Shown here: positions 1 through 64,000 of the stretch, one piece after another
Position numbering within the stretch: the first letter of the stretch is position 1
How the letters are laid out: each line of letters opens with the position of its first letter
Assembly: GCA_037445735.1 (NCBI GenBank)
Contig: JBBIJY010000009.1
Coordinates: 12,974 to 76,973, forward strand
Direction: 5' to 3'
Source of the DNA: Armatimonadota bacterium
GTDB lineage: Bacteria; Armatimonadota; Fimbriimonadia; Fimbriimonadales; GBS-DC
DNA: 64,000 nt
Made by a program: the position numbers and the translations under genes
Notes under the pieces: model-generated
The model's database searches: none
What the model was told of the DNA's origin: nothing
What the model saw: the letters and a program-made list of their open reading frames with translations, nothing else

Positions 1-15
1 CGGGCGGGCACACCG

Positions 16-1452
16 ATGAGCGAGAAGCCAGCCGATCCGACTCGTCAGCAGGTTCTGCGGGGGGGCGTGTACCTGCTGGTTCGGCGCGGCGTCGCGGTGC
101 TGCTCGGCATCCTCGGCGTGCTGTTCATCAATCGCATCGTGGGTCCGGGCGTGCAGGGTCTCTACAGCGCAGCGTATGGCGTGTTCAACTTCCTGCTGAC
201 GGTCGGGCTGATGGGCACGCACATCTATCTGATTCGGGAGCGGCGCGATGCCCCGCGCGCGCTGTTCCATCAGGCGTTCTGGTGGCTGCTGCTGTACGGG
301 ACGGGTCTGATGCTGATGGCTGCAGGTGCGTTCTGGCTGCTGGAGCGGGGCTGGGTGCGCACGGAGCCGTTCGCGCTGGTGGCGACCGCCGTATGCCTGA
401 GCCTGCCGCTCGCGCTGGTCAGCTATGTGCCTGCCGCGCTGCTGGAGCGGGAGCTGGACTATCGGCGGGTCGCGCTGATTGAGGTTGGGGCGCAGCTGAG
501 CTACTATCTGCTCGCGATCCCGCTGGCGCTGGTGGGCTATGGCGTGTGGGCGCTGGTGGCAGGCTTCTGGCTCGGTCAGCTCGTCCAGGGTGGGGGCTAC
601 TTCGCTGCCGCGCGCTATCGCCCGCGCTGGCACTGGCACAGGGCACTGCTGGCGCCGATGTTGCGCTACAGCTTCAGTCAGGCGGTGTCGGGATGGGTCT
701 ATAACCTGCGCGAGCTGATGCCCGCCTTTGTGCTGCTGCCGCTGGCTGGCAGGGAGGCGGTCGGCTATCTGGCGATAGCGAACCGCTTCGTGAGCATGCT
801 CAGTTTCGCGCAGGAGGCGGCGGGTCGGCTCTCGGTGCCCACCTTCGCGCGGGTTCAGCATGATCTTCAGCGGCTGGCGCGCGCCGTGAGCGAGGCGATG
901 CAGCTCCAGACGCTCGCGCTCGGTGCGCCCCTTTCCGCCTTCACCCTGATCGCGCCGCTCGTGCTGCCCACCCTGCTCGGCGTCAAATGGGACACGCATG
1001 TGATCCTGATCGCGTTCACCCTGCTGGGCACACGCCTGCTGCTATCCGCCCTGTTCGCCATTCAGGGAAATGCGCTCTATGTACGCCAGCAGAACCGCCT
1101 GATGCTCTACGCGAATCTCGCCTATATCGGCGTTCTCGTGGTGCTCGGTTCAGCGATGGTGTGGCTTTTGCCAGCGGCTTACAAACTGTACGGCTATCTG
1201 ATTGCCGACCTGATTGCCCATGTGCCGACCTATGTCATCAAGCACTGGGGGATGGTGCGGCATATCGGGCGACCGAACTATCAGATAGCGGCGGTCTGGA
1301 CGGTAGCGATGCTGTGCTTGCTGACAGCCCCTGTGGTGAGCGGGTGGCTTTACCTGGTGGGCGCTGCGCTGCTGCTGACGCCTGTCAGTCGCCGCCGCTT
1401 GCGGACGCTGGCTCACGAGTTGCGCGCCAGCGCCGCTGCCTTCAATCCATAA
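16..1452 (+). CDS. Polytopic membrane protein, MOP/Wzx-type polysaccharide flippase-like
   Basis: 478-aa ORF that is hydrophobic throughout, with many predicted TM segments. The N-terminal layout resembles polysaccharide-biosynthesis/flippase family proteins. Assignment is by resemblance only. Confidence 0.5.
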   Translation: MSEKPADPTRQQVLRGGVYLLVRRGVAVLLGILGVLFINRIVGPGVQGLYSAAYGVFNFLLTVGLMGTHIYLIRERRDAPRALFHQAFWWLLLYGTGLMLMAAGAFWLLERGWVRTEPFALVATAVCLSLPLALVSYVPAALLERELDYRRVALIEVGAQLSYYLLAIPLALVGYGVWALVAGFWLGQLVQGGGYFAAARYRPRWHWHRALLAPMLRYSFSQAVSGWVYNLRELMPAFVLLPLAGREAVGYLAIANRFVSMLSFAQEAAGRLSVPTFARVQHDLQRLARAVSEAMQLQTLALGAPLSAFTLIAPLVLPTLLGVKWDTHVILIAFTLLGTRLLLSALFAIQGNALYVRQQNRLMLYANLAYIGVLVVLGSAMVWLLPAAYKLYGYLIADLIAHVPTYVIKHWGMVRHIGRPNYQIAAVWTVAMLCLLTAPVVSGWLYLVGAALLLTPVSRRRLRTLAHELRASAAAFNP

Positions 1453-1458
1453 CATTGG

Positions 1459-1480
1459 ATGGGCAGAATCTGCCCATTTG
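1459..1480. terminator. Hairpin between convergent genes (candidate terminator)
   Basis: ATGGGCAG-aat-CTGCCCAT is a perfect 8-bp stem. It is followed by TTTGG and lies 7 nt after the stop of the 16..1452 ORF, between convergent genes. Confidence 0.35.
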
Positions 1481-1522
1481 GTGGGTCGATTCTGCCGATG
1501 ATGAAACCGCGCCGGGTGCCGA

Positions 1523-2110
1523 TCACGCTGTGGGGGGCGTCAGGTCGGTGAGGGCGTCCCAGAGGGCGCGCCCCATCTGCTCGCAGGCGGTCAGCGCGCG
1601 CGCCTGCGCTTCGGGGCTGAGCTGGCTCAACCGCTCCAGTATTTTTTTCGCCTCGTGATGGTTCGCCGCGTGCGCCTCAAAGTAGGGTCGCACGCCGTCG
1701 GGCAGGTCGTAGTGGCGGATCAACCCATCCAGCTTCGACCGGGCGGTGGCAGGCTGCTGCGCCTCGAACGCATAGAGGGCGCCGAGCGCGGTCGCTGGCT
1801 CGGCGAACAGCTCGCGCGCGGTGCGCACCAACTGGCGCACCGCAGGTCGCTCTGCCTCGCCAATCGTGGTGCCCAGCGCCGTCGCGAACTGCGCCCACAG
1901 CTCGATATGCTCCTCCTCTTCATGGGCGGTGTCGGCATCGTTCTGCACGCGCCAGCCCGCCGGCAGCTCGCAGATGAACGCGCCGTACTCGCGGGCATAG
2001 TCGCGCAACGACTCCACTGGCAGGGTGCCCGCGCTCCACGCCTGATAGAACGGATGCTCCAGCAGGTTCCATCGCTCCACAATCGCGTCCAGTTGCTCCT
2101 TAATCGTCAT
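1523..2110 (-). CDS. Heme-oxygenase-like fold protein of the TenA/PqqC/CADD type (putative di-metal oxidase)
   Basis: Start chosen at MTIKEQL, where GGAGG lies 7 nt upstream. The ORF track's longer start at 2131 lacks an RBS. Motifs HPFYQAW and EEEEHIELW, plus a C-terminal HxxxxHH, are typical of the PqqC/TenA-like family. Confidence 0.6.
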   Translation of the reverse strand: MTIKEQLDAIVERWNLLEHPFYQAWSAGTLPVESLRDYAREYGAFICELPAGWRVQNDADTAHEEEEHIELWAQFATALGTTIGEAERPAVRQLVRTARELFAEPATALGALYAFEAQQPATARSKLDGLIRHYDLPDGVRPYFEAHAANHHEAKKILERLSQLSPEAQARALTACEQMGRALWDALTDLTPPTA

Positions 2111-2163
2111 CGCTGTTGCCTCCAATCGCAAGCAGTATACCCGCCATCAGGTAGAATCGTGGC

Positions 2164-3885
2164 GTGCGGAACAGCGAGGTGGCACGACTGTTCTATGAAC
2201 TGGCGGACTTATCGGACTATGTGGGCGATAATCCGTTCAAATCGCGTGCCTATCGTCAGGCAGCCCGCCTGTTAGAGACGATGCAGACCCCCATCGAGAC
2301 CCTCGCCGAGCAGGGGCGCGAAGCGCTGGAGGCGATTCCGGGCATCGGCAGCGCAATCGCCGAGAAAATCATCGCCTATCTGGAGACGGGCGCGATTCCC
2401 AAACATCAGCAGCTGCTGTCGCAGGTGCCAGCGGGCATTCTGGAGGTGATGGCGGTGCCCGGCATCGGTCCGAAGACCGCCCGCCTGCTGACGGAGCGGC
2501 TCGGCGTGCAGGATTTAGCCAGCCTGCAACGCGCGCTGGAGAGCCAGCAGGTGCTGAAGCTGCCCGGCTTCGGCGAGCAGAAACGCCAGCGCCTGCTGCA
2601 TCTGTTAGATTTAGTTAAGAAGTCGCGCGTGCGGCGTCCGCTGGGGTCGGTGCTGTGGCTGGGGCGCGAGCGGCTGGAATGGCTGCGCCAGCTGCCTGGG
2701 GTGCAGAACGCTTTGCTGGGCGGCTCTGTGCGCCGTATGCAGGAGACCGTCGGCGATTTGGACTATCTGGTCGCCAGCGAGCAGAACGAGGTCGTGATTG
2801 AGGCGTTCGTGCGGATGCCCGGCGTGACGGAGGTCTTCTCGCGGGGCGAGAATCGCGCTCAGGTGTTTTTGAGCGACGGCTTGCAGGTGGATCTCAAGAT
2901 TGTGCCGCCCGACAGCTGGGGCGCAGGCATGCTCTATATCACGGGTTCCAAACAGCATTCGATCCGCCTGCGCGAGCGGGCGATCGAGCGGGGCTTGAAA
3001 CTGAACGAGTACGGCGTGTGGCGCGGTGTGGAGCGCGTCGCCAGCCTCACCGAAGAAGAGATGTACGCCGCGCTGGGGCTACCGTACATACCGCCCACCC
3101 TGCGCGAGGACCAGGGCGAGCTGGAAGCCGCCGAACAGGGCACACTGCCCGCGCTCATCCAGCTCGAACAGGTGCGCGGCGACCTGCAAGCCCACTCGCC
3201 ATGGTCGGACGGGCGCAGCTCCACCGAACAGCTGATGACCGCTGCCCAATCGCTTGGCTACGAGTACCTCGCGCTGACCGACCATGTGGAGATGCTGCTC
3301 TGGCATGGCGAACTGCGCGAAGTGTTCCGCCGCCGCCAGCGCGAGATCGAGCAGCTCAACGAGCGGTTCGGGGGCAAACCTTACCTGCTGAACGGGCTGG
3401 AGGTCAATATTGAAGCCGACGGCAGCCTCGATGCGCCTGACGAGCTGCTGCATGAGGCGGAGATCGTGGTGGCGGGCGTGCATCACACTCACGGTCAGCC
3501 GCCAGAGGTGATGACGCGCCGCCTGCTGCGCGCGCTGGAGCATCCCGCCGTGCATATTCTGGCGCACCCGACAGGGCGACGCTTCGGTAAGCGTGAGCCG
3601 AACGAAGCCGACTGGGAGCGCATCTTCGCCCGCGCCGCCGAGCTGGGCAAAGCCGTCGAAGTCAACGGCTACTACACCCGCATGGACCCGCCCACACCGC
3701 TCGTGCGCCTGCTGAACGAAAGCGGCGCGACCGTCGCGCTCGGCACCGACGCCCACACCGTTAGCGACCTGCGCTTTATGGAGCTGACGGTCGGACTTGC
3801 CCAGAGGGGATGGCTGACCCCAGCGCGAATCCTTAACACGCGCCCGCTGCCCGAACTGCGCAGCTGGCTGCAGCAGAGGAGGTAA
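2164..3885 (+). CDS. polX: DNA polymerase X family protein with C-terminal PHP phosphoesterase domain
   Basis: The N-terminus (EVARLFYELADL...NPFKSRAYRQAAR) with HhH motifs (IPGIGSAIAEKI, VPGIGPKTA) and a PHP domain (LQAHSPWSDG...LALTDH...GTDAH) is the canonical bacterial PolX layout. GTG start. Confidence 0.9.
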   Translation: MRNSEVARLFYELADLSDYVGDNPFKSRAYRQAARLLETMQTPIETLAEQGREALEAIPGIGSAIAEKIIAYLETGAIPKHQQLLSQVPAGILEVMAVPGIGPKTARLLTERLGVQDLASLQRALESQQVLKLPGFGEQKRQRLLHLLDLVKKSRVRRPLGSVLWLGRERLEWLRQLPGVQNALLGGSVRRMQETVGDLDYLVASEQNEVVIEAFVRMPGVTEVFSRGENRAQVFLSDGLQVDLKIVPPDSWGAGMLYITGSKQHSIRLRERAIERGLKLNEYGVWRGVERVASLTEEEMYAALGLPYIPPTLREDQGELEAAEQGTLPALIQLEQVRGDLQAHSPWSDGRSSTEQLMTAAQSLGYEYLALTDHVEMLLWHGELREVFRRRQREIEQLNERFGGKPYLLNGLEVNIEADGSLDAPDELLHEAEIVVAGVHHTHGQPPEVMTRRLLRALEHPAVHILAHPTGRRFGKREPNEADWERIFARAAELGKAVEVNGYYTRMDPPTPLVRLLNESGATVALGTDAHTVSDLRFMELTVGLAQRGWLTPARILNTRPLPELRSWLQQRR

Positions 3886-3890
3886 ACGGG

Positions 3891-4136
3891 ATGATTCACG
3901 CCTTTGTAGACAGGGTGCAAACGCTGGAAAGTGGCGAGCGTGTGGCAGTGCTGATCCTGCGCTGGCGCGAGGGCGACTACTTCGAGTGGCTCGTGCCCCT
4001 CGAATGGCTCCCGCCCAACACGCGCGAGGGACACTGGCTGGTGGTGAGCTTCGAAACCGACCCGCGCACGCAGGCGCGTATGCACCAGCAGGTCGAACAA
4101 CTGCTCAAAGAGTTGAAAACGGACGATGGGGTATAA
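3891..4136 (+). CDS. Small DUF3006-like protein
   Basis: 81-aa ORF immediately after polX. Its layout (N-terminal beta-rich half, C-terminal acidic/basic helix) resembles DUF3006 proteins. Weak assignment. Confidence 0.45.
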   Translation: MIHAFVDRVQTLESGERVAVLILRWREGDYFEWLVPLEWLPPNTREGHWLVVSFETDPRTQARMHQQVEQLLKELKTDDGV

Positions 4137-4202
4137 TCGAGCGCACAGAGCGGACCCTTCTGACCCCAGCGCGGGTCCCAAACGGTCCGAAGGAGGGTAC
4201 GA

Positions 4203-4526
4203 ATGATCAAACCGCGATTCTACGAAGCGATGGTGATTGTGCCGGGCAACACGGAGCAAGGTGCGGTGGACGCGCTCCTCGAGCGGTTCCGCACCCTGCT
4301 GGCGAATCAGGGCGCGCGCGTGGTGGAGGCGCGTGTCTGGGATCGGCGCAAGCTCGCCTACGAAATCAAGCATGTGAACGAGGGCATCTATCTGCTGTTT
4401 CGGTTCGAAGGTCCCCCCGCGGCGGCGGAGGAGCTGCGCCGCGTGCTGGGCATCACCGAGAGCATCCTGCGCTTCCGAATCTTCCGCCTCGAACCGGAAG
4501 AGGTGGCTGCCCTTGCGCAGACATAA
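4203..4526 (+). CDS. rpsF: 30S ribosomal protein S6
   Basis: YEAMVIV...RKLAYEI...EGIYLLFRFEG is the S6 signature. AAGGAGGG RBS lies upstream. The gene sits in an rpsF-ssb-rpsR operon context. Confidence 0.9.
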   Translation: MIKPRFYEAMVIVPGNTEQGAVDALLERFRTLLANQGARVVEARVWDRRKLAYEIKHVNEGIYLLFRFEGPPAAAEELRRVLGITESILRFRIFRLEPEEVAALAQT

Positions 4527-4537
4527 GGGGGTACACG

Positions 4538-5086
4538 ATGAACTATAATCGCATCATTCTGATAGGTCGCCTCACCCGCGATCCGGAGCTGCGCACCACG
4601 CCCGATGGCGTTGAGCTGGTGCGGTGTACGGTCGCGGTCAACCGACGCAGCGGCGGCGAGGAAGTGGCGGACTTTTTCGACTTCGTCGCCTTTCGCCAGC
4701 AGGCGGACTTCCTGGCGAACTATGCCACCAAAGGGCGACTGGTGCTGGTGGAGGGGCGCCTCCAGAGCCGCTCCTACACCGATCGGGAGGGCATCCGCCG
4801 CAAGGCGTACGAGGTGGTGGCGGACACCGTGCGCCTGCTGGATCGCCCGCGCGAGGAGGAGGTAACCCCAGCCGCCGGGGCGCCCGAAGCAGGTTTTGAA
4901 GCCGCCGAATCGGGCGATGCGGCGCGACCTGTGTCGGCAGCCGCTGTCGCACCCGCGCAGGGCGCCGCCGCCCGACGCCCTGCACCCGCCACCCAACCCG
5001 AACCTGAAGAGGAGATCGAAATCCCCGAAGAACTACTGGACGAGGATTTCGAAGTCGAGAGCGACCCCTTCGCCGAAATGCCGTGA
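4538..5086 (+). CDS. ssb: Single-stranded DNA-binding protein
   Basis: MNYNRIILIGRLTRDPELRTTPDGVELVRCTVAVNRR is an OB fold, followed by a Pro/Ala/Glu-rich tail ending in an acidic DPF motif. This is the internal ATG at 4538 of the 366-aa track ORF 3986..5086. Confidence 0.9.
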   Translation: MNYNRIILIGRLTRDPELRTTPDGVELVRCTVAVNRRSGGEEVADFFDFVAFRQQADFLANYATKGRLVLVEGRLQSRSYTDREGIRRKAYEVVADTVRLLDRPREEEVTPAAGAPEAGFEAAESGDAARPVSAAAVAPAQGAAARRPAPATQPEPEEEIEIPEELLDEDFEVESDPFAEMP

Positions 5087-5156
5087 ACTTCGTGGCACAG
5101 AAAGAGGCAAGCCGTTCCTGCCTGCAGGCGGGGTACAATCTCACCTCGCCAGAGCT

Positions 5157-5185
5157 GGACTGCGGAAGCAGGGCTTCCGCAGTCC
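5157..5185. repeat. 29-nt perfect palindrome (13-bp stem, 3-nt loop), copy 1 of 2 in the window
   Basis: GGACTGCGGAAGC-agg-GCTTCCGCAGTCC lies in the ssb-rpsR spacer. A near-identical copy lies at 34777..34805 inside mfd. Confidence 0.8.
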
Positions 5186-5208
5186 ACATCCGAATGGAGG
5201 TTTAAAGA

Positions 5209-5493
5209 ATGGCAATCGAACCGCTGGAGCTGGAGAAGAAGGAACTGGATGAGGAGCTGGAGTTAGGTGCGAAGGTGCGGCGCGTGCGCTACAAGCGCAA
5301 GGCGTGCGCCTTCTGCATCGAGCGGAAGCCCATCGATTACAAGGATGTGGCGCGCCTGCGCCGCTACATCTCCGATCGGGGCAAGATTCTGCCGCGGCGT
5401 CAGACAGGCACCTGCGCGAAGTGCCAGCGTCAGCTGGCGTTAGCCATCAAGCGGGCGCGGGAGCTGGCGCTGCTGCCCTACATCGCCCAGTGA
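5209..5493 (+). CDS. rpsR: 30S ribosomal protein S18
   Basis: CAFC...[50 protein letters not shown] is the canonical S18 sequence. Confidence 0.9.
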
Positions 5494-5502
5494 GGCACAC
5501 CG

Positions 5503-6573
5503 ATGGCGCACCCACTCGATGAGACGGGGCGACTGCGCACGGCGGACCCGCACGGCATGATGGCACTCACGCTCGATTTCCCCGCCCAGTGCAAGCGGGC
5601 AATCGAGCTGGCACAGGCATGGACACTGCCTCTACTACCCCGCGAGCCACGCCTGATTGTGGTCAGCGGTATGGGCGGCTCCGGCATCGGAGGCGACTAC
5701 CTGCGGGCGGTGTTCGAAGCGGAAGGCAACCATCCTGTGCTGGTCGTGCGTGATTATCAACTGCCTCGCTGCGTCGATGCGAACACGCTGCTCTTTGCGG
5801 TCAGCTATTCGGGCAACACGGAGGAGACACTGGCGTGCTATGCGGAGGCGCGCGAGCGGGGCGCGATGATCGTCGCGCTCTCCAGCGGCGGCGAACTGCA
5901 ATCGCGCGCCCAGCGCGACGGCGTTCCCCACCTGCCGGTGCCCGGCGGTCAACCCCCACGCACCGCGCTGGGCTATCTGTTCCTGCCAATGCTGGTGCTG
6001 TGCGAGCGGTGGAACCTGCTGCCAAACGGCGAAACGGCGCGCGCCCGCGCCCTGCAACGCCTTACCCAATCGCGCGACCGCTGGCAGCCCGAAATTCCAT
6101 ACGAGCAAAACCCCGCCAAGCAGTTAGCCAGCACGCTGCAGGGCAAGCTGCCCATCCTCTACGGTTCGGGCGGCTATCGCGCGATTGTCGCCACCCGCTG
6201 GAAAGGGCAGTTCAACGAGAACGCCAAACAGCACGCCTTCGCCAGCGCCTTCCCTGAGCTGAATCATAACGAGATTCTGGGCTGGGTGGGTGCACCCAGG
6301 CAGGCGCGCAACTTCAGCATCGTCGTGCTGCGCGACCCCAGCGAGAGCACGCAGACCCGCACGCGCGTCGAGGTCACGCGCCAGCTGGTCGGCGATGCCG
6401 CCGAATGGCACGAAGTGTGGGCAGAGGGCGACAGCCTGCTCGAACGCCTGCTCACCCTCACCTACCTCGGCGACTTCGTGAGCCTCTACCTCGCCTACCT
6501 GAACGAAGTCGACCCCTACAGCATCGACTACATCGATCGGCTCAAAGCCGAACTGGCAAAACTCAATCGCTGA
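5503..6573 (+). CDS. Bifunctional phosphoglucose/phosphomannose isomerase (SIS domain)
   Basis: 356 aa. The SGMGGSGIGGDY motif and the two-SIS-domain layout are typical of the archaeal/bacterial PGI/PMI family. Confidence 0.7.
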   Translation: MAHPLDETGRLRTADPHGMMALTLDFPAQCKRAIELAQAWTLPLLPREPRLIVVSGMGGSGIGGDYLRAVFEAEGNHPVLVVRDYQLPRCVDANTLLFAVSYSGNTEETLACYAEARERGAMIVALSSGGELQSRAQRDGVPHLPVPGGQPPRTALGYLFLPMLVLCERWNLLPNGETARARALQRLTQSRDRWQPEIPYEQNPAKQLASTLQGKLPILYGSGGYRAIVATRWKGQFNENAKQHAFASAFPELNHNEILGWVGAPRQARNFSIVVLRDPSESTQTRTRVEVTRQLVGDAAEWHEVWAEGDSLLERLLTLTYLGDFVSLYLAYLNEVDPYSIDYIDRLKAELAKLNR

Positions 6574-6586
6574 ACGGAGGCTGAAA

Positions 6587-7513
6587 ATGGCAGCGGCACA
6601 CCATGTTTGCGGAGGGCTATTGCTATCGGAGACGCACACCGACGCCGTAATGTACACCTATCGCGTGAAGCAGGTCTATCAGATAGCGCAAACGAAGTTC
6701 CAGCACGCGATGCTGGTGGAGTTAGCCGGCTACGGCAAGTCGCTCTTTTTAGATAACAAAATCCAGTCGGCATTACTGGACGAGTATATGTTCCATGAGC
6801 CGATGGTGCAGCCTGGTATGGTGACTCATCCGAACCCGCAGCGCGTGCTGGTGGCGGGCGGGGGCGAGGGGGCAACCCTGCGCGAGGTGCTGCGCCATCG
6901 CACCGTGCAAAAAGCCATCATGGTCGACATCGATGACGAGCTGGTGCGCTACTGCGAGCGCTACATGCCCGAATGGCACCAGGGTTCATTCTCTGACCCG
7001 CGCACAACGCTCATCTTTGATGACGCACGCAAGGTCATCCCGCAATATCGTAACGAGTTCGATGTGATCGTGTCCGATTTGACCGACCCGCTGGAGGCGG
7101 GACCGTCGCAATATCTGTTCACGCGCGAGTTTTATCAGATGGTCTATGACGCGCTGACCGATGAGGGCGTGTTGACGGTTCAGTCGGGCGCGGGCGACCC
7201 GCTCTACCCTTACCTGTACGGCTGTATCGTGCGCACGCTTCAGGAGGTGTTCCCGATTGTGCGCCCCTACTGGTCGTTCGTCGCATCGTTTATGCTGCCG
7301 TGGGGTTTCGTGCTGGCGTCCAAAAAGCATGACCCGCTGGCGCTGACCCCTGATGAGGTGGCGCGGCGGCTGGAGATGCGCGGCGTTGTCGGGCTGCGCT
7401 ACTATGATCCGGGGACCCACTTCGCGATGTTCGCGATCCCGCCCTACCTGCGCGAGGTGATTCAGACCGCGCGGGTGCTGACCGACGCGGAGCCGTTCGC
7501 CTGGGAAGCCTGA
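6587..7513 (+). CDS. speE: Polyamine aminopropyltransferase (spermidine synthase)
   Basis: Motifs LDNKIQS...DEYMFHE, VLVAGGGEGATLREVL, MVDIDDELV and DVIVSDLTDP. GGAGG lies 7 nt upstream of the ATG at 6587. An alternative ATG exists at 6650. Confidence 0.85.
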   Translation: MAAAHHVCGGLLLSETHTDAVMYTYRVKQVYQIAQTKFQHAMLVELAGYGKSLFLDNKIQSALLDEYMFHEPMVQPGMVTHPNPQRVLVAGGGEGATLREVLRHRTVQKAIMVDIDDELVRYCERYMPEWHQGSFSDPRTTLIFDDARKVIPQYRNEFDVIVSDLTDPLEAGPSQYLFTREFYQMVYDALTDEGVLTVQSGAGDPLYPYLYGCIVRTLQEVFPIVRPYWSFVASFMLPWGFVLASKKHDPLALTPDEVARRLEMRGVVGLRYYDPGTHFAMFAIPPYLREVIQTARVLTDAEPFAWEA

Positions 7514-7514
7514 G

Positions 7515-9200
7515 GTGAGGGCGGTGCTGATGCTCACCGCCCTGCTGCTTGCGATTGCCCTCACCCCAACCCTCTCCCCAGCGGGGAGAGGGAGTCCCAA
7601 TCTCCTCTCCCCCATCGGGGGAGAGGGTACGGGTGAGGGGGCTTTTTATCCTGCATCTGCGATCAACCCCTCACCCCAACCCTCTCCCCAGAGGGGGGAG
7701 GGGGCTAACCCAATCCTCTCCTCCAGCAGGGCGGCGCAGGGTCAGTCGCTCATCCTGCGGGCGCTCCACTCGCGCGCGGTGCGCCAGTCGGACGGCTCGT
7801 TGCAACTTGAGCTGCGCGGCAGGGTGCAACTGCTCTACGGCGAGCGTCAGCTGCGCACGGAGGCGCTGCAGCTGGACACGGCGAAAGCGGTCGTGCAGGG
7901 CGATGAACCATTTGAGCTGCTCGCGCCCGAAGGCTACCTGCGCGGTCAGAGCCTGCTCTATTTTTATGAGGCGCGTCGCGGGCGGTTCACCGATGTGCAG
8001 GCGGTGCTGTTTCTGCCTGATTCCTCACGCGCGCCTCGTGGCTGGCCCCAGCAGGAGAGAGTTTCCGCTCGGCTCTGGGCGCAGCAACTGGAAGGCGACC
8101 TTCAGCGATTTGAGGCGCAGGCGATACGCGCCACCACCTGCGATCGGGAGCCGCCTGACTTCACGGTGGAGGCGGCGCGTGCCAGCCTGCGCGGGGGTCA
8201 GCGGCTGCGCCTCTATAACGCGCGCCTGCGCTGGCGCGGACGCACCCTGTTAAGCATTCCCACCATCAGTTTGAACCTGCGCGAGCGACGCGAGACGCTG
8301 GAACTGCCAACCCCCACCTATAGCCCCGACACAGGAGCGGGCGCCCGCTATCAGCTCGCGTTGCCGCTCGGTGCGCAGTCGCTGCTCGTGCTGAACGGCG
8401 CGGTTTATACGCGGGCGGTTCCAGAAACGCGCCTGGCATTTGCCGTCGCACTTGCTGGCGACGCGCCTGTACTGACCGAGCCAGAGTTGAGCCAGCGGCT
8501 CGAATCGAGCGCGCTGTATAACCTGCGCATCACGCCGGAACGCGAGCAGAACGCTCTGCGCGAGCGTGTCACCACCCTGCGGCTGGAACACAGTGCCGAT
8601 GTGCGCCCGCTGTTCGCCCGCGACGCCCACCTGCGCGTTTCCCGCCCACTTGAGCTTGCCATCAGCACGGGCTTCGTTGCAGGCACAGGGCTGGGCGGTA
8701 TCAGCCTGCGATGGGGTTCCATGCGCGAGCGGCTGGACAACCAGCACACGCCCACCCTGCAGCGGCTCGCCCTCGAAGCCGAATGGCTCCAGCCTCTGAT
8801 GCGCCCGTCGCCCCTGGAGCTGAACCTGCACCTGTGGGCAAGCCATGTGCGCTACGGCGATACCCGCTCTTTCAGCTGGCTGCGTCCCCAGCTCGAACTG
8901 CGCTATCAGCATGGCGAGACCTTCGGGCTGATGCTCGGCTACGCGCTCACCCGCATGCAGGGACGCACGCCGTTTCAGTCGGATCAGATCGCCGCCCGCC
9001 AGGAAGTTGCCCTGCGCGGCGAAGGGCTGATCGGCAACCTGCGCTGGGGCGCCCTGCTCAAATACGACACCGAACGAAACGACCTCTATGACATCCAGCT
9101 CTTTCTCGGCTGGCGCATCCACTGCATCGAGCCGTTCCTCTACTGGCGACGCACGCCCGGCGTGCTCCTGTTCGGAATCACGCTCACAGGCTTGCGTTGA
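7515..9200 (+). CDS. Putative outer-membrane LptD/OstA-like protein; the N-terminal region is encoded by repeat elements
   Basis: A signal-like N-terminus (MRAVLMLTALLLAIA) is followed by a repeat-encoded linker. Next comes an OstA-like segment (LQLELRGRVQLLYGERQLRTEALQLD...VVQGDEPFEL) and a long beta-rich C-terminal part. The start codon is uncertain. Confidence 0.4.
   Translation: MRAVLMLTALLLAIALTPTLSPAGRGSPNLLSPIGGEGTGEGAFYPASAINPSPQPSPQRGEGANPILSSSRAAQGQSLILRALHSRAVRQSDGSLQLELRGRVQLLYGERQLRTEALQLDTAKAVVQGDEPFELLAPEGYLRGQSLLYFYEARRGRFTDVQAVLFLPDSSRAPRGWPQQERVSARLWAQQLEGDLQRFEAQAIRATTCDREPPDFTVEAARASLRGGQRLRLYNARLRWRGRTLLSIPTISLNLRERRETLELPTPTYSPDTGAGARYQLALPLGAQSLLVLNGAVYTRAVPETRLAFAVALAGDAPVLTEPELSQRLESSALYNLRITPEREQNALRERVTTLRLEHSADVRPLFARDAHLRVSRPLELAISTGFVAGTGLGGISLRWGSMRERLDNQHTPTLQRLALEAEWLQPLMRPSPLELNLHLWASHVRYGDTRSFSWLRPQLELRYQHGETFGLMLGYALTRMQGRTPFQSDQIAARQEVALRGEGLIGNLRWGALLKYDTERNDLYDIQLFLGWRIHCIEPFLYWRRTPGVLLFGITLTGLR
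7558..7704. repeat. Nested-palindromic repeat cluster (3 units) inside the 5' part of the LptD-like ORF
   Basis: Unit 1 is CCCTCACCCCAACCCTCTCCCCagcGGGGAGAGGG. Unit 2 is CCTCTCCCCCatcGGGGGAGAGGGTACGGGTGAGGGGG. Unit 3 is CCCCTCACCCCAACCCTCTCCCCagaGGGGGGAGGGGG. Confidence 0.9.
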
Positions 9201-9237
9201 CGACTCATCGGGTATAATCCCGTTGGAGGGAAAAACG

Positions 9238-9561
9238 ATGGCAGCAAGAGCCGTTACAGAACGCGAATGGGAAACCGAAGTGTTGCAATCGCCTGTACCA
9301 GTGCTGGTCGACTTCTGGGCGGTCTGGTGTGCGCCGTGTCGCCTGATCGCGCCGATTGTGGAAGAGCTGGCAACCCAGTATGCCGATAAGCTCAAGGTGC
9401 TGAAGGTGGATGTCGATCAGGAACAGGGGCTGGCGATCCGGTACGGGATTATGAGCATCCCGACGCTGTTGCTGTTCAAGAACGGGCTGATTGTGGATCA
9501 GATTGTGGGCGCGTTGCCCAAAGGGGCGATCGAGGAGCGCGTGAAAAGGCATCTTGGCTAA
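9238..9561 (+). CDS. trxA: Thioredoxin
   Basis: Motifs VLVDFWAVWCAPCRLIAP (WCxPC active site) and SIPTLLLFKNG. GGAGGG lies 7 nt upstream of the ATG at 9238, which is an internal start of track ORF 9088..9561. Confidence 0.9.
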   Translation: MAARAVTEREWETEVLQSPVPVLVDFWAVWCAPCRLIAPIVEELATQYADKLKVLKVDVDQEQGLAIRYGIMSIPTLLLFKNGLIVDQIVGALPKGAIEERVKRHLG

Positions 9562-9579
9562 CCGTTGAGGGAGTGAACA

Positions 9580-10708
9580 ATGCTGGATTTGCGGACCATC
9601 AGCGAATCGCTTCAGGAGGCTCGCCGACGCCTGCAGGCGATCGGGGAGCATCTTTGACATCGCCAATCTGAAGGCGGAACTCGCGCGGCTGGAGCGCGAG
9701 ACCGAGGACCCCACCTTCTGGGCGAACCCTGCGCGGGCGCAGGCGACGATGCAGACCATCGCCCGCCTGAAAAACCGCATCGAACCGTATGAGCGACTGC
9801 TCGCCACCGTTAGCGAATGCGACGAGTGGCTTAACCTGCTCCAGATGGAGTACGACGATGCGACTGCCCGCGAGGTTGCCGCGCAGGTCGAAGCGCTCAA
9901 GCGCGAGGTGGATCGGCTTGATCTGCTCACCCTGTTGAGCGGCGAGTACGACCGCCATAACGCCCTGCTGGAGATCGACGCGGGCGCGGGCGGCACGGAA
10001 GCGTGCGACTGGGTGCAGATGCTGCTGCGCATGTACCTGCGCTGGGCGCAACGCAAGGGCTTCCGCGCCGAAATCGTGGACGAGACGCCCGGCAGCGTCG
10101 TCGGCTATGCCAGCGTCGGCGTGCTGATCGAAGGCGACTACGCCTACGGACTGCTCAAATCGGAGCATGGCGTGCATCGCCTCGTGCGAATCTCGCCGTT
10201 CGACGCCAATCGCCGACGCCACACCACCTTCGCCCTCGTCGAAGTGATGCCCGATATCGAAGAGACCGCGATCCAGCTCAATCCTGAAGACCTGCGCATC
10301 GACACCTATCGGGCAAGCGGGCATGGCGGACAGCATGTGAACAAGACCGAATCGGCGGTGCGCATCACCCACATCCCGACGGGCATCACCGCCAGCTGCC
10401 AGAACGAACGCTCGCAACATCAGAACCGCGCCGTCGCGATGAAAGTGCTGGCTGCTCGCGTCGCCGAGTATTACCGCCGCCAGCAGGAACAGAAACTCCA
10501 GCAGCTCAAAGGCGATACCGTGCCTGCCGAATGGGGACACCAGATCCGCTCCTATGTGCTGCACCCCTACACACTGGTGAAAGACCACCGCACCGATTAC
10601 GAAACGGGCAACGCGCAGGCGGTGCTGGACGGCGACATCGACGGATTCATCGAAGCCTATCTGCGATGGAACGCTTCACGCCGCTCCGTCGTAGATATAA
10701 ACATATAA
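9580..10708 (+). CDS. prfB: Peptide chain release factor 2, requiring a programmed +1 frameshift (join 9580..9654, 9656..10708)
   Basis: Frame 0 runs from the ATG at 9580 to the in-frame TGA at 9655..9657. The +1 frame continues DIANLKAELARLE... into track ORF 9749..10708, which carries the RF2 motifs SPF and GGQHVN. Confidence 0.9.
9643..9658 (+). promoter_or_regulatory. prfB +1 frameshift cassette (internal SD-like GGGGAG, 3-nt spacer, CTT TGA C)
   Basis: The sequence is GGGGAGcatCTTTGAC. It has the same architecture and spacing as the E. coli prfB site AGGGGGtatCTTTGAC. Confidence 0.85.
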
Positions 10709-10741
10709 ACAGATAGGCGCGTTGCCTGTCGGGAGTTCAAT

Positions 10742-11377
10742 ATGCGAAAACTGTGGCTGATAGTGGTGATAGCTGGGCTTGGACTGGGCATCTCATCTGC
10801 CCAGACGGTTCAGCTGTCGCGCGCGGTCTCGATGGAGAATGTGGGTGAGGGTGCGAACCCGATTGCCCAGACGCTGGTGGACGCCCTGCGCGCGGCAACG
10901 GGCGCCGATTTAGCCATGCTGGGCGCCGCCTTTTTTGATGAGAGCCTGCAGTTGCCCGCCGGTCAGCAACCCGTCGATGCCCTGCTAAAGGCGTTGCGCT
11001 ATCCCGACGACGAGGTGGTAGTGCTGAACCTGACGGGCGAGCAGCTCCTGCAGGCGCTGGAGCGCTCCGTCGAACTCTACCCGCAGAAGAACAACGCCTT
11101 CCTGCAGCTCACAGGCGCGGAGGTGCGCTTCGACCCGAAAGCGGAGCCGGGCAAGCGCGTGCGCAGCGTGATTATCGCGGGCGCGAAGCTCGACCCGAAA
11201 CGCACCTACCGCGTGGCGACCACCGCGCCGCTGGCGCGCGGCGCACTCGGCTACTTCCGAATCTGGAGCAAGGATCAAATCGCTTCCAGCACAGGGCGCA
11301 GCATCGCACAGGTGGTGCGCGACTACCTGCAACGCCAGCGCTCGCTCATCAGCGAACCCGCGTGGATCGCAGAGTAA
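10742..11377 (+). CDS. Secreted protein with a 5'-nucleotidase C-terminal-like domain
   Basis: Signal peptide (MRKLWLIVVIAGLGLGISSAQ). The motifs NPIAQTLVDALR..GADLAMLGA and the remaining layout resemble the substrate-binding C-domain of UshA-type nucleotidases. No metallophosphatase domain is present. Confidence 0.5.
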   Translation: MRKLWLIVVIAGLGLGISSAQTVQLSRAVSMENVGEGANPIAQTLVDALRAATGADLAMLGAAFFDESLQLPAGQQPVDALLKALRYPDDEVVVLNLTGEQLLQALERSVELYPQKNNAFLQLTGAEVRFDPKAEPGKRVRSVIIAGAKLDPKRTYRVATTAPLARGALGYFRIWSKDQIASSTGRSIAQVVRDYLQRQRSLISEPAWIAE

Positions 11378-11411
11378 CCGCCCGACTCTTATCAGGTATC
11401 ATAACCCCGCT

Positions 11412-11930
11412 ATGAGCGTGCAACCGACCCGGCGGACGCCCGCGTGGCTGATTGTGATGCTCATCGGGCTGGGGTTTTGCCTGCTTGCCAGCTGCTTCGT
11501 CTGCCCCGCGATTCTGTTCCCCGTGTTCAGTCAGGCACGCGAGCAGGCGCGCAGAACCGGGTGCCTGTCGAAGCTGAGCCAGCTGGTATCAGCCCAGCAG
11601 ATGTACGCTAACGATTATGGCGAGCGGTTCCCGCAAGCCTCACGCTGGGGCGATCTCACCCGCCCCTATGTGCCTGATCCAGACACCTATCGCTGCCCGT
11701 CCGTGCGGCATGGGCAGGGCTACGGCTATGCGATGAATGTGCGCCTCTCACGCCAGAAGATAACAGCCGTTGCGAACCCCGCACACACGCCGCTGGTATA
11801 TGACTCCTCCAATCTTGCCTGGAACGCACATGACCCCGTGACCAGCCTGCCCAGCCCGCCCCGCCATATTAAAGAGGTAAATAACATCGGCTTTGCGGAC
11901 GGGCACGCTCAATCGGTTCGTTCACCCTGA
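11412..11930 (+). CDS. DUF1559 / H-X9-DG-type pseudopilin-like protein
   Basis: A TM helix is followed by ILFPVFSQAREQARRTGCLSKLSQL and a C-terminal ...HIKEVNNIGFADGHAQSV. These are hallmarks of the DUF1559 family that is expanded in Planctomycetota and Armatimonadota. Confidence 0.6.
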   Translation: MSVQPTRRTPAWLIVMLIGLGFCLLASCFVCPAILFPVFSQAREQARRTGCLSKLSQLVSAQQMYANDYGERFPQASRWGDLTRPYVPDPDTYRCPSVRHGQGYGYAMNVRLSRQKITAVANPAHTPLVYDSSNLAWNAHDPVTSLPSPPRHIKEVNNIGFADGHAQSVRSP

Positions 11931-12493
11931 TGGAGTGGCTGCAGGAGTGGGATCGGCAGGTTCTCTACGCAATCAATCACGGACTGCACCACCCGCTGGT
12001 CAGCCCGCTGATGTGGGGTTTCACCGCGCTGGGGCTGGGCTGGGTGCAGCTGATTCTGTTGCTAACGGCGACGCTGTGCGTGCGCTGGCAGCATCGGTGG
12101 CGGCGACTGTTTTTACCTGGCTTTGTGGCATGGCTGGGCAGCGGCGCGACGGTTCAGATTCTGAAGCACCTGTTTCCGCGTCCGCGTCCATCGAATCTGC
12201 CCGATGTGCTGGTGGCGCCCGATGAGCGCATCTATGCGAACTCGTTCCCGTCGGGGCACACGGCGACGGCGTTCGCGCTGGCGTGCTGGCTGTGGCTGAT
12301 GGTGCGAGGCACGCGCTATCGCTGGCTGGGCTGGCTCGGCTGGCTGATGGCGACACTGGTGGGACTGTCCCGTATCTATCGCGGCGTGCATTACCCCTCT
12401 GATGTGCTAACGAGCGTCCTGATCGGCATCCTGTGGGGATTTGTTGCCTTCATCTGGTTTAATCGAAAGCCAGTAGTGGAGGTTTTCTCATGA
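11930..12493 (+). CDS. PAP2-family phosphatase (undecaprenyl-diphosphatase-like)
   Basis: Acid-phosphatase motifs KHLFPRPRP, SFPSGHT and SRIYRGVHYPSDV are present, with 5-6 TM segments. Confidence 0.8.
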   Translation: MEWLQEWDRQVLYAINHGLHHPLVSPLMWGFTALGLGWVQLILLLTATLCVRWQHRWRRLFLPGFVAWLGSGATVQILKHLFPRPRPSNLPDVLVAPDERIYANSFPSGHTATAFALACWLWLMVRGTRYRWLGWLGWLMATLVGLSRIYRGVHYPSDVLTSVLIGILWGFVAFIWFNRKPVVEVFS

Positions 12494-13239
12494 AATCAAT
12501 TCGCGGGCTCGACTTATGGCGCAGGTTTTGGATAGCCCTACTGCTTGCCTGTCCTGTCTGGCTTGCGTCAACCCTGTTGGGATTGGGACCTTACTTTGGA
12601 CGCTATCTGTACAGTTTATCGCTCTATGTACCATCGCATATATATTATAGTTTTATTGCATTATATTTCATATCAATTTTAATTTTTATATTTTCAATAT
12701 TCAGAAATATTGAAAATATAAAAATTAAAAGATTCGGAGTTCTAAAATTTTACCTGATGCTCGTGGTGCTACTCTACACTCCGCTTCTGGTAACAGCGAT
12801 CTATTTCGGTATGGATGAGATGCATGTCAATGAACAACTTAATCAGCGGGCGGCTGCAGTGTATCAGCAGCTCCAGTTATCAGGCTCACCCCCGGTGCAC
12901 CATCTCCCACTTACACCCCCTGCAAGTGAGTTTCTCGAATATCTGTTCTCGTTTTTGATCATTTTTACGGTAATATTCTCTGGATTATATATACACAATT
13001 CTTTTTTGCTATATCTTTGTAGCTGTGTGATGTCGATGTCGTTGATGTCGCTCTATTTTATCTGGCAAGGAGCGCATCGCTTCATGGTAGCCGACTGGTT
13101 TTTGCTGGCTGGTGCGATGGAGGGGCTGGCATGTGCAGCTGTTCTCGATATCTATAGAAAGCATATTCTATATCAAAGAGAAAACTTTTCATTTGAAAAA
13201 TTGGATATTGATAATCAAAACGGTGGTAGAAGAGAGTGA
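12490..13239 (+). CDS. Hypothetical polytopic membrane protein, strongly AT-rich
   Basis: 249-aa ORF whose start overlaps the PAP2 stop (ATGA). It has several hydrophobic segments rich in I/F/Y/L/N/K and no recognisable motif. Composition is unlike the neighbours: 6 G+C in the 60 nt at 12661-12720. Confidence 0.45.
   Translation: MKSIRGLDLWRRFWIALLLACPVWLASTLLGLGPYFGRYLYSLSLYVPSHIYYSFIALYFISILIFIFSIFRNIENIKIKRFGVLKFYLMLVVLLYTPLLVTAIYFGMDEMHVNEQLNQRAAAVYQQLQLSGSPPVHHLPLTPPASEFLEYLFSFLIIFTVIFSGLYIHNSFLLYLCSCVMSMSLMSLYFIWQGAHRFMVADWFLLAGAMEGLACAAVLDIYRKHILYQRENFSFEKLDIDNQNGGRRE
12677..12730. repeat. Perfect 25-bp inverted repeat with a 4-nt loop inside the AT-rich CDS
   Basis: The left arm TTTTAATTTTTATATTTTCAATATT, loop caga, and right arm AATATTGAAAATATAAAAATTAAAA were verified base by base. 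Confidence 0.9.
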
Positions 13240-14438
13240 GGGTCAAAGATGTTTTTGAGTCGCTGGGCGAGGGGCGAGCGGCGTTCGGCGTGCAGAGGTG
13301 TGGGCGGCTCGCCCTCCTGGAGAGAGGGAGGCATCTGCAGGGCGTACCAGCGCGGCGTTCCAACGCCCGCATCTGCGCCCTGCAACGCCTGAAGCGCCTG
13401 CTTCGCTGGCTCGTCCGCTTCACAACTGACATACAGCACGCCGCTGCCCGCATGGGCATAGAGATCACAACCCTCAACAGCCGATAATCGCGCCATCCAG
13501 TCGGCGACCTCACTGCTGCGCATCAGCAGCTTGAGCAGCAGGTGATGCTGGCGCGGGGCGAGCCAGTCGCGCAGCCGTTCCAGCCACTCAGCGGGCGCAG
13601 GATTCGCTTCAAAACCCTGCTCCTGCAGCCAGCGCAGTTGCCAGGCGACGCCCGCCTCCGAGCCAGCGAACTCCAGCAGCAGAATCGGAGCCTCCACACC
13701 CGTCAGCGATGGGATGCGCACCAGATCGAGTCGTTCAGGCTGGAGGGGCGCCTGCATCAGCTGCGCGAGCGTCGGTTCGACCGAATCCCAGCGGGGGATG
13801 GCAAGTTGCACCGCCTGACGCGCGGGAGGCAACGGCGCGACCTTGAGCGTGATCTCGGTGATGACGCCGAGCGTGCCCCAGCTGCCGCACATCAGTCGAT
13901 GGAGGTCGTAGCCCGCGACGCTTTTGACCACCTTCGCGCCGCTTTTGAAGGGGATGCCGTCGCCGCGGATGGCACGCAGGGCTAACAGGCGGTCGCGCGG
14001 GGTGCCGTGTCGGAAGCGCCACGCGCCGCTGCGCCCGCTCGCCACAATCCCGCCAATCGTCGCCTCGTCGGGCAGCGGCGGGTTCCACGGCAGGTACTGC
14101 CCGTGCTGACCCAGAATCGCCTGCGCCGCACTCAGGCGCATCCCGGCACCGAGCGTGATGACCAGATCGGCAGGTGCATAGTCGATCAATCGGTTCAGAC
14201 GCAGGGTGCAGAGCGTCCAGCTGTAGGGTTCAGGTGGACGAATCGCGCCAAGGTGCGTGCCACTGCCCGCAATTGCGAACGGCAGCCGATAGCCCTTCGC
14301 ATGCTCGATCAGGGCGACGATTTCCTGCTCGCTTTGCGGCGCCAGCACGAGGGACGGTTCGTGCCCGCCGATGGCATAGCGAGCGCTTTCGCCCACAACG
14401 CCCTCACTGCCCACACACGCCCGGAGACCCTCAAGCAT
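13215..14438 (-). CDS. FAD-binding oxidoreductase (GlcE / FAD_binding_4-like)
   Basis: The N-terminal FAD-binding PCMH-type pattern (LVLAPQSEQEIVALIEHAKGYRLPFAIAGSGTHLG) and a 407-aa length fit a glycolate-oxidase-subunit-like protein. Confidence 0.7.
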   Translation of the reverse strand: MLEGLRACVGSEGVVGESARYAIGGHEPSLVLAPQSEQEIVALIEHAKGYRLPFAIAGSGTHLGAIRPPEPYSWTLCTLRLNRLIDYAPADLVITLGAGMRLSAAQAILGQHGQYLPWNPPLPDEATIGGIVASGRSGAWRFRHGTPRDRLLALRAIRGDGIPFKSGAKVVKSVAGYDLHRLMCGSWGTLGVITEITLKVAPLPPARQAVQLAIPRWDSVEPTLAQLMQAPLQPERLDLVRIPSLTGVEAPILLLEFAGSEAGVAWQLRWLQEQGFEANPAPAEWLERLRDWLAPRQHHLLLKLLMRSSEVADWMARLSAVEGCDLYAHAGSGVLYVSCEADEPAKQALQALQGADAGVGTPRWYALQMPPSLQEGEPPTPLHAERRSPLAQRLKNIFDPHSLLPPF

Positions 14439-15504
14439 CGTCGTTGAGCATCGCTTTCAGCTGCACGCCCAGCCCTGGCGCGTTCGAAGGCAGCACGCGC
14501 CCATCTATCAGCGACCCGCCTTCGAACGGGTCATTCAACAGGTTCAGGTGGCTGTCCAGATCAAGATGGTCGGCGAGTGGGGCAATCTGCGCCGCCGCGC
14601 TGATGGCAAGACTGCTGTCCGAGTAGCAGCCGTACATCACCTGCAAGCCGAGCGCACGCGCCGTATGCACCATCCGCACCGCCTCCGTGATACCCCCGCA
14701 CTTCATCAGCTTGATGTTGATGCCGTGAACGCGGTCGGCGAAGCGTGCCACATCGCGGCTGTCGAAGCAGCTTTCATCGATAAAGAGCGGGATGGGCGTG
14801 TGGCGATAGAGTTCGGGCAGGGCATCTTCCTCGCCGCGGCGGAGCGGTTGCTCCACATATTCCACCCCGCGCTCCGCCAGCCAGCGAACCATGCGCTGGG
14901 CGTCGGCGAGGCTCCAGCCGCCGTTCGCGTCCACTCGCAGCGCGACACGCTGGTTCAGGGTGCGCAGCTCGTCGCGAATGGCTTCCAGCATCGCCTGATC
15001 CGCTTCGATGCCGTCAGGGTTGCCCATCTTGATTTTGAGGGCGCGGGCGTGGGTAAGCTGGAGCCAGTCGCGCACGCGCTGGCGGGCGACTTCGGGCGGG
15101 TTGATGCCAATCGTCACGGAGGTGGGCACGATTCGCTCGCGTGCCAGCCCCATCAGCTGCCACAGGGGTAGCCCCGCGCGTTTGCCCAGCCAGTCGAGCA
15201 GCGCCATGTCGATGGCGGCGCGGGCAGCGGAGGGGAGTTCCATCTCGCGCAGGCGCATCTCCACCTGCTGGCGCTGCAAAGGGTGCAGGTCGGCGAGCTG
15301 TGCGCGTGCCTGCTCCATCGCCTGAAGCAGGCTTTCGGTCGGCTGGCGATGGTCACCAATCGAAAAGGGCGACGCCTCGCCCCAGCCCTCGATCTCGTCC
15401 GCCTGAATCCGCACCCACACATTGGTGGTCTGCGCGGTCGTGCCCCGACTGATGGTCAGCGGAAACCGCTTCTGCACTGTGAAGGTCGTGAACGCTATCT
15501 GCAT
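14431..15504 (-). CDS. Dipeptide epimerase (enolase superfamily, L-Ala-D/L-Glu epimerase-like)
   Basis: Motifs FPLTISRGT...VWVRI..DEIEGWGEA, LKIKMG, LRVDANGGW, EQP and DES.. are the MR/MLE fold metal-ligand pattern. It overlaps the downstream FAD gene by 8 nt, suggesting an operon. Confidence 0.8.
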   Translation of the reverse strand: MQIAFTTFTVQKRFPLTISRGTTAQTTNVWVRIQADEIEGWGEASPFSIGDHRQPTESLLQAMEQARAQLADLHPLQRQQVEMRLREMELPSAARAAIDMALLDWLGKRAGLPLWQLMGLARERIVPTSVTIGINPPEVARQRVRDWLQLTHARALKIKMGNPDGIEADQAMLEAIRDELRTLNQRVALRVDANGGWSLADAQRMVRWLAERGVEYVEQPLRRGEEDALPELYRHTPIPLFIDESCFDSRDVARFADRVHGINIKLMKCGGITEAVRMVHTARALGLQVMYGCYSDSSLAISAAAQIAPLADHLDLDSHLNLLNDPFEGGSLIDGRVLPSNAPGLGVQLKAMLNDDA

Positions 15505-15586
15505 CGTGTTCCCTGTTTCGCCCGACGGCAGCTGAATCCTGTCCCGATGCCGGGAGGGATGCCCCAGCCGCGCCTGCCTGCGGGGT

Positions 15587-17353
15587 ATGCTTCTGGATTG
15601 CTGGATGAGGCGGGAAGCGAGCGAGCCGGCACATCAGGGTGATGGGCAGCGGCAGCGGTGGCGGGCGTGGCTTATCGGCGGGCTGCTGTTTCTGATAGCG
15701 CTCGGCGTGCGACTGATAGCCATCCGCTGGGGGTTGCCCAACGAGCAACATCACTTCTCGTATCATCCCGACGAGTGGCTGGTGCTGGCGGTCAGCTACG
15801 GCAATCTGAACCCCTACGCGGGCGACTGGCTGCCCCATTTTTACAACTATGGCTCGTTGACCCTTTATTTGTGGAGCGTGTGGCTGCACTGGCTGACCGC
15901 GCTGGGCGTGTTGCCGTCGTTATCGGCGGAACCGACGGCGCTGGAGCTGATGCGCTGGCGGGCGGAGGCGCACTTCTGGGCACGGCTGCTGGTTGCCCTC
16001 ATGGGCGCGGGCACAGCGCTGGTGGTCGCCCGCACGCTTATGCAGGTTGCCAGCGCGCGTGCCGGCTGGGTTGCGGGGCTGGCGATGGCGCTCGCGCCCG
16101 CTTTTGTTGTCCACTCGCGTTTCCAGACCGTCGATGTGCCGACCACCTTCTTTGTGGCGCTGGCGTTGCAGGCGTCGGTGCGCCTGATTGGGTCCGATCA
16201 GCCCGCGCAGGCGATGCGGGCACTGCTGTGGGGCGCGTTCTGGTCGGGCTGCGCCGCAGGCTGCAAATACAACGCGGGGCTGATACTGCTTGCGCCGCTG
16301 GCTAACCTGGGGCTGAAGGCGCGTGCGGAGCGGTGGACACTCGCTCGCATGTTCAGTGGTGCGCTGGGCGCGGTGGGTATCGCGCTCGGCACCTTCCTGC
16401 TGGTCTGCCCCGGTGCGTGGGCGGAGCCACAGGTGTTCTGGCGTGACTTCCGCTACGAACTGTTGCATGTTCAGCGCGGGCATGGTGCGATTTTCACGCA
16501 GACGGGGCTGGGCTGGCTGTTCCATATCCGTCCGAACCTGACGGTCGGCTTCGGGGCGGTGCCGTTGCTGGTCAGCGTGCTGGGCTGGGTGCTGGCGGGC
16601 GCGCGCTGCCGGGCGATGGCAGGCGGATTGATTGCCGCGCTCGCCTACTTTGTGCTGATTGGGAGCGCGGAGGTGCGTTTCCTGCGCTACACCTTTCCGC
16701 TCTATCCCGTGCTGGCGATGGGGCTGGGCTGGCTAACCGTCAGCGCCGGGCACCAGCGGTTCATCTTCGCCCTTGCGGGGCTGGCGCTGGCGTGGCAACT
16801 CGCGTGGACAACTGCGCTCACCGCCTGCATGCTGCGCCCCGACGCGCGAGACCAAACCGTGAAATGGTTCGACAGCCATGCACCCGCGAACAGCAGGATC
16901 GGCTTCCCGACGGTGCCATGGTTCTACACGCCGCCGTTCTATCCTGACACGGGCGAGCTGAGGTGGCAGGAACGGCTGGCGCGAATGCACGCCTTTCAGG
17001 GACGGTATCGGTTGATCGCGCTTGCGCCACCCGAGTGGGATGCCGACGCTCTGCAACGCACTCTGCCCGACTATGTGGTCATCAGCGATTTTGAGGAGCG
17101 CGATGTTCGTCGAATCGGGCGTGCCGATTATCGGGCATTCATGACCGTGCTCAAGGCGCACTATCGGCTCGTTCGCGCGTTTCGAAACGACCCGCGTCCC
17201 TTCAGCGCGGACGACCTGCCCCACGACCTGCTCTATATCTGCCCTGCTGTGCGCGTGTACGCCCGTGTTTCCATTTCAATCCCTCAGAGGCGATCGCTCC
17301 GTTCACCCTACCTGCAGGGACAACCTCACGGAGGGGTGCTGGTCGGTCTTTGA
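15587..17353 (+). CDS. GT-C fold membrane glycosyltransferase (GT39/ArnT/PMT-like)
   Basis: 588 aa with a polytopic N-terminal two thirds and a soluble C-terminal domain. An early loop reads YHPDEW. The general ArnT/PMT_2 layout is present. Start uncertain (alternative ATG at 15605). Confidence 0.5.
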   Translation: MLLDCWMRREASEPAHQGDGQRQRWRAWLIGGLLFLIALGVRLIAIRWGLPNEQHHFSYHPDEWLVLAVSYGNLNPYAGDWLPHFYNYGSLTLYLWSVWLHWLTALGVLPSLSAEPTALELMRWRAEAHFWARLLVALMGAGTALVVARTLMQVASARAGWVAGLAMALAPAFVVHSRFQTVDVPTTFFVALALQASVRLIGSDQPAQAMRALLWGAFWSGCAAGCKYNAGLILLAPLANLGLKARAERWTLARMFSGALGAVGIALGTFLLVCPGAWAEPQVFWRDFRYELLHVQRGHGAIFTQTGLGWLFHIRPNLTVGFGAVPLLVSVLGWVLAGARCRAMAGGLIAALAYFVLIGSAEVRFLRYTFPLYPVLAMGLGWLTVSAGHQRFIFALAGLALAWQLAWTTALTACMLRPDARDQTVKWFDSHAPANSRIGFPTVPWFYTPPFYPDTGELRWQERLARMHAFQGRYRLIALAPPEWDADALQRTLPDYVVISDFEERDVRRIGRADYRAFMTVLKAHYRLVRAFRNDPRPFSADDLPHDLLYICPAVRVYARVSISIPQRRSLRSPYLQGQPHGGVLVGL

Positions 17354-17357
17354 CCAT

Positions 17358-19435
<2,078 letters not shown>

Positions 19436-22259
19436 CGGTTGCACAGGTCGGGATAGGTCGCGTTTGTGCCGACATCGGGCAGCACGAGCCAGCAGCGGGC
19501 GCACTTGTTGCCCGGCGCGGCGTCCACCTCGATGCGCAGTCCCCCTTCGCTGAGATACACTTCCGCCTGCGAGACGCCGAACAGGCGCGCCAGCAGGTTA
19601 TCGGGCGTCGGCGCGGTGGGGTAGCTCTGCAACAGGGCTGTTAGTTCGCCGCCCACATAGAGGCGCACACGCGCCGATTGCGGGTTCGGCACCCGCTTCT
19701 CGTTCTTCGCCTGCTCCACCGCGCGGTTGACCGCCTCGCGCAGGTCCAGAAGGTGTTCCCAGCGTTCCAGCAGGCTCTTGTCCAGCCACTCCTCGCGCAC
19801 CGCCGGGAACTCGGCAAGATGCACGCTGACAGGCTTGTTCGGGATGGGCAGGCGCTGCCAGACCTCTTCCATCGTATGCACCAACACTGGCGCGAGCAGG
19901 CGGGTCAGCACGCTCGCAATCTCCAGCAGCACCGTTTGCGCCGCCCGCCGGGCAGGGTCGTCCGCCGCGCTCGCGTAGAGCCGATCCTTCAGCACATCCA
20001 GATAGAACGCGCTCAACTCCACATTGCAGAATCGGCGCGTCTCGTGATAGAACAGGTGATATTCGAACCGCTCATAGGCGTTCAGGCAATAGCGCACATA
20101 CGCCTGCAGGCGAGCCAGCATCCAGCGATCCAGCTCCGGCAGCTGCGCGTAAGGGACGGCGTCGCGAACGGGGTCAAAGTCGGCGAGGTTGCCCACGATG
20201 AAGCGCAAGGTGTTGCGAATCTGGCGATAGGCGTCGGCAACGAACTTCAGAATCTCGCTGGAGAGGCGCACATCCTCGAAATATTCGGTGGAGGCGACCC
20301 ACAGGCGCAGCACATCCGCGCCCAGCTGCTGCACCATCTCCATCGGGTCGACCACATTGCCCTCGCTCTTGCTCATCTTGCGCCCTTCGCCGTCGAGCAC
20401 GAAGCCGTGCGTGATGACGGCGCGATAGGGCGCGGCGTCGCGAGTGCCAATCGCAATCATCAGGCTGGAGTTGAACCAGCCGCGATGCTGGTCGGAGCCT
20501 TCGATATAGAGGTCGGCGGGCCAGCGCAGTTCGGGGCGCGTCTCCAGCACCAGCCGATGCGTGCTGCCCGAATCGAACCACACATCCAGCACATCGCTCT
20601 CCTTGCGGAAGGTGGCGCCGTTGCAGCGGGGGCAGCGCGTGCCCTCGGGCAGGAAGTAGTCGGCGGGCTTATCGAACCACACATCGGAGCCGTCGCGCTC
20701 GATAAAGGTCGCCACGCGCTCGATCAGGGACGGCTCCAGCAGCACCTCGCCGCACGCCTCACAGTAGAAGGCGGGGATTCCAACGCCCCACGCCCGCTGA
20801 CGGCTCAGGCACCAGTCGGGGCGGTGCTGCACCATCGCCGTGATGCGCGACTCGGTCTCAGGCGGAATCCAGCGCACCTGCCGGATCGCCATTAGCGCAC
20901 GCTCGCGATGAGCGTTATGATCGATGCTCATAAACCACTGCACGGTGGCACGAAACAGCAGAGGCGAATCGCATCGCCAGCAGTGCGGATAGTTATGCTC
21001 ATAGAGCGAGTGGTGCAGCAGGTGCCCGTTTGCCTGCAGGCGCTGAATCACTGCCTGATTGCCTTCGGGCGCGATGGGCAGCCCGGCGAACTCGCCCGCC
21101 TCCTCCGTGAACACGCCCCGCTCATCCACCGGGCACAAAATCGGCAGCCCGTACTGGCGCCCCGTGTAGAAGTCTTCCGCGCCGTGTCCGGGCGCGGTAT
21201 GCACCACGCCCGTGCCCTCCTCCGCCAGCACATAGTCCGCCAGCACAACGGGCGATTCGCGCTCGAAGATGGGATGGCGGGCGACTGTGCCGACCAGCTC
21301 GCGCCCTTTGACCGTGCGCTCGACGGCATAGTTGCGAATGCCGAGCGTCTCCATCACGGCTGGCACAAGCGCGTCGACCAGCAGATAGCGGGCGCCATCG
21401 GTGCTCACAATCGCATAATCGAAATCGGGATGCACCGCGAGCGCGAGGTTGGCGGGAATCGTCCAGGGCGTGGTGGTCCAGATCAGCACATAGGCATCTC
21501 CGCCCGATAGCCCGGTCAGGTTCGAGCGCAGGATGGGGAACCGCACATAGATGGCGTCGGAGGTTTTGAGCGCGTACTCCACCTCGGCTTCGGCGAGCGC
21601 GGTCTGGCAGGTGGGGCACCAGAGCGTGGGGCGCAGGTCGCGATAGATGTAGCCGCGTTGCACCAGCTCGCCGAAGATGCGCACCAGCCCCGCCTCGAAC
21701 GCATAATCCATCGTGAGGTAGGGGCGCTCCCAGTCGCCGACCAGCCCCAGCCGTTTGAACTGCTCCCTTTGCACCTTCACGAAGTGCCAGGCGTAGTCGC
21801 GGCACGCCTGGCGCAGCTCCACCTTGCTGGGCGTCTTGCCCTCCTGCAGAAACCGCTGGCTGACGGCGTTCTCGATGGGCATGCCGTGATTGTCCCAGCC
21901 GGGCACATAGGGCGTGCGGTAGCCGCGCATGCTGTACGAGCGCACGATGATGTCTTTCAGCACCTTGTTGAGTGCGTGCCCCATATGAATGTCGCCGTTG
22001 GAGTAGGGCGGACCGTCGTGCAGGATAAAGTCGCCGTTAGGGGCAGGCTTTTGCAGCATGCGCTCATAGAGCGCGATCTCGCGCCAGAACGCCTGCCAGC
22101 GCGGCTCCTGCTCGGGCAGGTTCGCCCGCATCGGAATGGTCTGGTCTTCCCTGGGCAGGTTCAGCGTCTCCCGATAGTTGTTCGCCATTCGCGACCTCCG
22201 CTCAATCGGTAATTGTACCTTAAAGGATTGAGCGCGAAGAGGGCGAAGAAGAGAGGGGA

Positions 22260-23012
22260 ATGACGACGGCAATTGTGCTGGCAGGTGGGGCGACCGATGA
22301 GCAGTGGCGGGCAGCGAGCGGCGCGGAGTCGCGCGCGCTGGTGCCCATCGAGGGCGAGCCGATGTATCGGCGGGTGCTGCGCGCGTTAAAGGGCGTGCCG
22401 GAAATCGCGCATATTCTGGTGGTGGGTGATGTGCCGCCCGGTGAGGGCTATGAGGTGCTGCCTGCGCCTGAAGGCGGTCTGATGGCGAGCGTGCGCGTCG
22501 GGCTGGAAGCCAGCCCGACCGAATCGGTGCTGTTTGTAACGGTCGATGTGCCCTTTTTGACGGCGGAGAGCGTGCGGTTCTTTCTGCAAGCGAGCCTGCG
22601 CAGTGGGGCGGCGCTGACCTACGCGGTGGTGCCAGCGGAGGTGTGCCGTGAGCGGTTTCCCCAGATGAAGCGCACGACGGTTCGGTTGCGCGAGGGCGAG
22701 CTGACGGGCGGCAACCTCTTCTGGGCGCAGCGCTCGGTGGCGTTGCGCGAATTGCCGCGCCTGCAGGCGGTCTATGCCGCTCGCAAGCAGCCGTTGCGCC
22801 TCGCGCTGATTGTGGGGCTGGGCATACTGGTGCGCTTTGTGCTGGCGCAGTGGCTCTCGCCCCGCTTTTTGAGCATCAGCGATGTTGAGCGTCGCGCGGA
22901 GCGGCTGCTCGGCGTGCCCGGACGCGCCATCATCTGCCCCTACGCCGAAATCGGCACCGACATCGACACCCTCCAGCAGTGGCAACAGGTGATGGGCGGT
23001 TGCAGGAATTAA
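22260..23012 (+). CDS. MobA-like NTP-transferase family protein
   Basis: The N-terminal AIVLAGGAT... nucleotide-binding loop and the 250-aa length fit the family. It is divergent from ileS. Confidence 0.5.
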   Translation: MTTAIVLAGGATDEQWRAASGAESRALVPIEGEPMYRRVLRALKGVPEIAHILVVGDVPPGEGYEVLPAPEGGLMASVRVGLEASPTESVLFVTVDVPFLTAESVRFFLQASLRSGAALTYAVVPAEVCRERFPQMKRTTVRLREGELTGGNLFWAQRSVALRELPRLQAVYAARKQPLRLALIVGLGILVRFVLAQWLSPRFLSISDVERRAERLLGVPGRAIICPYAEIGTDIDTLQQWQQVMGGCRN

Positions 23013-23029
23013 CTATCAATCTATTCGAA

Positions 23030-23058
23030 AGTAGGGGCGCGGAGACCACACCCCTACT
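23030..23058. terminator. Hairpin between convergent genes at the left edge of the low-G+C island
   Basis: AGTAGGGG-13 nt-CCCCTACT is a perfect 8-bp stem. There is no clear U-tract. Confidence 0.35.
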
Positions 23059-23095
23059 GCATAGCTAAGGCAGCGCAACACCGATGCCGTCCTAA

Positions 23096-25975
23096 CTAAA
23101 ACTCTTCCTCTTTATAGTGAACCAACGCAATCCCGCCAATGTAAAACGATCCCGGTCCTGCCGAAAAAATGTTTCTAATATCTATGTAAACCCTCTCTAT
23201 TTGATTGGAACAGATATACTCTGTGTTGTACCCTATAGGCTCTTCATTAACCCAATTAGAGGTATACCGAGAGAAAGGCAGCATGATACTAAGCAGGTGC
23301 CACTTGCCATCCCCTGCGGGCACATAAGCAGTTCCAACATGCGTGATCCCATAATCCTGTCCTTGATTATTTAGATACTCTTCCAAACTGGCACCAACTG
23401 AATACAATCGTTCTGTGCCATAGTACCAAGCCACCACTTCCGTCAACGCACGCTCAGATAGTGGCGGCAGCTGTATTGGTGGTTGCACATTGGAGTCTAT
23501 CTGCACAAACACGCTCTCCTCTCTTGCTGCAGAAGGACCCAGCCCGTATCCATTCCAATCAAACTGCACAGCTCCAAATCGATAATCTATCTTCGCAACA
23601 GCAGGTGGTGTCATGATTGGATCACCCCCTTCAAAAGTCGTCGGTGGCGCAACAAAACTCAGGCTAAACCAAGGCGGTGGTGCGCAGCTGGGGCGATCGC
23701 TCCAGCCTCTCCACGGACGCGCCCACTGACCTACTTTAAATCGATCACCGTTTGGATTTGTTGGATTAGAAACAAAATGATCACATGACAAGCATGGATC
23801 CGGCCAGTCTTGTAGAGAACTACCCCAATCACCCGCATCTCGCCAGCTGAAAAGCAAGGTCACATGCCGTGGACCCCACTCCGCCACTATATTATTTAAT
23901 AAACTATCCAGTAACTGAATTTTCTCTATTGTTACCCACTGAGTAACATCCTCAGCGGCAATCCTAAACGGCACTAACACCGTGCCTCCTGCTGGGATTG
24001 AAACGGACCGCAAAATGGGCTGCTGTTGCCCGCTGACCCAAATAGCCGCTGTACCCTGCCAGCTCTCTTCGCTATATGATTGTAAGCGCAATGCGAACAT
24101 TGGAACATCGAGCCGAGTCGGTACACTTATCTGCCCTCGCACAGGCACGATTTTGCACTCAATTGGGTTTATGACCGAGACCCAGATACTGCGGCGGCTT
24201 GCCAGGGGCGGGTCGAAGCTATTCCCCCAACCAAAAGCCAACTGTGCCTGCAACTCTTGAGATGCCCGTCGAAACCGCCATGGAAGCACTATCCGATTGC
24301 GGAACCACGCGCTATTGCCTTGCCGATTGAGGGTGAAAGTTACTGAAAGGTTTACTCCTCGCCCTTGCAACAGCAGCAGCCCTTTATCGGGAAGGGTAGG
24401 TAATCCATTGCGTGAGGTGGGAGAATAGCCCTCCACAATCAACTCCAGATTGCCTCCCGCGCGCACCACCGCTTGCTCCGAGACACGCCACGAAATCTCT
24501 GGCAACGAGCGCGGGTGGAAACGATCCAGCAGATAGTAAAATGGTGCAGCATTATATGGTAAGGGTAAGGCATCACTCTGATCACAAGTTGTAGGGCAGC
24601 CATAAGAACCGTAGCGGATTAGGTCAGGATCATAGTATGGACACGGCATATCAAAGAAGTCTGCCCAGAGAGGAATCCGCAGAGGAACATTATCGCCCAG
24701 CGCAAAGAAGCTATTACTGGCAGCTCCGTAACCGATCAAAAGACTATATTCCTCTGCAGCTTTACCCAAGAAGTTGTACCAAACCCCTGATGCCCCATAA
24801 ATGGGCAGTATTGGCGAATCTGCACCTGTGCGAACCCGTCCGTGTCGATCCCAAACCACAATCAGCCACTCCTTGGGAGCTAAACCCGTAGGCGAATGTT
24901 TGCGCTTGCGATATATCAGCACCCATAAATCGGGATCATCCAGCCGCATCCGTGTCCAATAATCATATTCCCAGAAAAACTTCGCGAAATTCAAAACAGA
25001 GTAATAAGCCAGTGTCTTTTGTTGCCCACGATCATCCGAGAAGAGAATCAAGGAATAATTCGTATCACCTGCAGCATCAAAATTGTAGATATAAAGTGGT
25101 ACATTGCATGCCTGATGGATTAATAGATACCGCTGTAAGTACTTTGCTGCACGCCGCACTTGCCAGTTTTCAAAATTAAGTAGCACCTCGCATGGCAACC
25201 AAGGATTATGGACTGGGTCAATTGCCCCTGGCCAAGCGTTTCCCTCGTTCGCAACTATGCCCCGCTCTTCGCCCGCATAGCGCCCGATTACCGAACGCAA
25301 ATAGGCATAGTAGGGCACCAAACTTTCGGGAGTTAACAACCGATACGGGTGAACTGCTTGCACATCGCCATAGTTCCACAAACCCGCTTTATAACACTCC
25401 TCCAGATAATCGCCAAAACCATCCACCCGATGCCAAAAGACTGGCGCAGGCAGATAGAGCAATGCTTGAGCGCCTAACATACTATTCCGCAGCGGGACAT
25501 GCTTTTGATAGAACGCCACCATCTGTTCTGGCTCCACCAACATCGGGCGAAACCATGCTCCCGGCTCGTTAATCAGTTCTAACCCTATCACGCGACCAGA
25601 ATTACCTCCAGCTTGACTGAGCTGTGCCAAGAAATCGGCTATTTGCAACTCGCTATACTTCAATCCGCTGTCAGTCCACGGAAGTCCCCCACGCCAAAAA
25701 CCGCCTCCATCTGTATACCGAAGAAACTGAAAATATGTTCCTACTTTAATCAAACCAGCAAGGTTGTTGGAATGTCCTCCTCGTGCCACGCGGAAACCAA
25801 GAGCACTCCAGTCTGGAACCCAGTTATAGTTACCACGATACCAAGGTGTTCCGGATCCAAAGAACACTGGAATAAGCGGTTCTGTGTTTGGCGAAGTCTG
25901 TAGTTGCGCTTGCACGACTTGCAACAGCAGCAAGCCAACGCCTATCAGCCAACCAAGCCGTTTGCTCTGCATCAT
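23096..25975 (-). CDS. Large secreted protein with an N-terminal clan-A glycoside-hydrolase-like region; rest unknown (island gene C)
   Basis: 959 aa. Signal peptide MMQSKRLGWLIGVGLLLLQVVQA|Q. The motif VIGLELINEPG resembles the NEP acid/base strand of (beta/alpha)8 clan GH-A enzymes. The C-terminal ~600 aa have no recognisable motif. GGAGG lies 6 nt upstream of the ATG, which overlaps the stop of gene B. Confidence 0.45.
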   Translation of the reverse strand: MMQSKRLGWLIGVGLLLLQVVQAQLQTSPNTEPLIPVFFGSGTPWYRGNYNWVPDWSALGFRVARGGHSNNLAGLIKVGTYFQFLRYTDGGGFWRGGLPWTDSGLKYSELQIADFLAQLSQAGGNSGRVIGLELINEPGAWFRPMLVEPEQMVAFYQKHVPLRNSMLGAQALLYLPAPVFWHRVDGFGDYLEECYKAGLWNYGDVQAVHPYRLLTPESLVPYYAYLRSVIGRYAGEERGIVANEGNAWPGAIDPVHNPWLPCEVLLNFENWQVRRAAKYLQRYLLIHQACNVPLYIYNFDAAGDTNYSLILFSDDRGQQKTLAYYSVLNFAKFFWEYDYWTRMRLDDPDLWVLIYRKRKHSPTGLAPKEWLIVVWDRHGRVRTGADSPILPIYGASGVWYNFLGKAAEEYSLLIGYGAASNSFFALGDNVPLRIPLWADFFDMPCPYYDPDLIRYGSYGCPTTCDQSDALPLPYNAAPFYYLLDRFHPRSLPEISWRVSEQAVVRAGGNLELIVEGYSPTSRNGLPTLPDKGLLLLQGRGVNLSVTFTLNRQGNSAWFRNRIVLPWRFRRASQELQAQLAFGWGNSFDPPLASRRSIWVSVINPIECKIVPVRGQISVPTRLDVPMFALRLQSYSEESWQGTAAIWVSGQQQPILRSVSIPAGGTVLVPFRIAAEDVTQWVTIEKIQLLDSLLNNIVAEWGPRHVTLLFSWRDAGDWGSSLQDWPDPCLSCDHFVSNPTNPNGDRFKVGQWARPWRGWSDRPSCAPPPWFSLSFVAPPTTFEGGDPIMTPPAVAKIDYRFGAVQFDWNGYGLGPSAAREESVFVQIDSNVQPPIQLPPLSERALTEVVAWYYGTERLYSVGASLEEYLNNQGQDYGITHVGTAYVPAGDGKWHLLSIMLPFSRYTSNWVNEEPIGYNTEYICSNQIERVYIDIRNIFSAGPGSFYIGGIALVHYKEEEF

Positions 25976-27567
25976 TGTTCACCTCCTAAGGTCCATTGCC
26001 CCTTCAGCAGAAGAGAGGGTGTGCTGCTATTCGGCGCTAACCGAACCCCTACATCCACATATCGGTTGATCAGGTCGCGCCGAAACTGCATCTGCAACTC
26101 TGTGTAAGACGGGGGGCTGCTCCCCATCTCCGTGATACAGCGAGAGGCACTCCACAGCAGGTTCCCATATGCATCGCGCCACTCCACCAAGATGCCCCCT
26201 GCTGACTGACACGGCTGCCATAACACCCAACCAAAACTTCCGTTCTCAAATGCTTGCATCGCTAAAACCTGTCCTGTGCTATTGGAAGGATCACGTGTCA
26301 CACACACTATTCGTGTTGCTGGATTGTTCTGCGTGGGATCAAAACGCCATACCTCACTGCAAGAGGTTGAATTGTTACAACAAGGATTGTTGGGATTGTT
26401 GAAACGCAACAGTGCAATATATGCCTTATCTCCTATAGAATCTAATCCAACTAATTTACCATTAATACCCCACTCTCCCACGATGCTGCCATCCACTAAA
26501 CTAAGCGCGATTACACGAGACGGAAGCATCTCATCAAAACCAATAAATAGGTAGCTTGCCCCAAAGCGAACCCAGGTGTCTCCATCGGCTGTTAACCATT
26601 GCGCCCATCTAACAGCCCCAGACGAATCTAATAGAACTACAACGCACCCGGAATTTCCTTGCTGCTGCCGTGCACGAAGTATCATAGCCACTTCACCAGT
26701 AGCACTTACGGCAGCTGCCTTCAAATAATCAATGCTCTTCAGATTGAGTGAGGAATTAATTCTATTCAATTCCTGATAATGCAAACGAGCGCCTCCTATG
26801 ACCTTGGAAGGCTGCACCGAAAGACGAATTACTTCGCCAAATCTATCTGGAAAGTTACAAGACCCTCCGGTTCCGCTACGGAACAGGAACAGCTGATTGC
26901 TCGCAAGATAAAGCCCATACGCTTGGGTATGGACAGCCCAATCATAGGCAAAAACACGCTCCAGTAAATGCTTACCATCACTGGCACGCAACTGCTCATA
27001 TACCAGAGTGCGTACAGACCAGCGGCGACAGTCATCACGATTAGAGATGTCCGCATCTCGAAACGCCCCTAACAACACATGCAACAACCCATCTTTTAGA
27101 GCTAAAGTCGGACCAGCTATCCGATTACCTTTGCGTGGATCTATACACGGATTATACGGATCAGGATCAATGGGTAAAAAGAACGGCGCTTGAAACGCAT
27201 CTATAGATACATTGCTGCCATTGCTGTCGAAACAATTTGTATTACAGCAATCTAAACCGCTCGGTAATGGTTCTGGTGCAAAGGTGCAGTTAAAGCGATA
27301 CAGCCCATCCTGCACCCAGACATCCTGCCCCGCGGCAGAAATACGCTTCACCACATTCGCATTTACAGCACTCGCCCCAGTACCACACAGAACGGTAACG
27401 GGCTGGGAGTAGTGGACATAGACCTCGCCTGACGGTCCCAACAGCCAGCTCGTCCGCGAGGGCACTTGCCGCGACCACTGCCAATCGGCATGCGCCACAC
27501 CCACTATCACCGCTATCACCGCTAAGCCCATTAGTTGCTCATACACTCCGCGCTTTCTCGCTTGCAT
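25972..27567 (-). CDS. Secreted hypothetical protein, PQQ/BamB-like beta-propeller suspected (island gene B)
   Basis: Start at MQARKRG, with GGAGG 9 nt upstream. Signal peptide ...VGVAHA|DW. Recurring blade-like motifs are AAGQDVWVQDG, DSSGAVRWAQW and DAYGNLLWSAS. Cys-rich patches are DCCNTNC and NPCCNNSTSC. Confidence 0.4.
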   Translation of the reverse strand: MQARKRGVYEQLMGLAVIAVIVGVAHADWQWSRQVPSRTSWLLGPSGEVYVHYSQPVTVLCGTGASAVNANVVKRISAAGQDVWVQDGLYRFNCTFAPEPLPSGLDCCNTNCFDSNGSNVSIDAFQAPFFLPIDPDPYNPCIDPRKGNRIAGPTLALKDGLLHVLLGAFRDADISNRDDCRRWSVRTLVYEQLRASDGKHLLERVFAYDWAVHTQAYGLYLASNQLFLFRSGTGGSCNFPDRFGEVIRLSVQPSKVIGGARLHYQELNRINSSLNLKSIDYLKAAAVSATGEVAMILRARQQQGNSGCVVVLLDSSGAVRWAQWLTADGDTWVRFGASYLFIGFDEMLPSRVIALSLVDGSIVGEWGINGKLVGLDSIGDKAYIALLRFNNPNNPCCNNSTSCSEVWRFDPTQNNPATRIVCVTRDPSNSTGQVLAMQAFENGSFGWVLWQPCQSAGGILVEWRDAYGNLLWSASRCITEMGSSPPSYTELQMQFRRDLINRYVDVGVRLAPNSSTPSLLLKGQWTLGGEQ

Positions 27568-27602
27568 CTCTCTACACCTCCACACTTCTTATTGCAGAGG
27601 AT

Positions 27603-27626
27603 GGGGGCGTTTCACCGAACGCCCCC
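27603..27626 (-). terminator. GC-rich hairpin between island genes A and B
   Basis: GGGGGCGTT-tcaccg-AACGCCCCC is a 9-bp perfect stem lying 14 nt after the stop of gene A. No U-tract follows on the minus strand. Confidence 0.3.
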
Positions 27627-27639
27627 ACCGCTGACTGCA

Positions 27640-29691
27640 CTACGGCGAGCAGCCTAATCCAAAGTTGAACAATACAATCAACAGATCATCATCATTTACT
27701 TCTCCATTGCAGTCCACATCACCTGCGCCGGGTTTGAACTGGGAAGAATAATCATATGTGGTGCCAAAGTAGAAAAGCACTTGCAACAGGTCGTCGTCGT
27801 CCACGCAACAGTTGCCTAGCAAGTAGGGAGGAGTGTCGATATTGTATGGTGCGACATCACCGTCCCTCCAGCCTACACCGTTTGGACAAACACTGTCGGA
27901 ACACGGGTCAATTTTGCACCCAACACGAACAGGATAGTCCAAGGTGCCAACTTCTACAGTGGCAGGACGCTCTGCAATCCGATCGCCCACCGGAGTAGCA
28001 TAAACGGTAAAACTAGGCAAGTGGCCGGGATTATCTGTACAAACGATGCGCGGCTCAAAAGAAATATTACACCTCCTATTTGGCATATCCAGCATCGTCT
28101 GCCGATCCCACGGCCAGAAGCCAAGAGCAGGCAAATATACGTAGCCGTTTTGGCAGTTGCCTCCTATGGCAACATTGGTGTCGTCGCCAAAAACAATATA
28201 GCTACCCATCGTAGCAAACAGAAATGCCCTATCGCCCACATCCCAGCAGTCTGGTGAAAACATAGGATAACAAACCGCCTGGCACTTTATCGGCGTGATA
28301 CCACTGTCATCTATGGAGTAGAGAAGGCCAGGATCTCCAATCCTCCACAACCATTGCCCACCAACTGGAACACGAGCATAGGTATCGCTTGGACCAAATG
28401 GTCCAGTCGATGCCCATAGCGGATTGCCATTGGTTGCATCCACATAGGTCAGGAAGGGTGTCTGGTAGCCCCAGGCGGTCAGCAGACGCAGCCCGCTGCT
28501 ATTGCTGTCATCCACAGCCACAAAAAATGCGCCTGCATACTGTGGATCGGAATAAGAACCATCTCTGTTCAGGAGGCGGTACATGCGTGCCCAGCGTACC
28601 CGACCATCTAACCTAAAGCGTACTAACACGGGGTTTCCAATCGGTCGTGATTCGTTCAGGCGTATGTTTGTGAAGAGGATGGCATACTCATCGGGTGCGC
28701 CATCAACGGGCGGCAGGGCAGCAATTGGACCCACATTCGCGCTTCCACCACCGCCTCCAAACACTCCAAGCGGGATCTCACCAGCCGAGACCCCACATAT
28801 GGGTCGCGCGGGCACAACTTCATCTTCTATGAACGCGCTCAACTCCCACGCGCCTATCAGGTTGCCATCCCCATCAAGAGCAACAAAGCGCGGCCGTGTG
28901 TAAAAGAGATTTCCTTGACCCCACACCAGTATAGACGAGATGTATCTATCCCGACGAACCACACTGAGTGGCAATATCGCTGGCTGCTGCACGAACGCCC
29001 ACGCACCAAACACAGGGTGATCAGCACTGTCTGTATAGGCAAAATATTTGGCTTGGATCTGACCTGCTAACACCTGTGGACTCATCGTGTAAAACCTGTC
29101 GGGCAAGATGATGAGGAAACTACTGTGCGCGAACAGATACCATTTAGCAGGAATGATCCCGCCACTCCATATTCTCGGCGGCTGGTATACCAGCTGCGCT
29201 CGCAACGGATAGGATGGCGTTAGCGAACCACTCACGCGAGGACGAAAGGTCAGCACATTTCGGATAGTCAACCGAAGCGGCAAGCCACCGTAGCTGAAGT
29301 AAACAATGTGAATCGGAGCATAGCGCGGGTCGCGATGTACAGGGTCGTTCGGATCCTCGAAGCGTGTCCCTGAAGGATAATTCAGGTTCACAAACACCGC
29401 TAAGAACTCGTCCTCACCAGTTTCACGCGACACACCCAGATAGTGCAGATCAGTGATGTCAAGCATGTGATTGTTGTACCACATCTCCGGGTCACTGAAG
29501 ATGAAGCCATAGTCGCCTGGTAAAGGTGCAGGGAGCTGGGCATAGAGACACGCAGCAAGAAGAGCAAGGACAGTACCAAGCAGCCACTTGGGGTTACCCC
29601 TTGCCCTAAACGATGCACTTGGTCGCCAAATTCGATTCTCCATCCCTTCAGCAGCTACCTGTCGCTCTGCCATCATCACACGCCGTTTCAT
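27640..29691 (-). CDS. Secreted or lipid-anchored hypothetical protein with a C-terminal dockerin-like double repeat (island gene A)
   Basis: Start at MKRRVMM, with GAGGAGG 9 nt upstream. There is a possible lipobox (ALLAAC). Blade-like motifs are LDGDGNLIGAW, LDGRVRWARMY and ATNGNPLWAST. The C-terminus reads CCVDDDDLLQVLFYFG...DVDCNGEVNDDDLLIVLFNFGLGCSP. Confidence 0.45.
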   Translation of the reverse strand: MKRRVMMAERQVAAEGMENRIWRPSASFRARGNPKWLLGTVLALLAACLYAQLPAPLPGDYGFIFSDPEMWYNNHMLDITDLHYLGVSRETGEDEFLAVFVNLNYPSGTRFEDPNDPVHRDPRYAPIHIVYFSYGGLPLRLTIRNVLTFRPRVSGSLTPSYPLRAQLVYQPPRIWSGGIIPAKWYLFAHSSFLIILPDRFYTMSPQVLAGQIQAKYFAYTDSADHPVFGAWAFVQQPAILPLSVVRRDRYISSILVWGQGNLFYTRPRFVALDGDGNLIGAWELSAFIEDEVVPARPICGVSAGEIPLGVFGGGGGSANVGPIAALPPVDGAPDEYAILFTNIRLNESRPIGNPVLVRFRLDGRVRWARMYRLLNRDGSYSDPQYAGAFFVAVDDSNSSGLRLLTAWGYQTPFLTYVDATNGNPLWASTGPFGPSDTYARVPVGGQWLWRIGDPGLLYSIDDSGITPIKCQAVCYPMFSPDCWDVGDRAFLFATMGSYIVFGDDTNVAIGGNCQNGYVYLPALGFWPWDRQTMLDMPNRRCNISFEPRIVCTDNPGHLPSFTVYATPVGDRIAERPATVEVGTLDYPVRVGCKIDPCSDSVCPNGVGWRDGDVAPYNIDTPPYLLGNCCVDDDDLLQVLFYFGTTYDYSSQFKPGAGDVDCNGEVNDDDLLIVLFNFGLGCSP

Positions 29692-29920
29692 GTCCTTTAC
29701 CTCCTCAATCACGATTATGCACGATATCGATCCGCACATCGTTGCGAAATCGTTTCATAAATTACAATATTATCACTATATAGAGCAATACGGGATTAAA
29801 TCCGTCGGCAGGAATCCATCTCCAACTGGCGAATTCCTTATGAAGCGTGGGCAGCGAGTAGGGTGCAGTGACTGCGCCCGTACTCCAGATTATCTCCCAC
29901 GCTCAGTAAGGAGGGATAGA

Positions 29921-31153
29921 ATGATGCGACTGATACAGAGCAGTCCGAACGAGCGAGTGCGGATGGCAATCATCGGCTGTGGCGGCATCGGACGCCACCA
30001 CTATCGCGTGTTCACCACACACGGCGGCACAATGTGCGAGTTCGTCGCGGTGGCAGACCCCCACCGCAAGCAGATCGCCGAGTTCCTGCAGATGGCGCAA
30101 CGCCCGCTGGACACCTACACCGACTATCGCCGCATTCTGGAGCGCAAGGATGTGGACGCAGTGGTTGTCGCCACGCCCGACCACTGGCACGCGCGCATCA
30201 CCATCGATGCGTGCGAAGCGGGCAAGCATGTCTATGTGGAGAAGCCCACCTCGCATAATGTGGTGGAGGGGCTGGCGATGGTGCATGCCGCCCGCGAACA
30301 CAAGCGCGTGGTGATGGTCGGCTTGCAACAGCGCAGCGGCGAGCATTTCAAGGAAGCGGTCGAAATTGTGCGGTCGGGCAAACTGGGCAAAATCACGATG
30401 GTGCATTGCTGGAACATGGACAACGAGTCGCCCGACGGCATCGGCAACCCGCCCGATGGCGACCCGCCGCCCGAACTGGACTGGGATATGTGGCTGGGTC
30501 CCGCGCCCAAACGACCCTACAATCCGAACCGATGCCTTTTTAATTTCCGCTGGTTCTGGGACTACGCTGGCGGCAAGGTGACGGACTGGGGCGTGCATCT
30601 GATCGATATCGCGGTGTGGGCGATGGGCGATCACAACCCCATCGAGGTGTCGGCGTCGGGCGGCAAGTTCGCCCTGCGCGACAATCGGGAGACGCCCGAC
30701 ACGGTGGAGTGCCTGTTCCGCTTCAAGGACTGGCTGCTGGTCTACTCTCATCGGGCGGCGAACGCTTTTCCTGCCAACGGGCGCGGCTACGGCACGATGT
30801 TCTTCGGCACGAACGGCAGCCTTTTTGTGGATCGGGGCGGGCTGCAGGTTCATCCCGAAGGGGAGCGCATCCCTGCCTATCAGCGGGGCGGCTCGCCGCA
30901 GAGCGAACCGCACGCGGTGAACTTCCTGCGGGCGATCCGCGAGGGCGTGCCGCTGGCGTGCGATATTCTCACTGGCGTGCGCTCCACCATCGTGCCGCTG
31001 CTGGGCAACATCGCCTACCGCACGGGACGCACCATTCGGTGGGACGCGCAACGGGCGCAAATTATCGGCGACAGGGAGGCGAACGCGCTCCTTGCGCGCA
31101 ACTGGCGGGCGCCGTGGGGCATCCCGAAACGCTATATCAAGCCCATCGGCTGA
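29921..31153 (+). CDS. Gfo/Idh/MocA family NAD(P)-dependent oxidoreductase
   Basis: Start at MMRLIQ, with AAGGAGGG 6 nt upstream; this is internal to track ORF 29588..31153. A Rossmann motif (RMAIIGCGGIGRHH) and EKP are present. Confidence 0.8.
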   Translation: MMRLIQSSPNERVRMAIIGCGGIGRHHYRVFTTHGGTMCEFVAVADPHRKQIAEFLQMAQRPLDTYTDYRRILERKDVDAVVVATPDHWHARITIDACEAGKHVYVEKPTSHNVVEGLAMVHAAREHKRVVMVGLQQRSGEHFKEAVEIVRSGKLGKITMVHCWNMDNESPDGIGNPPDGDPPPELDWDMWLGPAPKRPYNPNRCLFNFRWFWDYAGGKVTDWGVHLIDIAVWAMGDHNPIEVSASGGKFALRDNRETPDTVECLFRFKDWLLVYSHRAANAFPANGRGYGTMFFGTNGSLFVDRGGLQVHPEGERIPAYQRGGSPQSEPHAVNFLRAIREGVPLACDILTGVRSTIVPLLGNIAYRTGRTIRWDAQRAQIIGDREANALLARNWRAPWGIPKRYIKPIG

Positions 31154-31212
31154 GGCTCACACTGTCGCATGGGCATCCTGCCCATAGCAAGCCCCCGAAA
31201 ATCGGGCGAGGT

Positions 31213-32121
31213 TCACGCGCGCGGATGGGCGCGCTTGTAAACCTCCTTGAGGCGTTCAAGGTCGACCTGCGTATAGATTTGCGTGGTGGCGATGTCGCTG
31301 TGTCCGAGCAGCTCCTGCACGGTGCGCAAGTCGGCGCCGCCGCTGAGCAGATGTACGGCGAACGAGTGGCGCAGGGTGTGGGGCGAGATGTTTTTGGTGA
31401 TGCCCGCACTGGCAGCGTAGAGCTTGACCTTGTTCCAGAAGGCGATTCGGCTCAGTTTGCCACCGCGCTCGTTGAGGAACACGCAGTCGGTTCCGTGCGG
31501 GCGGCGGTCGGGTTTGAGCAGTTTGGGTCGCGCTTCGCTGAGGTAGCGCTGGAGCCAGCCGGTGGCGTTCTCGGTGAGGGGCACGAGCCGCTCGCGCGAC
31601 CGCTTGCCCTGCACGCGCAGCAGGCGGTCCGTTAGATTCAGATGCTCCATGCGCAGGTTCAGCAGTTCCGACACGCGCAGCCCTGTGGCGTACATCAGTT
31701 CCAGCATGGCGCGGTCGCGGATGCCGAGCGGGCTATCGAGCGGGGGCTGAAGCATCAGGCGGCGGATTTCGCCTGGCGTGAGCGTGCTGGGCAGGGCGCG
31801 ACGGGGCTTGACAGCGGTGAGCGCTTCGGGTGGCTCGTCGGTCAGCAGCCCGCGCCGATGGAGATAGCGCAGGAACGCGCGCGTCGCGCTCAGCTTGCGA
31901 GCAATGCTCGATTCGCTCATCGAACGGCGGCGCAGATAATAGAGGAAACCCTCCCAGAGGCTGGCGTCCCATTCGGCAGGCTCCAGCCGATCGGCGCGAA
32001 CGAGATAATCGACAAACTGCGCCAGATCGGTGGCGTAGGCGTTCAGGGTGTGCGGCGAGAGTTGCCGCTCCCGCCGCAGATAGTCCAGAAAGCTGTCGAC
32101 CCACTGCTCCCAGAGTGTCAT
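31213..32121 (-). CDS. xerD: Site-specific tyrosine recombinase XerD/XerC type
   Basis: Motifs ATGLRVSELLNL, HTLRHSFAVHLL and LLGHSDIATTQIYTQV match the R..HxxR..Y catalytic set. The N-terminal SAM-like domain starts at MTLWEQWVDSFLDYL. The alternative ATG at 32190 is less consistent with family N-termini. Confidence 0.85.
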   Translation of the reverse strand: MTLWEQWVDSFLDYLRRERQLSPHTLNAYATDLAQFVDYLVRADRLEPAEWDASLWEGFLYYLRRRSMSESSIARKLSATRAFLRYLHRRGLLTDEPPEALTAVKPRRALPSTLTPGEIRRLMLQPPLDSPLGIRDRAMLELMYATGLRVSELLNLRMEHLNLTDRLLRVQGKRSRERLVPLTENATGWLQRYLSEARPKLLKPDRRPHGTDCVFLNERGGKLSRIAFWNKVKLYAASAGITKNISPHTLRHSFAVHLLSGGADLRTVQELLGHSDIATTQIYTQVDLERLKEVYKRAHPRA

Positions 32122-32262
32122 CCCTCCCAGGTAGGCTACCAGCCAACCCCTGTAGCGGGCAGGCGTGAACACCCACCCACGCAGAGGCATCTCCCTGAAC
32201 CCCAGTCGAACCCCTCACCCGATTGCAGGGTTCACACGCTCCTTTGCCCCTTTGGCGTTTAT

Positions 32263-32292
32263 ACTATACTTCAGCGATGACGGTGAAGTCAA
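32263..32292 (-). promoter_or_regulatory. Candidate sigma-70 promoter for xerD
   Basis: On the minus strand the sequence reads TTGACT, an 18-nt spacer, then TATAGT. Confidence 0.35.
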
Positions 32293-32325
32293 GGGATGTC
32301 CAAAGATGTCCAGAGAGAAGGCAAA

Positions 32326-32585
32326 CCCCTCACCCCAGCCCTCTCCCCCGCTGGGGGAGAGGGAGCATCCGAACCCCTCTCCCCCGCCTGCGGAGAGGGA
32401 GCATCCGAACCCCTCTCCCCCGCGTGCGGGGGAGAGGGTACGGGTGAGGGGGCTATATCCTGCACGCCTGCAAGAAACCCCTCACCCCAGCCCTCTCCCC
32501 AGAGGGAAAGCTAACCCCTCACCCCTACCCTCTCCCCTGTGGGGAGAGGGAGAAATAACTCCCTCACCCCAGAGGGGAGAGGGAG
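32326..32585. repeat. Array of six or more nested-palindromic repeat units between the mfd stop and xerD
   Basis: Successive CCCCTCACCCC..CCCTCTCCCC-loop-GGGGAGAGGG(..GGGTGAGGGG) units include a tandem duplication (GGAGAGGGAGCATCCGAACCCCTCTCCCCCGC x2). The array abuts the mfd stop codon at 32586. Confidence 0.9.
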
Positions 32586-35500
32586 TTATTCGCCTTTTTC
32601 CCCCGCCTGGAGCGATTGGAGCGCTGTCAGCACGGTCAGGAGCGTCTCCAGCGGCTGGGCGGTGAGAGGCAGGCTCATCTTTTCGGGGCGCGTGCGGATA
32701 AAGGCAAACTGCCGCTGCAACGCCGTCTGCCAGCGCGCTTTCAGCCGCCGTTCAGGCTTGAAATCAACTATCAGCCGATTGCCCTCTGCCTGCAGGCTGG
32801 CGGCGCCCACCGCATGCGCCAGAATGCGCACCTCCATTATGCGCAACAGGTTGCGCACGGTCGGCGGCAACTGCCCGTAGCGGTCGCGCAGCTCGCGCAC
32901 GAGGTCTTTCAGCTCCTCGCGTGTGCGGCTGCCCGCGATGCGCTTGTAGTAGCCCAGCCGTTGCGCCACATCGGGGATGTAGTCGGCGGGGATGTAGGCG
33001 TCCACTGGCAGCTGGGCAGGCGGCAGCTCCTCCTGCAGGGGCGTATCCAGCGACCAGTGCGTCTCCCCGTTGCGCAGGTGGCGGATGGCGTCGCGCAACA
33101 TTGCCTGATAGAGTTCGAAGCCGACCATACGCATCGCGCCATGCTGTTCCTCACCCAGCAGGTTGCCCGCGCCGCGGATTTCGAGATCGCGCATCGCCAG
33201 CGCGAAGCCCGAACCCAGGTGGGAGAACTCCCTGAGCGCCTGCAGACGCTCCTCTGCCTTCTCGCTGAGCTTGCCCGCTTTGAACAGGAAATAGGCGTAC
33301 GCCTGGCGGTCGCTGCGCCCGACGCGCCCGCGCAACTGATAGAGCTGCGCCAGCCCGAACCGCTCCGCGCCCTCCACAATCAGCGTGTTCACATTCGGCA
33401 TATCCAGCCCGTTCTCGATAATCGTCGTGCTGACCAGCACATCGTAGCGGTGCTGATAGAAGTCCAGCACCGTCGCCTCCATTCGGGCGGCAGGCATCTG
33501 CCCGTGCGCGACCGCGATTCGGGCGCCGGGCACCAGTCGCTGGAGCCGCTCCGCCACATGCTGGATGCCCTGCACGCGCGGCACCACATAGAACACCTGC
33601 CCGTCGCGCTGGAGTTCACGCAGAATCGCCTCGCGCACTGTCCACTCCGTGTAGGGCAGAACATAGGTGCGGATAGGGAGCCGCCCCGGCGGCGGGTCGG
33701 TGATGAGGCTCATATCGCGGATCTCGGTGAGCGCCATATAGAGCGTGCGCGGGATGGGCGTCGCGCTCATCGTCAGCACATCGACCGCGCCACGCAACTG
33801 CTTGAACCGCTCCTTCTGCATCACGCCGAACCGCTGCTCCTCATCGATAATCACCAGCCCCAGATTGTGAAACTGCACATCTTTAGAGAGCAGGCGGTGC
33901 GTGCCGATGACCATATCGACGGCGCCCGTCTTCAGCCCGTGCAGGATGCGCCGCTGCTCGGCAGGCGTGATGAGCCGGCTCAACAGCGCAACCTGGATGC
34001 CGAACGGTTCGAACCGCTCGGTGAAGGTCTGCCAGTGTTGATACGCCAGCACGGTGGTGGGGCACAGCAGGGCGACCTGCCGACCCGACATGATGGCTTT
34101 GAAGGCGGCTCGCAGGGCGACCTCCGTTTTGCCGAAGCCCACATCGCCCACCAGCAGCCGATCCATAGGATGGGACGATTCCAGATCGCGCTTAACCTCC
34201 TGAATCGCCTGCAGCTGGCTGGGCGTTTCGAGGTATGGGAAGCCCGCCTCCATCTCCTGCTGCCAGGGTGTGTCGGGGTCGCAGGGCGGGCGGGTCGCCT
34301 TCTCGCGCAGGGCATAGAGGCGCACCAGCTCCTGCGCCACCTCCTTCGCCCTGCGGCGTGCCTGCGCCACGCGGCGCGTCCACAGCGCACTGTTGAGCCG
34401 ATGGATTTCGGGCGGCTTCTCATCGGGCGCAATATATTTCTGGATGCGGTCTAACTGGTCTGTCGGCACATAGATGCGGTCGGGGTGCGCGTATTCAATC
34501 AGCAGGTAATCGCGCCTGACCCCATCGCGCTCCAGCGTGGTCAGTCCGCGAAAGATGCCGATGCCGTGATAGAGATGTACCACATAGTCGCCGGGCTGGA
34601 GGTCCATAATGGAGGTGATGGGCACGCCCTCGTTGAATCGGCGGGGGGGCAGGCGCAGGCGATTGCGCTCGAACAGCTCCGCGTCGGTGATGAGCGCGAA
34701 CCGCTGGCTGTCCCACACGAAGCCGCCGCCCAGATTGCCCCGCCAGAGCAGCAGCGGGCGCGACGCCGCATCGGTTTGGACTGCGGAAGCAGGGCTTCCG
34801 CACTCCATATCGGCGTCCGCGAAGGGTAGCTCCGCCTGGCGCAGGGCATGCTTCACCTGATTGGGGCGGTCGGTCGCGATAACAATCTGGTAGCCTGCTT
34901 CGTGCCAGCGGCGCAGGCAGTTCCAGAGGTCAGGCAGCCGCCCGCGTGTCGTCTCCAGCGAGCGTGTGCCAATCGGAACACCCCCCTCACCACTTAGCAC
35001 CAGCGTGCGCGCATGCGAATCGAGCTTCTGAATCGGCTCCAGATAGGCGTCCGCCTGGAGCGGGATAATATCGCCGCGCGATGCACGCGATTCCAGCGCC
35101 TGCTGGAGGTCGTCCATCAGCCGCTCGTATGCCATCTGCAGGCGGAGCGGCTCCTCCAGAATCAGCACTGCATCGGCGGGCAGGTAGTCCAGCAGGCAGG
35201 CGCGTTCCGCCACCAGCCACGGCAGATAGAGTTCCAGTCGGTCAAACGGCGCGCCCTGCGACAGGGGATGCAGGTCCGCCTCCAGATTTTCGCGCAGAAC
35301 GGCTTGCAGCGCCTTCGGCTGGAGCGCGATCCGGGTTTCCCATTCGGCGCGGATGCGTTCGGCAAGCTCCGGATTGCCCATCGGCACCTCGCGGGCGGGC
35401 GGGATGCGCACCACGCGCAGGCTGGCGACCGAGCGCTGCGTGGCGGGGTCAAAACGGCGGAGGCTGACAATCTCGTCGCCGAAGAACTCGATGCGCACAG

Positions 35501-36254
35501 GCGCGTTCGCACCCATCGGGAACACATCCACAATTCCGCCCCGCCGCGCGAACTGACCTGGCAACCGCACTGGTTCCTGATGCTCATAACCGCTCACCAT
35601 CAGCTGCTGGATGAGCGCGTCAGGGGAAATGAATGGCTGGGGCGTCCCGCCCCGCAATGCCCCCTCACCCGTACCCTCTCCCCCGCTGGGGGAGAGGGGT
35701 TCAGTTGCTCCCTCTCCCCTCTGGGGAGAGGGCTGGGGTGAGGGGTTTCCTGCAAGCCTGCGCCCCACAGCCCCCTCACCCGTACCCTCTCCCCCGCTGG
35801 GGGAGAGGGGTTCGGACGCTTCCTCGCCATCCTCAACGGTGGCGAGGGCTAACAGCAATTGTTCAAACATCGCGGGGGGCATCGTGCGTTGCAGGGCGGC
35901 GGCAAGCGGAGCAATCACGATGACCGATTCGCCCCGATAGAGCGCCCGCAGCGCGCGCACCCGCTCATGCAGAACCTCCAGCTCCACTCCCGTCGGCTCC
36001 ATCACGGGCGTCAACCCTGCTGGCACACGCACCAGCCGCGATTCAGGGACGCCGAGCCGCAGCAGGATCGCCAGCCACTGCTCGGCGCGCTCCAGCGAAG
36101 GGGTCAGAATCAGCGCAGGGGCTTGCTGGTCAGCCATCAGCGCTGCTGTCAGCACAGGCGCCGACTCCGAACACACCTCGCGCCACACCAGCGGACGTCC
36201 CCCATCCCAGTCAGGCAATCCACCCCGCAACGCCTGTAGCCAGACGGGCAACAT
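32586..36254 (-). CDS. mfd: Transcription-repair coupling factor
   Basis: 1222 aa. It has an RNAP-interaction/CarD-like domain ([21 protein letters not shown]) and SF2 translocase motifs ([39 protein letters not shown]). Two repeat-derived insertions are carried in frame. Confidence 0.95.
34777..34805. repeat. 29-nt palindrome, copy 2 (inside mfd CDS)
   Basis: GGACTGCGGAAGCagGGCTTCCGCACTCC has one mismatch relative to 5157..5185. The shared flanks (T upstream, A.ATC downstream) extend the match to about 36 nt. Confidence 0.8.
35660..35810. repeat. Nested-palindromic repeat cluster (3 units) inside the mfd CDS
   Basis: Two copies of CCCCCTCACCCGTACCCTCTCCCCCgctGGGGGAGAGGG flank CCCTCTCCCCtctGGGGAGAGGGCTGGGGTGAGGGG. 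On the minus strand this translates as ...[15 protein letters not shown]...[14 protein letters not shown]...[15 protein letters not shown].... Confidence 0.9.
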
Positions 36255-36436
36255 GCAACTTTAGAGTGTACCTCAGAAACTGTCCAGTAGTTCGCCCACC
36301 GAGCGAGGCGACGGGATTTTCAAACACCCTCGCCTCCCGGTGAGCAGGAGAGCGATTGTTCAACTGACCTTTCAGTCGATTCCGGGCAGGAGAAGAGAGC
36401 GGAGGAGCGAATCATGAGCGACGGAGGTGAGCAACG

Positions 36437-36841
36437 ATGGGATTTCCATACAAGGACACGGAGCAGGCGAAGGCGTTCGTGCTGGGATTCATTGAGCGAC
36501 TGCGCGAGGTGGATGTGATCCGGGAGGGCTGGCAAAAGCTCGATATGCTGATCGCGATTCACATCCGCCAGCCCGATATCGACTTCTGGATCGACACGCG
36601 CGGGGGCAAGCTCGAACTCTGCACCGAAAAGCCTGAAGGCGAAGAGGAAGCCGCGTTGACCCTGACCGCCGACCTGTTCCACAAACTCTACACGGGTCAG
36701 GAGAACGCGATGATGGCGTTCACACAGCGCAAGATTCAGCCCAGAGGGCGCGTGAGCGGCATCATGCAGCTGACCAGCACCATGCCGCAGGCGGTGGCGG
36801 TCTATCGGGAGTACCTCAAGGAGCGCGGGCTGGAACCCTAA
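36437..36841 (+). CDS. SCP2 (sterol-carrier-protein-2)-like domain protein
   Basis: 134 aa. The pattern ...LTLTADLFHKLYTGQENAMMAFTQRKIQPRG..... is typical of the SCP2 C-terminal helix/loop (xxxAxxxGKLKxxG-like). Confidence 0.55.
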   Translation: MGFPYKDTEQAKAFVLGFIERLREVDVIREGWQKLDMLIAIHIRQPDIDFWIDTRGGKLELCTEKPEGEEEAALTLTADLFHKLYTGQENAMMAFTQRKIQPRGRVSGIMQLTSTMPQAVAVYREYLKERGLEP

Positions 36842-36848
36842 AAAAAGA

Positions 36849-36925
36849 TGGTAGCCCCAGGGGGATTCGAACCCCCGTCCTCCTGGCTGAGAACCAGGCG
36901 TCCTAGACCGCTAGACCATGGGGCC
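36849..36925 (-). tRNA. tRNA-Glu (anticodon CUC), 77 nt with encoded CCA
   Basis: The reverse complement is GGCCCCA-TG-GTCT-AGCGGTCTA-GGAC-G-CCTGG-TTCTCAG-CCAGG-AGGAC-GGGGG-TTCGAAT-CCCCC-TGGGGCT-A-CCA. The cloverleaf was folded by hand, with a G1-U72 wobble, U8 and a T-loop TTCGAAT. Confidence 0.9.
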
Positions 36926-36981
36926 ACCCGCCGTTCTGCATGATACCCACTTGATGACGGGAAAGTCAAGAGGAGAGGATG

Positions 36982-37110
36982 CCCCTCACCCGTACCCTCG
37001 CCCCCGCTGGGGGAGAGAGAGAGTTATTAGCCCCTCTCCCCCGCCTGCGGGGGAGAGGGTATGGGTGAGGGGGCTTCACACAGACGGATATGATGCCAGC
37101 GATTTTTCGG
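36982..37110. repeat. Nested-palindromic repeat element next to tRNA-Glu, sharing an extended right flank with the element at 49997..50168
   Basis: The core is CCCCTCACCCGTACCCTCGCCCCCgctGGGGGAGAG...CCCCTCTCCCCCgcctgcGGGGGAGAGGGTATGGGTGAGGGGG. It is followed by CTTCACACAGACGGATATGATGCCAGCGATTTTTCGG; compare 50124-50160. Confidence 0.85.
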
Positions 37111-37247
37111 ATGGAGCGGAGCCATTGCAAAAAGATGGGTGTTCCACACTCACGCGCTTAAAGGCTCCTCCGGCAAGCACCGGGCGCAGGTAAAGGGTAC
37201 CGCGCCCCACCGCTACCCCGTAAAAATACGGGTTTTTTGTGTTTCCC

Positions 37248-37277
37248 TTGACAGAACCGCGCATGTTGGGCTATAAT
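37248..37277 (+). promoter_or_regulatory. Consensus sigma-70 promoter upstream of the PEP-CTERM gene
   Basis: TTGACA (37248-37253), an 18-nt spacer, then TATAAT (37272-37277). Confidence 0.6.
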
Positions 37278-37408
37278 AGCGGTACAGGTACGCGCCCTGT
37301 TCTGATTCGGGCGGCTCCGAGGCACTGATTACATCCTAGCTCCAGACAAAATCCTTCAGCCCGAAGCCGAGAGAAGGGTGTCGTCCTGAAAAAAACCATC
37401 GAAAGGAG

Positions 37409-38158
37409 GTGTTTGTTGTGAGCCTGAAAGGTATCGCAGCAGTGCTTGTGGTAGTGTGTGCTGGCACGCTGGCACATGCCCAGACTGTTCTGTGGGACAC
37501 CGGGGCGCCACACCAGGTGGTCTTTAATAACAATCCCACCTATCTGGGCTATGTGTCAGGGAATGCAGGCGCCGGGCTGGAACAGCGCTGGGCGGCTATC
37601 CCCTTCCGTCTGCCCGGACCCATCTCCGTGATCACCCAGATTGATGTGGACTGGTTCATCGTCGCCGGTCAGGAGGCGGAAACCGTTAACTACATTATCT
37701 GGCGTCGGAACGGTTTGAATCGCCCCGTGGATGGTGACCAGGTAGCATCAGGGGTGCTTGGTGCCTTTGGCCCGGGCATCGATGATCCGCGTGTACCTGG
37801 CACCGAGGATTGGCTCCATCAGTACACGGGTTTGAATATCTCTCTGCCCGGGGGCGACTATTACCTCACCGTTTACGGGGATGGCGGGACGGCTCCCAAT
37901 GTTATTGCCTGGCTCACTGGAGGCGACCTGCAAGCCGAAGACCTGGAGCAGGGGTTTATGTGGCGCTCGGCGACCTTCCCCAATCCCGGATTCCAGCAAT
38001 ATGCTCCAAGCACCATTCAGCCTGCGCCGGGTCAGGACCCCGACGATCGCTGGAACCCATCCTTCACCATCTATGGGTATATCGTGCCTGAGCCAGCAAC
38101 TCTACTGGCACTGAGCGCGGGGCTGGCAGGAGTTGCACTCCGTCGACGGAAGCGATAG
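37409..38158 (+). CDS. PEP-CTERM sorting-domain secreted protein
   Basis: The signal peptide (...VCAGTLAHA|Q) and C-terminal VPEPATLLALSAGLAGVALRRRKR give the PEP motif, a TM helix and a basic tail. The GTG at 37418 has better spacing to AAAGGAGG than the 37409 start. Confidence 0.8.
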   Translation: MFVVSLKGIAAVLVVVCAGTLAHAQTVLWDTGAPHQVVFNNNPTYLGYVSGNAGAGLEQRWAAIPFRLPGPISVITQIDVDWFIVAGQEAETVNYIIWRRNGLNRPVDGDQVASGVLGAFGPGIDDPRVPGTEDWLHQYTGLNISLPGGDYYLTVYGDGGTAPNVIAWLTGGDLQAEDLEQGFMWRSATFPNPGFQQYAPSTIQPAPGQDPDDRWNPSFTIYGYIVPEPATLLALSAGLAGVALRRRKR

Positions 38159-38178
38159 CAGCCTGCCTTCGGTCCGAC

Positions 38179-38215
38179 TCATCCCACCCCCTCTGCATGA
38201 GGGGGTGGGATGTTT
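38179..38215 (+). terminator. Rho-independent terminator after the PEP-CTERM gene
   Basis: CATCCCACCCCCTC-tgcat-GAGGGGGTGGGATG is a 14-bp perfect stem followed by TTTT. Confidence 0.7.
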
Positions 38216-38234
38216 TATGGGGATGCGGCGCTTC

Positions 38235-39548
38235 CTATGGGCGGGCGCGATACTTCTCGTAGAGCCGAATGTGCTTGCTGGTCATCTCGATGGGGCGTCC
38301 AGCAATCCACACCTGGCGCACCTGCGTGCGGATGTCCAGCGGGTCGCCCGTGGTGAGAATGAGATTCGCGTCTTTGCCGGGTTCGATCGTGCCGAGCCGA
38401 TGCTCCAGCCCCAGAATGCGCGCAGGGTAGAGCGTGATGGCTTTCAGACCCTCTTCGTAGGGCAATCCGAAGGCGACCGCCGTCGCCACATGGTAAGGCA
38501 GGTTGCGCACATTGCTGTCATCCGCGCTGGCGATGCAGAACAGCACGCCCTTCTCGTGGAGCCGGCGCGGCTCGGTGAACGGCTCGTCATACGGCGCGTC
38601 CTCGCTGCGAGGGAGCTGATGCACGCGCTGTAAGATCACGGGCACACCCTTTTCGCGCAGTAAGTCGGCGACTTTCCATGCCTCGTCGCCGCCCACAATC
38701 ACGATTCGCACCTTCTCTTCCTCCGCCCAGCGGACGGCTGCCTGAATGCCCAGCGCACTGGTAACGCGCACAAACAGTAGCAGCTTGCCCTCCAGGATGG
38801 GTAGCATCGCTTCGAAGCGCGGGTCGCGCTCGTGCAGGGGTACGCCGTCTTTGCCTTCGGTGCTGCGAGCGCGGGCGTAGCGGCGCGCGTTCTCGAAAAA
38901 CTCACGCAGCGGTCGCATGCGGCTCTCCCAGTCGCGCAGGCGCGACTCCGCCGACTGACCCGCCTCGCCCGACGGCGATGGGAAGTTCACAAAGACCCCA
39001 ATCGGTGTCTTGAGGCACATGTCTTCCCATGTCCAGCCGTCCAGATTGATCACGCAGCCCATGCCCGACAGCATGCCGCCGCTGGGCGCGACCACCGCCG
39101 TGGTGATACCGTTCACACGGGCGACAGGGATCAGCTCCGAATCGGGATTGATGGCGATTTCGGCGCGCACATTCGGGTTGAACGCGCCCGTCTCGGCGGT
39201 ATCGTTGGTGGCGGGCACGGAGCCGACCTCGGTCAGCCCCAGCGTGGTACTGGCATCGATGAAGCCCGGATAGAGGTGCAGCCCCTTCGCATCGTACACC
39301 TGCGCATCGGGCGGCACGCTCACCTGCGTGCCCACCGCCTCGATGCGCCCGTCGCGAATCAGCACCGTCGCGCCCTCTATCGTCGCGCCACTGATCGGAT
39401 GAACCGTCGCATTAACAATCGCGTAAACGCCCTTCGTGGTGAGCGGTCGCTCGCGCGACGCCGTGTACACGGGTCCCAGCGAGCTGCCAGACCCATCCCA
39501 CGCCAAGCCACCAAGCCATAAACCCAGCATCCACAGCCATGCACGCAT
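38235..39548 (-). CDS. Secreted amidohydrolase-family metallohydrolase
   Basis: A signal peptide is followed by the N-terminal composite domain VNATVHPISG..IEGATVLIRDGRIEAVG and then PGFIDASTTLGL. A C-terminal GTIEPGKDANLIL motif is typical of the amidohydrolase superfamily. Confidence 0.75.
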   Translation of the reverse strand: MRAWLWMLGLWLGGLAWDGSGSSLGPVYTASRERPLTTKGVYAIVNATVHPISGATIEGATVLIRDGRIEAVGTQVSVPPDAQVYDAKGLHLYPGFIDASTTLGLTEVGSVPATNDTAETGAFNPNVRAEIAINPDSELIPVARVNGITTAVVAPSGGMLSGMGCVINLDGWTWEDMCLKTPIGVFVNFPSPSGEAGQSAESRLRDWESRMRPLREFFENARRYARARSTEGKDGVPLHERDPRFEAMLPILEGKLLLFVRVTSALGIQAAVRWAEEEKVRIVIVGGDEAWKVADLLREKGVPVILQRVHQLPRSEDAPYDEPFTEPRRLHEKGVLFCIASADDSNVRNLPYHVATAVAFGLPYEEGLKAITLYPARILGLEHRLGTIEPGKDANLILTTGDPLDIRTQVRQVWIAGRPIEMTSKHIRLYEKYRARP

Positions 39549-39695
39549 AGCGAATCTTCCTTTTCACGCCCCGAAGCCACTTTCCTGCAAAAGCGCGGCG
39601 AAAACCCGATAATTAATCGGGAACCTGACGCGCCAGCGCACCGACAGAAGGCATGTGGATGGGGTACAATAGAATCGCATGGAGGACGAAGCGGA

Positions 39696-40100
39696 ATGAA
39701 GAAGATTCTGGTGGTAGATGACGAGCGACACATTGTGCGCCTGATTCAGGTCAACCTGGAGCGTCAGGGCTATCAGGTCGTCACGGCACACGACGGGAAG
39801 GAGGCGCTGGAGAAGGTGGCTTCCGAGAAGCCCGATCTGGTCGTGCTGGATGTGATGATGCCCTATATGGACGGTTTTGAGGTTCTGCGCCACCTGCGGC
39901 GCGATCCGGAGACGGCGGAGCTGCCCGTGATTATGCTGACCGCGAAGGCGCAGGATATGGATGTGTTCCGCGGGTATCAGGAGGGCGTCGATATGTACCT
40001 GACGAAGCCGTTCAACCCGCAGGAGCTGCTGGCGTTTGTGCGACGGATTTTCCGCGCACGCGAGACAGGTGAAGATGGTGAAAGCCGCTACCAACTCTGA
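39696..40100 (+). CDS. Single-domain response regulator (CheY-like receiver)
   Basis: MKKILVVDDE...PDLVVLDVMMPYMDGFEVL...PVIMLTAK...YLTKPF carries the complete receiver motif set (DD, D, T, K). Confidence 0.9.
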   Translation: MKKILVVDDERHIVRLIQVNLERQGYQVVTAHDGKEALEKVASEKPDLVVLDVMMPYMDGFEVLRHLRRDPETAELPVIMLTAKAQDMDVFRGYQEGVDMYLTKPFNPQELLAFVRRIFRARETGEDGESRYQL

Positions 40101-40302
40101 GGGTCGCGCTCGCTACTGGTATGGCTGGATGCTCGGCGCAGCGGTGATTACCGCCGCGATTACCGCGCTGGCGGTCTATCGGCGCGTGCAGGAGCGCCAC
40201 GCGCAGCCCGAATATCGCGCGGAGCGCGCCTATCAGCGCGGGCTGAAACAGGTGCAGACGGTGGAGGAGCGCATCCCGCGCTGGCTGGCGGAGCGCAGCT
40301 GA
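40075..40302 (+). CDS. Small hypothetical membrane protein (one TM)
   Basis: The internal ATG (MVKAATNSEG...) of track ORF 40036..40302 overlaps the response-regulator 3' end. There is one hydrophobic helix (WMLGAAVITAAITALAVY). Weak call. Confidence 0.3.
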   Translation: MVKAATNSEGRARYWYGWMLGAAVITAAITALAVYRRVQERHAQPEYRAERAYQRGLKQVQTVEERIPRWLAERS

Positions 40303-40368
40303 GCGCCTGCCAGAAGCCGTTCGCAACGCGACACACCCAACCCCCATCGCTATTCATGGAGGCACAGC

Positions 40369-41637
40369 GTGGCGGTTAAAGTGGTGGTGGGCGCCCAGTG
40401 GGGCGACGAAGCCAAAGGCAAAATCGTCGACCTGTTCGCACAGGATGCCGATTTCGTCGTGCGCTACGCCGGCGGTAGCAACGCCGGACACACCGTCTGC
40501 ACCGATGGACAAACCTATAAGTTCCATCTGATCCCCTCCGGCATTCTGCACCCGCGGGTGACGCCCGTGATCGCCGACGGCGTGGTGGTGGATCTGTGGG
40601 CGCTGGAGTCGGAAGCGGACGCGCTTGCCCGACAGGGCATCGATGTCTCACGCCTGCGCATCGGGCTGGGCGCGCACCTGACCCTGCCCTACCACCGTAT
40701 GCTGGACGAGCTGAGCGAATCGCACGCTGATGGGCGGCTCGGCACCACCCGCCGCGGCATCGGACCCGCCTACGCCGACAAAGCCGCCCGAATCGGGCTG
40801 CGCATGGCAGACCTGCTGGACCCTGAACGCTGTCGAACCCGCCTGCTGCGCGTGCTGACCACCCGCAACGCGACCTTTCAGCGGGTGTATCACGCGCCGC
40901 CCCTCGACGCCGACGCGCTGCTAACTGAACTGATGCGCCTTGCAGAGCGGTGGCGGGCATGCCTCGTGGATGTGCCTGCCCTGCTGATGGACGCGCTGGA
41001 TGCAGGACGCGGAATCGTGCTGGAGGGCGCGCAGGGAACCCTGCTCGATCTGGATTACGGCACCTACCCCTATGTGACCTCGTCGCATCCGGTGGCGGCG
41101 GGCGCATGTCTGGGCACGGGCATCCCGCCGCGCCAGCTGGACGAAATCTGGGGCGTGGCAAAAGCCTACACCACGCGCGTGGGCGAGGGACCCTTCCCGA
41201 CGGAGCTGGCAGACGAGGTGGGCGACTATATTCGTGAGCGCGGGCGCGAGTATGGCACCACCACCGGGCGCGCCCGCCGCTGCGGATGGCTCGATCTGGT
41301 CGCCCTGCGCTACGCCGCCCGAATCAACGGCTTTGACGCGCTGGCTATCACCCTGCTCGATGTGCTGTCGGGATTGCCGACGCTTCGAGTCTGCACCGCC
41401 TATCGGCTGGGTGGGAGGCTCACGGAGCGATTTATCCCCGACGGCTTCACCCTCGCCCGCTGCGAACCCGTCTATACCGAGCTGCCAGGCTGGCAGGAGG
41501 ACATCAGCGACTGCCAGCAGCGCGACCAGCTGCCGCCAAACGCCCAGCGCTATCTGGAGTTCATCGAATCGTATGTGGGCGTGCCGATCCGAATCATCTC
41601 CGTCGGCGCCAGCCGCGAACAGACCATCCTCTGCTGA
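40369..41637 (+). CDS. purA: Adenylosuccinate synthase
   Basis: VVVGAQWGDEAKGKIVD (P-loop), GGSNAGHTV and TTRVGEGPFPTEL are canonical PurA motifs. GTG start. Confidence 0.95.
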   Translation: MAVKVVVGAQWGDEAKGKIVDLFAQDADFVVRYAGGSNAGHTVCTDGQTYKFHLIPSGILHPRVTPVIADGVVVDLWALESEADALARQGIDVSRLRIGLGAHLTLPYHRMLDELSESHADGRLGTTRRGIGPAYADKAARIGLRMADLLDPERCRTRLLRVLTTRNATFQRVYHAPPLDADALLTELMRLAERWRACLVDVPALLMDALDAGRGIVLEGAQGTLLDLDYGTYPYVTSSHPVAAGACLGTGIPPRQLDEIWGVAKAYTTRVGEGPFPTELADEVGDYIRERGREYGTTTGRARRCGWLDLVALRYAARINGFDALAITLLDVLSGLPTLRVCTAYRLGGRLTERFIPDGFTLARCEPVYTELPGWQEDISDCQQRDQLPPNAQRYLEFIESYVGVPIRIISVGASREQTILC

Positions 41638-41698
41638 TACTGTGGCAGGAGTGTCGTGCTAACCGTCGAATCGCTGGGTCGAGAGCGAGGAGAGGCAG

Positions 41699-42415
41699 AT
41701 GCTGATACCGATACGCGACCATAACCCGACGCGGCGGTTCCCTATCGTCACGGTGGCGCTGATAGTGGTCAACACCATCGTGTTCCTGATGCAGCAGTTC
41801 GACCCGCACATCACGCTCTACTACTCGGCGATACCTGCGGAGGTGCTGCGCAATCAGCCCGGCGTCCTCTATGTGCCTGTGGAGGTGATGCCGGGCATCG
41901 TTCAGCGTGTGCCCATCGAGCGCGAGGTTGCGCCTCAAATCACCCTCTTCACCTCGATGTTTCTACACGGTGGCTGGCTGCACCTGATTGGCAACATGTG
42001 GTCGCTGTGGATATTTGGCAACAATGTGGAGGACACGCTGGGGCACTGGCGCTATCTGGTTTTGTATATCGTGTGGGGCTATCTGGCGGCGTGGTCGCAC
42101 ATTTTGCCGAACATGAACTCCACAGTGCCGGTGGTGGGCGCGAGCGGCGCGATTGCGGGCGTGATGGGCGCGTACGCGCTCCTCTTTCCGCATGCGCGAC
42201 TGGACTGCATGCTGCTCTTTTTCGTGCTGACCTTCGTGGAGGTGCCCGCGATCTTCTTTCTGGTGTTCTGGTTCGTGTCGCAGTTCTTTGTGGCGTCGCC
42301 CGGGATTGCCTATCTGGCGCATATCGGGGGTTTCGTGGCGGGCTGGGTGACCATCAAACTGCTGGGTGGTCGCGACGCGCTGCTGCCCCACCGCCGCTAC
42401 TGGGACGATTACTGA
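41699..42415 (+). CDS. Rhomboid-family intramembrane serine protease
   Basis: Motifs HGGWLHLIGNM, GASGAIAGVMGAY (catalytic GxSG) and AHIGGFVAG (catalytic His), with 6 TM segments. Confidence 0.85.
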   Translation: MLIPIRDHNPTRRFPIVTVALIVVNTIVFLMQQFDPHITLYYSAIPAEVLRNQPGVLYVPVEVMPGIVQRVPIEREVAPQITLFTSMFLHGGWLHLIGNMWSLWIFGNNVEDTLGHWRYLVLYIVWGYLAAWSHILPNMNSTVPVVGASGAIAGVMGAYALLFPHARLDCMLLFFVLTFVEVPAIFFLVFWFVSQFFVASPGIAYLAHIGGFVAGWVTIKLLGGRDALLPHRRYWDDY

Positions 42416-42518
42416 TTCAGACGGAAAAAAAAACCCGAATCGGGACTAAAGCCCCTTTTCCATCGCCAATTTTGGGGTATACTTTAGGTGCAGGTTCATT
42501 ACCTGCAAAGGAGGCTTA

Positions 42519-45500
42519 ATGAACAACCATATGATTCACCCGCTGCCTGGCAGCTGGGGAGCGAAGTTGCTTCTGGCAAGCTGTGTGTTCGTGATGCTGG
42601 CGAACGCTGCCCCAGAGGGAACCTGCTCTTCTAATGCTTGCGTGTTGCCTGCGACCATGCAGGCGCTGGAGCAGCAGATGCGTGAGGCGTATCAGGCGCG
42701 CAAAAGCTGCAAACCCGAACCCCCGATCGAAGTTCGGCTCGAACTGGCACAGTCGCCTGTGCGGAGTCAGCCCGTGCAGGTGGTCTTCTCCGTGTTGCCG
42801 TTTGAGTTCCTGCACAACGCCGAGATCAGCTGGGATGTATCGGAGGGCATCAGCGTGCTGAGCCGCCCCCAGCCCCTTCAGAACCTGCAGATCGACACCA
42901 AGGGCGTGTCCCAGTATCGGCTAACGGTGCAGTTCAACCGTGCGGGCAAGTACGAGATTGCGGCATCGGTGGTGGAGCGTGGCAACGGCTTCACGATGGG
43001 TCGGCGCGTGCATCTCTATTTCGATGTGCGTCCCGACGGCACGATTGAGGTGAGCCGATTGCCCTTCTGGGAGCCGCTTAAGGAGCCGCCCGCAGCGCAG
43101 GAGGTTCCTCCATCCGAACGGATTACGCCGCCTGCCCCCGATTCGCTGGCGCATCTGGGCATCCCACCTGCCCCCCAATCCGAACCCGTGAACGACGACG
43201 AGACCGTTTCGCCTCAGGGTCCCACGGGCACCGCGCGCGTGCGCGGCTACTTCTACTATCGCCACCGCGATGGAACCCTGCATGGCGCGTACGGCGCCCT
43301 CGTGCAAATCTGGGACGACGACAGCTGGTCGGGTGATGACCTGCTGGCGGAAGCCGTCTGCGGGAGCGACGGCTTCTTTGAAACGCCCGACTTCGACAAC
43401 GGCAACGATGGCGACCCGTTCGATGACGCCTCACAGGAGCCGTATGTGCGCTGGTACGCCCGCAACGGGCGCGTGAATGTGGTGCATTACACGGGCGGAC
43501 ATAACTTCCAGGTGAACGGACCCTCAAGCACCGACCTGCCCGATGGCGTGTGGGATATTGGCGGCTGGTTCATCGATACCGATGGCCCCGGCAACTATCC
43601 CGATGATGGCTGGGAAGCCGCCTACGAGATCTGCGACGCGCTCAGTCGCGCCTGGGCAAGCTACTACTACGGGCTGGGCTATGACCTCGCGCTCATCAAC
43701 TGCCGCTGGCAGGAGGGCGGCTCCGATGGCGCCTACTATGAGGGCGGTTCCCAGCGCATCACCCTCCGCGATGGCGACCAGCAGGACGACTCGGTCATCT
43801 TCCACGAATACGGGCACCATGTGATGCAGGTGGTCAAGGGCGGTTTCCCGCCCGGTTCTGGCGGCGCTCATAGCTGGTTCGGCTGCTACAACGGCGGACT
43901 CGCCTGGAGCGAAGGCTGGGCAACCTACTCCGGTCAAAGCTCGCTGGGCGGTACCACCTACTGCGACACACCCGGCGTGGGTGATTCGGCGAACTTCTGC
44001 GTGAATGTGGAGACGACCACAGGCAACTGCTTCGACGGCACCGTTGGCACGACAGGTGAAGCCTCCGTGCTGTCCTCGCTCTGGGATGTGTATGACAATC
44101 TGGCGGGCGACCCCCATCCGCGGGACCGCCTCGCGCTGGGACGCAGCGCCATCTGGGACACCTTCGTCAACGGCGGAACCCTCAACCACATGCTGGACTT
44201 TGTCAATGCATGGTTCGCGCGCGGGTACGACTACGACTCCGCCTTTCGCGATATTATGCGCGACCACCGAATCCTGGCGGAAATCAGCAACTTCGTGACG
44301 GTGGAGATCGACCACACCTATCGGGGTGACCTGGTGGTGGATGTGGGCGTGGGCAATCCCGACGCGCCGCTTTATTCCAAGCGTATCTGGAACCGCGCAG
44401 GCGGCAGTGCGGACAACCTCTACATTCAGGAGAGCGTGGCGGACGCGCCCAGCTTCTACCTGAACAACCCCGACGAGAGCGTGGTCTGGTTCTGCAAAGT
44501 GTACGATGCTGCGGGCCTGGATCAGGGCACCCTGCGCCGATTCAGCCTGACCACTAACAACACTTATGTATCGGGCAATGTGCCCCAACCTGTAACGGAC
44601 TTCAACGCGACCTATGCCTTCTACCCGACGCGCACCGCACGCCACGCCCTGATTGGGCTGGATCACACATACAGGGGCGACCTCGTGGTGACGATAGGGG
44701 CTGGCGATCCGAGCAGTCCGCTCTGGAGCCGCGTGGTGGCAAACCGCACGGGCGGCTCGCTGGACAACATGTGGTGCCAGGTGGACCTTTCGAGCGCCGC
44801 CGCGTTCCTACCCCCTGACCCGCGCACCTGCGACATGCGCGGCTGGTGGGTCAAAGTGGAGGACCGGGCAGGCGCCGATGAGGGCACGCTGCACACCTTC
44901 CTCATCAATAACAACGGCAGTATCACCGACACGAACGATGCGGATCAGCCGATTGTGGACTTCAGCACCAGCTACCTGCGTCAGTGGGGCGACAGCGTCT
45001 GGACCGCAATTACACCCGTTACGGGCGCTTACGGACAGACCGTGCCGCTGAGCGTGCGTATGAATGCTGTCAATCTGGTCAGCTGGATCTGCAACCGCGC
45101 CATCGCCTTCTCCGTGGCGGGCAACCCTGCGGGCAGCGCGAACACCGATGTCAACGGCTGGGCAAGCGTCAACTACACCATCCCTGAAAGCCTTGCCGTC
45201 AGCACGCATAATGTGACCTTCGCCTTCGCGGGCGACTTCTTCTTCAGCGCGCGTACCGCGACCGTCGCCGCGCTGACCGTGCAGAAGGCGAACACCAGCC
45301 TCAGTGTGGTGAACCGCTCCGGCTTCATCGGGCAGACGATTCAACTGCAGGCGACGCTCCGCCGCACCACCGATAACGCGCCGCTGACAGGCAGAAGCGT
45401 GCAGTTCCGCATCGATGGCAACCCCGTCGGCAGCGCAAACACCAACGCCTCTGGCATCGCCACGCTCAACTACACCATCCCGAATATCGCCTGCGACAAC

Positions 45501-45743
45501 CACACCATTCAGGCGGTCTTTGCGGGCGACAGCTGGTACAACGCCGGCTCAGGCGACGCCACGCTGACCGTTCGCCTGCAGGGCGATGTGAACGGCGATC
45601 ACGTGGTGGATGACGCCGACCTGCTCGCGGTGCTGTTTGCGTTCGGTCAGACAGGGAGCCGCCCCGAAGATGTGAACAGCGACGGCGTGGTGGATGACGC
45701 CGACCTGCTGATTGTGCTGTTCAACTTCGGGCAGAGCTGCTAA
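42519..45743 (+). CDS. Large secreted multidomain protein: HExxH metalloprotease-like core, two P-domain-like modules, Ig-like repeats, C-terminal dockerin-like double repeat
   Basis: Signal peptide (...MLANA|AP). The motif is VIFHEYGHHVMQ. Two repeats read (I/L)DHTYRGDLVV..G.G.P..PL.S....NR.GGS.DN. Two repeats read ..(F)...GNP.GSANT...G.A..NYTIP. The tail is GDVNGDHVVDDADLLAVLFAFGQ...DVNSDGVVDDADLLIVLFNFGQSC. Confidence 0.6.
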   Translation: MNNHMIHPLPGSWGAKLLLASCVFVMLANAAPEGTCSSNACVLPATMQALEQQMREAYQARKSCKPEPPIEVRLELAQSPVRSQPVQVVFSVLPFEFLHNAEISWDVSEGISVLSRPQPLQNLQIDTKGVSQYRLTVQFNRAGKYEIAASVVERGNGFTMGRRVHLYFDVRPDGTIEVSRLPFWEPLKEPPAAQEVPPSERITPPAPDSLAHLGIPPAPQSEPVNDDETVSPQGPTGTARVRGYFYYRHRDGTLHGAYGALVQIWDDDSWSGDDLLAEAVCGSDGFFETPDFDNGNDGDPFDDASQEPYVRWYARNGRVNVVHYTGGHNFQVNGPSSTDLPDGVWDIGGWFIDTDGPGNYPDDGWEAAYEICDALSRAWASYYYGLGYDLALINCRWQEGGSDGAYYEGGSQRITLRDGDQQDDSVIFHEYGHHVMQVVKGGFPPGSGGAHSWFGCYNGGLAWSEGWATYSGQSSLGGTTYCDTPGVGDSANFCVNVETTTGNCFDGTVGTTGEASVLSSLWDVYDNLAGDPHPRDRLALGRSAIWDTFVNGGTLNHMLDFVNAWFARGYDYDSAFRDIMRDHRILAEISNFVTVEIDHTYRGDLVVDVGVGNPDAPLYSKRIWNRAGGSADNLYIQESVADAPSFYLNNPDESVVWFCKVYDAAGLDQGTLRRFSLTTNNTYVSGNVPQPVTDFNATYAFYPTRTARHALIGLDHTYRGDLVVTIGAGDPSSPLWSRVVANRTGGSLDNMWCQVDLSSAAAFLPPDPRTCDMRGWWVKVEDRAGADEGTLHTFLINNNGSITDTNDADQPIVDFSTSYLRQWGDSVWTAITPVTGAYGQTVPLSVRMNAVNLVSWICNRAIAFSVAGNPAGSANTDVNGWASVNYTIPESLAVSTHNVTFAFAGDFFFSARTATVAALTVQKANTSLSVVNRSGFIGQTIQLQATLRRTTDNAPLTGRSVQFRIDGNPVGSANTNASGIATLNYTIPNIACDNHTIQAVFAGDSWYNAGSGDATLTVRLQGDVNGDHVVDDADLLAVLFAFGQTGSRPEDVNSDGVVDDADLLIVLFNFGQSC

Positions 45744-45766
45744 CCGCAGTTAGGCAACCCTTCAGG

Positions 45767-45805
45767 GCACGGGGGGTACGCTCGCCTCCCGTGCTTTTTT
45801 TTTTT
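45767..45805 (+). terminator. Rho-independent terminator
   Basis: GCACGGGGG-10 nt-CTCCCGTGC forms a 9-bp stem with one G-U pair. It is followed by a run of 11 T that abuts the convergent cdd stop. Confidence 0.8.
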
Positions 45806-46200
45806 CACAGGCGGAAAGCATGAGGGAGCAGCTCGGCTAAGGTGAAGCGTGCCACGGGGTGTTCCGGGGTGGCAATCAGCACAGGCACAGCCTGCGGGTT
45901 CGGGGCGAACTCCATCAGCACCTGTCGGCATGCGCCACAGGGTGTGCCGCCATCCATCGTGACGACCGCCAGCGCCACGATTTCGCGCGCGCCGTCGGCA
46001 ACCGCGTGAAAAACGGCGGCACGCTCGGCACAGATGCTCAGCCCATAGCTGGCGTTCTCCACATTACAGCCCGTAAAGATTCGCCCGTCGGCGGTACGGA
46101 TTGCTGCGCCGACCGCATAGTTCGAGTAGGGCGCATAGGCTCGCTCGCGCGCCTGCCGCGCCCGCTCAATCAGTTCCTGCTCCTCCGGGCGAAGGCTCAT
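45805..46200 (-). CDS. cdd: Cytidine deaminase
   Basis: CAERAAVFHAV (zinc-ligand C/HAE motif) and PCGACRQVLMEF are present, and the 131-aa length is typical of the tetrameric type. Confidence 0.9.
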   Translation of the reverse strand: MSLRPEEQELIERARQARERAYAPYSNYAVGAAIRTADGRIFTGCNVENASYGLSICAERAAVFHAVADGAREIVALAVVTMDGGTPCGACRQVLMEFAPNPQAVPVLIATPEHPVARFTLAELLPHAFRL

Positions 46201-46532
46201 TCGTCGTCCTCTGAATCGTCCGCCGCGCCTGCCAGCTCCTCTTCGAACATGGCTTCCATCTCGGCAGGGTCTTCGTCCATCGCCGCGCTCATCTCGCGCA
46301 GGAAGCTGCGCATCGTGCGGGGATCATCGGGGTCGCCTGCCATCTCCATGCGGTCGGCAAGGTCGTCCAGCATCTGGTCTTCGGTGCGCAGGCGGGCGAC
46401 GCGCGATACGAGCCGTCGCGACTGCTGCGCCCCGCAGTGCGGGCAGGTCTGCGGCTCGTCCCGCTCCGCGATGCTCAACAACAGCGTGAACCGTCGCCGA
46501 CACGCCTGACACCGATACTCGTACAGCGGCAT
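46197..46532 (-). CDS. FmdB-family zinc-ribbon protein
   Basis: MPLYEYRCQACRRRF....CPHCG is the family signature, followed by an acidic tail. It overlaps the cdd start by 4 nt. Confidence 0.7.
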   Translation of the reverse strand: MPLYEYRCQACRRRFTLLLSIAERDEPQTCPHCGAQQSRRLVSRVARLRTEDQMLDDLADRMEMAGDPDDPRTMRSFLREMSAAMDEDPAEMEAMFEEELAGAADDSEDDE

Positions 46533-46533
46533 A

Positions 46534-47460
46534 TCAGCCCATCACCTTCTGGATGGTCTCTTTCAGCACGCCTGCCGAGCTTTGCAACGCCGTCCGCTCC
46601 TCGTCGCTGACCGAAATCTCGACGATTGCCTGCACGCCCGTGCGTCCCAGTCGTGTGGGCAGGGAGAAGCACACATCGCGGATGCCGAGCGCGCCCGTCT
46701 GCAGGGTGGACACAGGCAGAATCTGGCGGCTGTCCTGCGCGATCGCGTTCACCACCTCGCAGATGGCGACGCCGACCGCATAGCCCGCGCCACCCTTGAG
46801 CCGAATGACCTCCGCGCCGCTGCGCCGCGTGAAGTCGAAAATCTCGTCCATCTTCTCCCGGCTGTAGCCCGGGTAGTCTTTGAGAGGCACGCCCGCGATG
46901 GTCGCGCTGCTCCAGATGGGCACCATCGAGTCGCCATGCTCGCCCAGAATGAGCGCGTTCACATCGGTGGCTGCCACCTGGAAATACTCCGCTAACAGCG
47001 AGCGGAATCGGCAGGTGTCCAGCACCGTGCCCAGCCCGATCACGCGCCCGGCGGGCAGTCCCGACTCTTTGACCGCCAGATAGGTCAGCACATCAACGGG
47101 GTTGGACACCACCAGCAGGATGGCATCCGGGGCAAGCGACACGGCGCGCAACGAGCCGAGAATCTCGCGGAACAGCCCCACATTGCGATTGATCAGCTCC
47201 AGTCGGCTCTCGTCGGGTCGGCGGCGCAGCCCGGCGGTGATAATCACCAGATTGGCGCCATCGAGCGCGTCGTAGTCGCCCGCATAGATTCGGATGGGTT
47301 GCGACATGGCGGCGCCGTGCCGCAGGTCTAACGCTTCGCCTTCCGCCGCCTCGCGATTAATGTCCAGCAACACGATTTCGGAGACCGCGCCTTTGAGTTG
47401 CAGGGCATAGGCGGCGTTGGAGCCGACCCGCCCGCCTCCGCCGACAATACCAACCTTCAT
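46534..47460 (-). CDS. L-lactate/malate dehydrogenase family enzyme (Arg at the specificity position suggests malate dehydrogenase)
   Basis: Motifs MKVGIVGGGGRVGS, ITAGLRRRPDESRLEL and LGEHGDS. Canonical LDH has Gln in GARQKPGETR, whereas here the aligned residue is Arg. The specificity call is inference only. Confidence 0.85.
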   Translation of the reverse strand: MKVGIVGGGGRVGSNAAYALQLKGAVSEIVLLDINREAAEGEALDLRHGAAMSQPIRIYAGDYDALDGANLVIITAGLRRRPDESRLELINRNVGLFREILGSLRAVSLAPDAILLVVSNPVDVLTYLAVKESGLPAGRVIGLGTVLDTCRFRSLLAEYFQVAATDVNALILGEHGDSMVPIWSSATIAGVPLKDYPGYSREKMDEIFDFTRRSGAEVIRLKGGAGYAVGVAICEVVNAIAQDSRQILPVSTLQTGALGIRDVCFSLPTRLGRTGVQAIVEISVSDEERTALQSSAGVLKETIQKVMG

Positions 47461-47684
47461 CCCATAGCCCTCCAGAAAAGGAGTATACCCGATGCTGCAG
47501 GCTGGTGTGCAGCACCAGAATTGCAGCTCGGCTGGCGTTTTCCGGCAGAGTGGAAGCGGCTAAAGCCGTTCGCCGGCAAACGATGCCCGCATGCGCCGAT
47601 TTGAGCTGACGCGAGTCCGCTCCGTTTGCCCAGGAACGGCTTCAGCCGCTATAGAACCCCCATCGGGATGGTTGTATGGGAACT

Positions 47685-47897
47685 TTATGCTGCCTTGCGT
47701 TCCAGCACATTCACATTCACGATGCGGTCGAGCCGAATCTCGCCGTAATCGGTGATCAGGCACAGCCCGTAGAGGGGCACGAAGGTCACATCGGTCACGA
47801 ACACCTGCTTCGTCTGTATCTCCCCGTGGCGGTTGCGCCATGCCACCTCGCAGGTGGTACCAACATACTGCTGGGCTTCCTTGAAGCTCATCGTCAC
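47685..47897 (-). CDS. Small hypothetical protein (70 aa)
   Basis: GGAGG lies 8 nt upstream of the ATG. The ORF sits between lpxD and the dehydrogenase gene on the same strand. No motif is recognised. Confidence 0.4.
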   Translation of the reverse strand: MTMSFKEAQQYVGTTCEVAWRNRHGEIQTKQVFVTDVTFVPLYGLCLITDYGEIRLDRIVNVNVLERKAA

Positions 47898-47980
47898 AGC
47901 CTCCCCTGAAAGTGATATGCTATGGGGGATTCTGCCGCGCCGATGGGCAACTCTTTTCGGTCAAAATACGGGTTTTGGGG

Positions 47981-49003
47981 TTATCGTCCGACCTTTTTCT
48001 CCAGCTCGTCCACGCGCTTGACCAGTTCGGGCAGTTTATAAAGATGCGCCAGGATCTGCAGCCATTCGCGGTGGGCAATCGCGGGTGTGCCCCAGTAGAC
48101 TCCGTTCGGGGGCAGATTTTTGGACACACCGCCCTGTGCGCCCACCACCGCGCCGCGCCCGATGCGCACATGGTCCTTCACACCCACCTGCCCCGCCAGC
48201 ACCACATGGTCTTCCAGCACCGTGCTGCCCGCAATCCCCACCTGCGACACCAGCAGGCAATGCTCGCCAATCTCCACATTGTGCGCAACCTGAACCAGAT
48301 TATCGATTTTGGTGCCGCGTCCGACGCGGGTTGCCCCGGTCGTTGCCCGATCGATGCAGGTGTTGCAGCCGATTTCCACCTCGTCCTCAATAATCACTGT
48401 GCCAATCTGCGGGATTTTGTGGTGGACGCCCTCGTGCTGCACATAGCCGAAGCCATCGCCACCGATGACGGCGCCCGGGTGGACAATCACGCGCTGACCA
48501 ATCTGCACGCGCGGCATCACCACCACATGCGGGTACAGCACCGTGTCGTCGCCAATCTGCACATCGTCGCCGATATAACAGAAGGGATAGACCTGCACGC
48601 GCGCACCGAGTCGCACGCGATTGCCCAGCACCACATAGGGCATCAGCGCCACTTCGTCGCCCAGCTCGCAATCGTCGCCCATCACGACCGTCGGGTGAAC
48701 GCCGGGCGCGGGGGTCTCAAACGGGCTGAAGAGGGTCAGCAGCTGGGCAAATGCCAGTCGTGGCAGGGGATGGAGCAGCAGGCTCTTCTCACAACGCAGG
48801 TTCTCCACCAGGTTCGGGCGGGTTATAATCGCGGCGGCAGGCGACTGGAGCGCAAGACGCAGGTTACGCTCATCTTCCGCAAAGGTCAAGCCGCCGTCCG
48901 CCACATCGGATAGCCCGCCGATGCCCGTAATCATCAGGTCGGGATCGCCCCGCACCACGCCGCGCACATGTTCTGCCAGCTCCACCAGCCGATAGCGTGC
49001 CAT
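47981..49003 (-). CDS. lpxD: UDP-3-O-acylglucosamine N-acyltransferase
   Basis: The N-terminal uridine-binding domain (LAEHV.G...GD.D..ITG...L......G.LTF) is followed by long hexapeptide repeats ([LIV]G....I) and a C-terminal helix. Confidence 0.9.
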   Translation of the reverse strand: MARYRLVELAEHVRGVVRGDPDLMITGIGGLSDVADGGLTFAEDERNLRLALQSPAAAIITRPNLVENLRCEKSLLLHPLPRLAFAQLLTLFSPFETPAPGVHPTVVMGDDCELGDEVALMPYVVLGNRVRLGARVQVYPFCYIGDDVQIGDDTVLYPHVVVMPRVQIGQRVIVHPGAVIGGDGFGYVQHEGVHHKIPQIGTVIIEDEVEIGCNTCIDRATTGATRVGRGTKIDNLVQVAHNVEIGEHCLLVSQVGIAGSTVLEDHVVLAGQVGVKDHVRIGRGAVVGAQGGVSKNLPPNGVYWGTPAIAHREWLQILAHLYKLPELVKRVDELEKKVGR

Positions 49004-49011
49004 CAGCGGGT

Positions 49012-49332
49012 ATGATACCCCTTCGAGCCGTGCAAAGCCTGACGGAGCAGGTGTACGCGCTGGTGCGGCAGGTGCCAGCGGGTCGTGTGGTCAGCTATGG
49101 GCAGATTGCAGAGCAGTTTCCCCCTCTGAGTGCGCGTCAGGTCGGGCGGTGGATGGCGCTGGCGCCCGACGATGTGCCCTGGTGGCGCGTGGTGGGCGCG
49201 GACGGCACTTTGCGCATCGCCCGCCGCGACCCAATGCTGGCAAATCTCCAGCGCGCCTATTTGCAGGCGGAAGGCGTGCCGTTCGACGAGCAGGGGCGTG
49301 TCTGCATGCGGCTATGCCAGTGGGAGCTCTGA
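49012..49332 (+). CDS. MGMT-fold alkyltransferase-like (ATL) DNA-binding protein lacking the catalytic cysteine
   Basis: The motifs VP.GRVVSYGQIA and DDVPWWRVVGADG show a Trp where O6-alkylguanine transferases have the PCHRV cysteine. The ATG at 49012 is preferred because the GTG at 48997 would overlap the lpxD start. Confidence 0.65.
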   Translation: MIPLRAVQSLTEQVYALVRQVPAGRVVSYGQIAEQFPPLSARQVGRWMALAPDDVPWWRVVGADGTLRIARRDPMLANLQRAYLQAEGVPFDEQGRVCMRLCQWEL

Positions 49333-49340
49333 AAACTTTT

Positions 49341-49368
49341 CCCCCTCCCGAAAGCCTTCGGGAGGGGG
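49341..49368. terminator. GC-rich hairpin between convergent genes
   Basis: CCCCCTCCCGAA-agcc-TTCGGGAGGGGG is a 12-bp perfect stem. TTTT lies on its 5' side on the plus strand. Confidence 0.4.
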
Positions 49369-49380
49369 TGCATACCACGC

Positions 49381-49896
49381 TTAGCGTCCACCAGAGCGAG
49401 AGAACACAGCGATATCGCCGCGTTTCACCTCGCCTGAGTAGGTGAACACGGTGTTGCCATCCTCGTCGGTGAAAGTTACCTCCAGCGTGTCGGGGTCGCC
49501 ACTGCCATCGCGCGAGCGATTATCGGCGACGCTGACCTGCACCGTGCCACGAACGCGCTCGAACCCCGTGCGCGAACGCACGGTCAGCACCGCCTGACCG
49601 CTGAAACTCGCCGTGCGATTGTCAAGGTCAACCGTCAGGTCCTCGAGGCGGAACATCAGCACCGAAACGAGCTGGGTATCCTGGCGTGTGGTCAGGCTGA
49701 ACCAGCCCCCTTGCCAGGAGCGCGCACCGAAGGTGAACTCAACCACGGTGAACGAGAAGAAGGCATTCGGTTGATCCGAGTCGGGGGCGCCAGCCGAGCC
49801 AGCGCCCGATGCGCCTTTCACGCTAAAGGTCTGTGCCAGCGCCAATGCGCTCGTCAGCACCATCAACGCGCCAAACCACACTGCTCTTCGCATCAT
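49381..49896 (-). CDS. Secreted hypothetical protein
   Basis: 171 aa with signal peptide MMRRAVWFGALMVLTSALALA|Q. The mature part is beta-rich and has no recognisable motif. Confidence 0.4.
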   Translation of the reverse strand: MMRRAVWFGALMVLTSALALAQTFSVKGASGAGSAGAPDSDQPNAFFSFTVVEFTFGARSWQGGWFSLTTRQDTQLVSVLMFRLEDLTVDLDNRTASFSGQAVLTVRSRTGFERVRGTVQVSVADNRSRDGSGDPDTLEVTFTDEDGNTVFTYSGEVKRGDIAVFSRSGGR

Positions 49897-49996
49897 CCAT
49901 CCCTCCTTCGTCAGTGCTGGCTACCTCAGCGATCCATCTCGCTCATGGTAGCCTCTTTTATTATACCCTATCGAGGACAAAGAAGCCAAGGAGTGA

Positions 49997-50168
49997 GGAG
50001 GGTGTTCGAAAAATCCAACCAGCGGCAAGGATGCCCCTCACCCCTACCCCCTCCCCAGAGGGGAGAGGGAGAAAATAAACCACTCTCCCCCGCAGGCGGG
50101 GGAGAGTGTACGGGTGAGGGGGCTTCACACAGGCAGATATGATGTCCGCGAATTTTCGAACACCCTCC
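49997..50168. mobile_element. MITE-like 172-bp element: nested-palindromic repeat core bounded by 16-bp perfect terminal inverted repeats
   Basis: The left end is GGAGGGTGTTCGAAAA (49997-50012) and the right end is TTTTCGAACACCCTCC (50153-50168). The interior holds CCCCTCACCCCTACCCCCTCCCCagaGGGGAGAGGG ... CTCTCCCCCgcaggcGGGGGAGAGTGTACGGGTGAGGGGG. There is no coding capacity. Confidence 0.55.
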
Positions 50169-50254
50169 GGGGTGAGGAAGCCACCTCTATATCCCTCTCA
50201 AGTGCGGAACAGCGGGTATAATGGGGCAGTCCAACCAGTGGAGGTGCATGCAAA

Positions 50255-51100
50255 GTGCAATGTCCGAACTGTCGGCAGCCGTTGCCAGAGAACGCGCAGT
50301 TCTGTCTGCGCTGCGGTCGCCCGCTCACAGCCACGCTGATGAGCAGCCCGCCCGTTAGCTCCAGCAGTAGTCGCGCGCTCCGGTGGCTCGCGCTCGCGCT
50401 GGGAGTGCTGGTGCTGCTGGGGGCTGTCGCCTTCATCGGCATCCACAGCGGACTGCTCACCCGGGCGCAGGTGAAAAAGCCCGCGGGTCCCAGCGTGCTG
50501 GAGGCGGAGGCGCCCAAGCCCCCAGCGCCCAGCGTGCTGCAAGCCGAAGCGCCCAAGCCGTCGGGTCCCAGCGTGCTGCAAACCGAGACGCCCCAGCCCA
50601 AACAGGCGCCCCAGCATGTGATCAACTGGCTCGAACACCTGCGCCGTATCGAAATGAAACGCCGCACAATGGAGCGCAACTTCAATCCCGCACTGGAGAT
50701 GCTTAAAGACGCACTGGCGCTCAAACTGGAACTGGACGAGGAGAAGCAACAGGAAAAAATGCAAAATCTGCAGCAGGGCTATCAGCGCTATCAGCAGGAT
50801 TGGGCAGGGCTGCTGCGCGAATATCGCTCCGTGCCGCCGCCCGCTGAGTGCCGCGTGTTAGCCGACACCTACGACGCCGCACTGAGCAGCTATGTTACCT
50901 TCATGCTCCAGATCGAAGACGCCATGCAGAAGCAGGACCTCAACCGCCTGATGAATATGCGTGGCACGGCTCAATCCGATGTGGATCAGAAGCTCATTAA
51001 TGCCGATGTGGAGCTGATGAAGGTGTGTGAGAGCTACGGCGTGCGCAAATATTTTGACATTCGCCCGTCGGGCGCCGTCGAAACACTGTTCGGGTTTTAG
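50255..51100 (+). CDS. Zinc-ribbon membrane protein with a Pro-rich tandem repeat
   Basis: The N-terminus is CPNCRQPLPENAQFCLRCG, followed by one TM helix (LRWLALALGVLVLLGAVAFIGI), a 3 x 13-aa repeat and an alpha-helical C-terminal domain. GTG start with GGAGG 10 nt upstream. Confidence 0.5.
   Translation: MQCPNCRQPLPENAQFCLRCGRPLTATLMSSPPVSSSSSRALRWLALALGVLVLLGAVAFIGIHSGLLTRAQVKKPAGPSVLEAEAPKPPAPSVLQAEAPKPSGPSVLQTETPQPKQAPQHVINWLEHLRRIEMKRRTMERNFNPALEMLKDALALKLELDEEKQQEKMQNLQQGYQRYQQDWAGLLREYRSVPPPAECRVLADTYDAALSSYVTFMLQIEDAMQKQDLNRLMNMRGTAQSDVDQKLINADVELMKVCESYGVRKYFDIRPSGAVETLFGF
50480..50596 (+). repeat. Tandem 39-nt (13-aa) repeat x3 inside the CDS
   Basis: The three units are PAGPSVLEAEAPK, PPAPSVLQAEAPK and PSGPSVLQTETPQ. 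Confidence 0.8.
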
Positions 51101-51102
51101 CC

Positions 51103-51738
51103 ATGGAACTCTATCATCCGCAACTGATGCCGTATTTAGAGTCGCTGGTGCCGGTGCGCCATCCCGTTCTGCAGGAGATGGAGCGTCGGGCAGCCGAAAC
51201 GCGCTTCCCGATAGTGGGTCCCGTGGTGGGGCATCTGTTCTATCTGCTGACCCGCCTGACGGGGGCACGGCGCGTGTTCGAACTGGGTTCCGGCTACGGC
51301 TATTCCACTGCCTGGTTCGCGATGGGCGTGCGCGAGAACGGCGGTGGCGAGGTCTACCATGTGGTGTGGGATGAATCGCTCTCGCGCGATGCCCGCGAAT
51401 ATCTGGGGCAGCTGGGGCTGGTGGACCTCGTGCGCTTCGAGGTGAGCGAAGCCATCGCCTGCCTGCAACGCACCGAAGGACCGTTCGATATCATCTTCAA
51501 CGACATCGATAAGGAGATGTATCCCGACTCTTTGCCCGCCATCAAGCCGAAGTTGCGTTCGGGCGGTTTGCTGCTGGTGGATAACGCGCTGCGGCATGGG
51601 GAGATTTTTGACCTGGAGAACCGCTCGCCTGCCACCGAAGGCGTGCGCACGCTCACCCACATGCTGATCGCCGACTCCGACTTTATCACCAGCCTTGTGC
51701 CTGTTCGCGACGGCGTGCTGCTGGCATATAAGCGATAG
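51103..51738 (+). CDS. Class I SAM-dependent O-methyltransferase (family 3, YrrM/caffeoyl-CoA OMT-like)
   Basis: VFELGSGYGYST (SAM motif I), DIIFNDIDK and GGLLLVDN are present, with a 211-aa length. Confidence 0.8.
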   Translation: MELYHPQLMPYLESLVPVRHPVLQEMERRAAETRFPIVGPVVGHLFYLLTRLTGARRVFELGSGYGYSTAWFAMGVRENGGGEVYHVVWDESLSRDAREYLGQLGLVDLVRFEVSEAIACLQRTEGPFDIIFNDIDKEMYPDSLPAIKPKLRSGGLLLVDNALRHGEIFDLENRSPATEGVRTLTHMLIADSDFITSLVPVRDGVLLAYKR

Positions 51739-51739
51739 T

Positions 51740-52762
51740 TTACAGGTGTGCGAGCAACCGTTCCGTTGCCTCAATCACCGCCTCTTCGCGGAGTGAGGCG
51801 ACACAGGTGGTGGGGTGATGCTGGCAGCGTATGCGTGTACAACCGGGGCAGTGCTCGTCGGGCACGACAGTCTCGCTGGGAACCTGCCACGCATGCCACT
51901 GATGGGGCGGATAGTCGCGCCGAAAGTGGAGGGTGACGCAGGGCGTGCCGACCGCCGCTGTTAGATGCACCACGCCCGTGTCCACACTTATCAGCAGCCG
52001 TGCCCGCCGCAACACCTCCGCCAGCTCCAGAACTGTGATCGCGCCCACCAGATTGATGGCGTTGCTCTGGATGCTCTGCAGGCACCGCTTTGCCATTGTT
52101 ATATCGCCTGGTGCCCCCGTCAGCACCGGCAGCAGGTGGTGCTGACGGGCAAGCCAGTTCGCCACCGCAGCAAATCGCTCTGGTAACCAGTGAGGCTGAA
52201 CCCCGCCTGTACCCAGATGCAGCACCGCATAGCTCCTTTCGGGCAGAGCGCGAATGGCTGCCGGGAGCGCTGCTAACTCGCGCGGCGCGAAGTGGAGCGG
52301 ATAGCGCGGCAGTGCGTGCCCTACCACCGCTTCCGCAATCGCCAGATTGCGCTCCACCTGATGCATTTTCGGCTCCAGCTTCACAACATGCGTGAGCAAT
52401 CGCCTCACCGAAGGGCGCCCCTGCACCGCGCCCACCCGCAGGCAAACCCCTGCCTTCTTCGCAATCCAGGCGAAACGGCGCGTATCAGGGCGTAAAATCA
52501 ACACCGCATCGGGACGCTGACGGTGCAGCTCCAGAGCAAGTCGCCAGCAGTGGAGCCACGAAGGGCGATAAGGAACCCCGCGCACCGCATCAATCCACGG
52601 TGAAGCCTCTACCAGCGAGCGCCAGCGCGGGTTGAACCACGCCTCTATATAAAGCCCATCGACGGCTTCTTTCAGAGCCTGGAAAACAGGCGTCGCTAAA
52701 AGCGTCTCGCCCAGCTTGTCATCGGAGCGAACCACAATAATTCGCTTGATGGAGTTGTTCAT
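51740..52762 (-). CDS. Glycosyltransferase family 9 (LPS heptosyltransferase-like)
   Basis: Start at MNNSIKRIIVVRSDDKLGETLLATPVFQALK, with GGAGG 6 nt upstream. The C-terminus has VSVDTGVVHLTAAVGTPCVTL. This start is internal to track ORF 51740..53014. Confidence 0.8.
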   Translation of the reverse strand: MNNSIKRIIVVRSDDKLGETLLATPVFQALKEAVDGLYIEAWFNPRWRSLVEASPWIDAVRGVPYRPSWLHCWRLALELHRQRPDAVLILRPDTRRFAWIAKKAGVCLRVGAVQGRPSVRRLLTHVVKLEPKMHQVERNLAIAEAVVGHALPRYPLHFAPRELAALPAAIRALPERSYAVLHLGTGGVQPHWLPERFAAVANWLARQHHLLPVLTGAPGDITMAKRCLQSIQSNAINLVGAITVLELAEVLRRARLLISVDTGVVHLTAAVGTPCVTLHFRRDYPPHQWHAWQVPSETVVPDEHCPGCTRIRCQHHPTTCVASLREEAVIEATERLLAHL

Positions 52763-53822
52763 TGACAGCCTCCAGCACATCCTGCACAGCGATGGCTTGC
52801 ATACAGGCAAGACGGTTATGACAGGTGCCGATGCGGCATGTCGGCGCGCAGAGCGAGGAGCGATCAATAAACAGATGCCCCTCGCCAATCGGGGCGAAGC
52901 GGCGGGCGGAGCTGGGTCCAAAAAGCCCCACCACGCGCGTGCCCATCGCCGCCGCCAGATGCGCCGGTCCCGTGTCGCCACTGACGAGCACATCGAGCAG
53001 ACCCAGACATACAATCAGCTCATCCAGGCTCAACTGCGCGGCAAGATTGATCGGCGTCTGATGCATCGCCTGCAGAACCGCCTGCACCTGCGGCAGGTCC
53101 GACCCCGCACCGAACAGCACCACATGCACCCCCGATTCAAGCAGGGCGTCGGCAACCTGGGCGAACCGTTCGGGAAACCATCGCTTGTTGGGCGCGCTGG
53201 CGCCTGGATTGATGCCCACCAGCGGTCGCTCCCCGCGCCAGCCTGCCTGCTCCAGCTTGCCCCGTGCCGTCTCCTCCGCTTTGGGATCGGGGAACAGCTC
53301 CAGCCGCCAGTCCGACACCTCACAACCCAGCCGCGCCACAATCGCCCGATTGAGATCGTTGATCTGGTGCGCATCGAGGTCCACAGGCACAGCATCGGTC
53401 AGCAGACGGCTGAAGTAGCGCTTGGCGCCGCCCACCCGACGCGGGATGCCCGCCAGAAAAGTGTGCAGGGTCTTCTCGTCGCTGTTGTCCAGGATCACGG
53501 CGAGGTCATAGCGTCCCCTGCGCAGGCGTATAATCTCGCGCAGCTTGCCTGTCAACCCGTTGCCGAGATGCCGCAAATAGAGCGCGTCCAGATAGGGGCA
53601 TCGCTGGAGCAGCGGGTAGCCGCGATTGCCTGTGATGACCGTGATGTGTGCCTGCGGATAGCGACGCCGCAGCGCCCGCAACGCCGGGATCACATAGACG
53701 GCATCTCCTAACCCCGCCCGTGTCAGCACCACAATCCGCTTCGGCTCGCCCACAACCGCTATTGTACCTCGCTGTTCGAGTACTATCAAACCATGCAAAG
53801 CAAGCAGGTCAGGGTTGAGCAT
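52719..53822 (-). CDS. Glycosyltransferase family 9 (LPS heptosyltransferase-like), second paralog
   Basis: Motifs KRIVVLTRAGLGDAVYVIPALRALRRRYP and VSGDTGPAHLAAAMGTRVVGLFG. The start is ambiguous: the ATG at 53822 would overlap the divergent ORF at 53793, and the GTG at 53753 (VGEPKRIVVL) is the alternative. The upstream 220 codons of the track ORF are judged spurious. Confidence 0.7.
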   Translation of the reverse strand: MLNPDLLALHGLIVLEQRGTIAVVGEPKRIVVLTRAGLGDAVYVIPALRALRRRYPQAHITVITGNRGYPLLQRCPYLDALYLRHLGNGLTGKLREIIRLRRGRYDLAVILDNSDEKTLHTFLAGIPRRVGGAKRYFSRLLTDAVPVDLDAHQINDLNRAIVARLGCEVSDWRLELFPDPKAEETARGKLEQAGWRGERPLVGINPGASAPNKRWFPERFAQVADALLESGVHVVLFGAGSDLPQVQAVLQAMHQTPINLAAQLSLDELIVCLGLLDVLVSGDTGPAHLAAAMGTRVVGLFGPSSARRFAPIGEGHLFIDRSSLCAPTCRIGTCHNRLACMQAIAVQDVLEAVNEQLHQANYCGSLR

Positions 53823-54167
53823 GGCAAACGCACGCGGCGGCAAGAGGCACTCTATCAGCGGGTGCAGGCGCTCTATCGGGAGGCAGGCATCGCGGTGCCG
53901 TCGATCCATCACGCTTCGCGGCTGATCGGCGCGCCGCCCGATGCCATCCGCGCGATGATTCAGATGGGCATCGAACGGGGCGAGTTTGTTGATGCGGGCG
54001 AAGGCATCTACTTCCCCATCGACACACTCCAGCAACTTGCGGAGCAGCTGCGCACGCTGCCAGAACCTGTCACCGTCGCGAAGGTGCGCGACCTGACCCA
54101 AAGCTCGCGACGCTATGCTGCTGCCGCCCTGCGCTGGCTCAAACGCAACGGCTGGATTCGCGGGTAA
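53793..54167 (+). CDS. Stand-alone SelB C-terminal winged-helix-like protein
   Basis: 124 aa. The tail VTVAKVRDLTQSSRRYAAAALRWLKRNGWIRG resembles the terminal winged helix of SelB (..FTVAEFRDLLGTSRKYAIPLLEYLDR.G.TRR). No GTPase domain lies upstream. Confidence 0.45.
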   Translation: MQSKQVRVEHGKRTRRQEALYQRVQALYREAGIAVPSIHHASRLIGAPPDAIRAMIQMGIERGEFVDAGEGIYFPIDTLQQLAEQLRTLPEPVTVAKVRDLTQSSRRYAAAALRWLKRNGWIRG

Positions 54168-54188
54168 AATAGAACTGGAGGTGCGCAG

Positions 54189-54518
54189 GTGCGAATCGAA
54201 CTGCTGTACTACCCTGAATGCCCCTCGCACGAGCGGGCGCTGGAGCTGTTGAGGGAGGCACTGCGAGCCGAGGGCGTCGATGCGCCGATCGAGATTATCC
54301 GCATCGACACGCAGGCGCAGGCGGAGCAACACCGCTTCATCGGCTCGCCCACCATCCGCATCAACGGCATCGAGGTGGACCCTCACCCCGAACTGCCCTA
54401 CCGCCTGACCTGTCGCACCTTCGTCCACGAGGATGGACGCCTGTCGCCCCTGCCCTCGCTGACCATGCTCCGACAGGCAATCCGTCAAGCGAAGGAGGTG
54501 AGCAACGATGGCACTTGA
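54189..54518 (+). CDS. Small thioredoxin-fold-like protein with a single-Cys CPSH motif
   Basis: MRIELLYYPECPSHERALELL...FIGSPTIRINGIEVDP matches the layout of small glutaredoxin/thioredoxin-like proteins, but CxxC is replaced by CPSH. GTG start. Confidence 0.45.
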   Translation: MRIELLYYPECPSHERALELLREALRAEGVDAPIEIIRIDTQAQAEQHRFIGSPTIRINGIEVDPHPELPYRLTCRTFVHEDGRLSPLPSLTMLRQAIRQAKEVSNDGT

Positions 54519-55038
54519 AATCGGTCATTCGGCTTACGACTTTTCACTGCCTGGTGTGGATGGCAAGACCTATTCGCTGAAAGACTTTGCCGATAAGCCA
54601 GTGCTGGTGCTGTTCTTCTGGTGCAATCACTGCCCTTATGTGAAAGCCTACGAAGATCGCGTGATCGCACTGGCGAAGGAGTTCGGCGACCGCGTGGCTT
54701 TCGTCGCGATTAATTCGAACGACCCGACGCAATACCCCGAAGACAGCTTCGAGGAGATGAAAAAACGCGCTGAGGAGAAGGGCTACCCCTTCCCCTATCT
54801 GTTCGACGAGACCCAGAGCGTGGCTCGCGCTTATCAGGCAACGCGCACGCCCGAGTTCTTCGTGTTTGACGAGGAGCGCGAGCTGAAATATCACGGACGC
54901 TTCGACGACAACTGGGAGAACCCTGACCAGGTACGGCAGGAGTTCGTGCGCGACGCGATTATCGCCCTGCTGAATAACGAAGTACCCCACTACTCCCAGA
55001 CCCCACCAATCGGCTGCACCATCAAGTGGAAGGTGTAG
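54508..55038 (+). CDS. Thioredoxin-fold redoxin (TlpA/AhpC-TSA-like), CxxC active site
   Basis: Motifs FSLPGVDGKTYSLKDFADKPVLVLFFWCNHCPYV and TPEFFVFD. It overlaps the previous ORF by 11 nt. Confidence 0.8.
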   Translation: MALEIGHSAYDFSLPGVDGKTYSLKDFADKPVLVLFFWCNHCPYVKAYEDRVIALAKEFGDRVAFVAINSNDPTQYPEDSFEEMKKRAEEKGYPFPYLFDETQSVARAYQATRTPEFFVFDEERELKYHGRFDDNWENPDQVRQEFVRDAIIALLNNEVPHYSQTPPIGCTIKWKV

Positions 55039-55039
55039 C

Positions 55040-55207
55040 TCTCACCCGCAGTTTCTGAACTCCCTCTCCCCCGCAAGCGGGGGAGAGGGTACGGGTGAGG
55101 GGGCTTTTTATCCTGCCAGGCTGAGAAAACCCCCACCCCGACCCTCTCCTTAGCAGGGAGAAACTAAGCCCCTCTCCCCCAAAGGGGGAGAGGGTACGGG
55201 TGAGGGG
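55040..55207. repeat. Nested-palindromic repeat cluster upstream of the dcw promoter
   Basis: The first unit is CCCTCTCCCCCgcaagcGGGGGAGAGGGTACGGGTGAGGGGG, followed by the linker CTTTTTATCCTGCCAGGCTGAGAAAACCCCCACCCCGACCCTCTCC. A second unit, CCCCTCTCCCCCaaaGGGGGAGAGGGTACGGGTGAGGGG, follows. Confidence 0.9.
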
Positions 55208-55312
55208 CTTAAAAACCCCTCGCGGACACCACAAACCCCTTCTGTCAACCCCAACATATCGGAAATTCGGGGTGATTTCGCCCAAATCTGGGGGTTTGTG
55301 GGGCTTAACCCC

Positions 55313-55341
55313 TTGACAAACGCGCATTCATGTGCTATAAT
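55313..55341 (+). promoter_or_regulatory. Consensus sigma-70 promoter of the dcw cluster (Pmra-like), with an extended -10
   Basis: TTGACA (55313-55318), a 17-nt spacer whose last bases are TGC, then TATAAT (55336-55341). Confidence 0.65.
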
Positions 55342-55349
55342 ATATCCCA

Positions 55350-55387
55350 GTGGAGGATTGGTGGAGACTCAGTGGTAGATCGGTGGT
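55350..55387 (+). promoter_or_regulatory. Four direct GTGG(A/T) repeats at exact 11-bp spacing (candidate MraZ operator)
   Basis: GTGGA occurs at 55350 and 55361, and GTGGT at 55372 and 55383. The array begins 9 nt after the -10 hexamer and ends 28 nt before the mraZ ATG. Confidence 0.55.
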
Positions 55388-55415
55388 AAACGGACGCAAG
55401 CGACGGTGACGCGAC

Positions 55416-55859
55416 ATGGCGAAGTTTCAGGGCGGAAGCTACTATGCGGTGGATGACAAGGGGCGCATTGTGATCCCGATGCGCTTCCGCTCGATGCTCG
55501 GCGAGCGGTTCATCATCACGCGCGGCTTCGGCGGCTGCCTGTTTGTTTTCACCACCGACCAGTGGCAGCGACTGGGCAGCAAGTTCGATGACGGCGCACT
55601 GTTTGACCCCCGCAAAATCCGCCTGCAACGCTTTCTGTACACCAACGCGACCGAAGTGATGCCCGATAGTCAGGGTCGCGTCGCCATTCCGCAGGAGCTG
55701 CGCGAATGGGCGCAGATCGAGCCGAACTCGGAAGTGCTGATCGCCGGCTGTGCGAACTGGGTCGAAATCTGGAGTCGCCCACGCTACGAAGCGCTCATGC
55801 GCACTGAGCTGGAGCAGGGCGACGAACTGATGGAGTTAGCCGTGCAGATGAACATCTGA
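55416..55859 (+). CDS. mraZ: Transcriptional regulator MraZ
   Basis: The two SpoVT-AbrB-like halves are VDDKGRIVIPMRFR and PDSQGRVAIPQELR. Confidence 0.9.
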   Translation: MAKFQGGSYYAVDDKGRIVIPMRFRSMLGERFIITRGFGGCLFVFTTDQWQRLGSKFDDGALFDPRKIRLQRFLYTNATEVMPDSQGRVAIPQELREWAQIEPNSEVLIAGCANWVEIWSRPRYEALMRTELEQGDELMELAVQMNI

Positions 55860-55866
55860 GGTCGAT

Positions 55867-56802
55867 ATGCACAAGCCCGTAATGCTGGAACAGGTGCTTG
55901 GATTGCTGGAGCCGCCGCCCAAAGGCGTGGTGGTCGATGGAACGGTGGGGGCGGGCGGGCACGCGCGCGCCCTCGCCGAACGAATCGGACGGAGCGGAAC
56001 CCTGATTGCCATCGACCGTGACGAAAGCATGCTTGAACTCGCCTACCAGCACCTGTGCGACCTGCCCATCACACTCCACCTGATCCACGGGGATTATCGC
56101 CACCTGCCCGACATCCTGCACGAGCTGGGCATAACGGAGGTGGACGCGATTTTAATCGATATGGGCGTCTGCTCGGCGCAGCTGGACGACCCGCAGCGCG
56201 GGCTGGCGTTCCGCTACGACGCCCCGCTCGATATGCGCCTCGATCGCTCCCAGACGGAGACGGCAGCCACGCTGTTGCAGCGGGTCTCAGTGGGCGAGCT
56301 GGCGCGAATCCTGCGCGAATATGGGGGCGAACGCTGGGCGAACGCCATCGCGAAAGCGATTATCCGCCGACGCGAGGCAGGACGCATGAACACCACAGGC
56401 GACCTCGTTGCCGCCGTGCTGGAAGCCATCCCGCGCAAATATCAGGATAAACGCATCCACCCTGCTACACGCACCTTTCAGGCGATTCGCATCGCGGTCA
56501 ATCGCGAGCTGGATCGGCTTCAAGAATCGCTGGAAGCCATCTGCGGTTGCCTGCGCGTGGGCGGGCGCATCGTGACGCTGGCGTACCACTCGCTGGAGGA
56601 CCGCGCGGTCAAGCACGCCTTCCGCAATCTGAGCGTGCGCCAGCCTGAACATGCGCTGGTGGGCGGCACGCGCACGCCGTCATCCCCACGCCCGCAACTG
56701 CAGGTGCTGACGCCCAAACCACTGGAGCCAGCGGATGAGGAGATTTGTCAGAATCCGCGCGCCCGCAGTGCCAAACTGCGTGCAGCACAGCGCGTGGCAT
56801 AG
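55867..56802 (+). CDS. rsmH: 16S rRNA (cytosine1402-N4)-methyltransferase
   Basis: Motifs HKPVMLEQVL, VDGTVGAGGH, ILIDMGVCSAQLD, RTFQAIRIAVNREL, YHSLEDR and NPRARSAKLR. Confidence 0.95.
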   Translation: MHKPVMLEQVLGLLEPPPKGVVVDGTVGAGGHARALAERIGRSGTLIAIDRDESMLELAYQHLCDLPITLHLIHGDYRHLPDILHELGITEVDAILIDMGVCSAQLDDPQRGLAFRYDAPLDMRLDRSQTETAATLLQRVSVGELARILREYGGERWANAIAKAIIRRREAGRMNTTGDLVAAVLEAIPRKYQDKRIHPATRTFQAIRIAVNRELDRLQESLEAICGCLRVGGRIVTLAYHSLEDRAVKHAFRNLSVRQPEHALVGGTRTPSSPRPQLQVLTPKPLEPADEEICQNPRARSAKLRAAQRVA

Positions 56803-56811
56803 CGAGAGGAC

Positions 56812-57279
56812 ATGGAGGTGCAACCCGTGAAGACCTTAACGAAACCAGGAACGGTACAGCACAGGACGCATCCTGCCCCGCCATCAGGCGCGTGGGCGCC
56901 TGCTCGCGCTCGCCCTGCCAGACCCCCCCACACTCGCCGCAGGAGCAATCGGCTCGCGTTCATACTGCCCGTTGTGCTCTGCCTGCTGTTCGTTGCGGCG
57001 CATCTGACGGGGATTGCCCTGCTCAACTACGAGAGCGCGCGACGCACCGCTCTCGAAAAAGAGATTCAGCAGCTGCAGCAGCAGAATGAGGCGCTGCGAA
57101 TGCGCCTGAACGCGCTCACAGCAGAGCCAGTCATCCAGCACTGGGCGCAGGCACAGGGCATGGTGCGTGCTGAGACCCAGAGCGCGGCGGTTGTCTCTGT
57201 TACCACCGTCGCTGCCGTTGACCATCCGCTGGCGATGGTCGCGACAGCGGCACGACCTTCACAGGAGGGAGAGATGTGA
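56812..57279 (+). CDS. ftsL: FtsL-like cell-division protein
   Basis: The position between rsmH and ftsI fits. It has a basic N-terminal tail, one TM helix (LAFILPVVLCLLFVAAHLTGIALL) and a coiled coil (LEKEIQQLQQQNEALRMRLNAL). Confidence 0.6.
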   Translation: MEVQPVKTLTKPGTVQHRTHPAPPSGAWAPARARPARPPHTRRRSNRLAFILPVVLCLLFVAAHLTGIALLNYESARRTALEKEIQQLQQQNEALRMRLNALTAEPVIQHWAQAQGMVRAETQSAAVVSVTTVAAVDHPLAMVATAARPSQEGEM

Positions 57280-59084
57280 AACAGCGGGGCACAGCGGTCG
57301 TGTATACAGCGGGCGAGGCGCGCCAGCGTCAGCAGGAGTCGCAGCGCCTCGCGGTCGCGGGCGGGCTGATGGCGCTGGGCGGCGTGCTGATTGTCGGGCG
57401 GCTCTTCACCCTGCAGGTGCTGCAGGCGCAGGAGATGCGTGAGGCAGCCCGCATCCGTCGTGAGCGCACGCGCCCACTGCTCGCCCGACGCGGCGCGATC
57501 CTTGACCGCTATGGACGATCCCTCGCCCGCACCACTTTCCATTATCACCTGGCGATCGACCCGCGGAGCGTGCGCGATCCTGCCGCGACCGCTCGCTGGC
57601 TTGCGCACGGGCTGCAACTCGACGCGAACCGCCTGCAGGCTGCCATCGAAGGGGCACAGGCGAGCAATGCCCGCTACCTGCGCATCGCCACCTTCGTGCC
57701 GCAGGCGCGTGCCGAACCGCTCCTGCAAGCCTATCGGCGCACACCCACCCGCGAGCGGCTCGCCATTCTCACGAGAGAGGTTGTGCCCTCGCGTGAGCTG
57801 CCCGAAGGGCGGCTCGCTGCGCAGGTCGTGGGGCTGACCACCCTCGAAGAGAACCGTGAACAGGGCAATATGCTCAAGCCCCTTTGTGGGCTGGAGCTTT
57901 CGATGGACGCGCGACTGAACGGCAAAAACGGTCAGGAAGAGGGTGAGGTCGCGCCGAACGGCGCCATCATTCCCGAAACTCTGCGCCGGCGGGTGCCGCC
58001 CGTCGATGGCGAACCCGTGCGACTCACGCTCGATATCGAAATTCAACAGGCTGTGGAGGATGCGCTGGACGACCTGATGCGCCGACATCAGCCTGCAGGC
58101 GCGCTGGCGATGGTGCTGAATGTGCGCACGGGCGAACTCCTCGCGCTCGCCAACCGCCCCACCTTTGACCCCATCACGCGCAAAGGGCTGGAGCGTAGCG
58201 CCGAACCGCTGCGCAACCGCGCCATCACCTTCCTGTACGAGCCTGGCTCCACGCTCAAGCCAGTCGTGCTGGCTGCCGCGCTCGACGCGGGCATCGTGCG
58301 CCCAACAGACCGATTCTACTGCCGCAACCGTTTTGTGGTCAGTGGCAAACGCATCAATTGCGTGGTGCATGGGCGCTCGCACGGCTTGCAAACCGTTGAG
58401 GCGGTGCTGAAGAACTCCTGCAATGTTGCCTGTGCGCAGATTGGCTTGCGAATGGGGCTGGAGCGGTTGTACAGGGGGCTACAGCGGTTCCACCTGCTGG
58501 AGCCGACGGGCATCGAGCTGCCTTCGGAGTGGACGGGCTGGACGGAGCCACCCCAGCGCGTGCGATATGGGCGTACCCTGCGCGAGGCGAACCTCGCCTT
58601 CGGGCAGGGCGTGTTCGTGACGCCCCTCGCGCTTGCCGCCGCCTACGCCGCGCTCGCCAACGACGGACGCTGGATCCAGCCACACCTGCTCTACGGACGC
58701 ACCGACCTGAAAACCACACAGGTGGTTCAGCCCGCAATCGCGCGGCTCATCCTGCACGCGCTGGTGCAGGCAGTGGAGGAGGGCACGGGCAGGCAGGCAC
58801 AGATACCCGGCTACTGGATCGCGGGCAAAACGGGCACAGCGCAGAAAGCTATCCCCGAACGCGGCTATGTGCGCGGCAAATATATCGCCTCCTTTATCGG
58901 CATCGTGCCCGCCGATGAGCCGCGCGCCGTCATCATGGTGCTTGCAGATGAACCGCGCAACGGCTACTACGGTGGCGAGGTCGCAGCGCCCACCTTCCGC
59001 CGAATCGCCCAGTTCCTGCTCTGGTACTGGAAAATCCCGCCCAGCAGAGAACTTAAAAGCAGAGCGAGGTCTAACCGGGTATGA
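57276..59084 (+). CDS. ftsI: Peptidoglycan D,D-transpeptidase (class B PBP, FtsI type)
   Basis: There is a TM anchor and a dimerisation domain. The catalytic motifs are STLKP (SxxK), SCN (SxN) and KTGTA. GTG start overlaps the ftsL 3' end. Confidence 0.9.
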   Translation: MKQRGTAVVYTAGEARQRQQESQRLAVAGGLMALGGVLIVGRLFTLQVLQAQEMREAARIRRERTRPLLARRGAILDRYGRSLARTTFHYHLAIDPRSVRDPAATARWLAHGLQLDANRLQAAIEGAQASNARYLRIATFVPQARAEPLLQAYRRTPTRERLAILTREVVPSRELPEGRLAAQVVGLTTLEENREQGNMLKPLCGLELSMDARLNGKNGQEEGEVAPNGAIIPETLRRRVPPVDGEPVRLTLDIEIQQAVEDALDDLMRRHQPAGALAMVLNVRTGELLALANRPTFDPITRKGLERSAEPLRNRAITFLYEPGSTLKPVVLAAALDAGIVRPTDRFYCRNRFVVSGKRINCVVHGRSHGLQTVEAVLKNSCNVACAQIGLRMGLERLYRGLQRFHLLEPTGIELPSEWTGWTEPPQRVRYGRTLREANLAFGQGVFVTPLALAAAYAALANDGRWIQPHLLYGRTDLKTTQVVQPAIARLILHALVQAVEEGTGRQAQIPGYWIAGKTGTAQKAIPERGYVRGKYIASFIGIVPADEPRAVIMVLADEPRNGYYGGEVAAPTFRRIAQFLLWYWKIPPSRELKSRARSNRV

Positions 59085-60664
59085 GACGCTTGAGCGAACT
59101 GTTGCAGGAGGCTGGCGTGGCGCATCGGCTGTATGGCGACAGCTGGATTCGCGCCATCCAGGTCGATTCGCGTCAGGTGCAGGCGGGCGATCTGTTCGTT
59201 GCGCTCAAAGGCACGCGCCATGACGGGCATCAGTTCCTGCAACAGGCGATTGAGCGGGGCGCCGCCGCGCTGCTGGTGAGCAACGCGAGCGCCATCCCGC
59301 CCAACGCACCCGCATGGGCACAGGTGGACGACACACGCGACGCACTGTGGCGGATTGCCCGGCAATTTTACGGGGACGCGAGCCGCCAGCTGAGGGTGGT
59401 GGGCGTCACGGGCACCAACGGCAAGACCACCACCACGCACCTGATGCGCGCGATTTTCGAGGCGGCAGGTCTGCCCTGTGCGCTGATTGGCACGCTGGGC
59501 GCCGCGCTACCCCACCTACTGGAAGATGCCCCCTCACCCGTACCCTCTCCCCAAAAGGGGAAGAGGGGTATAGAGAATCCCCTCTCCCACGCTGTGGGGG
59601 AGGGGGCAGGGGGCGAGGGACCTGCCCTGACCACGCCGGAGCCGTTTGTGCTGCAGGCGCTGTTGTGCCGTGCGCTGGAGCGGGGCGCCCGCGCCGTCGC
59701 GATGGAGGTCTCCTCGCACGCGCTCGACCAGCGCCGCGCCGATGGCATCCGCTTCGACGCAGGCATCTTCACCAACCTCACGCCTGAACATCTGGACTAT
59801 CACCCCACGATGGAGGCTTACGCCGCCGCCAAACTGCGTCTGTTCACCGAGCTGGCACGCCAGTCGGGCAAGCCGTTCCGCGCCGTTATCAATCTCGATG
59901 CGGAATGGGGCGGGTGGTTCGCCGAGCGTGCCGAAGGCGAGCTGTGGACTTACGGCACACAGCCGAACGCGCGCGTGCGAGCCACCGAGGTGCAGATTCA
60001 CACCGATGGCATCCAGTTCATCGTGCAGGCGGATGCCGGCAAGCCGTTGCGCTTCCCTGCCCGCATTCGGCTCAGTGCACCGTACAACCTGCAGAATGCG
60101 CTGGGCGCGATTGCCGCCGCGCTCAGCCTCGAACTGCCGATTGAAGCCATTCAGGTGGGTCTGCTGCGTGTGGAGCGGGTGCCCGGGCGCTTCGAGCGCG
60201 TGCCCATCGATGCCCCCTTCACCGTGATTGTGGACTACGCGCACACGCCCGACGCCCTCCGACGCCTGCTGGAGGCGGCGCGGGCGCTGGAACCCACACG
60301 CCTCACCATCCTGTTCGGCTGCGGGGGCGACCGCGACCCGACCAAACGCCCCGTGATGGGCGCCATCGCCACTGAACTCGCTGACCGCGTGATCCTGACC
60401 TCCGATAACCCGCGCACCGAACCACCCGAACGCATCCTTGAGCAAATAGTGGCAGGCATCCCGCCCGAACGACGCGAGAAAGTGGTGGCGATTGAACCCG
60501 ATCGGCGCACCGCAATCGCGATTGCTCTGGAGCAGGCGATCGCGGGCGAGCTGATCCTGCTAACAGGCAAGGGACACGAGAACTATCAGATTATCGGCAC
60601 GACAAAGTTTCCGTTCAGCGATCGTGAGACCGTGCTGGAGTTGATGGGAGCGAAGCGAGCATGA
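59081..60664 (+). CDS. murE: UDP-N-acetylmuramoyl-L-alanyl-D-glutamate--2,6-diaminopimelate ligase
   Basis: Motifs GVTGTNGKTTT, MEVSSHAL, DYAHTPDAL and the DNPR motif (meso-DAP type). It carries an in-frame repeat-derived insertion of about 30 aa between IGTLG and TTPEP. Confidence 0.95.
   Translation: MRRLSELLQEAGVAHRLYGDSWIRAIQVDSRQVQAGDLFVALKGTRHDGHQFLQQAIERGAAALLVSNASAIPPNAPAWAQVDDTRDALWRIARQFYGDASRQLRVVGVTGTNGKTTTTHLMRAIFEAAGLPCALIGTLGAALPHLLEDAPSPVPSPQKGKRGIENPLSHAVGEGAGGEGPALTTPEPFVLQALLCRALERGARAVAMEVSSHALDQRRADGIRFDAGIFTNLTPEHLDYHPTMEAYAAAKLRLFTELARQSGKPFRAVINLDAEWGGWFAERAEGELWTYGTQPNARVRATEVQIHTDGIQFIVQADAGKPLRFPARIRLSAPYNLQNALGAIAAALSLELPIEAIQVGLLRVERVPGRFERVPIDAPFTVIVDYAHTPDALRRLLEAARALEPTRLTILFGCGGDRDPTKRPVMGAIATELADRVILTSDNPRTEPPERILEQIVAGIPPERREKVVAIEPDRRTAIAIALEQAIAGELILLTGKGHENYQIIGTTKFPFSDRETVLELMGAKRA
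59529..59619. repeat. Degenerate nested-palindromic repeat inside the murE CDS
   Basis: The sequence is CCCCCTCACCCGTACCCTCTCCCCaaaaGGGGAAGAGGGG...CCCCTCTCCCacgctgtGGGGGAGGGGG.... It translates as [31 protein letters not shown]. Confidence 0.8.
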
Positions 60665-62061
60665 GAGCGATGACCTTACGCGAGGTTGCGCAGGCGTTGC
60701 ATGCGAGCCTGCCTGTGCTGCTGACGGGCGAGGAGCGCGTGCAGGGCGTCACGACCGACAGTCGCACGGTGCAGGCGGGCGACCTGTTCTTTGCGCTGCG
60801 GGGCGAACGCACCGATGGACACATGTACCTGCAGGAGGTGTTCGCGAAGGGCGCGGTCGCTGCGGTGGTGGAGTATATCCCGATTGGCGCGGAAGGGCTG
60901 CCCCTGCTGCGCGTGCCCTCCACCCTGCAGGCGCTGGGCACGCTGGCGCACCACTACCGCATGCAGATGCCCGATCTGGTGGTGATCGGCATCACAGGCA
61001 GCACGGGCAAGACCACCACGCGCGCGATGACCGCCGCCGCGCTTGAAGCGGGCTATCCTGGCGCCATCCAGAGCAGCCCGGGCAACTTCAACACCGAGAT
61101 TGGCGTGCCGCTCACCATCTTCGGGCTGGAGGCGCACCATCGGCTGCTGGTGCAGGAGATGGCGATGCGCGGGCGCGGGCAAATCGCCTACCTTGCCGGG
61201 ATCGCCCGCCCGCAAATCGGCGTCATCACTCAAATCGGCTGGTCACACATCGAGCTGCTGGGCAGCCGTCAGGCGATTGCGGAGGCGAAGGGCGAGCTGC
61301 TGCTGGCATTGCCACCCGACGGGTGGGCAATCCTGCCCCGCGACGACAGGTTCTATGAGTTCCTGCGTTCGCTGGCGCCCTGCCCCGTGCTGACCTTCGG
61401 ACGCCATCCCGAATCGGACGCCTGCCTGCTCGAAACGCGCCTTGCGCCCGACAGCACCACAGGCGTCATCCAGATTCGGATACCCGCCACCGGCGAGCGA
61501 GCGATTGTCGAACTCACCCTGCCCTATCTGGGCGAGCATCTGCTGATGAACGCGACGGTCGCCCTGCTGGTCGCTGCCGTGCTGGGTGTCGATCTGGAGC
61601 GGGCTGCCCGCGCGCTGGCGCAGGTGCAACTGCCCGAGATGCGCATGAACATTCAGCCCCAGCCCGGCGGCTGGACGCTCATCAACGACGCCTACAACGC
61701 GAACCCCGATTCGATGCGCGCGGCGCTGCAGGTGCTGCTCTATCAGGCGCCTGCTAAACGCCGGATCGCCATTCTGGGCGATATGAAGGAGCTGGGCGCC
61801 TACAGTATGCGCCTGCACTGGCAACTGGGGCGCTGGCTTGCCACTCAGCCGCTCGATTACCTGATTCTGGTCGGCTACGATGTGCTATGGACGGCGGCTG
61901 CCGCCAGGGAGGGCGGGTTCCCCCCTCAGCGCGTGCTGCACTTCGAGAACCCGCTGAGCGCAGGGGAGTGGCTCTGGCGCAATGTGCAAAAGGGCGACTG
62001 GGTACTGCTCAAAGGCTCCCGCGCCATCGGACTGGAACGCATCATGGGCGTGAAGGCGTAA
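60661..62061 (+). CDS. murF: UDP-N-acetylmuramoyl-tripeptide--D-alanyl-D-alanine ligase
   Basis: Motifs ITGSTGKTTT, DAYNANPDSM and GDMKELG. Its start overlaps the murE stop (ATGA). Confidence 0.95.
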   Translation: MRAMTLREVAQALHASLPVLLTGEERVQGVTTDSRTVQAGDLFFALRGERTDGHMYLQEVFAKGAVAAVVEYIPIGAEGLPLLRVPSTLQALGTLAHHYRMQMPDLVVIGITGSTGKTTTRAMTAAALEAGYPGAIQSSPGNFNTEIGVPLTIFGLEAHHRLLVQEMAMRGRGQIAYLAGIARPQIGVITQIGWSHIELLGSRQAIAEAKGELLLALPPDGWAILPRDDRFYEFLRSLAPCPVLTFGRHPESDACLLETRLAPDSTTGVIQIRIPATGERAIVELTLPYLGEHLLMNATVALLVAAVLGVDLERAARALAQVQLPEMRMNIQPQPGGWTLINDAYNANPDSMRAALQVLLYQAPAKRRIAILGDMKELGAYSMRLHWQLGRWLATQPLDYLILVGYDVLWTAAAAREGGFPPQRVLHFENPLSAGEWLWRNVQKGDWVLLKGSRAIGLERIMGVKA

Positions 62062-62146
62062 TCAGCCTCCCTCTCCCCCTTTGGGGGAGAGGGTACGCAA
62101 TCAGCCTCCCTCTCCCCCAGAGGGGGAGAGGGTACGGGTGAGGGGG
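62061..62146. repeat. Two tandem nested-palindromic repeat units in the murF-mraY spacer
   Basis: The units are ATCAGCCTCCCTCTCCCCCtttGGGGGAGAGGGTACGCA and ATCAGCCTCCCTCTCCCCCagaGGGGGAGAGGGTACGGGTGAGGGGG. They start at the last base of the murF stop codon. Confidence 0.9.
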
Positions 62147-62160
62147 CAACATTAAGCAAG

Positions 62161-63222
62161 ATGATGATAGAGATGGTGATCGCGGCACTAACGGCGCTGG
62201 TAATGGGCAGGCCGATAATCGGTGCGCTGGCGCGACTGAACATTCGCCAGAGCATCTATTCCTACGCGCCTGAAAGCCATCGGGTGAAGGAAGGCACGCC
62301 CACGATGGGCGGGTTCATTATTCTGCTCGGCGTGGCGGTCGGGCTGCTCGCGTTCGCCTTTCTGCCCCATCCTGCACAACCAGTAGCTGGGGCATCCATG
62401 CCCCAGTCTATCCCCAGAGGTAGCCTGTACCTTGTGCCGTTGCTCACCTTCTTCGCCGCGGCGGGGCTGTTCGCCCTGCTGGGCTTCCTCGACGACTATC
62501 TGGTGCGCCGCTGGCTGGGGCGGCGCGGGCTGGAATGGAAAACGAAACTGCTGCTGCAGGCACTGATGGCGGCGGTCGCACTCTATGCAACAGCGAGCAT
62601 GCCAGCGCAGTTGCTGAGCGCCCCTCATGCCGATGGAGCAAACGCGCCTGCTCTTCCCTCCCCTGCTCTGCCCCTCTCCGTCTGGCTGCTGGCGCTGGTG
62701 TGGGTGGTCGGCTGGGTGAACGCTTTCAACCTGACAGATGGGCTGGACGGGCTGGCAGCGGGGCTGAGCGTGATTGCGTTCGGTATACTCGCCGCGCTCT
62801 GTCGCGACACGCTGAGCGTCATCACCGCGATGCTCTGGTGCGGCGCCGCGCTCGGCTACCTGTGGTGGAACCTTCATCCCGCGCATGTGTTCATGGGCGA
62901 CACCGGCTCGATGGCGCTCGGCGCAACCTTCGCGCTAATCACCTGGCGCGAACTGATGCTCGCTGGGAGCCTGTCGGGTGAATGGCTCCCGCGCGCCGCG
63001 CTGTTCGTGCTGATCGGGCTGATGTTCGCGATCGAAATCATCACCGTGATAATTCAGTTGAGCGCGGTGAAGGTGCTCAAGCGGCGCATCTTCCGCGCGA
63101 CGCCCATCCATCACCATTTTGAGCTGATGGGCTGGCAGGAGAGCCTGATTGTGGGTCGGTTCTGGATTGCAGGTGCGCTGACGGGACTGATGGCGTACGC
63201 GCTTTCGGGAGGGTTGCGATGA
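62161..63222 (+). CDS. mraY: Phospho-N-acetylmuramoyl-pentapeptide transferase
   Basis: Motifs KEGTPTMGG, NAFNLTDGLDGLA, HVFMGDTGSMALG and PIHHHFEL. Confidence 0.95.
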   Translation: MMIEMVIAALTALVMGRPIIGALARLNIRQSIYSYAPESHRVKEGTPTMGGFIILLGVAVGLLAFAFLPHPAQPVAGASMPQSIPRGSLYLVPLLTFFAAAGLFALLGFLDDYLVRRWLGRRGLEWKTKLLLQALMAAVALYATASMPAQLLSAPHADGANAPALPSPALPLSVWLLALVWVVGWVNAFNLTDGLDGLAAGLSVIAFGILAALCRDTLSVITAMLWCGAALGYLWWNLHPAHVFMGDTGSMALGATFALITWRELMLAGSLSGEWLPRAALFVLIGLMFAIEIITVIIQLSAVKVLKRRIFRATPIHHHFELMGWQESLIVGRFWIAGALTGLMAYALSGGLR

Positions 63223-64000
63223 ACTGGAGCGAGATGCGGGTGGCAATCGTTGGCACGGGGCGTAGCGGCATAGCCGCTGCCGCCGCACTGCTCCAGCGCG
63301 GCGCCACCGTCGAACTGTATGACCGCAACATGCAGCTGGATGCACTGGAACAGTTGATGGCGCATCTGGAAAACGCTCAGCTCGATCCCGATATGGAGAT
63401 CACTATTGCAGGGTTCCCGCAACAGGATGTGCCTGACTGGGAATCGCCGCCCGATCTGATTATCGTCAGCCCTGCCCTGCCCCCGTCGCATCCGCTGTTT
63501 GAGGGCGCCCGCGCGCACGGCGTCCCCGTCTGGAGCGAGATCGAGCTGGGCTATCGCCTCGCAAAAGCGCCCATTATTGCCATCACGGGCACAAACGCCA
63601 AAACGACGACCGCCGCGCTTGTCCACCACCTGCTGACCCATGCGGGCATCCGGGCGCACCTGTGCGGCAATATCGCGGGCACCGAAAGCGACCAGACGCT
63701 TACCACCGCCGCGCTCAAGGCACAGCCCGACGAGTGGCTTGTGGCGGAGGTCAGCTCGTTCCAGCTGCAAAACATCCATCAATTTCGCCCGCACATCGCG
63801 GTCATCACCAATATCACGCCCGATCATCTGGACTATCATGGCAGTTTTGAGGCGTACGCGCGGGCGAAGGGGCGATTGCTGGAGAACCTGACGCCCGACG
63901 ACTGGGCAGTGCTGAACGGCAACGATGCGGGCATCCAGCAGCTTCTAAAATGGCTGCGTGCCGAGAACTGCCCCGGATTGCTGAATGTGGAGCGCGCGGG
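63219..64000 (+). CDS. murD: UDP-N-acetylmuramoylalanine--D-glutamate ligase (3'-truncated by the window end)
   Basis: The ATG at 63219 overlaps the mraY stop (ATGA). Manual translation gives MNWSEMRVAIVGTGRSGIAAA... and ...IIAITGTNAKTTTAALVHHL. The ORF is absent from the track because no stop falls within the window. Confidence 0.9.
   Translation, partial: MNWSEMRVAIVGTGRSGIAAAAALLQRGATVELYDRNMQLDALEQLMAHLENAQLDPDMEITIAGFPQQDVPDWESPPDLIIVSPALPPSHPLFEGARAHGVPVWSEIELGYRLAKAPIIAITGTNAKTTTAALVHHLLTHAGIRAHLCGNIAGTESDQTLTTAALKAQPDEWLVAEVSSFQLQNIHQFRPHIAVITNITPDHLDYHGSFEAYARAKGRLLENLTPDDWAVLNGNDAGIQQLLKWLRAENCPGLLNVERA

Follow-up and report, generated by a model that had tools for sequence, protein, structure and literature searches.

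BoxC/PIT/TMECO-type repeats carried in frame within an intact mfd gene of an armatimonadotal genome

How a gene for the transcription-repair coupling factor Mfd comes to carry, without loss of its reading frame, three copies of a repeat that elsewhere in the same DNA lies between genes is the question raised by a locus of an Armatimonadota bacterium (GCA_037445735.1, contig JBBIJY010000009.1). The stretch analyzed, referred to here as the window, comprises 64,000 nucleotides (contig positions 12,974 to 76,973), and all coordinates are those of the window. A first-pass annotation made from the letters had described the repeats in mfd as nested palindromes, had regarded the coding copy as an insertion, and had likened its behavior to that of Rickettsia palindromic elements (RPEs). 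What the repeat is, whether the gene that carries it is constrained, and what the repeat-encoded peptide means to the protein are taken up below.

The mfd gene occupies 32586..36254 on the minus strand, and its open reading frame of 1222 aa runs intact through the three repeat units, as first annotated. All Mfd Pfam domains are present (UvrB_inter 209-289, CarD_TRCF_RID 552-608, DEAD 677-838, Helicase_C 876-981, and TRCF 1082-1172), comparison with solved Mfd structures in the PDB gives E-values of 1e-195 to 1e-200, and the helicase and TRCF motifs are all conserved, such that Pfam, PDB, and fold matches together identify the UvrB-homology module, the RID, the SF2 translocase, and the TRCF C-terminal domain that define the class. 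When the window allele was aligned with that of a sister genome from their common start codon, 1184 codons could be compared with no frameshift, at a dS of 0.099 and a dN of 0.014; because the resulting dN/dS is 0.14, the gene is considered to be under purifying selection. The repeat-encoded insert spans 35646..35825 (minus strand) and corresponds to aa 144-203 of the protein, where the peptide given in the first-pass annotation is indeed found, just upstream of the conserved segment at aa 222-246 and directly before the UvrB-interaction domain (Pfam from aa 209). It is rich in Gly, Glu, Pro, and Ser, with the predominant residue types accounting for 40 of its 60 residues. We infer that the insert is translated from two properties of the gene, the integrity of its reading frame and the purifying selection that acts on it.

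Whether the insert occupies a surface loop was addressed by structure prediction. An AlphaFold model of Mfd residues 1-420, for which 72 sequences were aligned, reached a mean pLDDT of 88.8, and among solved structures this N-terminal model matches those of E. coli Mfd (3hjh and 2eyq) as well as UvrB. Residues 150-197 fell below 50 and showed no secondary structure, while the flanks exceeded 95. The insert is thus predicted to form a disordered loop that follows the last helix of domain D1a (140-146) and precedes D2, the domain that interacts with UvrA.

The DNA of the insert contains three hairpins with perfect stems of 10-11 bp (35675-35697, 35711-35731, and 35786-35808) and a direct repeat with a spacing of 111 nt, and computed folding of 171 nt of insert DNA gave a minimum free energy of -55.7 kcal/mol (z = -5.0 relative to shuffled sequences). 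The hairpins belong to three larger units. Unit 1 (35773..35809, minus strand) reads CCCTCTCCCCC-AGC-GGGGGAGAGGG-TAC-GGGTGAGGG, is in sense orientation on the coding strand, and encodes 13 residues; unit 2 (35710..35744) lies on the plus, or template, strand and is translated antisense, likewise into 13 residues; and unit 3 (35662..35698, minus strand) is again in sense orientation. Units 1 and 2 form an inverted pair separated by a spacer (35746..35771) that is related to the intergenic spacers GCTWTATCCTGCANGCCTGCNAGAAA and is covered by a 98-nt repeat family (D4) with copies at 7602, 32413, 35707, and 55064.

The architecture of these units is that of a repeat described in E. coli and 262 proteobacterial genomes as BoxC, PIT (for potential intrastrand triplex), or "TMECO," with the pattern 5'-CCCTCNCCC N3-6 GGGNGAGGG N3 GGGNGAGGG (Holder et al., 2015, NAR 43:10126, PMC4666352, which cites among earlier BoxC/PIT work Bergler, 1992, and Hoyne and Maher, 2000). 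All three units in mfd are complete and exact matches to this pattern, and the window units are near-identical to the E. coli sequences of Table 1 in that paper except in their loops. On sequence, therefore, the mfd unit is assigned to the BoxC/PIT/TMECO type: a hairpin CCCTCTCCCCC-loop-GGGGGAGAGGG and, 3 nt further on, the mirror-repeat purine block GGGTGAGGGG. Across the window, the full three-block motif was matched 10 times with a first gap of N3-8 and 13 times with N3-10, as against none in 100 shuffled sequences, and a simpler hairpin pattern was matched six times, again with none in 100 shuffles. The first gap was widened in these searches because stems here are 10-11 nt rather than 9 nt long; the true loops measure 3-6 nt. 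A single strand of the E. coli repeat adopts an intrastrand purine-motif triplex in vitro (PMC4666352). Judged by eye, the second and third blocks here are mirror repeats, GGGGGAGAGGG / TAC / GGGTGAGGGGG, and with G*G-C, T*A-T, and A*A-T as the allowed triads of the class II purine motif, 11 consecutive triads can be formed in both 35662-35698 and 35773-35809. The mfd units could thus be expected to fold back as single-stranded DNA into the same kind of triplex. These observations refine the "nested palindrome" of the first-pass annotation: the inverted pair is real, but the description is incomplete, as the unit combines a hairpin with a third, mirror-repeat block, and what looks nested is two triplex motifs in inverted orientation whose third blocks supply the outer arms. 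Such inverted pairs recur in the window at 7558/7603, 32411/32516, 35710/35773, 36983/37032, and 50035/50081.

Other families of short repeats fit less well. The bases flanking the stems vary (GTA-C, CAG-C, CTA-C, and CAA-C) and form no fixed GTAG or CGTC tag, the feature by which REPs and REPINs are recognized; a genuine GTAG REP (GTAGGGGCGACCCGGTGGGTCGCCCCTAC) was encountered only in the murE insert of a relative discussed below. A search of Rfam assigned no RNA family to the repeats, its sole match being a tRNA at 36852-36925. Membership of the RPE sequence family is implausible for a G/C-rich triplex-motif unit in an armatimonadotal host; the two are set apart by their descriptions, and what they share is carriage in frame. 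The motif itself is widespread, as its 23-mer GGGGAGAGGGTRYGGGTGAGGGG was found in genomes of Omnitrophota, Rhizobiales, Nitrospirota, Methylomirabilota, Clostridia, and others (at least ten lineages besides Armatimonadota) with GC contents of 39-67%.

Within the window, where it is the dominant repeat, the family is both dense and largely intergenic. Clusters lie at 32326..32585, directly 3' of the mfd stop codon and at a point where synteny with the sister genome stops, and at 55040..55207; repeat searches added intergenic copies at 62061-62146 and further copies at 7557-7740, 19333-19374, 36982-37072, 50034-50121, and (within murE, see below) 59530-59617, so that the three intergenic sites listed in the first-pass annotation were all recovered and joined by others. 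The strict motif density is ~200 per Mb (13 in 64 kb), or about 40-fold higher than in E. coli K-12, in which the whole chromosome holds 23 TMECO copies, or ~5 per Mb, all of them intergenic without exception (PMC4666352). That intergenic-only distribution does not extend to the present lineage, where units also lie within mfd and murE and, in relatives, within genes for a histidine kinase, GlnE, LpxK, and pyruvate kinase; location is a behavioral feature and forms no part of the sequence definition of the repeat.

The history of the insert can be approached through its orthologs, 40 of which were aligned at the site. The closest, at 94% protein identity (P0001), comes from the sister genome, the Armatimonadota MAG ETS170220_bin_231 (GCA_037444405.1), and carries a single unit at that site, read in the same frame; in the alignment of the window with the sister locus (L001) this unit is the ortholog of unit 3. 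The repeat-encoded segment is absent from orthologs below ~90% identity. At 72-76% identity, Mfd proteins show short stretches of ESDxSDxSD at the site, and those below ~65% identity have nothing there, such that the insert is lineage-specific and distant lineages that lack the repeat family carry no homologous segment, as expected if the coding copy arose by insertion. The segment in the ~75% relatives was considered as a possible copy of the triplex element and rejected, since in a 76% relative it proved to be a 9-nt tandem repeat encoding (xSD)n that contains no triplex motif. Because relatives carry this other, unrelated repeat at the same position, the site is a general hotspot of length change. 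Searches beyond the alignment added little: the 60-aa insert peptide had no match in an index of 5.8 billion proteins, an exhaustive phmmer search returned eight weak matches, mostly to proteins without Pfam domains, and a metagenome scan for more mfd alleles picked up nothing but distant Mfd proteins, which share the generic word IEFFGDEI, and yielded no further alleles with zero, one, two, or three units.

The sister locus is shorter by exactly 111 nt, or 37 codons, and pairwise DNA alignment places the module that it lacks at 35703..35813 (minus strand), although the boundaries fall inside the direct repeat and the exact placement is therefore ambiguous. The difference is recent, as the two genomes are ~96% identical in DNA across syntenic blocks. 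The two sense units of the window match each other exactly over ~45 nt and differ at five positions from the single unit of the sister, a pattern that points mildly to the window lineage as having gained the module rather than to the sister as having lost it. A simple 111-nt tandem duplication was considered and set aside, as the sister allele consists of one unit with neither the spacer nor the inverted partner; duplication of resident sequence could not yield the array, and the module must therefore have been gained by templating from another copy or else deleted from the sister. A comparable change is seen at the intergenic cluster 55040..55207, where one module of the same architecture (unit-linker-unit-spacer, 105 nt) is missing in the sister genome, so the copy-number process that shapes intergenic arrays appears to have acted within mfd as well. 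Indels and synteny breaks relative to the sister genome coincide with several repeat clusters, in a small sample without control regions, and are consistent with the "instability" claimed for these repeats by Holder et al. (2015).

Carriage in frame is not peculiar to mfd. In the window, the family also lies in frame within murE (59081-60664) as a partly decayed inverted pair at 59525..59626 (plus strand; aa 149-182), a copy on which the first-pass annotation had not remarked. All three Mur-ligase domains are present, with the insert between the P-loop and the TTPE motif. The sister genome shares this insert, with a 1-codon indel and a divergence of ~27% within it as against ~6% overall, and two MurE orthologs from a different lineage (P0127 and P0130, at 67-69% identity) have independent triplex-motif-family inserts in the same loop; it is in this lineage that the GTAG REP mentioned above occurs. 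Among 16 clusters in the sister genome, at loci selected by the presence of the 23-mer, five are inside genes with Pfam domains on either side (mfd, murE, a Cache-HAMP histidine kinase, glnE, and lpxK); for one more cluster, which falls in the N-terminal part of an M20 peptidase ORF, the intragenic placement is uncertain. Elsewhere, another Armatimonadota MAG has the family in frame in pyruvate kinase, and the ortholog P0016 carries an array of ~100 aa at a second site in Mfd. Overall, about a quarter to a third of clusters are in frame inside genes, and with in-frame copies in murE and in at least four more genes of relatives the comparison with RPE behavior drawn in the first-pass annotation is a fair analogy.

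The frame used in these genes is biased. One frame of GGGTGAGGG, GGG-TGA-GGG, is closed by the stop codon TGA, which leaves two open, and since the motif pair is quasi-palindromic, insertion in either orientation gives the same set of frames. By a hand count of 7-9 loci, all sense-oriented intragenic units of the window and sister genome read ...GEGTGEG... and none reads ...E-R-V-R-V-R.... Were both frames used equally, such an outcome would have a probability of roughly 0.002-0.008. The exception is the array of the more distant P0016, read as ...GEGLGVRA....

Taken together, these data make it likely that the three BoxC/PIT/TMECO units in mfd are a tolerated passenger insertion, filtered by selection for frame, for freedom from stops, and for location in a permissive loop. 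The proposed history would begin with the entry of one unit into the D1a-D2 linker of Mfd before the window and sister lineages diverged, followed by gain of the 111-bp unit-linker-unit-spacer module in the window genome or by its loss from the sister; changes in copy number would proceed through recombination, gap repair, or slippage between repeat copies, as at the intergenic clusters. Because the family is so dense, insertions into genes would be common, and selection would be expected to remove every one that breaks the frame, introduces a stop, encodes anything but a soluble flexible peptide, or falls outside a permissive loop. Copies would persist where their length is a multiple of three, their frame is stop-free, the peptide is disordered and rich in Gly, Glu, Pro, and Ser, and the site is a permissive surface linker; under such conditions of persistence the insert would be a tolerated passenger and no functional module. 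Intragenic REPs are interpreted in the same way by Di Nocera et al. (2013), and for RPEs such an interpretation is the usual one. With regard to the spread of the family, tblastn with three RAYT/TIRYT sequences against the window and 81 loci detected no RAYT or other transposase except for one weak match at an Omnitrophota locus, and no transposase was found for the E. coli TMECO repeats either (PMC4666352).

An alternative account places function in the DNA, with the triplex/hairpin array acting as an obstacle to replication or transcription or as a recombination hotspot that tunes mfd expression or yields variants of linker length in the manner of a contingency-type locus. TMECO repeats form stable triplexes in vitro, where they also block polymerase, and in E. 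coli they are linked to instability of the surrounding genome, although no triplex footprint was detected there in vivo, and the earlier work, as cited in the same paper, reports neither promoter or terminator activity nor an effect in vivo (PMC4666352). The perfect 11-bp stems and 11 triads of the mfd units, the 111-nt polymorphism between near-identical genomes, and the coincidence of synteny breaks and indels with repeat clusters would all accord with such a role. The indel is in frame, however, and hence offers no on/off switch for mfd; instability is a by-product to be expected of any direct or inverted repeat; and repair genes are not enriched among the sampled loci. We consider a DNA-level function improbable.

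A broader form of the argument would regard triplex-motif repeats in this lineage not as mere passengers but as a systematic generator of variation in protein linkers, a proposal for which we see only a slender chance. If it were true, the repeats would preferentially enter and expand at loop-coding DNA of essential genes, use one "benign" frame, and shift in copy number between near-identical genomes; the stability of the genome might in turn be affected by an array in mfd, whose product itself acts on stalled transcription.

It is very unlikely, in our judgment, that the insert is an adaptive protein module, that is, a 60-residue flexible loop selected because it alters Mfd (for instance the D2-D7 autoinhibitory contact or the recruitment of UvrA), with GEGTGEG as a useful peptide. 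The insert does adjoin D2, the frame is constant over 7-9 loci, and Di Nocera et al. (2013) speculate that it may be no accident that REPs have inserted into repair genes. Against this, the same peptide is found in the unrelated proteins MurE, LpxK, GlnE, histidine kinase, and pyruvate kinase; mfd copy number is unequal between genomes that are ~96% identical; the murE insert evolves ~4 times faster than the rest of its protein; the loop in Mfd is predicted to be disordered; and relatives have an unrelated SD repeat or nothing at the site. Avoidance of the alternative, Arg/Val-rich frame is a simpler account of the frame bias.

That the array is an error of assembly, or that mfd is inactive and its frame open by chance, is hardly credible. 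Both genomes are probably MAGs, in which repeats are difficult to assemble, and the sister has a low k-mer coverage (~3.6x according to its contig names), so that collapse or expansion of a repeat array could have occurred; G/C-rich repeats also contain few stops, and four of the six reading frames are open across the insert. The sister assembly is independent, however, and has a unit at the identical site and in the identical frame. The identical repeat cores are just 38-45 nt long, below the usual length of reads and of the k-mers used in assembly. Nor is a pseudogene compatible with a frameshift-free alignment of 1184 codons at a dN/dS of 0.14 and the full set of conserved helicase and TRCF motifs. 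Finally, the reverse direction, in which an ancestral low-complexity coding segment came first and the intergenic copies are derived or unrelated, has nothing specific in its favor beyond the low-complexity linkers of relatives at this site and is effectively refuted by orthologs that lack the motif, by the occurrence of the motif in both orientations in non-coding DNA of many phyla at GC contents of 39-67%, and by the prior description of the family as intergenic in E. coli (PMC4666352).

The tolerated passenger insertion favored here has clear relations among known repeats. With BoxC/PIT/TMECO it shares the near-identical three-block sequence, CCCTCNCCC-loop-GGGNGAGGG-N3-GGGNGAGGG, with variable loops and conserved stems, as well as frequent inverted pairs (present at five loci in E. 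coli; PMC4666352), the lack of a known transposase, and local rearrangements and indels between close relatives. It differs in that its stems are 10-11 nt long and often perfect, whereas those of E. coli are 9 nt with a mismatch; in that its second loop is mostly TAC, as opposed to TTA or CCG; and in its armatimonadotal host, its density of ~200 rather than ~5 per Mb, and the location of part of its clusters in frame within genes. RPEs (Ogata et al., 2000), as far as they are summarized in PMC10969869 and PMC3733652, are likewise short palindromic repeats carried in frame by many unrelated housekeeping genes, in a family-specific frame that yields a conserved peptide and with host proteins presumed to be functional. 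By description, however, their sequences are unrelated to those seen here and their hosts belong to another phylum, and each is a single element of ~100-150 bp in those summaries, in contrast to ~37-nt units in arrays that encode a Gly/Glu/Pro/Ser-rich peptide predicted to be disordered.

Intragenic REPs with GTAG/CGTC tags offer a second parallel. They occur in ORFs as singles, dimers, and clusters encoding 7-82 residues, are found in many species and often in replication and repair genes (UvrABCD, RecBCD, and PolA), and are probably neutral in linkers and loops (Di Nocera, De Gregorio and Rocco, 2013, BMC Genomics 14:522, PMC3733652). The present units resemble them as tolerated insertions in linkers or loops but have no GTAG/CGTC tag by the stem and possess a third block, that of the triplex motif; neither mfd nor murE is in the gene list of the supplement to that study. 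REPIN/RAYT systems (Bertels and Rainey, 2011, PMC3116915) resemble the family in the inverted palindromic pair, a partly conserved spacer of ~26 nt, the many copies, and a mostly intergenic location, and differ from it in that no GTAG tag, and no RAYT in the window and loci, accompanies the repeats studied here. The literature searched held no report of the BoxC/PIT/TMECO family inside coding sequence. As the repeat family is known, and behavior in frame is known from RPEs and intragenic REPs, the insertion in mfd is a clear but not unprecedented case.

Its significance lies in part in joining two literatures that have not been linked, one on triplex-motif repeats regarded as strictly intergenic in E. 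coli and the other on in-frame palindromic insertions, and in adding Armatimonadota, with a very high density, to the range of the motif. The series of zero, one, and three units at the Mfd linker, along with recurrent insertions in the MurE loop, amounts to a small natural experiment on the tolerance of sites and the filtering of frames by selection. Inserts of this kind also inflate protein length and may mislead the annotation and alignment of MAG proteins.

A further palindrome, unrelated to the triplex-motif family and absent from the first-pass annotation, lies in frame elsewhere in mfd, at 34777..34811 (minus strand), where TGGACTGCGGAAGC-AGG-GCTTCCGCACTCCA encodes 12 residues at approximately aa 483-494. 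It has a twin, 94% identical, at 5156-5190 (family D20), and the site that it occupies in Mfd is variable among orthologs.

The same permissive loops, in Mfd and in MurE, are filled by different repeat types in different lineages. The triplex-motif family, which contributes three in-frame units to mfd, also supplies an in-frame insert in murE (59525-59626 within the plus-strand gene at 59081-60664); this insert is common to the window and the sister genome GCA_037444405.1, and its triplex-motif stems are decayed. In other lineages, independent inserts of the triplex-motif family occupy the same MurE loop. In relatives at about 75% identity, the Mfd and MurE loops that house triplex-motif inserts elsewhere bear low-complexity (xSD)n segments, exemplified by positions 6430-6490 of the mfd locus L164 (GCA_900175155.1) and by the MurE protein P0123, and the coding DNA of these segments is a 9-nt tandem repeat (…TCGGACCAGTCGGACCGTTCAGAC…). 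The murE of a relative from a JGI metagenome (L082, 6610-6660) includes a perfect GTAG-tagged REP, GTAGGGGCGACCCGGTGGGTCGCCCCTAC, whose in-frame translation is VGATRWVAPT. This REP adjoins triplex-motif units within the same loop, and thus one protein loop holds two different repeat families.

A second palindrome, unrelated to the triplex-motif family, lies in frame in mfd at 34777-34811 (TGGACTGCGGAAGC-AGG-GCTTCCGCAGTCCA, with a 13-bp stem) and codes for about residues 483-494. A copy that is 94% identical is found at 5156-5190, where neighboring ORFs end, and is apparently intergenic. Mfd orthologs vary in length at the site of the mfd palindrome, and at this site P0016, the Mfd of a more distant relative, carries a triplex-motif array of approximately 100 residues.

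Two further repeat occurrences lie near uncertain ORF starts. The plus-strand ORF directly following speE (7515-9200) contains a repeat cluster at 7557-7740; its N-terminus displays a signal-peptide-like stretch, VRAVLMLTALLLAIAL, followed by about 60 repeat-encoded residues in the usual frame (the GEGTGEG reading of sense-oriented units) and then by a 480-aa body that has no Pfam match. This cluster may represent a third in-frame case, or the start of the ORF may simply have been over-extended. A lone triplex motif at 19333-19374 has the ileS stop (19405) on one side and, on the other, a minus-strand ORF encoding a PMT-family glycosyltransferase (17939-19504). The longest reading of the latter would translate the motif in a frame unlike that of the other cases, and the true start of this ORF probably lies downstream of the motif.

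Relative to the aligned locus of the sister genome (L001), the window carries two extra segments. The first, of about 1.3 kb (36931-38235), carries a PEP-CTERM protein gene (37409-38158) whose neighbors include a repeat cluster and the tRNA at 36852-36925. The second, of about 3.4 kb (42428-45807), carries an ORF of 1074 aa (42519-45743) that contains dockerin-like repeats. The repeat cluster that lies downstream of mfd likewise marks an end of synteny with L001, at about 32515. An 84-nt block, consisting of a triplex motif plus approximately 40 nt of non-repeat sequence (GCTTCACACAGRCRGATATGATG...), is present at 37026-37109 and 50075-50158 with 86% identity between the copies. Both copies are upstream of plus-strand ORFs, namely the PEP-CTERM gene starting at 37409 and ORF 50255-51100, and the block may be a leader or promoter common to the two. 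ORF 50255-51100 also contains three tandem 39-nt coding-type repeats (50477-50599; KPxGPSVLxAEAPKP-like), which bear no relation to the triplex-motif family.

Beyond these relatives, an approximately 36-nt non-coding motif of the triplex-motif family is conserved across phyla (loci L002-L081), and the exact 23-mer GGGGAGAGGGTRYGGGTGAGGGG is found at these loci in many phyla spanning a wide GC range. The 23-mer forms dense tandem arrays in one Omnitrophota MAG (39% GC) and occurs in Rhizobiales as one long hairpin or as inverted pairs far apart.

Follow-up and report, generated by a model that had tools for sequence, protein, structure and literature searches.

Results

The murE locus and its insert

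The window analysed here is the whole of a 64,000-nucleotide (64 kb) stretch of the genome of an Armatimonadota bacterium of the Fimbriimonadales lineage. It carries a murE gene for UDP-MurNAc-L-Ala-D-Glu:meso-DAP ligase, an essential cell-wall enzyme, in the setting of a dcw cluster, with a PBP gene (ftsI-like) upstream and murF, mraY and murD downstream in the list of open reading frames (ORFs), a synteny that is annotated likewise in four related genomes (L081-L084). The gene was identified from the ORF list, Pfam and PDB matches and a structural model: the three-domain architecture is complete (Mur_ligase, E = 4e-12; Mur_ligase_M, 1e-46; Mur_ligase_C, 8e-35) and the protein matches solved MurE enzymes in the PDB with E-values of 1e-83 to 1e-100. 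The features of the gene that concern us are as follows.

59081-60664, + strand: murE coding sequence, 527 amino acids plus stop
59501-59527, + strand: native N-terminal part of the loop, AALPHLLED, aligned to ATLPH... of relatives
59528-59620, + strand: in-frame repeat element of 93 nt, exactly codons 150-180 (31 amino acids), delimited by terminus match, element architecture, alignment gap and low pLDDT
59528-59542, + strand: left terminal inverted repeat, GCCCCCTCACCC plus GTA, translated A-P-S-P-V
59543-59568, + strand: hairpin 1, CCCTCTCCCC / AAAA / GGGGAAGAGGGG, with one stem mismatch against the family (from sequence and RNA fold)
59569-59578, + strand: central spacer, TATAGAGAAT, the TAG within it being out of frame
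59579-59605, + strand: hairpin 2, CCCCTCTCCCAC / GCT / GTGGGGGAGGGG
59606-59620, + strand: degenerate right terminus, GCAGGGGGCGAGGGA, counterpart of the family's (C/T)(T/A)(C/G)GGGTGAGGGG, translated G-E-G
59630-59638, + strand: T184-T185-P186, an invariant motif that follows the insert at a distance of three residues and precedes helix 188-200 (secondary structure from the model)

The motifs established for catalysis and substrate in Mur ligases comprise the P-loop, TTP, the glutamate/histidine region of the MEVSSH motif, a carbamylated-lysine position and, for meso-DAP, DNPR. In the window protein these motifs are all intact, namely the P-loop TGTNGKTT (T110-T117), T184-P186, E209, H213, K251 and DNPR (D442-R445), and their alignment columns are invariant, T184-T185-P186 being unchanged in all 88 aligned MurE sequences. 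The AlphaFold2 model has the canonical fold (pLDDT 92.3) and superimposes in Foldseek on the solved MurE structures 1e8c, 2wtz, 4bub and 4c13 with target TM-scores of 0.87-0.91; residues 148-179 are the only segment with a pLDDT below 50, so that the model places the insert in a segment of predicted disorder within an otherwise regular enzyme.

That this segment derives from a repeat is apparent from its DNA. The 22-nt core of the family, CCCTCACCCGTACCCTCTCCCC, is matched exactly at 59531-59552, as is the entire 25-nt terminus, GCCCCCTCACCCGTACCCTCTCCCC, at 59528-59552, and the left terminus is identical to those of the copies ending at 7640, 19374, 32451, 55102 and 62145 and of the copies starting at 35659 and 35770. 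The whole architecture of the element follows, from terminal inverted repeat through hairpin 1, spacer and hairpin 2 to a degenerate right terminus; because the latter is read as G-E-G, the TGA of the family terminus would be out of frame. The right end at first seemed heavily degenerate, a description abandoned after comparison with a second terminus subtype (…GGGCTGGGGTGAGGGG), against which its degeneracy is smaller. An earlier note on this DNA had proposed a repeat-derived insertion of about 30 residues in MurE at 59529-59619, which these results bear out to within one base at either end; the long loop that it described is also real, with the correction that 43 residues, rather than about 41, lie between GTLG and TTPE.

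The repeat family in the window

Within the window the core yields 19 matches (with up to 3 mismatches) against none in 100 shuffled sequences, and these fall at 9 places, as dimers and arrays of hairpin units of about 40 nt. Full elements measure 88-96 nt, and their termini, GCCCCCTCACCC...GGGTGAGGGGGC, are terminal inverted repeats flanking two G+C-rich hairpins, as is usual for a MITE, with its 50-500 bp and inverted ends; the short palindromes at high copy number, in inverted dimers and clusters, are equally those of REP sequences, whose imperfect palindromes measure 20-40 bp. Unit tails read ...GGGTACGGGTGAGGGG, ...GGGCTGGGGTGAGGGG or ...GGGTTGGGGTGAGGG and do not end in the GTAG/CGTC tetranucleotide. 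No direct repeats indicative of target-site duplication were seen by eye in the flanks of the printed copies, and a search of Rfam at the gathering threshold matched the repeat to no family, returning tRNA only. Besides the murE copy, the family occupies the following positions.

7558-7738, + strand: copies, possibly coding, after the signal-peptide-like start of ORF 7530-9200, which has no Pfam match
19333-19374, unstranded: half-element, intergenic
32327-32586, unstranded: cluster of units, intergenic, downstream of mfd
35662-35843, - strand: two copies in frame through mfd (coding sequence about 32586-36254, minus strand)
36983-37072, unstranded: full element, intergenic, adjoining a tRNA gene
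50035-50121, unstranded: full element, intergenic, within an 850-nt segment not present in the sister genome
55061-55207, unstranded: intergenic copies upstream of mraZ, with about 105 nt more repeat sequence than in the sister genome
62065-62145, unstranded: intergenic copies between murF and mraY (mraZ-side gene), two 39-nt units against one in the sister genome

The 850-nt strain-specific segment beside the copy at 50035-50121 was considered as the carrier of a transposase and dismissed, as its ORF (49381-49896) has a signal peptide, looks secreted and does not have the look of a transposase. The repeats also seed spurious ORFs, for instance 61926-62255.

Aligned globally, the MurE copy is 66-77% identical to the other full elements, which are 70-84% identical among themselves, so that it is only slightly more diverged than the rest of its family. 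The contrast drawn earlier between a degenerate murE copy and near-perfect intergenic copies was thus overstated, the left 25 nt being exact and the hairpins of the copy in the sister genome perfect.

Coding copies and their reading frame

The family enters other genes in the same manner. In mfd the translation runs uninterrupted through the repeats, with the Pfam domains TRCF, UvrB_inter and CarD_TRCF_RID and the helicase domains recognised; about 80 residues lie between collinear blocks where E. coli Mfd has 14, and the repeat cluster encodes about 60 residues in the same frame as in murE. The sister genome L083 has copies in frame in murD and murC-ddl; in L082 and L084 a copy provides a C-terminal extension of murD. 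All the intragenic copies found are open, in frame and free of stops; they always translate as PSPxPSP...GEGxGEG, with the right end in the frame GGT-GAG-GGG in every one.

The loop in relatives

Alignments by phmmer to the solved MurE chains break between query residues 144 and 180, where the chains have 6-15 residues. In an alignment of 28 MurE sequences (the window and 27 relatives) outgroup lineages have loops of 12-19 residues, which we take as the ancestral length, and the nearest short-loop clade has 16, against 43 in the window; solved structures and the 27 relatives alike can be aligned to the window protein only with a gap. A scan of contigs with the MurE protein returned only relatives of at most 43% identity, by matches saturated with universal Mur motifs, and was unusable for scoring presence or absence.

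At a protein identity of 75-78%, relatives with loops of 16-32 residues have neither a family copy in their loci nor a remnant of one in the loop, and the family's insertion in the MurE loop is missing from all sampled relatives in this range save one lineage, which probably acquired its own copy. A single ancient insertion at the base of this clade, followed by decay, was rejected, as the loop DNA of L081 and L085-L088 scores no better against the elements than do codon-shuffled controls; relatives lacking the family do not share this loop. Neither this comparison nor the alignment gave the outcome that the earlier note had named as telling against its proposal. Most members of the clade nevertheless have a lengthened loop, which reaches 68-90 residues in P0007 and P0010, and these loops are unrelated in sequence and length, consisting of (PSD)n tandem repeats, of other sequences, or of none. 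In L082 and L084 a different, GTAG-tagged palindrome (GTAGGGGCGAC...GTCGCCCCTAC) is nested in the loop. Expansion at one site in several related lineages could hint at some benefit of a long loop.

Age and constraint of the insert

L083 is an independent assembly with 94-96% nucleotide identity to the window overall, and it has the same insert at the same murE codon. Between the two inserts there are 14 substitutions, and their lengths, 93 against 96 nt, are set apart by an indel of one codon, exactly 3 nt. Shared position and sequence indicate that the insertion is older than the split of the two genomes, at a dS of about 0.11; the earlier description of it as old holds in this sense and does not extend to the sampled relatives at 75-78% identity, which, one lineage excepted, have no insert.

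Between the two genomes the insert gives dN = 0.154 and dS = 0.207, an omega of 0.74 that is to be read as the product of 31 codons in one genome pair, in which several hairpin-loop differences may be single multi-base events; omega is 0.15 in the rest of murE. The 12 native loop codons show 6 nonsynonymous and 0 synonymous differences, and by Fisher test the whole loop differs from the rest of murE at p = 2e-4, the insert alone at p = 0.013. The peptide looks nearly unconstrained, with constraint seemingly limited to the frame and its openness. Coding constraint, as proposed before, is consequently to be seen in the one-codon length difference and the lack of stops and not at the level of amino acids.

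As RNA, the insert folds at -59.2 kcal/mol in the window (z = -4.0 against shuffles) and at -69.6 kcal/mol in L083 (z = -6.1); intergenic copies of the family reach -64 to -79 kcal/mol, so that the window MurE copy folds less well than these. The L083 ortholog retains two perfect hairpins, hairpin 1 having a perfect stem with a 7-nt loop, TGCTTGC. In hairpin 2 the loop is AGC there and its reverse complement, GCT, in the window, whose stems have lost pairs by comparison. Most of the differences between the two genomes fall in the loops and the spacer. The better-kept stems could reflect a constraint at the level of the nucleic acid instead of pure neutrality.

Discussion

The proposed explanation and its rivals

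We think it likely that the insert is a tolerated passenger, an in-frame hairpin repeat that is translated as a disordered, near-neutral excursion of 31 residues from a MurE loop and is not a functional module. On this explanation a non-autonomous REP- or MITE-like hairpin repeat of about 90 nt would have inserted into the DNA for a solvent-exposed loop of the central domain, between strand 140-142 and the TTP motif ahead of helix 188-200. Its 93 nt being a multiple of three and its frame giving a stop-free peptide rich in Pro, Ser, Gly and Glu, the ORF would have been preserved, and the translated element would emerge from the enzyme as a disordered excursion with no effect on fold or catalytic motifs. 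Selection would since have maintained nothing but a stop-free frame, the peptide drifting almost neutrally; the insert would persist as it is nearly harmless and as any imprecise excision from an essential gene would kill the cell.

Were the peptide instead to have gained a function in MurE, whether as a flexible arm that reaches out to other Mur enzymes or the divisome or as an adaptation to high temperature, its retention in both close genomes would be explained, together with the lengthening of the same loop in most of the 75-78% clade (to its extreme in P0007 and P0010) and the single reading frame of all coding copies, which would imply selection on the peptide. We regard such an exaptation as improbable: the elevated omega of the insert and the wholly nonsynonymous changes in the native loop codons point away from it, as do the low pLDDT and the unrelatedness of the clade's loops; 16 residues suffice in the nearest short-loop clade, and the purging of harmful frames accounts for the frame bias equally well. 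A role of the two hairpins in the mRNA or DNA of the dcw cluster (as a pause, RNase barrier, processing signal or gyrase site), with the peptide as a by-product, seems to us if anything a shade less probable again. It would accord with the folding of the insert far beyond that of shuffles in both genomes, with the concentration of differences outside the stems and with the view that REPs placed downstream of genes work at the RNA level (PMC3733652). Against this, pairs present in the L083 stems are missing from the window copy, its fold is weaker than that of intergenic copies, copies of the family lie in unrelated genes at unrelated positions, and an intragenic hairpin would be unwound by ribosomes.

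It is very improbable that there is no real translated insertion at all, through an assembly artefact, decay of murE to a pseudogene, or a splicing or ribosomal-bypass event that removes the insert. These genomes come from metagenomes, and misassembly is common at repeats; the same codon is nevertheless occupied in two independent assemblies, 14 substitutions apart, by inserts of 93 and 96 nt that are both multiples of three and stop-free, and the ORF and every catalytic motif are intact. Excision or bypass in particular was rejected, as all intragenic copies are in frame without stops, which would be needless if the element were removed.

Relation to known systems

Judged by analogy, the MurE insert resembles two kinds of selfish DNA already known inside the proteins of other bacteria, the intragenic REPs and the Rickettsia palindromic elements (RPEs). 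GTAG/CGTC-tagged REPs are mostly intergenic, though some have entered known genes in frame, those for DNA repair in particular; intragenic dimers encode 20-30 amino acids and clusters 43-82, and they are proposed to be neutral, as they are placed in loops or linkers (Di Nocera et al. 2013, PMC3733652). The window family shares with them short, G+C-rich, high-copy hairpin units, often paired in opposite orientation, and the coding lengths correspond, at 31 residues for the dimer-like element in MurE and about 60 for the cluster in the repair gene mfd. It differs in having no GTAG/CGTC tag, the tail being CCCCTCACCC plus GTA, CAG or CAA, in its host, of an Armatimonadota/Fimbriimonadales lineage, and in its targets, which include Mur ligases; neither murE nor mfd has an entry in the text-form supplements of that study (PMC3733652).

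RPEs are palindromic selfish repeats lying in frame in many unrelated housekeeping genes, and their conserved peptide is judged to be compatible with the host fold (review PMC10969869). The mode of persistence here is analogous, with in-frame, non-disrupting insertions in murE, mfd and the murD and murC-ddl of L083. However, RPEs are about 150 bp long and belong to obligate intracellular alphaproteobacteria, whereas the present element is about 90 bp, very G+C-rich and found in a free-living lineage, and for it we documented a bias towards the GEGxGEG frame as well as repeated hits on a single loop. The family works like RPEs, a likeness that we claim for its behaviour, and we do not assign it as a member. 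Bacterial MITEs (Coxiella QMITE1/2, ERIC and cyanobacterial elements) occasionally insert in frame or extend ORFs at their C-termini (PMC5896051; PMC10969869). They resemble the window family in small size, terminal inverted repeats and strong secondary structure, and the C-terminal extension of murD in L082 and L084 parallels that of enhC by QMITE2, but no target-site duplications are visible by eye at the inspected copies and single units and arrays are found as well, in the manner of REP/BIME elements.

A bolder reading, which we put forward tentatively and consider rather doubtful, is that the family is a free-living and probably thermophilic counterpart of the RPEs, a selfish element that would systematically colonise loops at the surface of essential enzymes of cell-wall synthesis and repair, namely MurE, MurD, MurC-Ddl and Mfd, survive only in the benign PSP...GEG frame and have entered this MurE loop independently in different lineages. 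We presume the host lineage to be thermophilic from the origin of bacterium HR15.

Implications

If the tolerated-passenger explanation is right, an essential and highly conserved enzyme would accommodate a 31-residue passenger just three residues upstream of an invariant motif, and the concept of selfish DNA inside proteins, known from the RPEs of Rickettsia and from REPs within repair genes, would extend to Armatimonadota and to Mur ligases. In-frame inserts of this kind inflate protein lengths and can mislead annotation and homology-based calls of start sites. The set of lineages amounts to a natural experiment in the creation and remodelling of loops by mobile repeats, the MurE loop being empty in one, filled or nested in several and, in one lineage, shortened or extended by 66 nt. 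Should the family prove to be a counterpart of the RPEs, its independent hits on one MurE loop would point either to a preference for certain target sites or to stringent selective filtering, and the family would be a recurrent source of new protein loops.

An insertion in a surface loop of MurE

The murE gene (59081-60664, + strand, 527 aa) encodes three Mur ligase Pfam domains, and among solved structures its product matches MurE enzymes best (E-values 1e-83 to 1e-100). It is flanked by a PBP gene on one side and by murF, mraY and murD on the other, an order identical in every related locus fetched. Every invariant family column is kept in the protein (P-loop, T184-T185-P186, E209, H213, K251 and D442-N443-P444-R445). 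The GTLG strand motif and the TTPE motif are separated by 43 residues; the earlier note, which gave about 41, was right as to the extra length though not as to the exact count. A gap-free alignment to canonical MurE, which would have spoken against an insertion, was looked for, and the alignments to solved MurE chains instead break exactly at this loop, where query residues 144 to 180 face 6-15 chain residues.

An AlphaFold2 model built from an 88-sequence alignment (mean pLDDT 92.3, pTM 0.91) agrees with solved MurE: the target TM-score is 0.87-0.91 against the enzymes of E. coli, M. tuberculosis, T. maritima and S. aureus. Strand 140-142 and helix 188-200 flank the loop, and residues 148-179 are the sole segment of the model with pLDDT below 50. 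The TTP motif starts three residues past the insert; we take the equivalent threonines of E. coli MurE to contact the UDP-MurNAc substrate.

The repeat family and the MurE copy

A 22-nt core, CCCTCACCCGTACCCTCTCCCC, has 19 matches in the window at three or fewer mismatches, against none in 100 dinucleotide-preserving shuffles, and the copy at 59531-59552 is an exact match. Each unit of the family combines a G+C-rich hairpin, CCCTCTCCCCC / loop / GGGGGAGAGGG, and a tail (on one strand, GTA or CAG followed by CCCTCACCCC), and a full element consists of two oppositely oriented units, 88-96 nt in all, with terminal inverted repeats GCCCCCTCACCC...GGGTGAGGGGGC. The whole of this architecture is present in the MurE copy:

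59528-59542, terminus and GTA
59543-59568, hairpin 1
59569-59578, spacer
59579-59605, hairpin 2
59606-59620, degenerate right terminus

The copy is 93 nt long and occupies exactly codons 150-180, and the loop without it has 12 residues, equal to the shortest loops of the relatives. The repeat-derived insertion of some 30 residues proposed in the earlier note is thus borne out by the exact 25-nt terminus, the full architecture and a length of 31 codons. That note also called the copy degenerate, which holds for the right end, where most of the divergence lies, but not as a strong contrast with other copies: global identity to five other full standard-length elements is 66-77%, against 70-84% among those five, and the first 25 nt are exact, so the MurE copy is just mildly more diverged. 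Its RNA fold has an energy of -59.2 kcal/mol (z = -4.0); the values for three intergenic copies of the window and one mfd copy lie between -64 and -79 kcal/mol (z between -6 and -9.5).

An Rfam search found no family matching the repeat, and no target-site duplications were seen at the flanks of the copies inspected by eye; nor did a transposase come to light among the genes examined. The copies at 37026-37109 and 50075-50158 are 86% identical, their likeness running about 35 nt past the element (GCTTCACACAG.C.GATATGATG...), which suggests a longer common unit or duplication of a flank. Each of 19 metagenome contigs (L089-L107), of 48-71% G+C, has a single exact match to the 25-nt right end GGGGAGAGGGTACGGGTGAGGGGGC, in most cases with its hairpin partner before it; given so wide a range of base composition, the hairpin-plus-tail type is not limited to one lineage. 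Two further repeats occur within the window: three tandem 39-nt repeats (50477-50599) encoding KP.GPSVL(Q/E)AEAP in the ORF of a zinc-ribbon, membrane-anchored protein (50255-51100), and internal protein repeats (45120-45735) in the 1098-aa ORF 42450-45743, including a DVNGD..VVDDADLL.VLF.FGQ pair whose segments look dockerin-like or EF-hand-like.

Comparison with a sister genome

The corresponding locus of GCA_037444405.1 (L083), which is 94-96% identical to the window in DNA across 15 kb of synteny, carries the same insert at the same codon. There it is 96 nt long, exactly one codon more, with both hairpins perfect and 14 substitutions between the copies. Substitution rates for this one genome pair were estimated by the Nei-Gojobori method.

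Table. Divergence between the murE genes of the window and L083
Insert (31 codons): dN 0.154, dS 0.207, omega 0.74
Native loop (12 codons): 6 nonsynonymous and 0 synonymous differences, omega not defined
Rest of murE (484 codons): dN 0.017, dS 0.111, omega 0.15

The ratio of nonsynonymous to synonymous differences departs from that of the rest of murE both for the whole loop (Fisher p = 2e-4) and for the insert alone (p = 0.013). These contrasts indicate that the peptide is under weak constraint and that frame and openness alone are maintained, so that the coding constraint proposed earlier stands for the reading frame and the lack of stops but not for the peptide itself.

The number of units at intergenic repeat loci is not the same in the two genomes; the window has additional material at three places:

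about 55106-55210, an extra 105 nt
62057-62095, an extra 39-nt unit
49343-50191, an 850-nt segment holding one element and a 171-aa secreted-protein ORF

It follows that, after the split of the two genomes, the family went on changing while the MurE copy stayed put. Hairpin loops are also found as reverse complements in orthologous copies, GCT (window 59591-59593) against AGC (L083 10510-10512) and GCAAGC (window 55074-55079) against GCTTGC (L083 about 6098-6103), and on their sequence look like flips mediated by the inverted-repeat stems.

The same loop in more distant relatives

By the source names of its homologues, the organism belongs to Armatimonadota/Fimbriimonadales, close to "bacterium HR15". 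Among relatives at 75-78% protein identity, four proteins have a loop of 16 aa, six one of 20-32 aa and two one of 68-90 aa; outgroup loops measure 12-19 aa. The repeat 10-mers are wholly absent from five loci whose loops fall in the 16-32 aa range (L081, L085-L088), and the loop DNA of these loci scores no higher against the elements than codon-shuffled versions do. The same extra loop in relatives lacking the repeat would have counted against the earlier note; these relatives do not have it, and their own loops bear no likeness to the element beyond that of the shuffled controls. The loop of the homologue P0003 (L087) is longer through a (PSD)n tandem repeat with a 9-nt unit instead of a family element, and in P0006, P0012 and P0013 a second MurE loop is expanded by SD(K/R/E) runs (alignment columns about 430-480).

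In the lineage of P0007 and P0010 (loci L084 and L082) a copy of the same family also occupies this loop. It begins two codons before the position in the window, with the left half truncated, the right end perfect, and a different spacer and different hairpin loops. Extra material is nested behind this copy, including a GTAG-tagged palindrome, GTAGGGGCGAC...GTCGCCCCTAC. The P0010 loop (L082 about 4550-4620) exceeds that of P0007 by 66 nt, or 22 codons, and this difference has a 10-nt direct repeat, CCCCAGAGGG, at its bounds; it is an in-frame indel of recent date, such as slippage or deletion within the repeat-derived loop could produce. In a neighbour-joining tree the window lineage branches first and the P0007/P0010 lineage is nested among repeat-less lineages, and no remnants of the element were found in the intermediate lineages. 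On these grounds we think it somewhat more likely that a permissive loop was hit twice, independently, than that one ancient insertion was cleanly lost several times.

In-frame copies in other genes

Copies of the family, and in L108 units of another family, also lie in frame elsewhere in the window and its relatives:

about 32586-36254 (-), mfd, 1222 aa, with TRCF, UvrB_inter, CarD_TRCF_RID and helicase domains; two copies at 35662-35843 (-)
L083 14930-14985, half-element in murD, ...ALSPACGGEGMGMGEGA...
L083 18750-18791, half-element in a murC-ddl fusion, ...QPLSSSRSEGTGEGV...
L082 9544-9656 and L084 7193-7305, two units forming a C-terminal extension (about 45 aa) of murD
L108 10868-11007 (murE) and 14694-14880 (murD), in-frame units of a different hairpin family

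The mfd reading frame continues straight through both copies, which lengthen this transcription-repair coupling factor by about 60-66 residues between its N-terminal and UvrB-interaction domains; the collinear blocks there are about 80 residues apart, as against 14 in E. coli Mfd. In L109, from another Fimbriimonadales genome (P0019, a 64%-identity MurE), a related CCCTCACCCC...GGGATGAGGG element lies in a different loop, after LFTEL, at about 2760-2860. The L108 units (GGTTCCCC...GGGGAACC; P0048, on a 2.6-Mb contig), likewise from a Fimbriimonadales genome, are found in MurD and in a MurE loop that differs again. The murC-ddl fusion is a single gene of 800-815 aa (L083 17904-20351, L108 17875-20277).

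For right ends inside coding sequences, the T of GGGTGAGGG stands at codon position 3 in all 13 cases, giving E-G-x-G-E-G; the number becomes 11 when the unverified copy of ORF 7530 and the TGA-less half-unit of L083 murD are set aside. One of the three frames through the right end contains TGA, and a second, G-E-R-V-R-V-R-G, is open yet never used. Taking at least 6-7 independent events, single-frame usage has p of about 0.01, which suggests that the Gly/Glu/Pro/Ser-rich translation is the only one tolerated.

ORF 7530-9200 (+) has a signal-peptide-like start (MLTALLLAIAL), about 180 nt of in-frame repeats (7558-7738) and a conserved-looking body; no Pfam match to it was found, and it may represent a third coding insertion or a miscalled start codon. 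In the murF-mraY spacer, repeat units create mechanical ORFs of 84-109 aa, at 61926-62255 (-) and 61887-62141 (+), which are probably not real genes but might be annotated as such in error.

Origin and maintenance of the insert

We propose that a non-autonomous hairpin repeat inserted into DNA coding for a surface loop, and that it was retained because it is a multiple of three in length and reads, in this frame, as a stop-free, hydrophilic and flexible peptide. It would be translated as a disordered, presumably neutral excursion whose sequence drifts while later selection holds the frame alone, and would persist because precise excision is rare and imprecise excision would be lethal in an essential gene. 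Exaptation of the loop is disfavoured by the omega of about 0.74, by the predicted disorder and by loop contents that are unrelated across the clade. That the hairpins have a role in mRNA or DNA seems to us improbable: although stems are kept better than loops, the window copy has fewer pairs than its L083 ortholog, and the intragenic copies lie at unrelated positions of unrelated genes. An artefact, a pseudogene, removal of the insert before translation or its bypass is contradicted by its presence in two independent assemblies, in both of which its length is in frame, and by the strictly in-frame, stop-free state of every intragenic copy.

An insertion retained in this way has counterparts in several known systems of in-frame palindromic repeats inside genes. 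For Rickettsia RPEs, 44 insertions into genes of R. conorii are described, close to half of them lying inside genomic ORFs as potential in-frame fusions (reviewed in PMC10969869), and Coxiella has MITE-derived fusions and C-terminal extensions (PMC5896051). Intragenic GTAG/CGTC REPs occur in several species, many in replication and repair genes, a pattern that the Mfd insertion fits; their dimers encode 20-30 aa and their clusters 43-82 aa, and neutrality in loops or linkers was proposed by the authors (PMC3733652). The family described here lacks the tag and so falls outside the GTAG/CGTC superfamilies. Among its particular features are Mur ligases as hosts, the recurrent use of one loop, an apparently single tolerated frame and what look like hairpin-loop flips.
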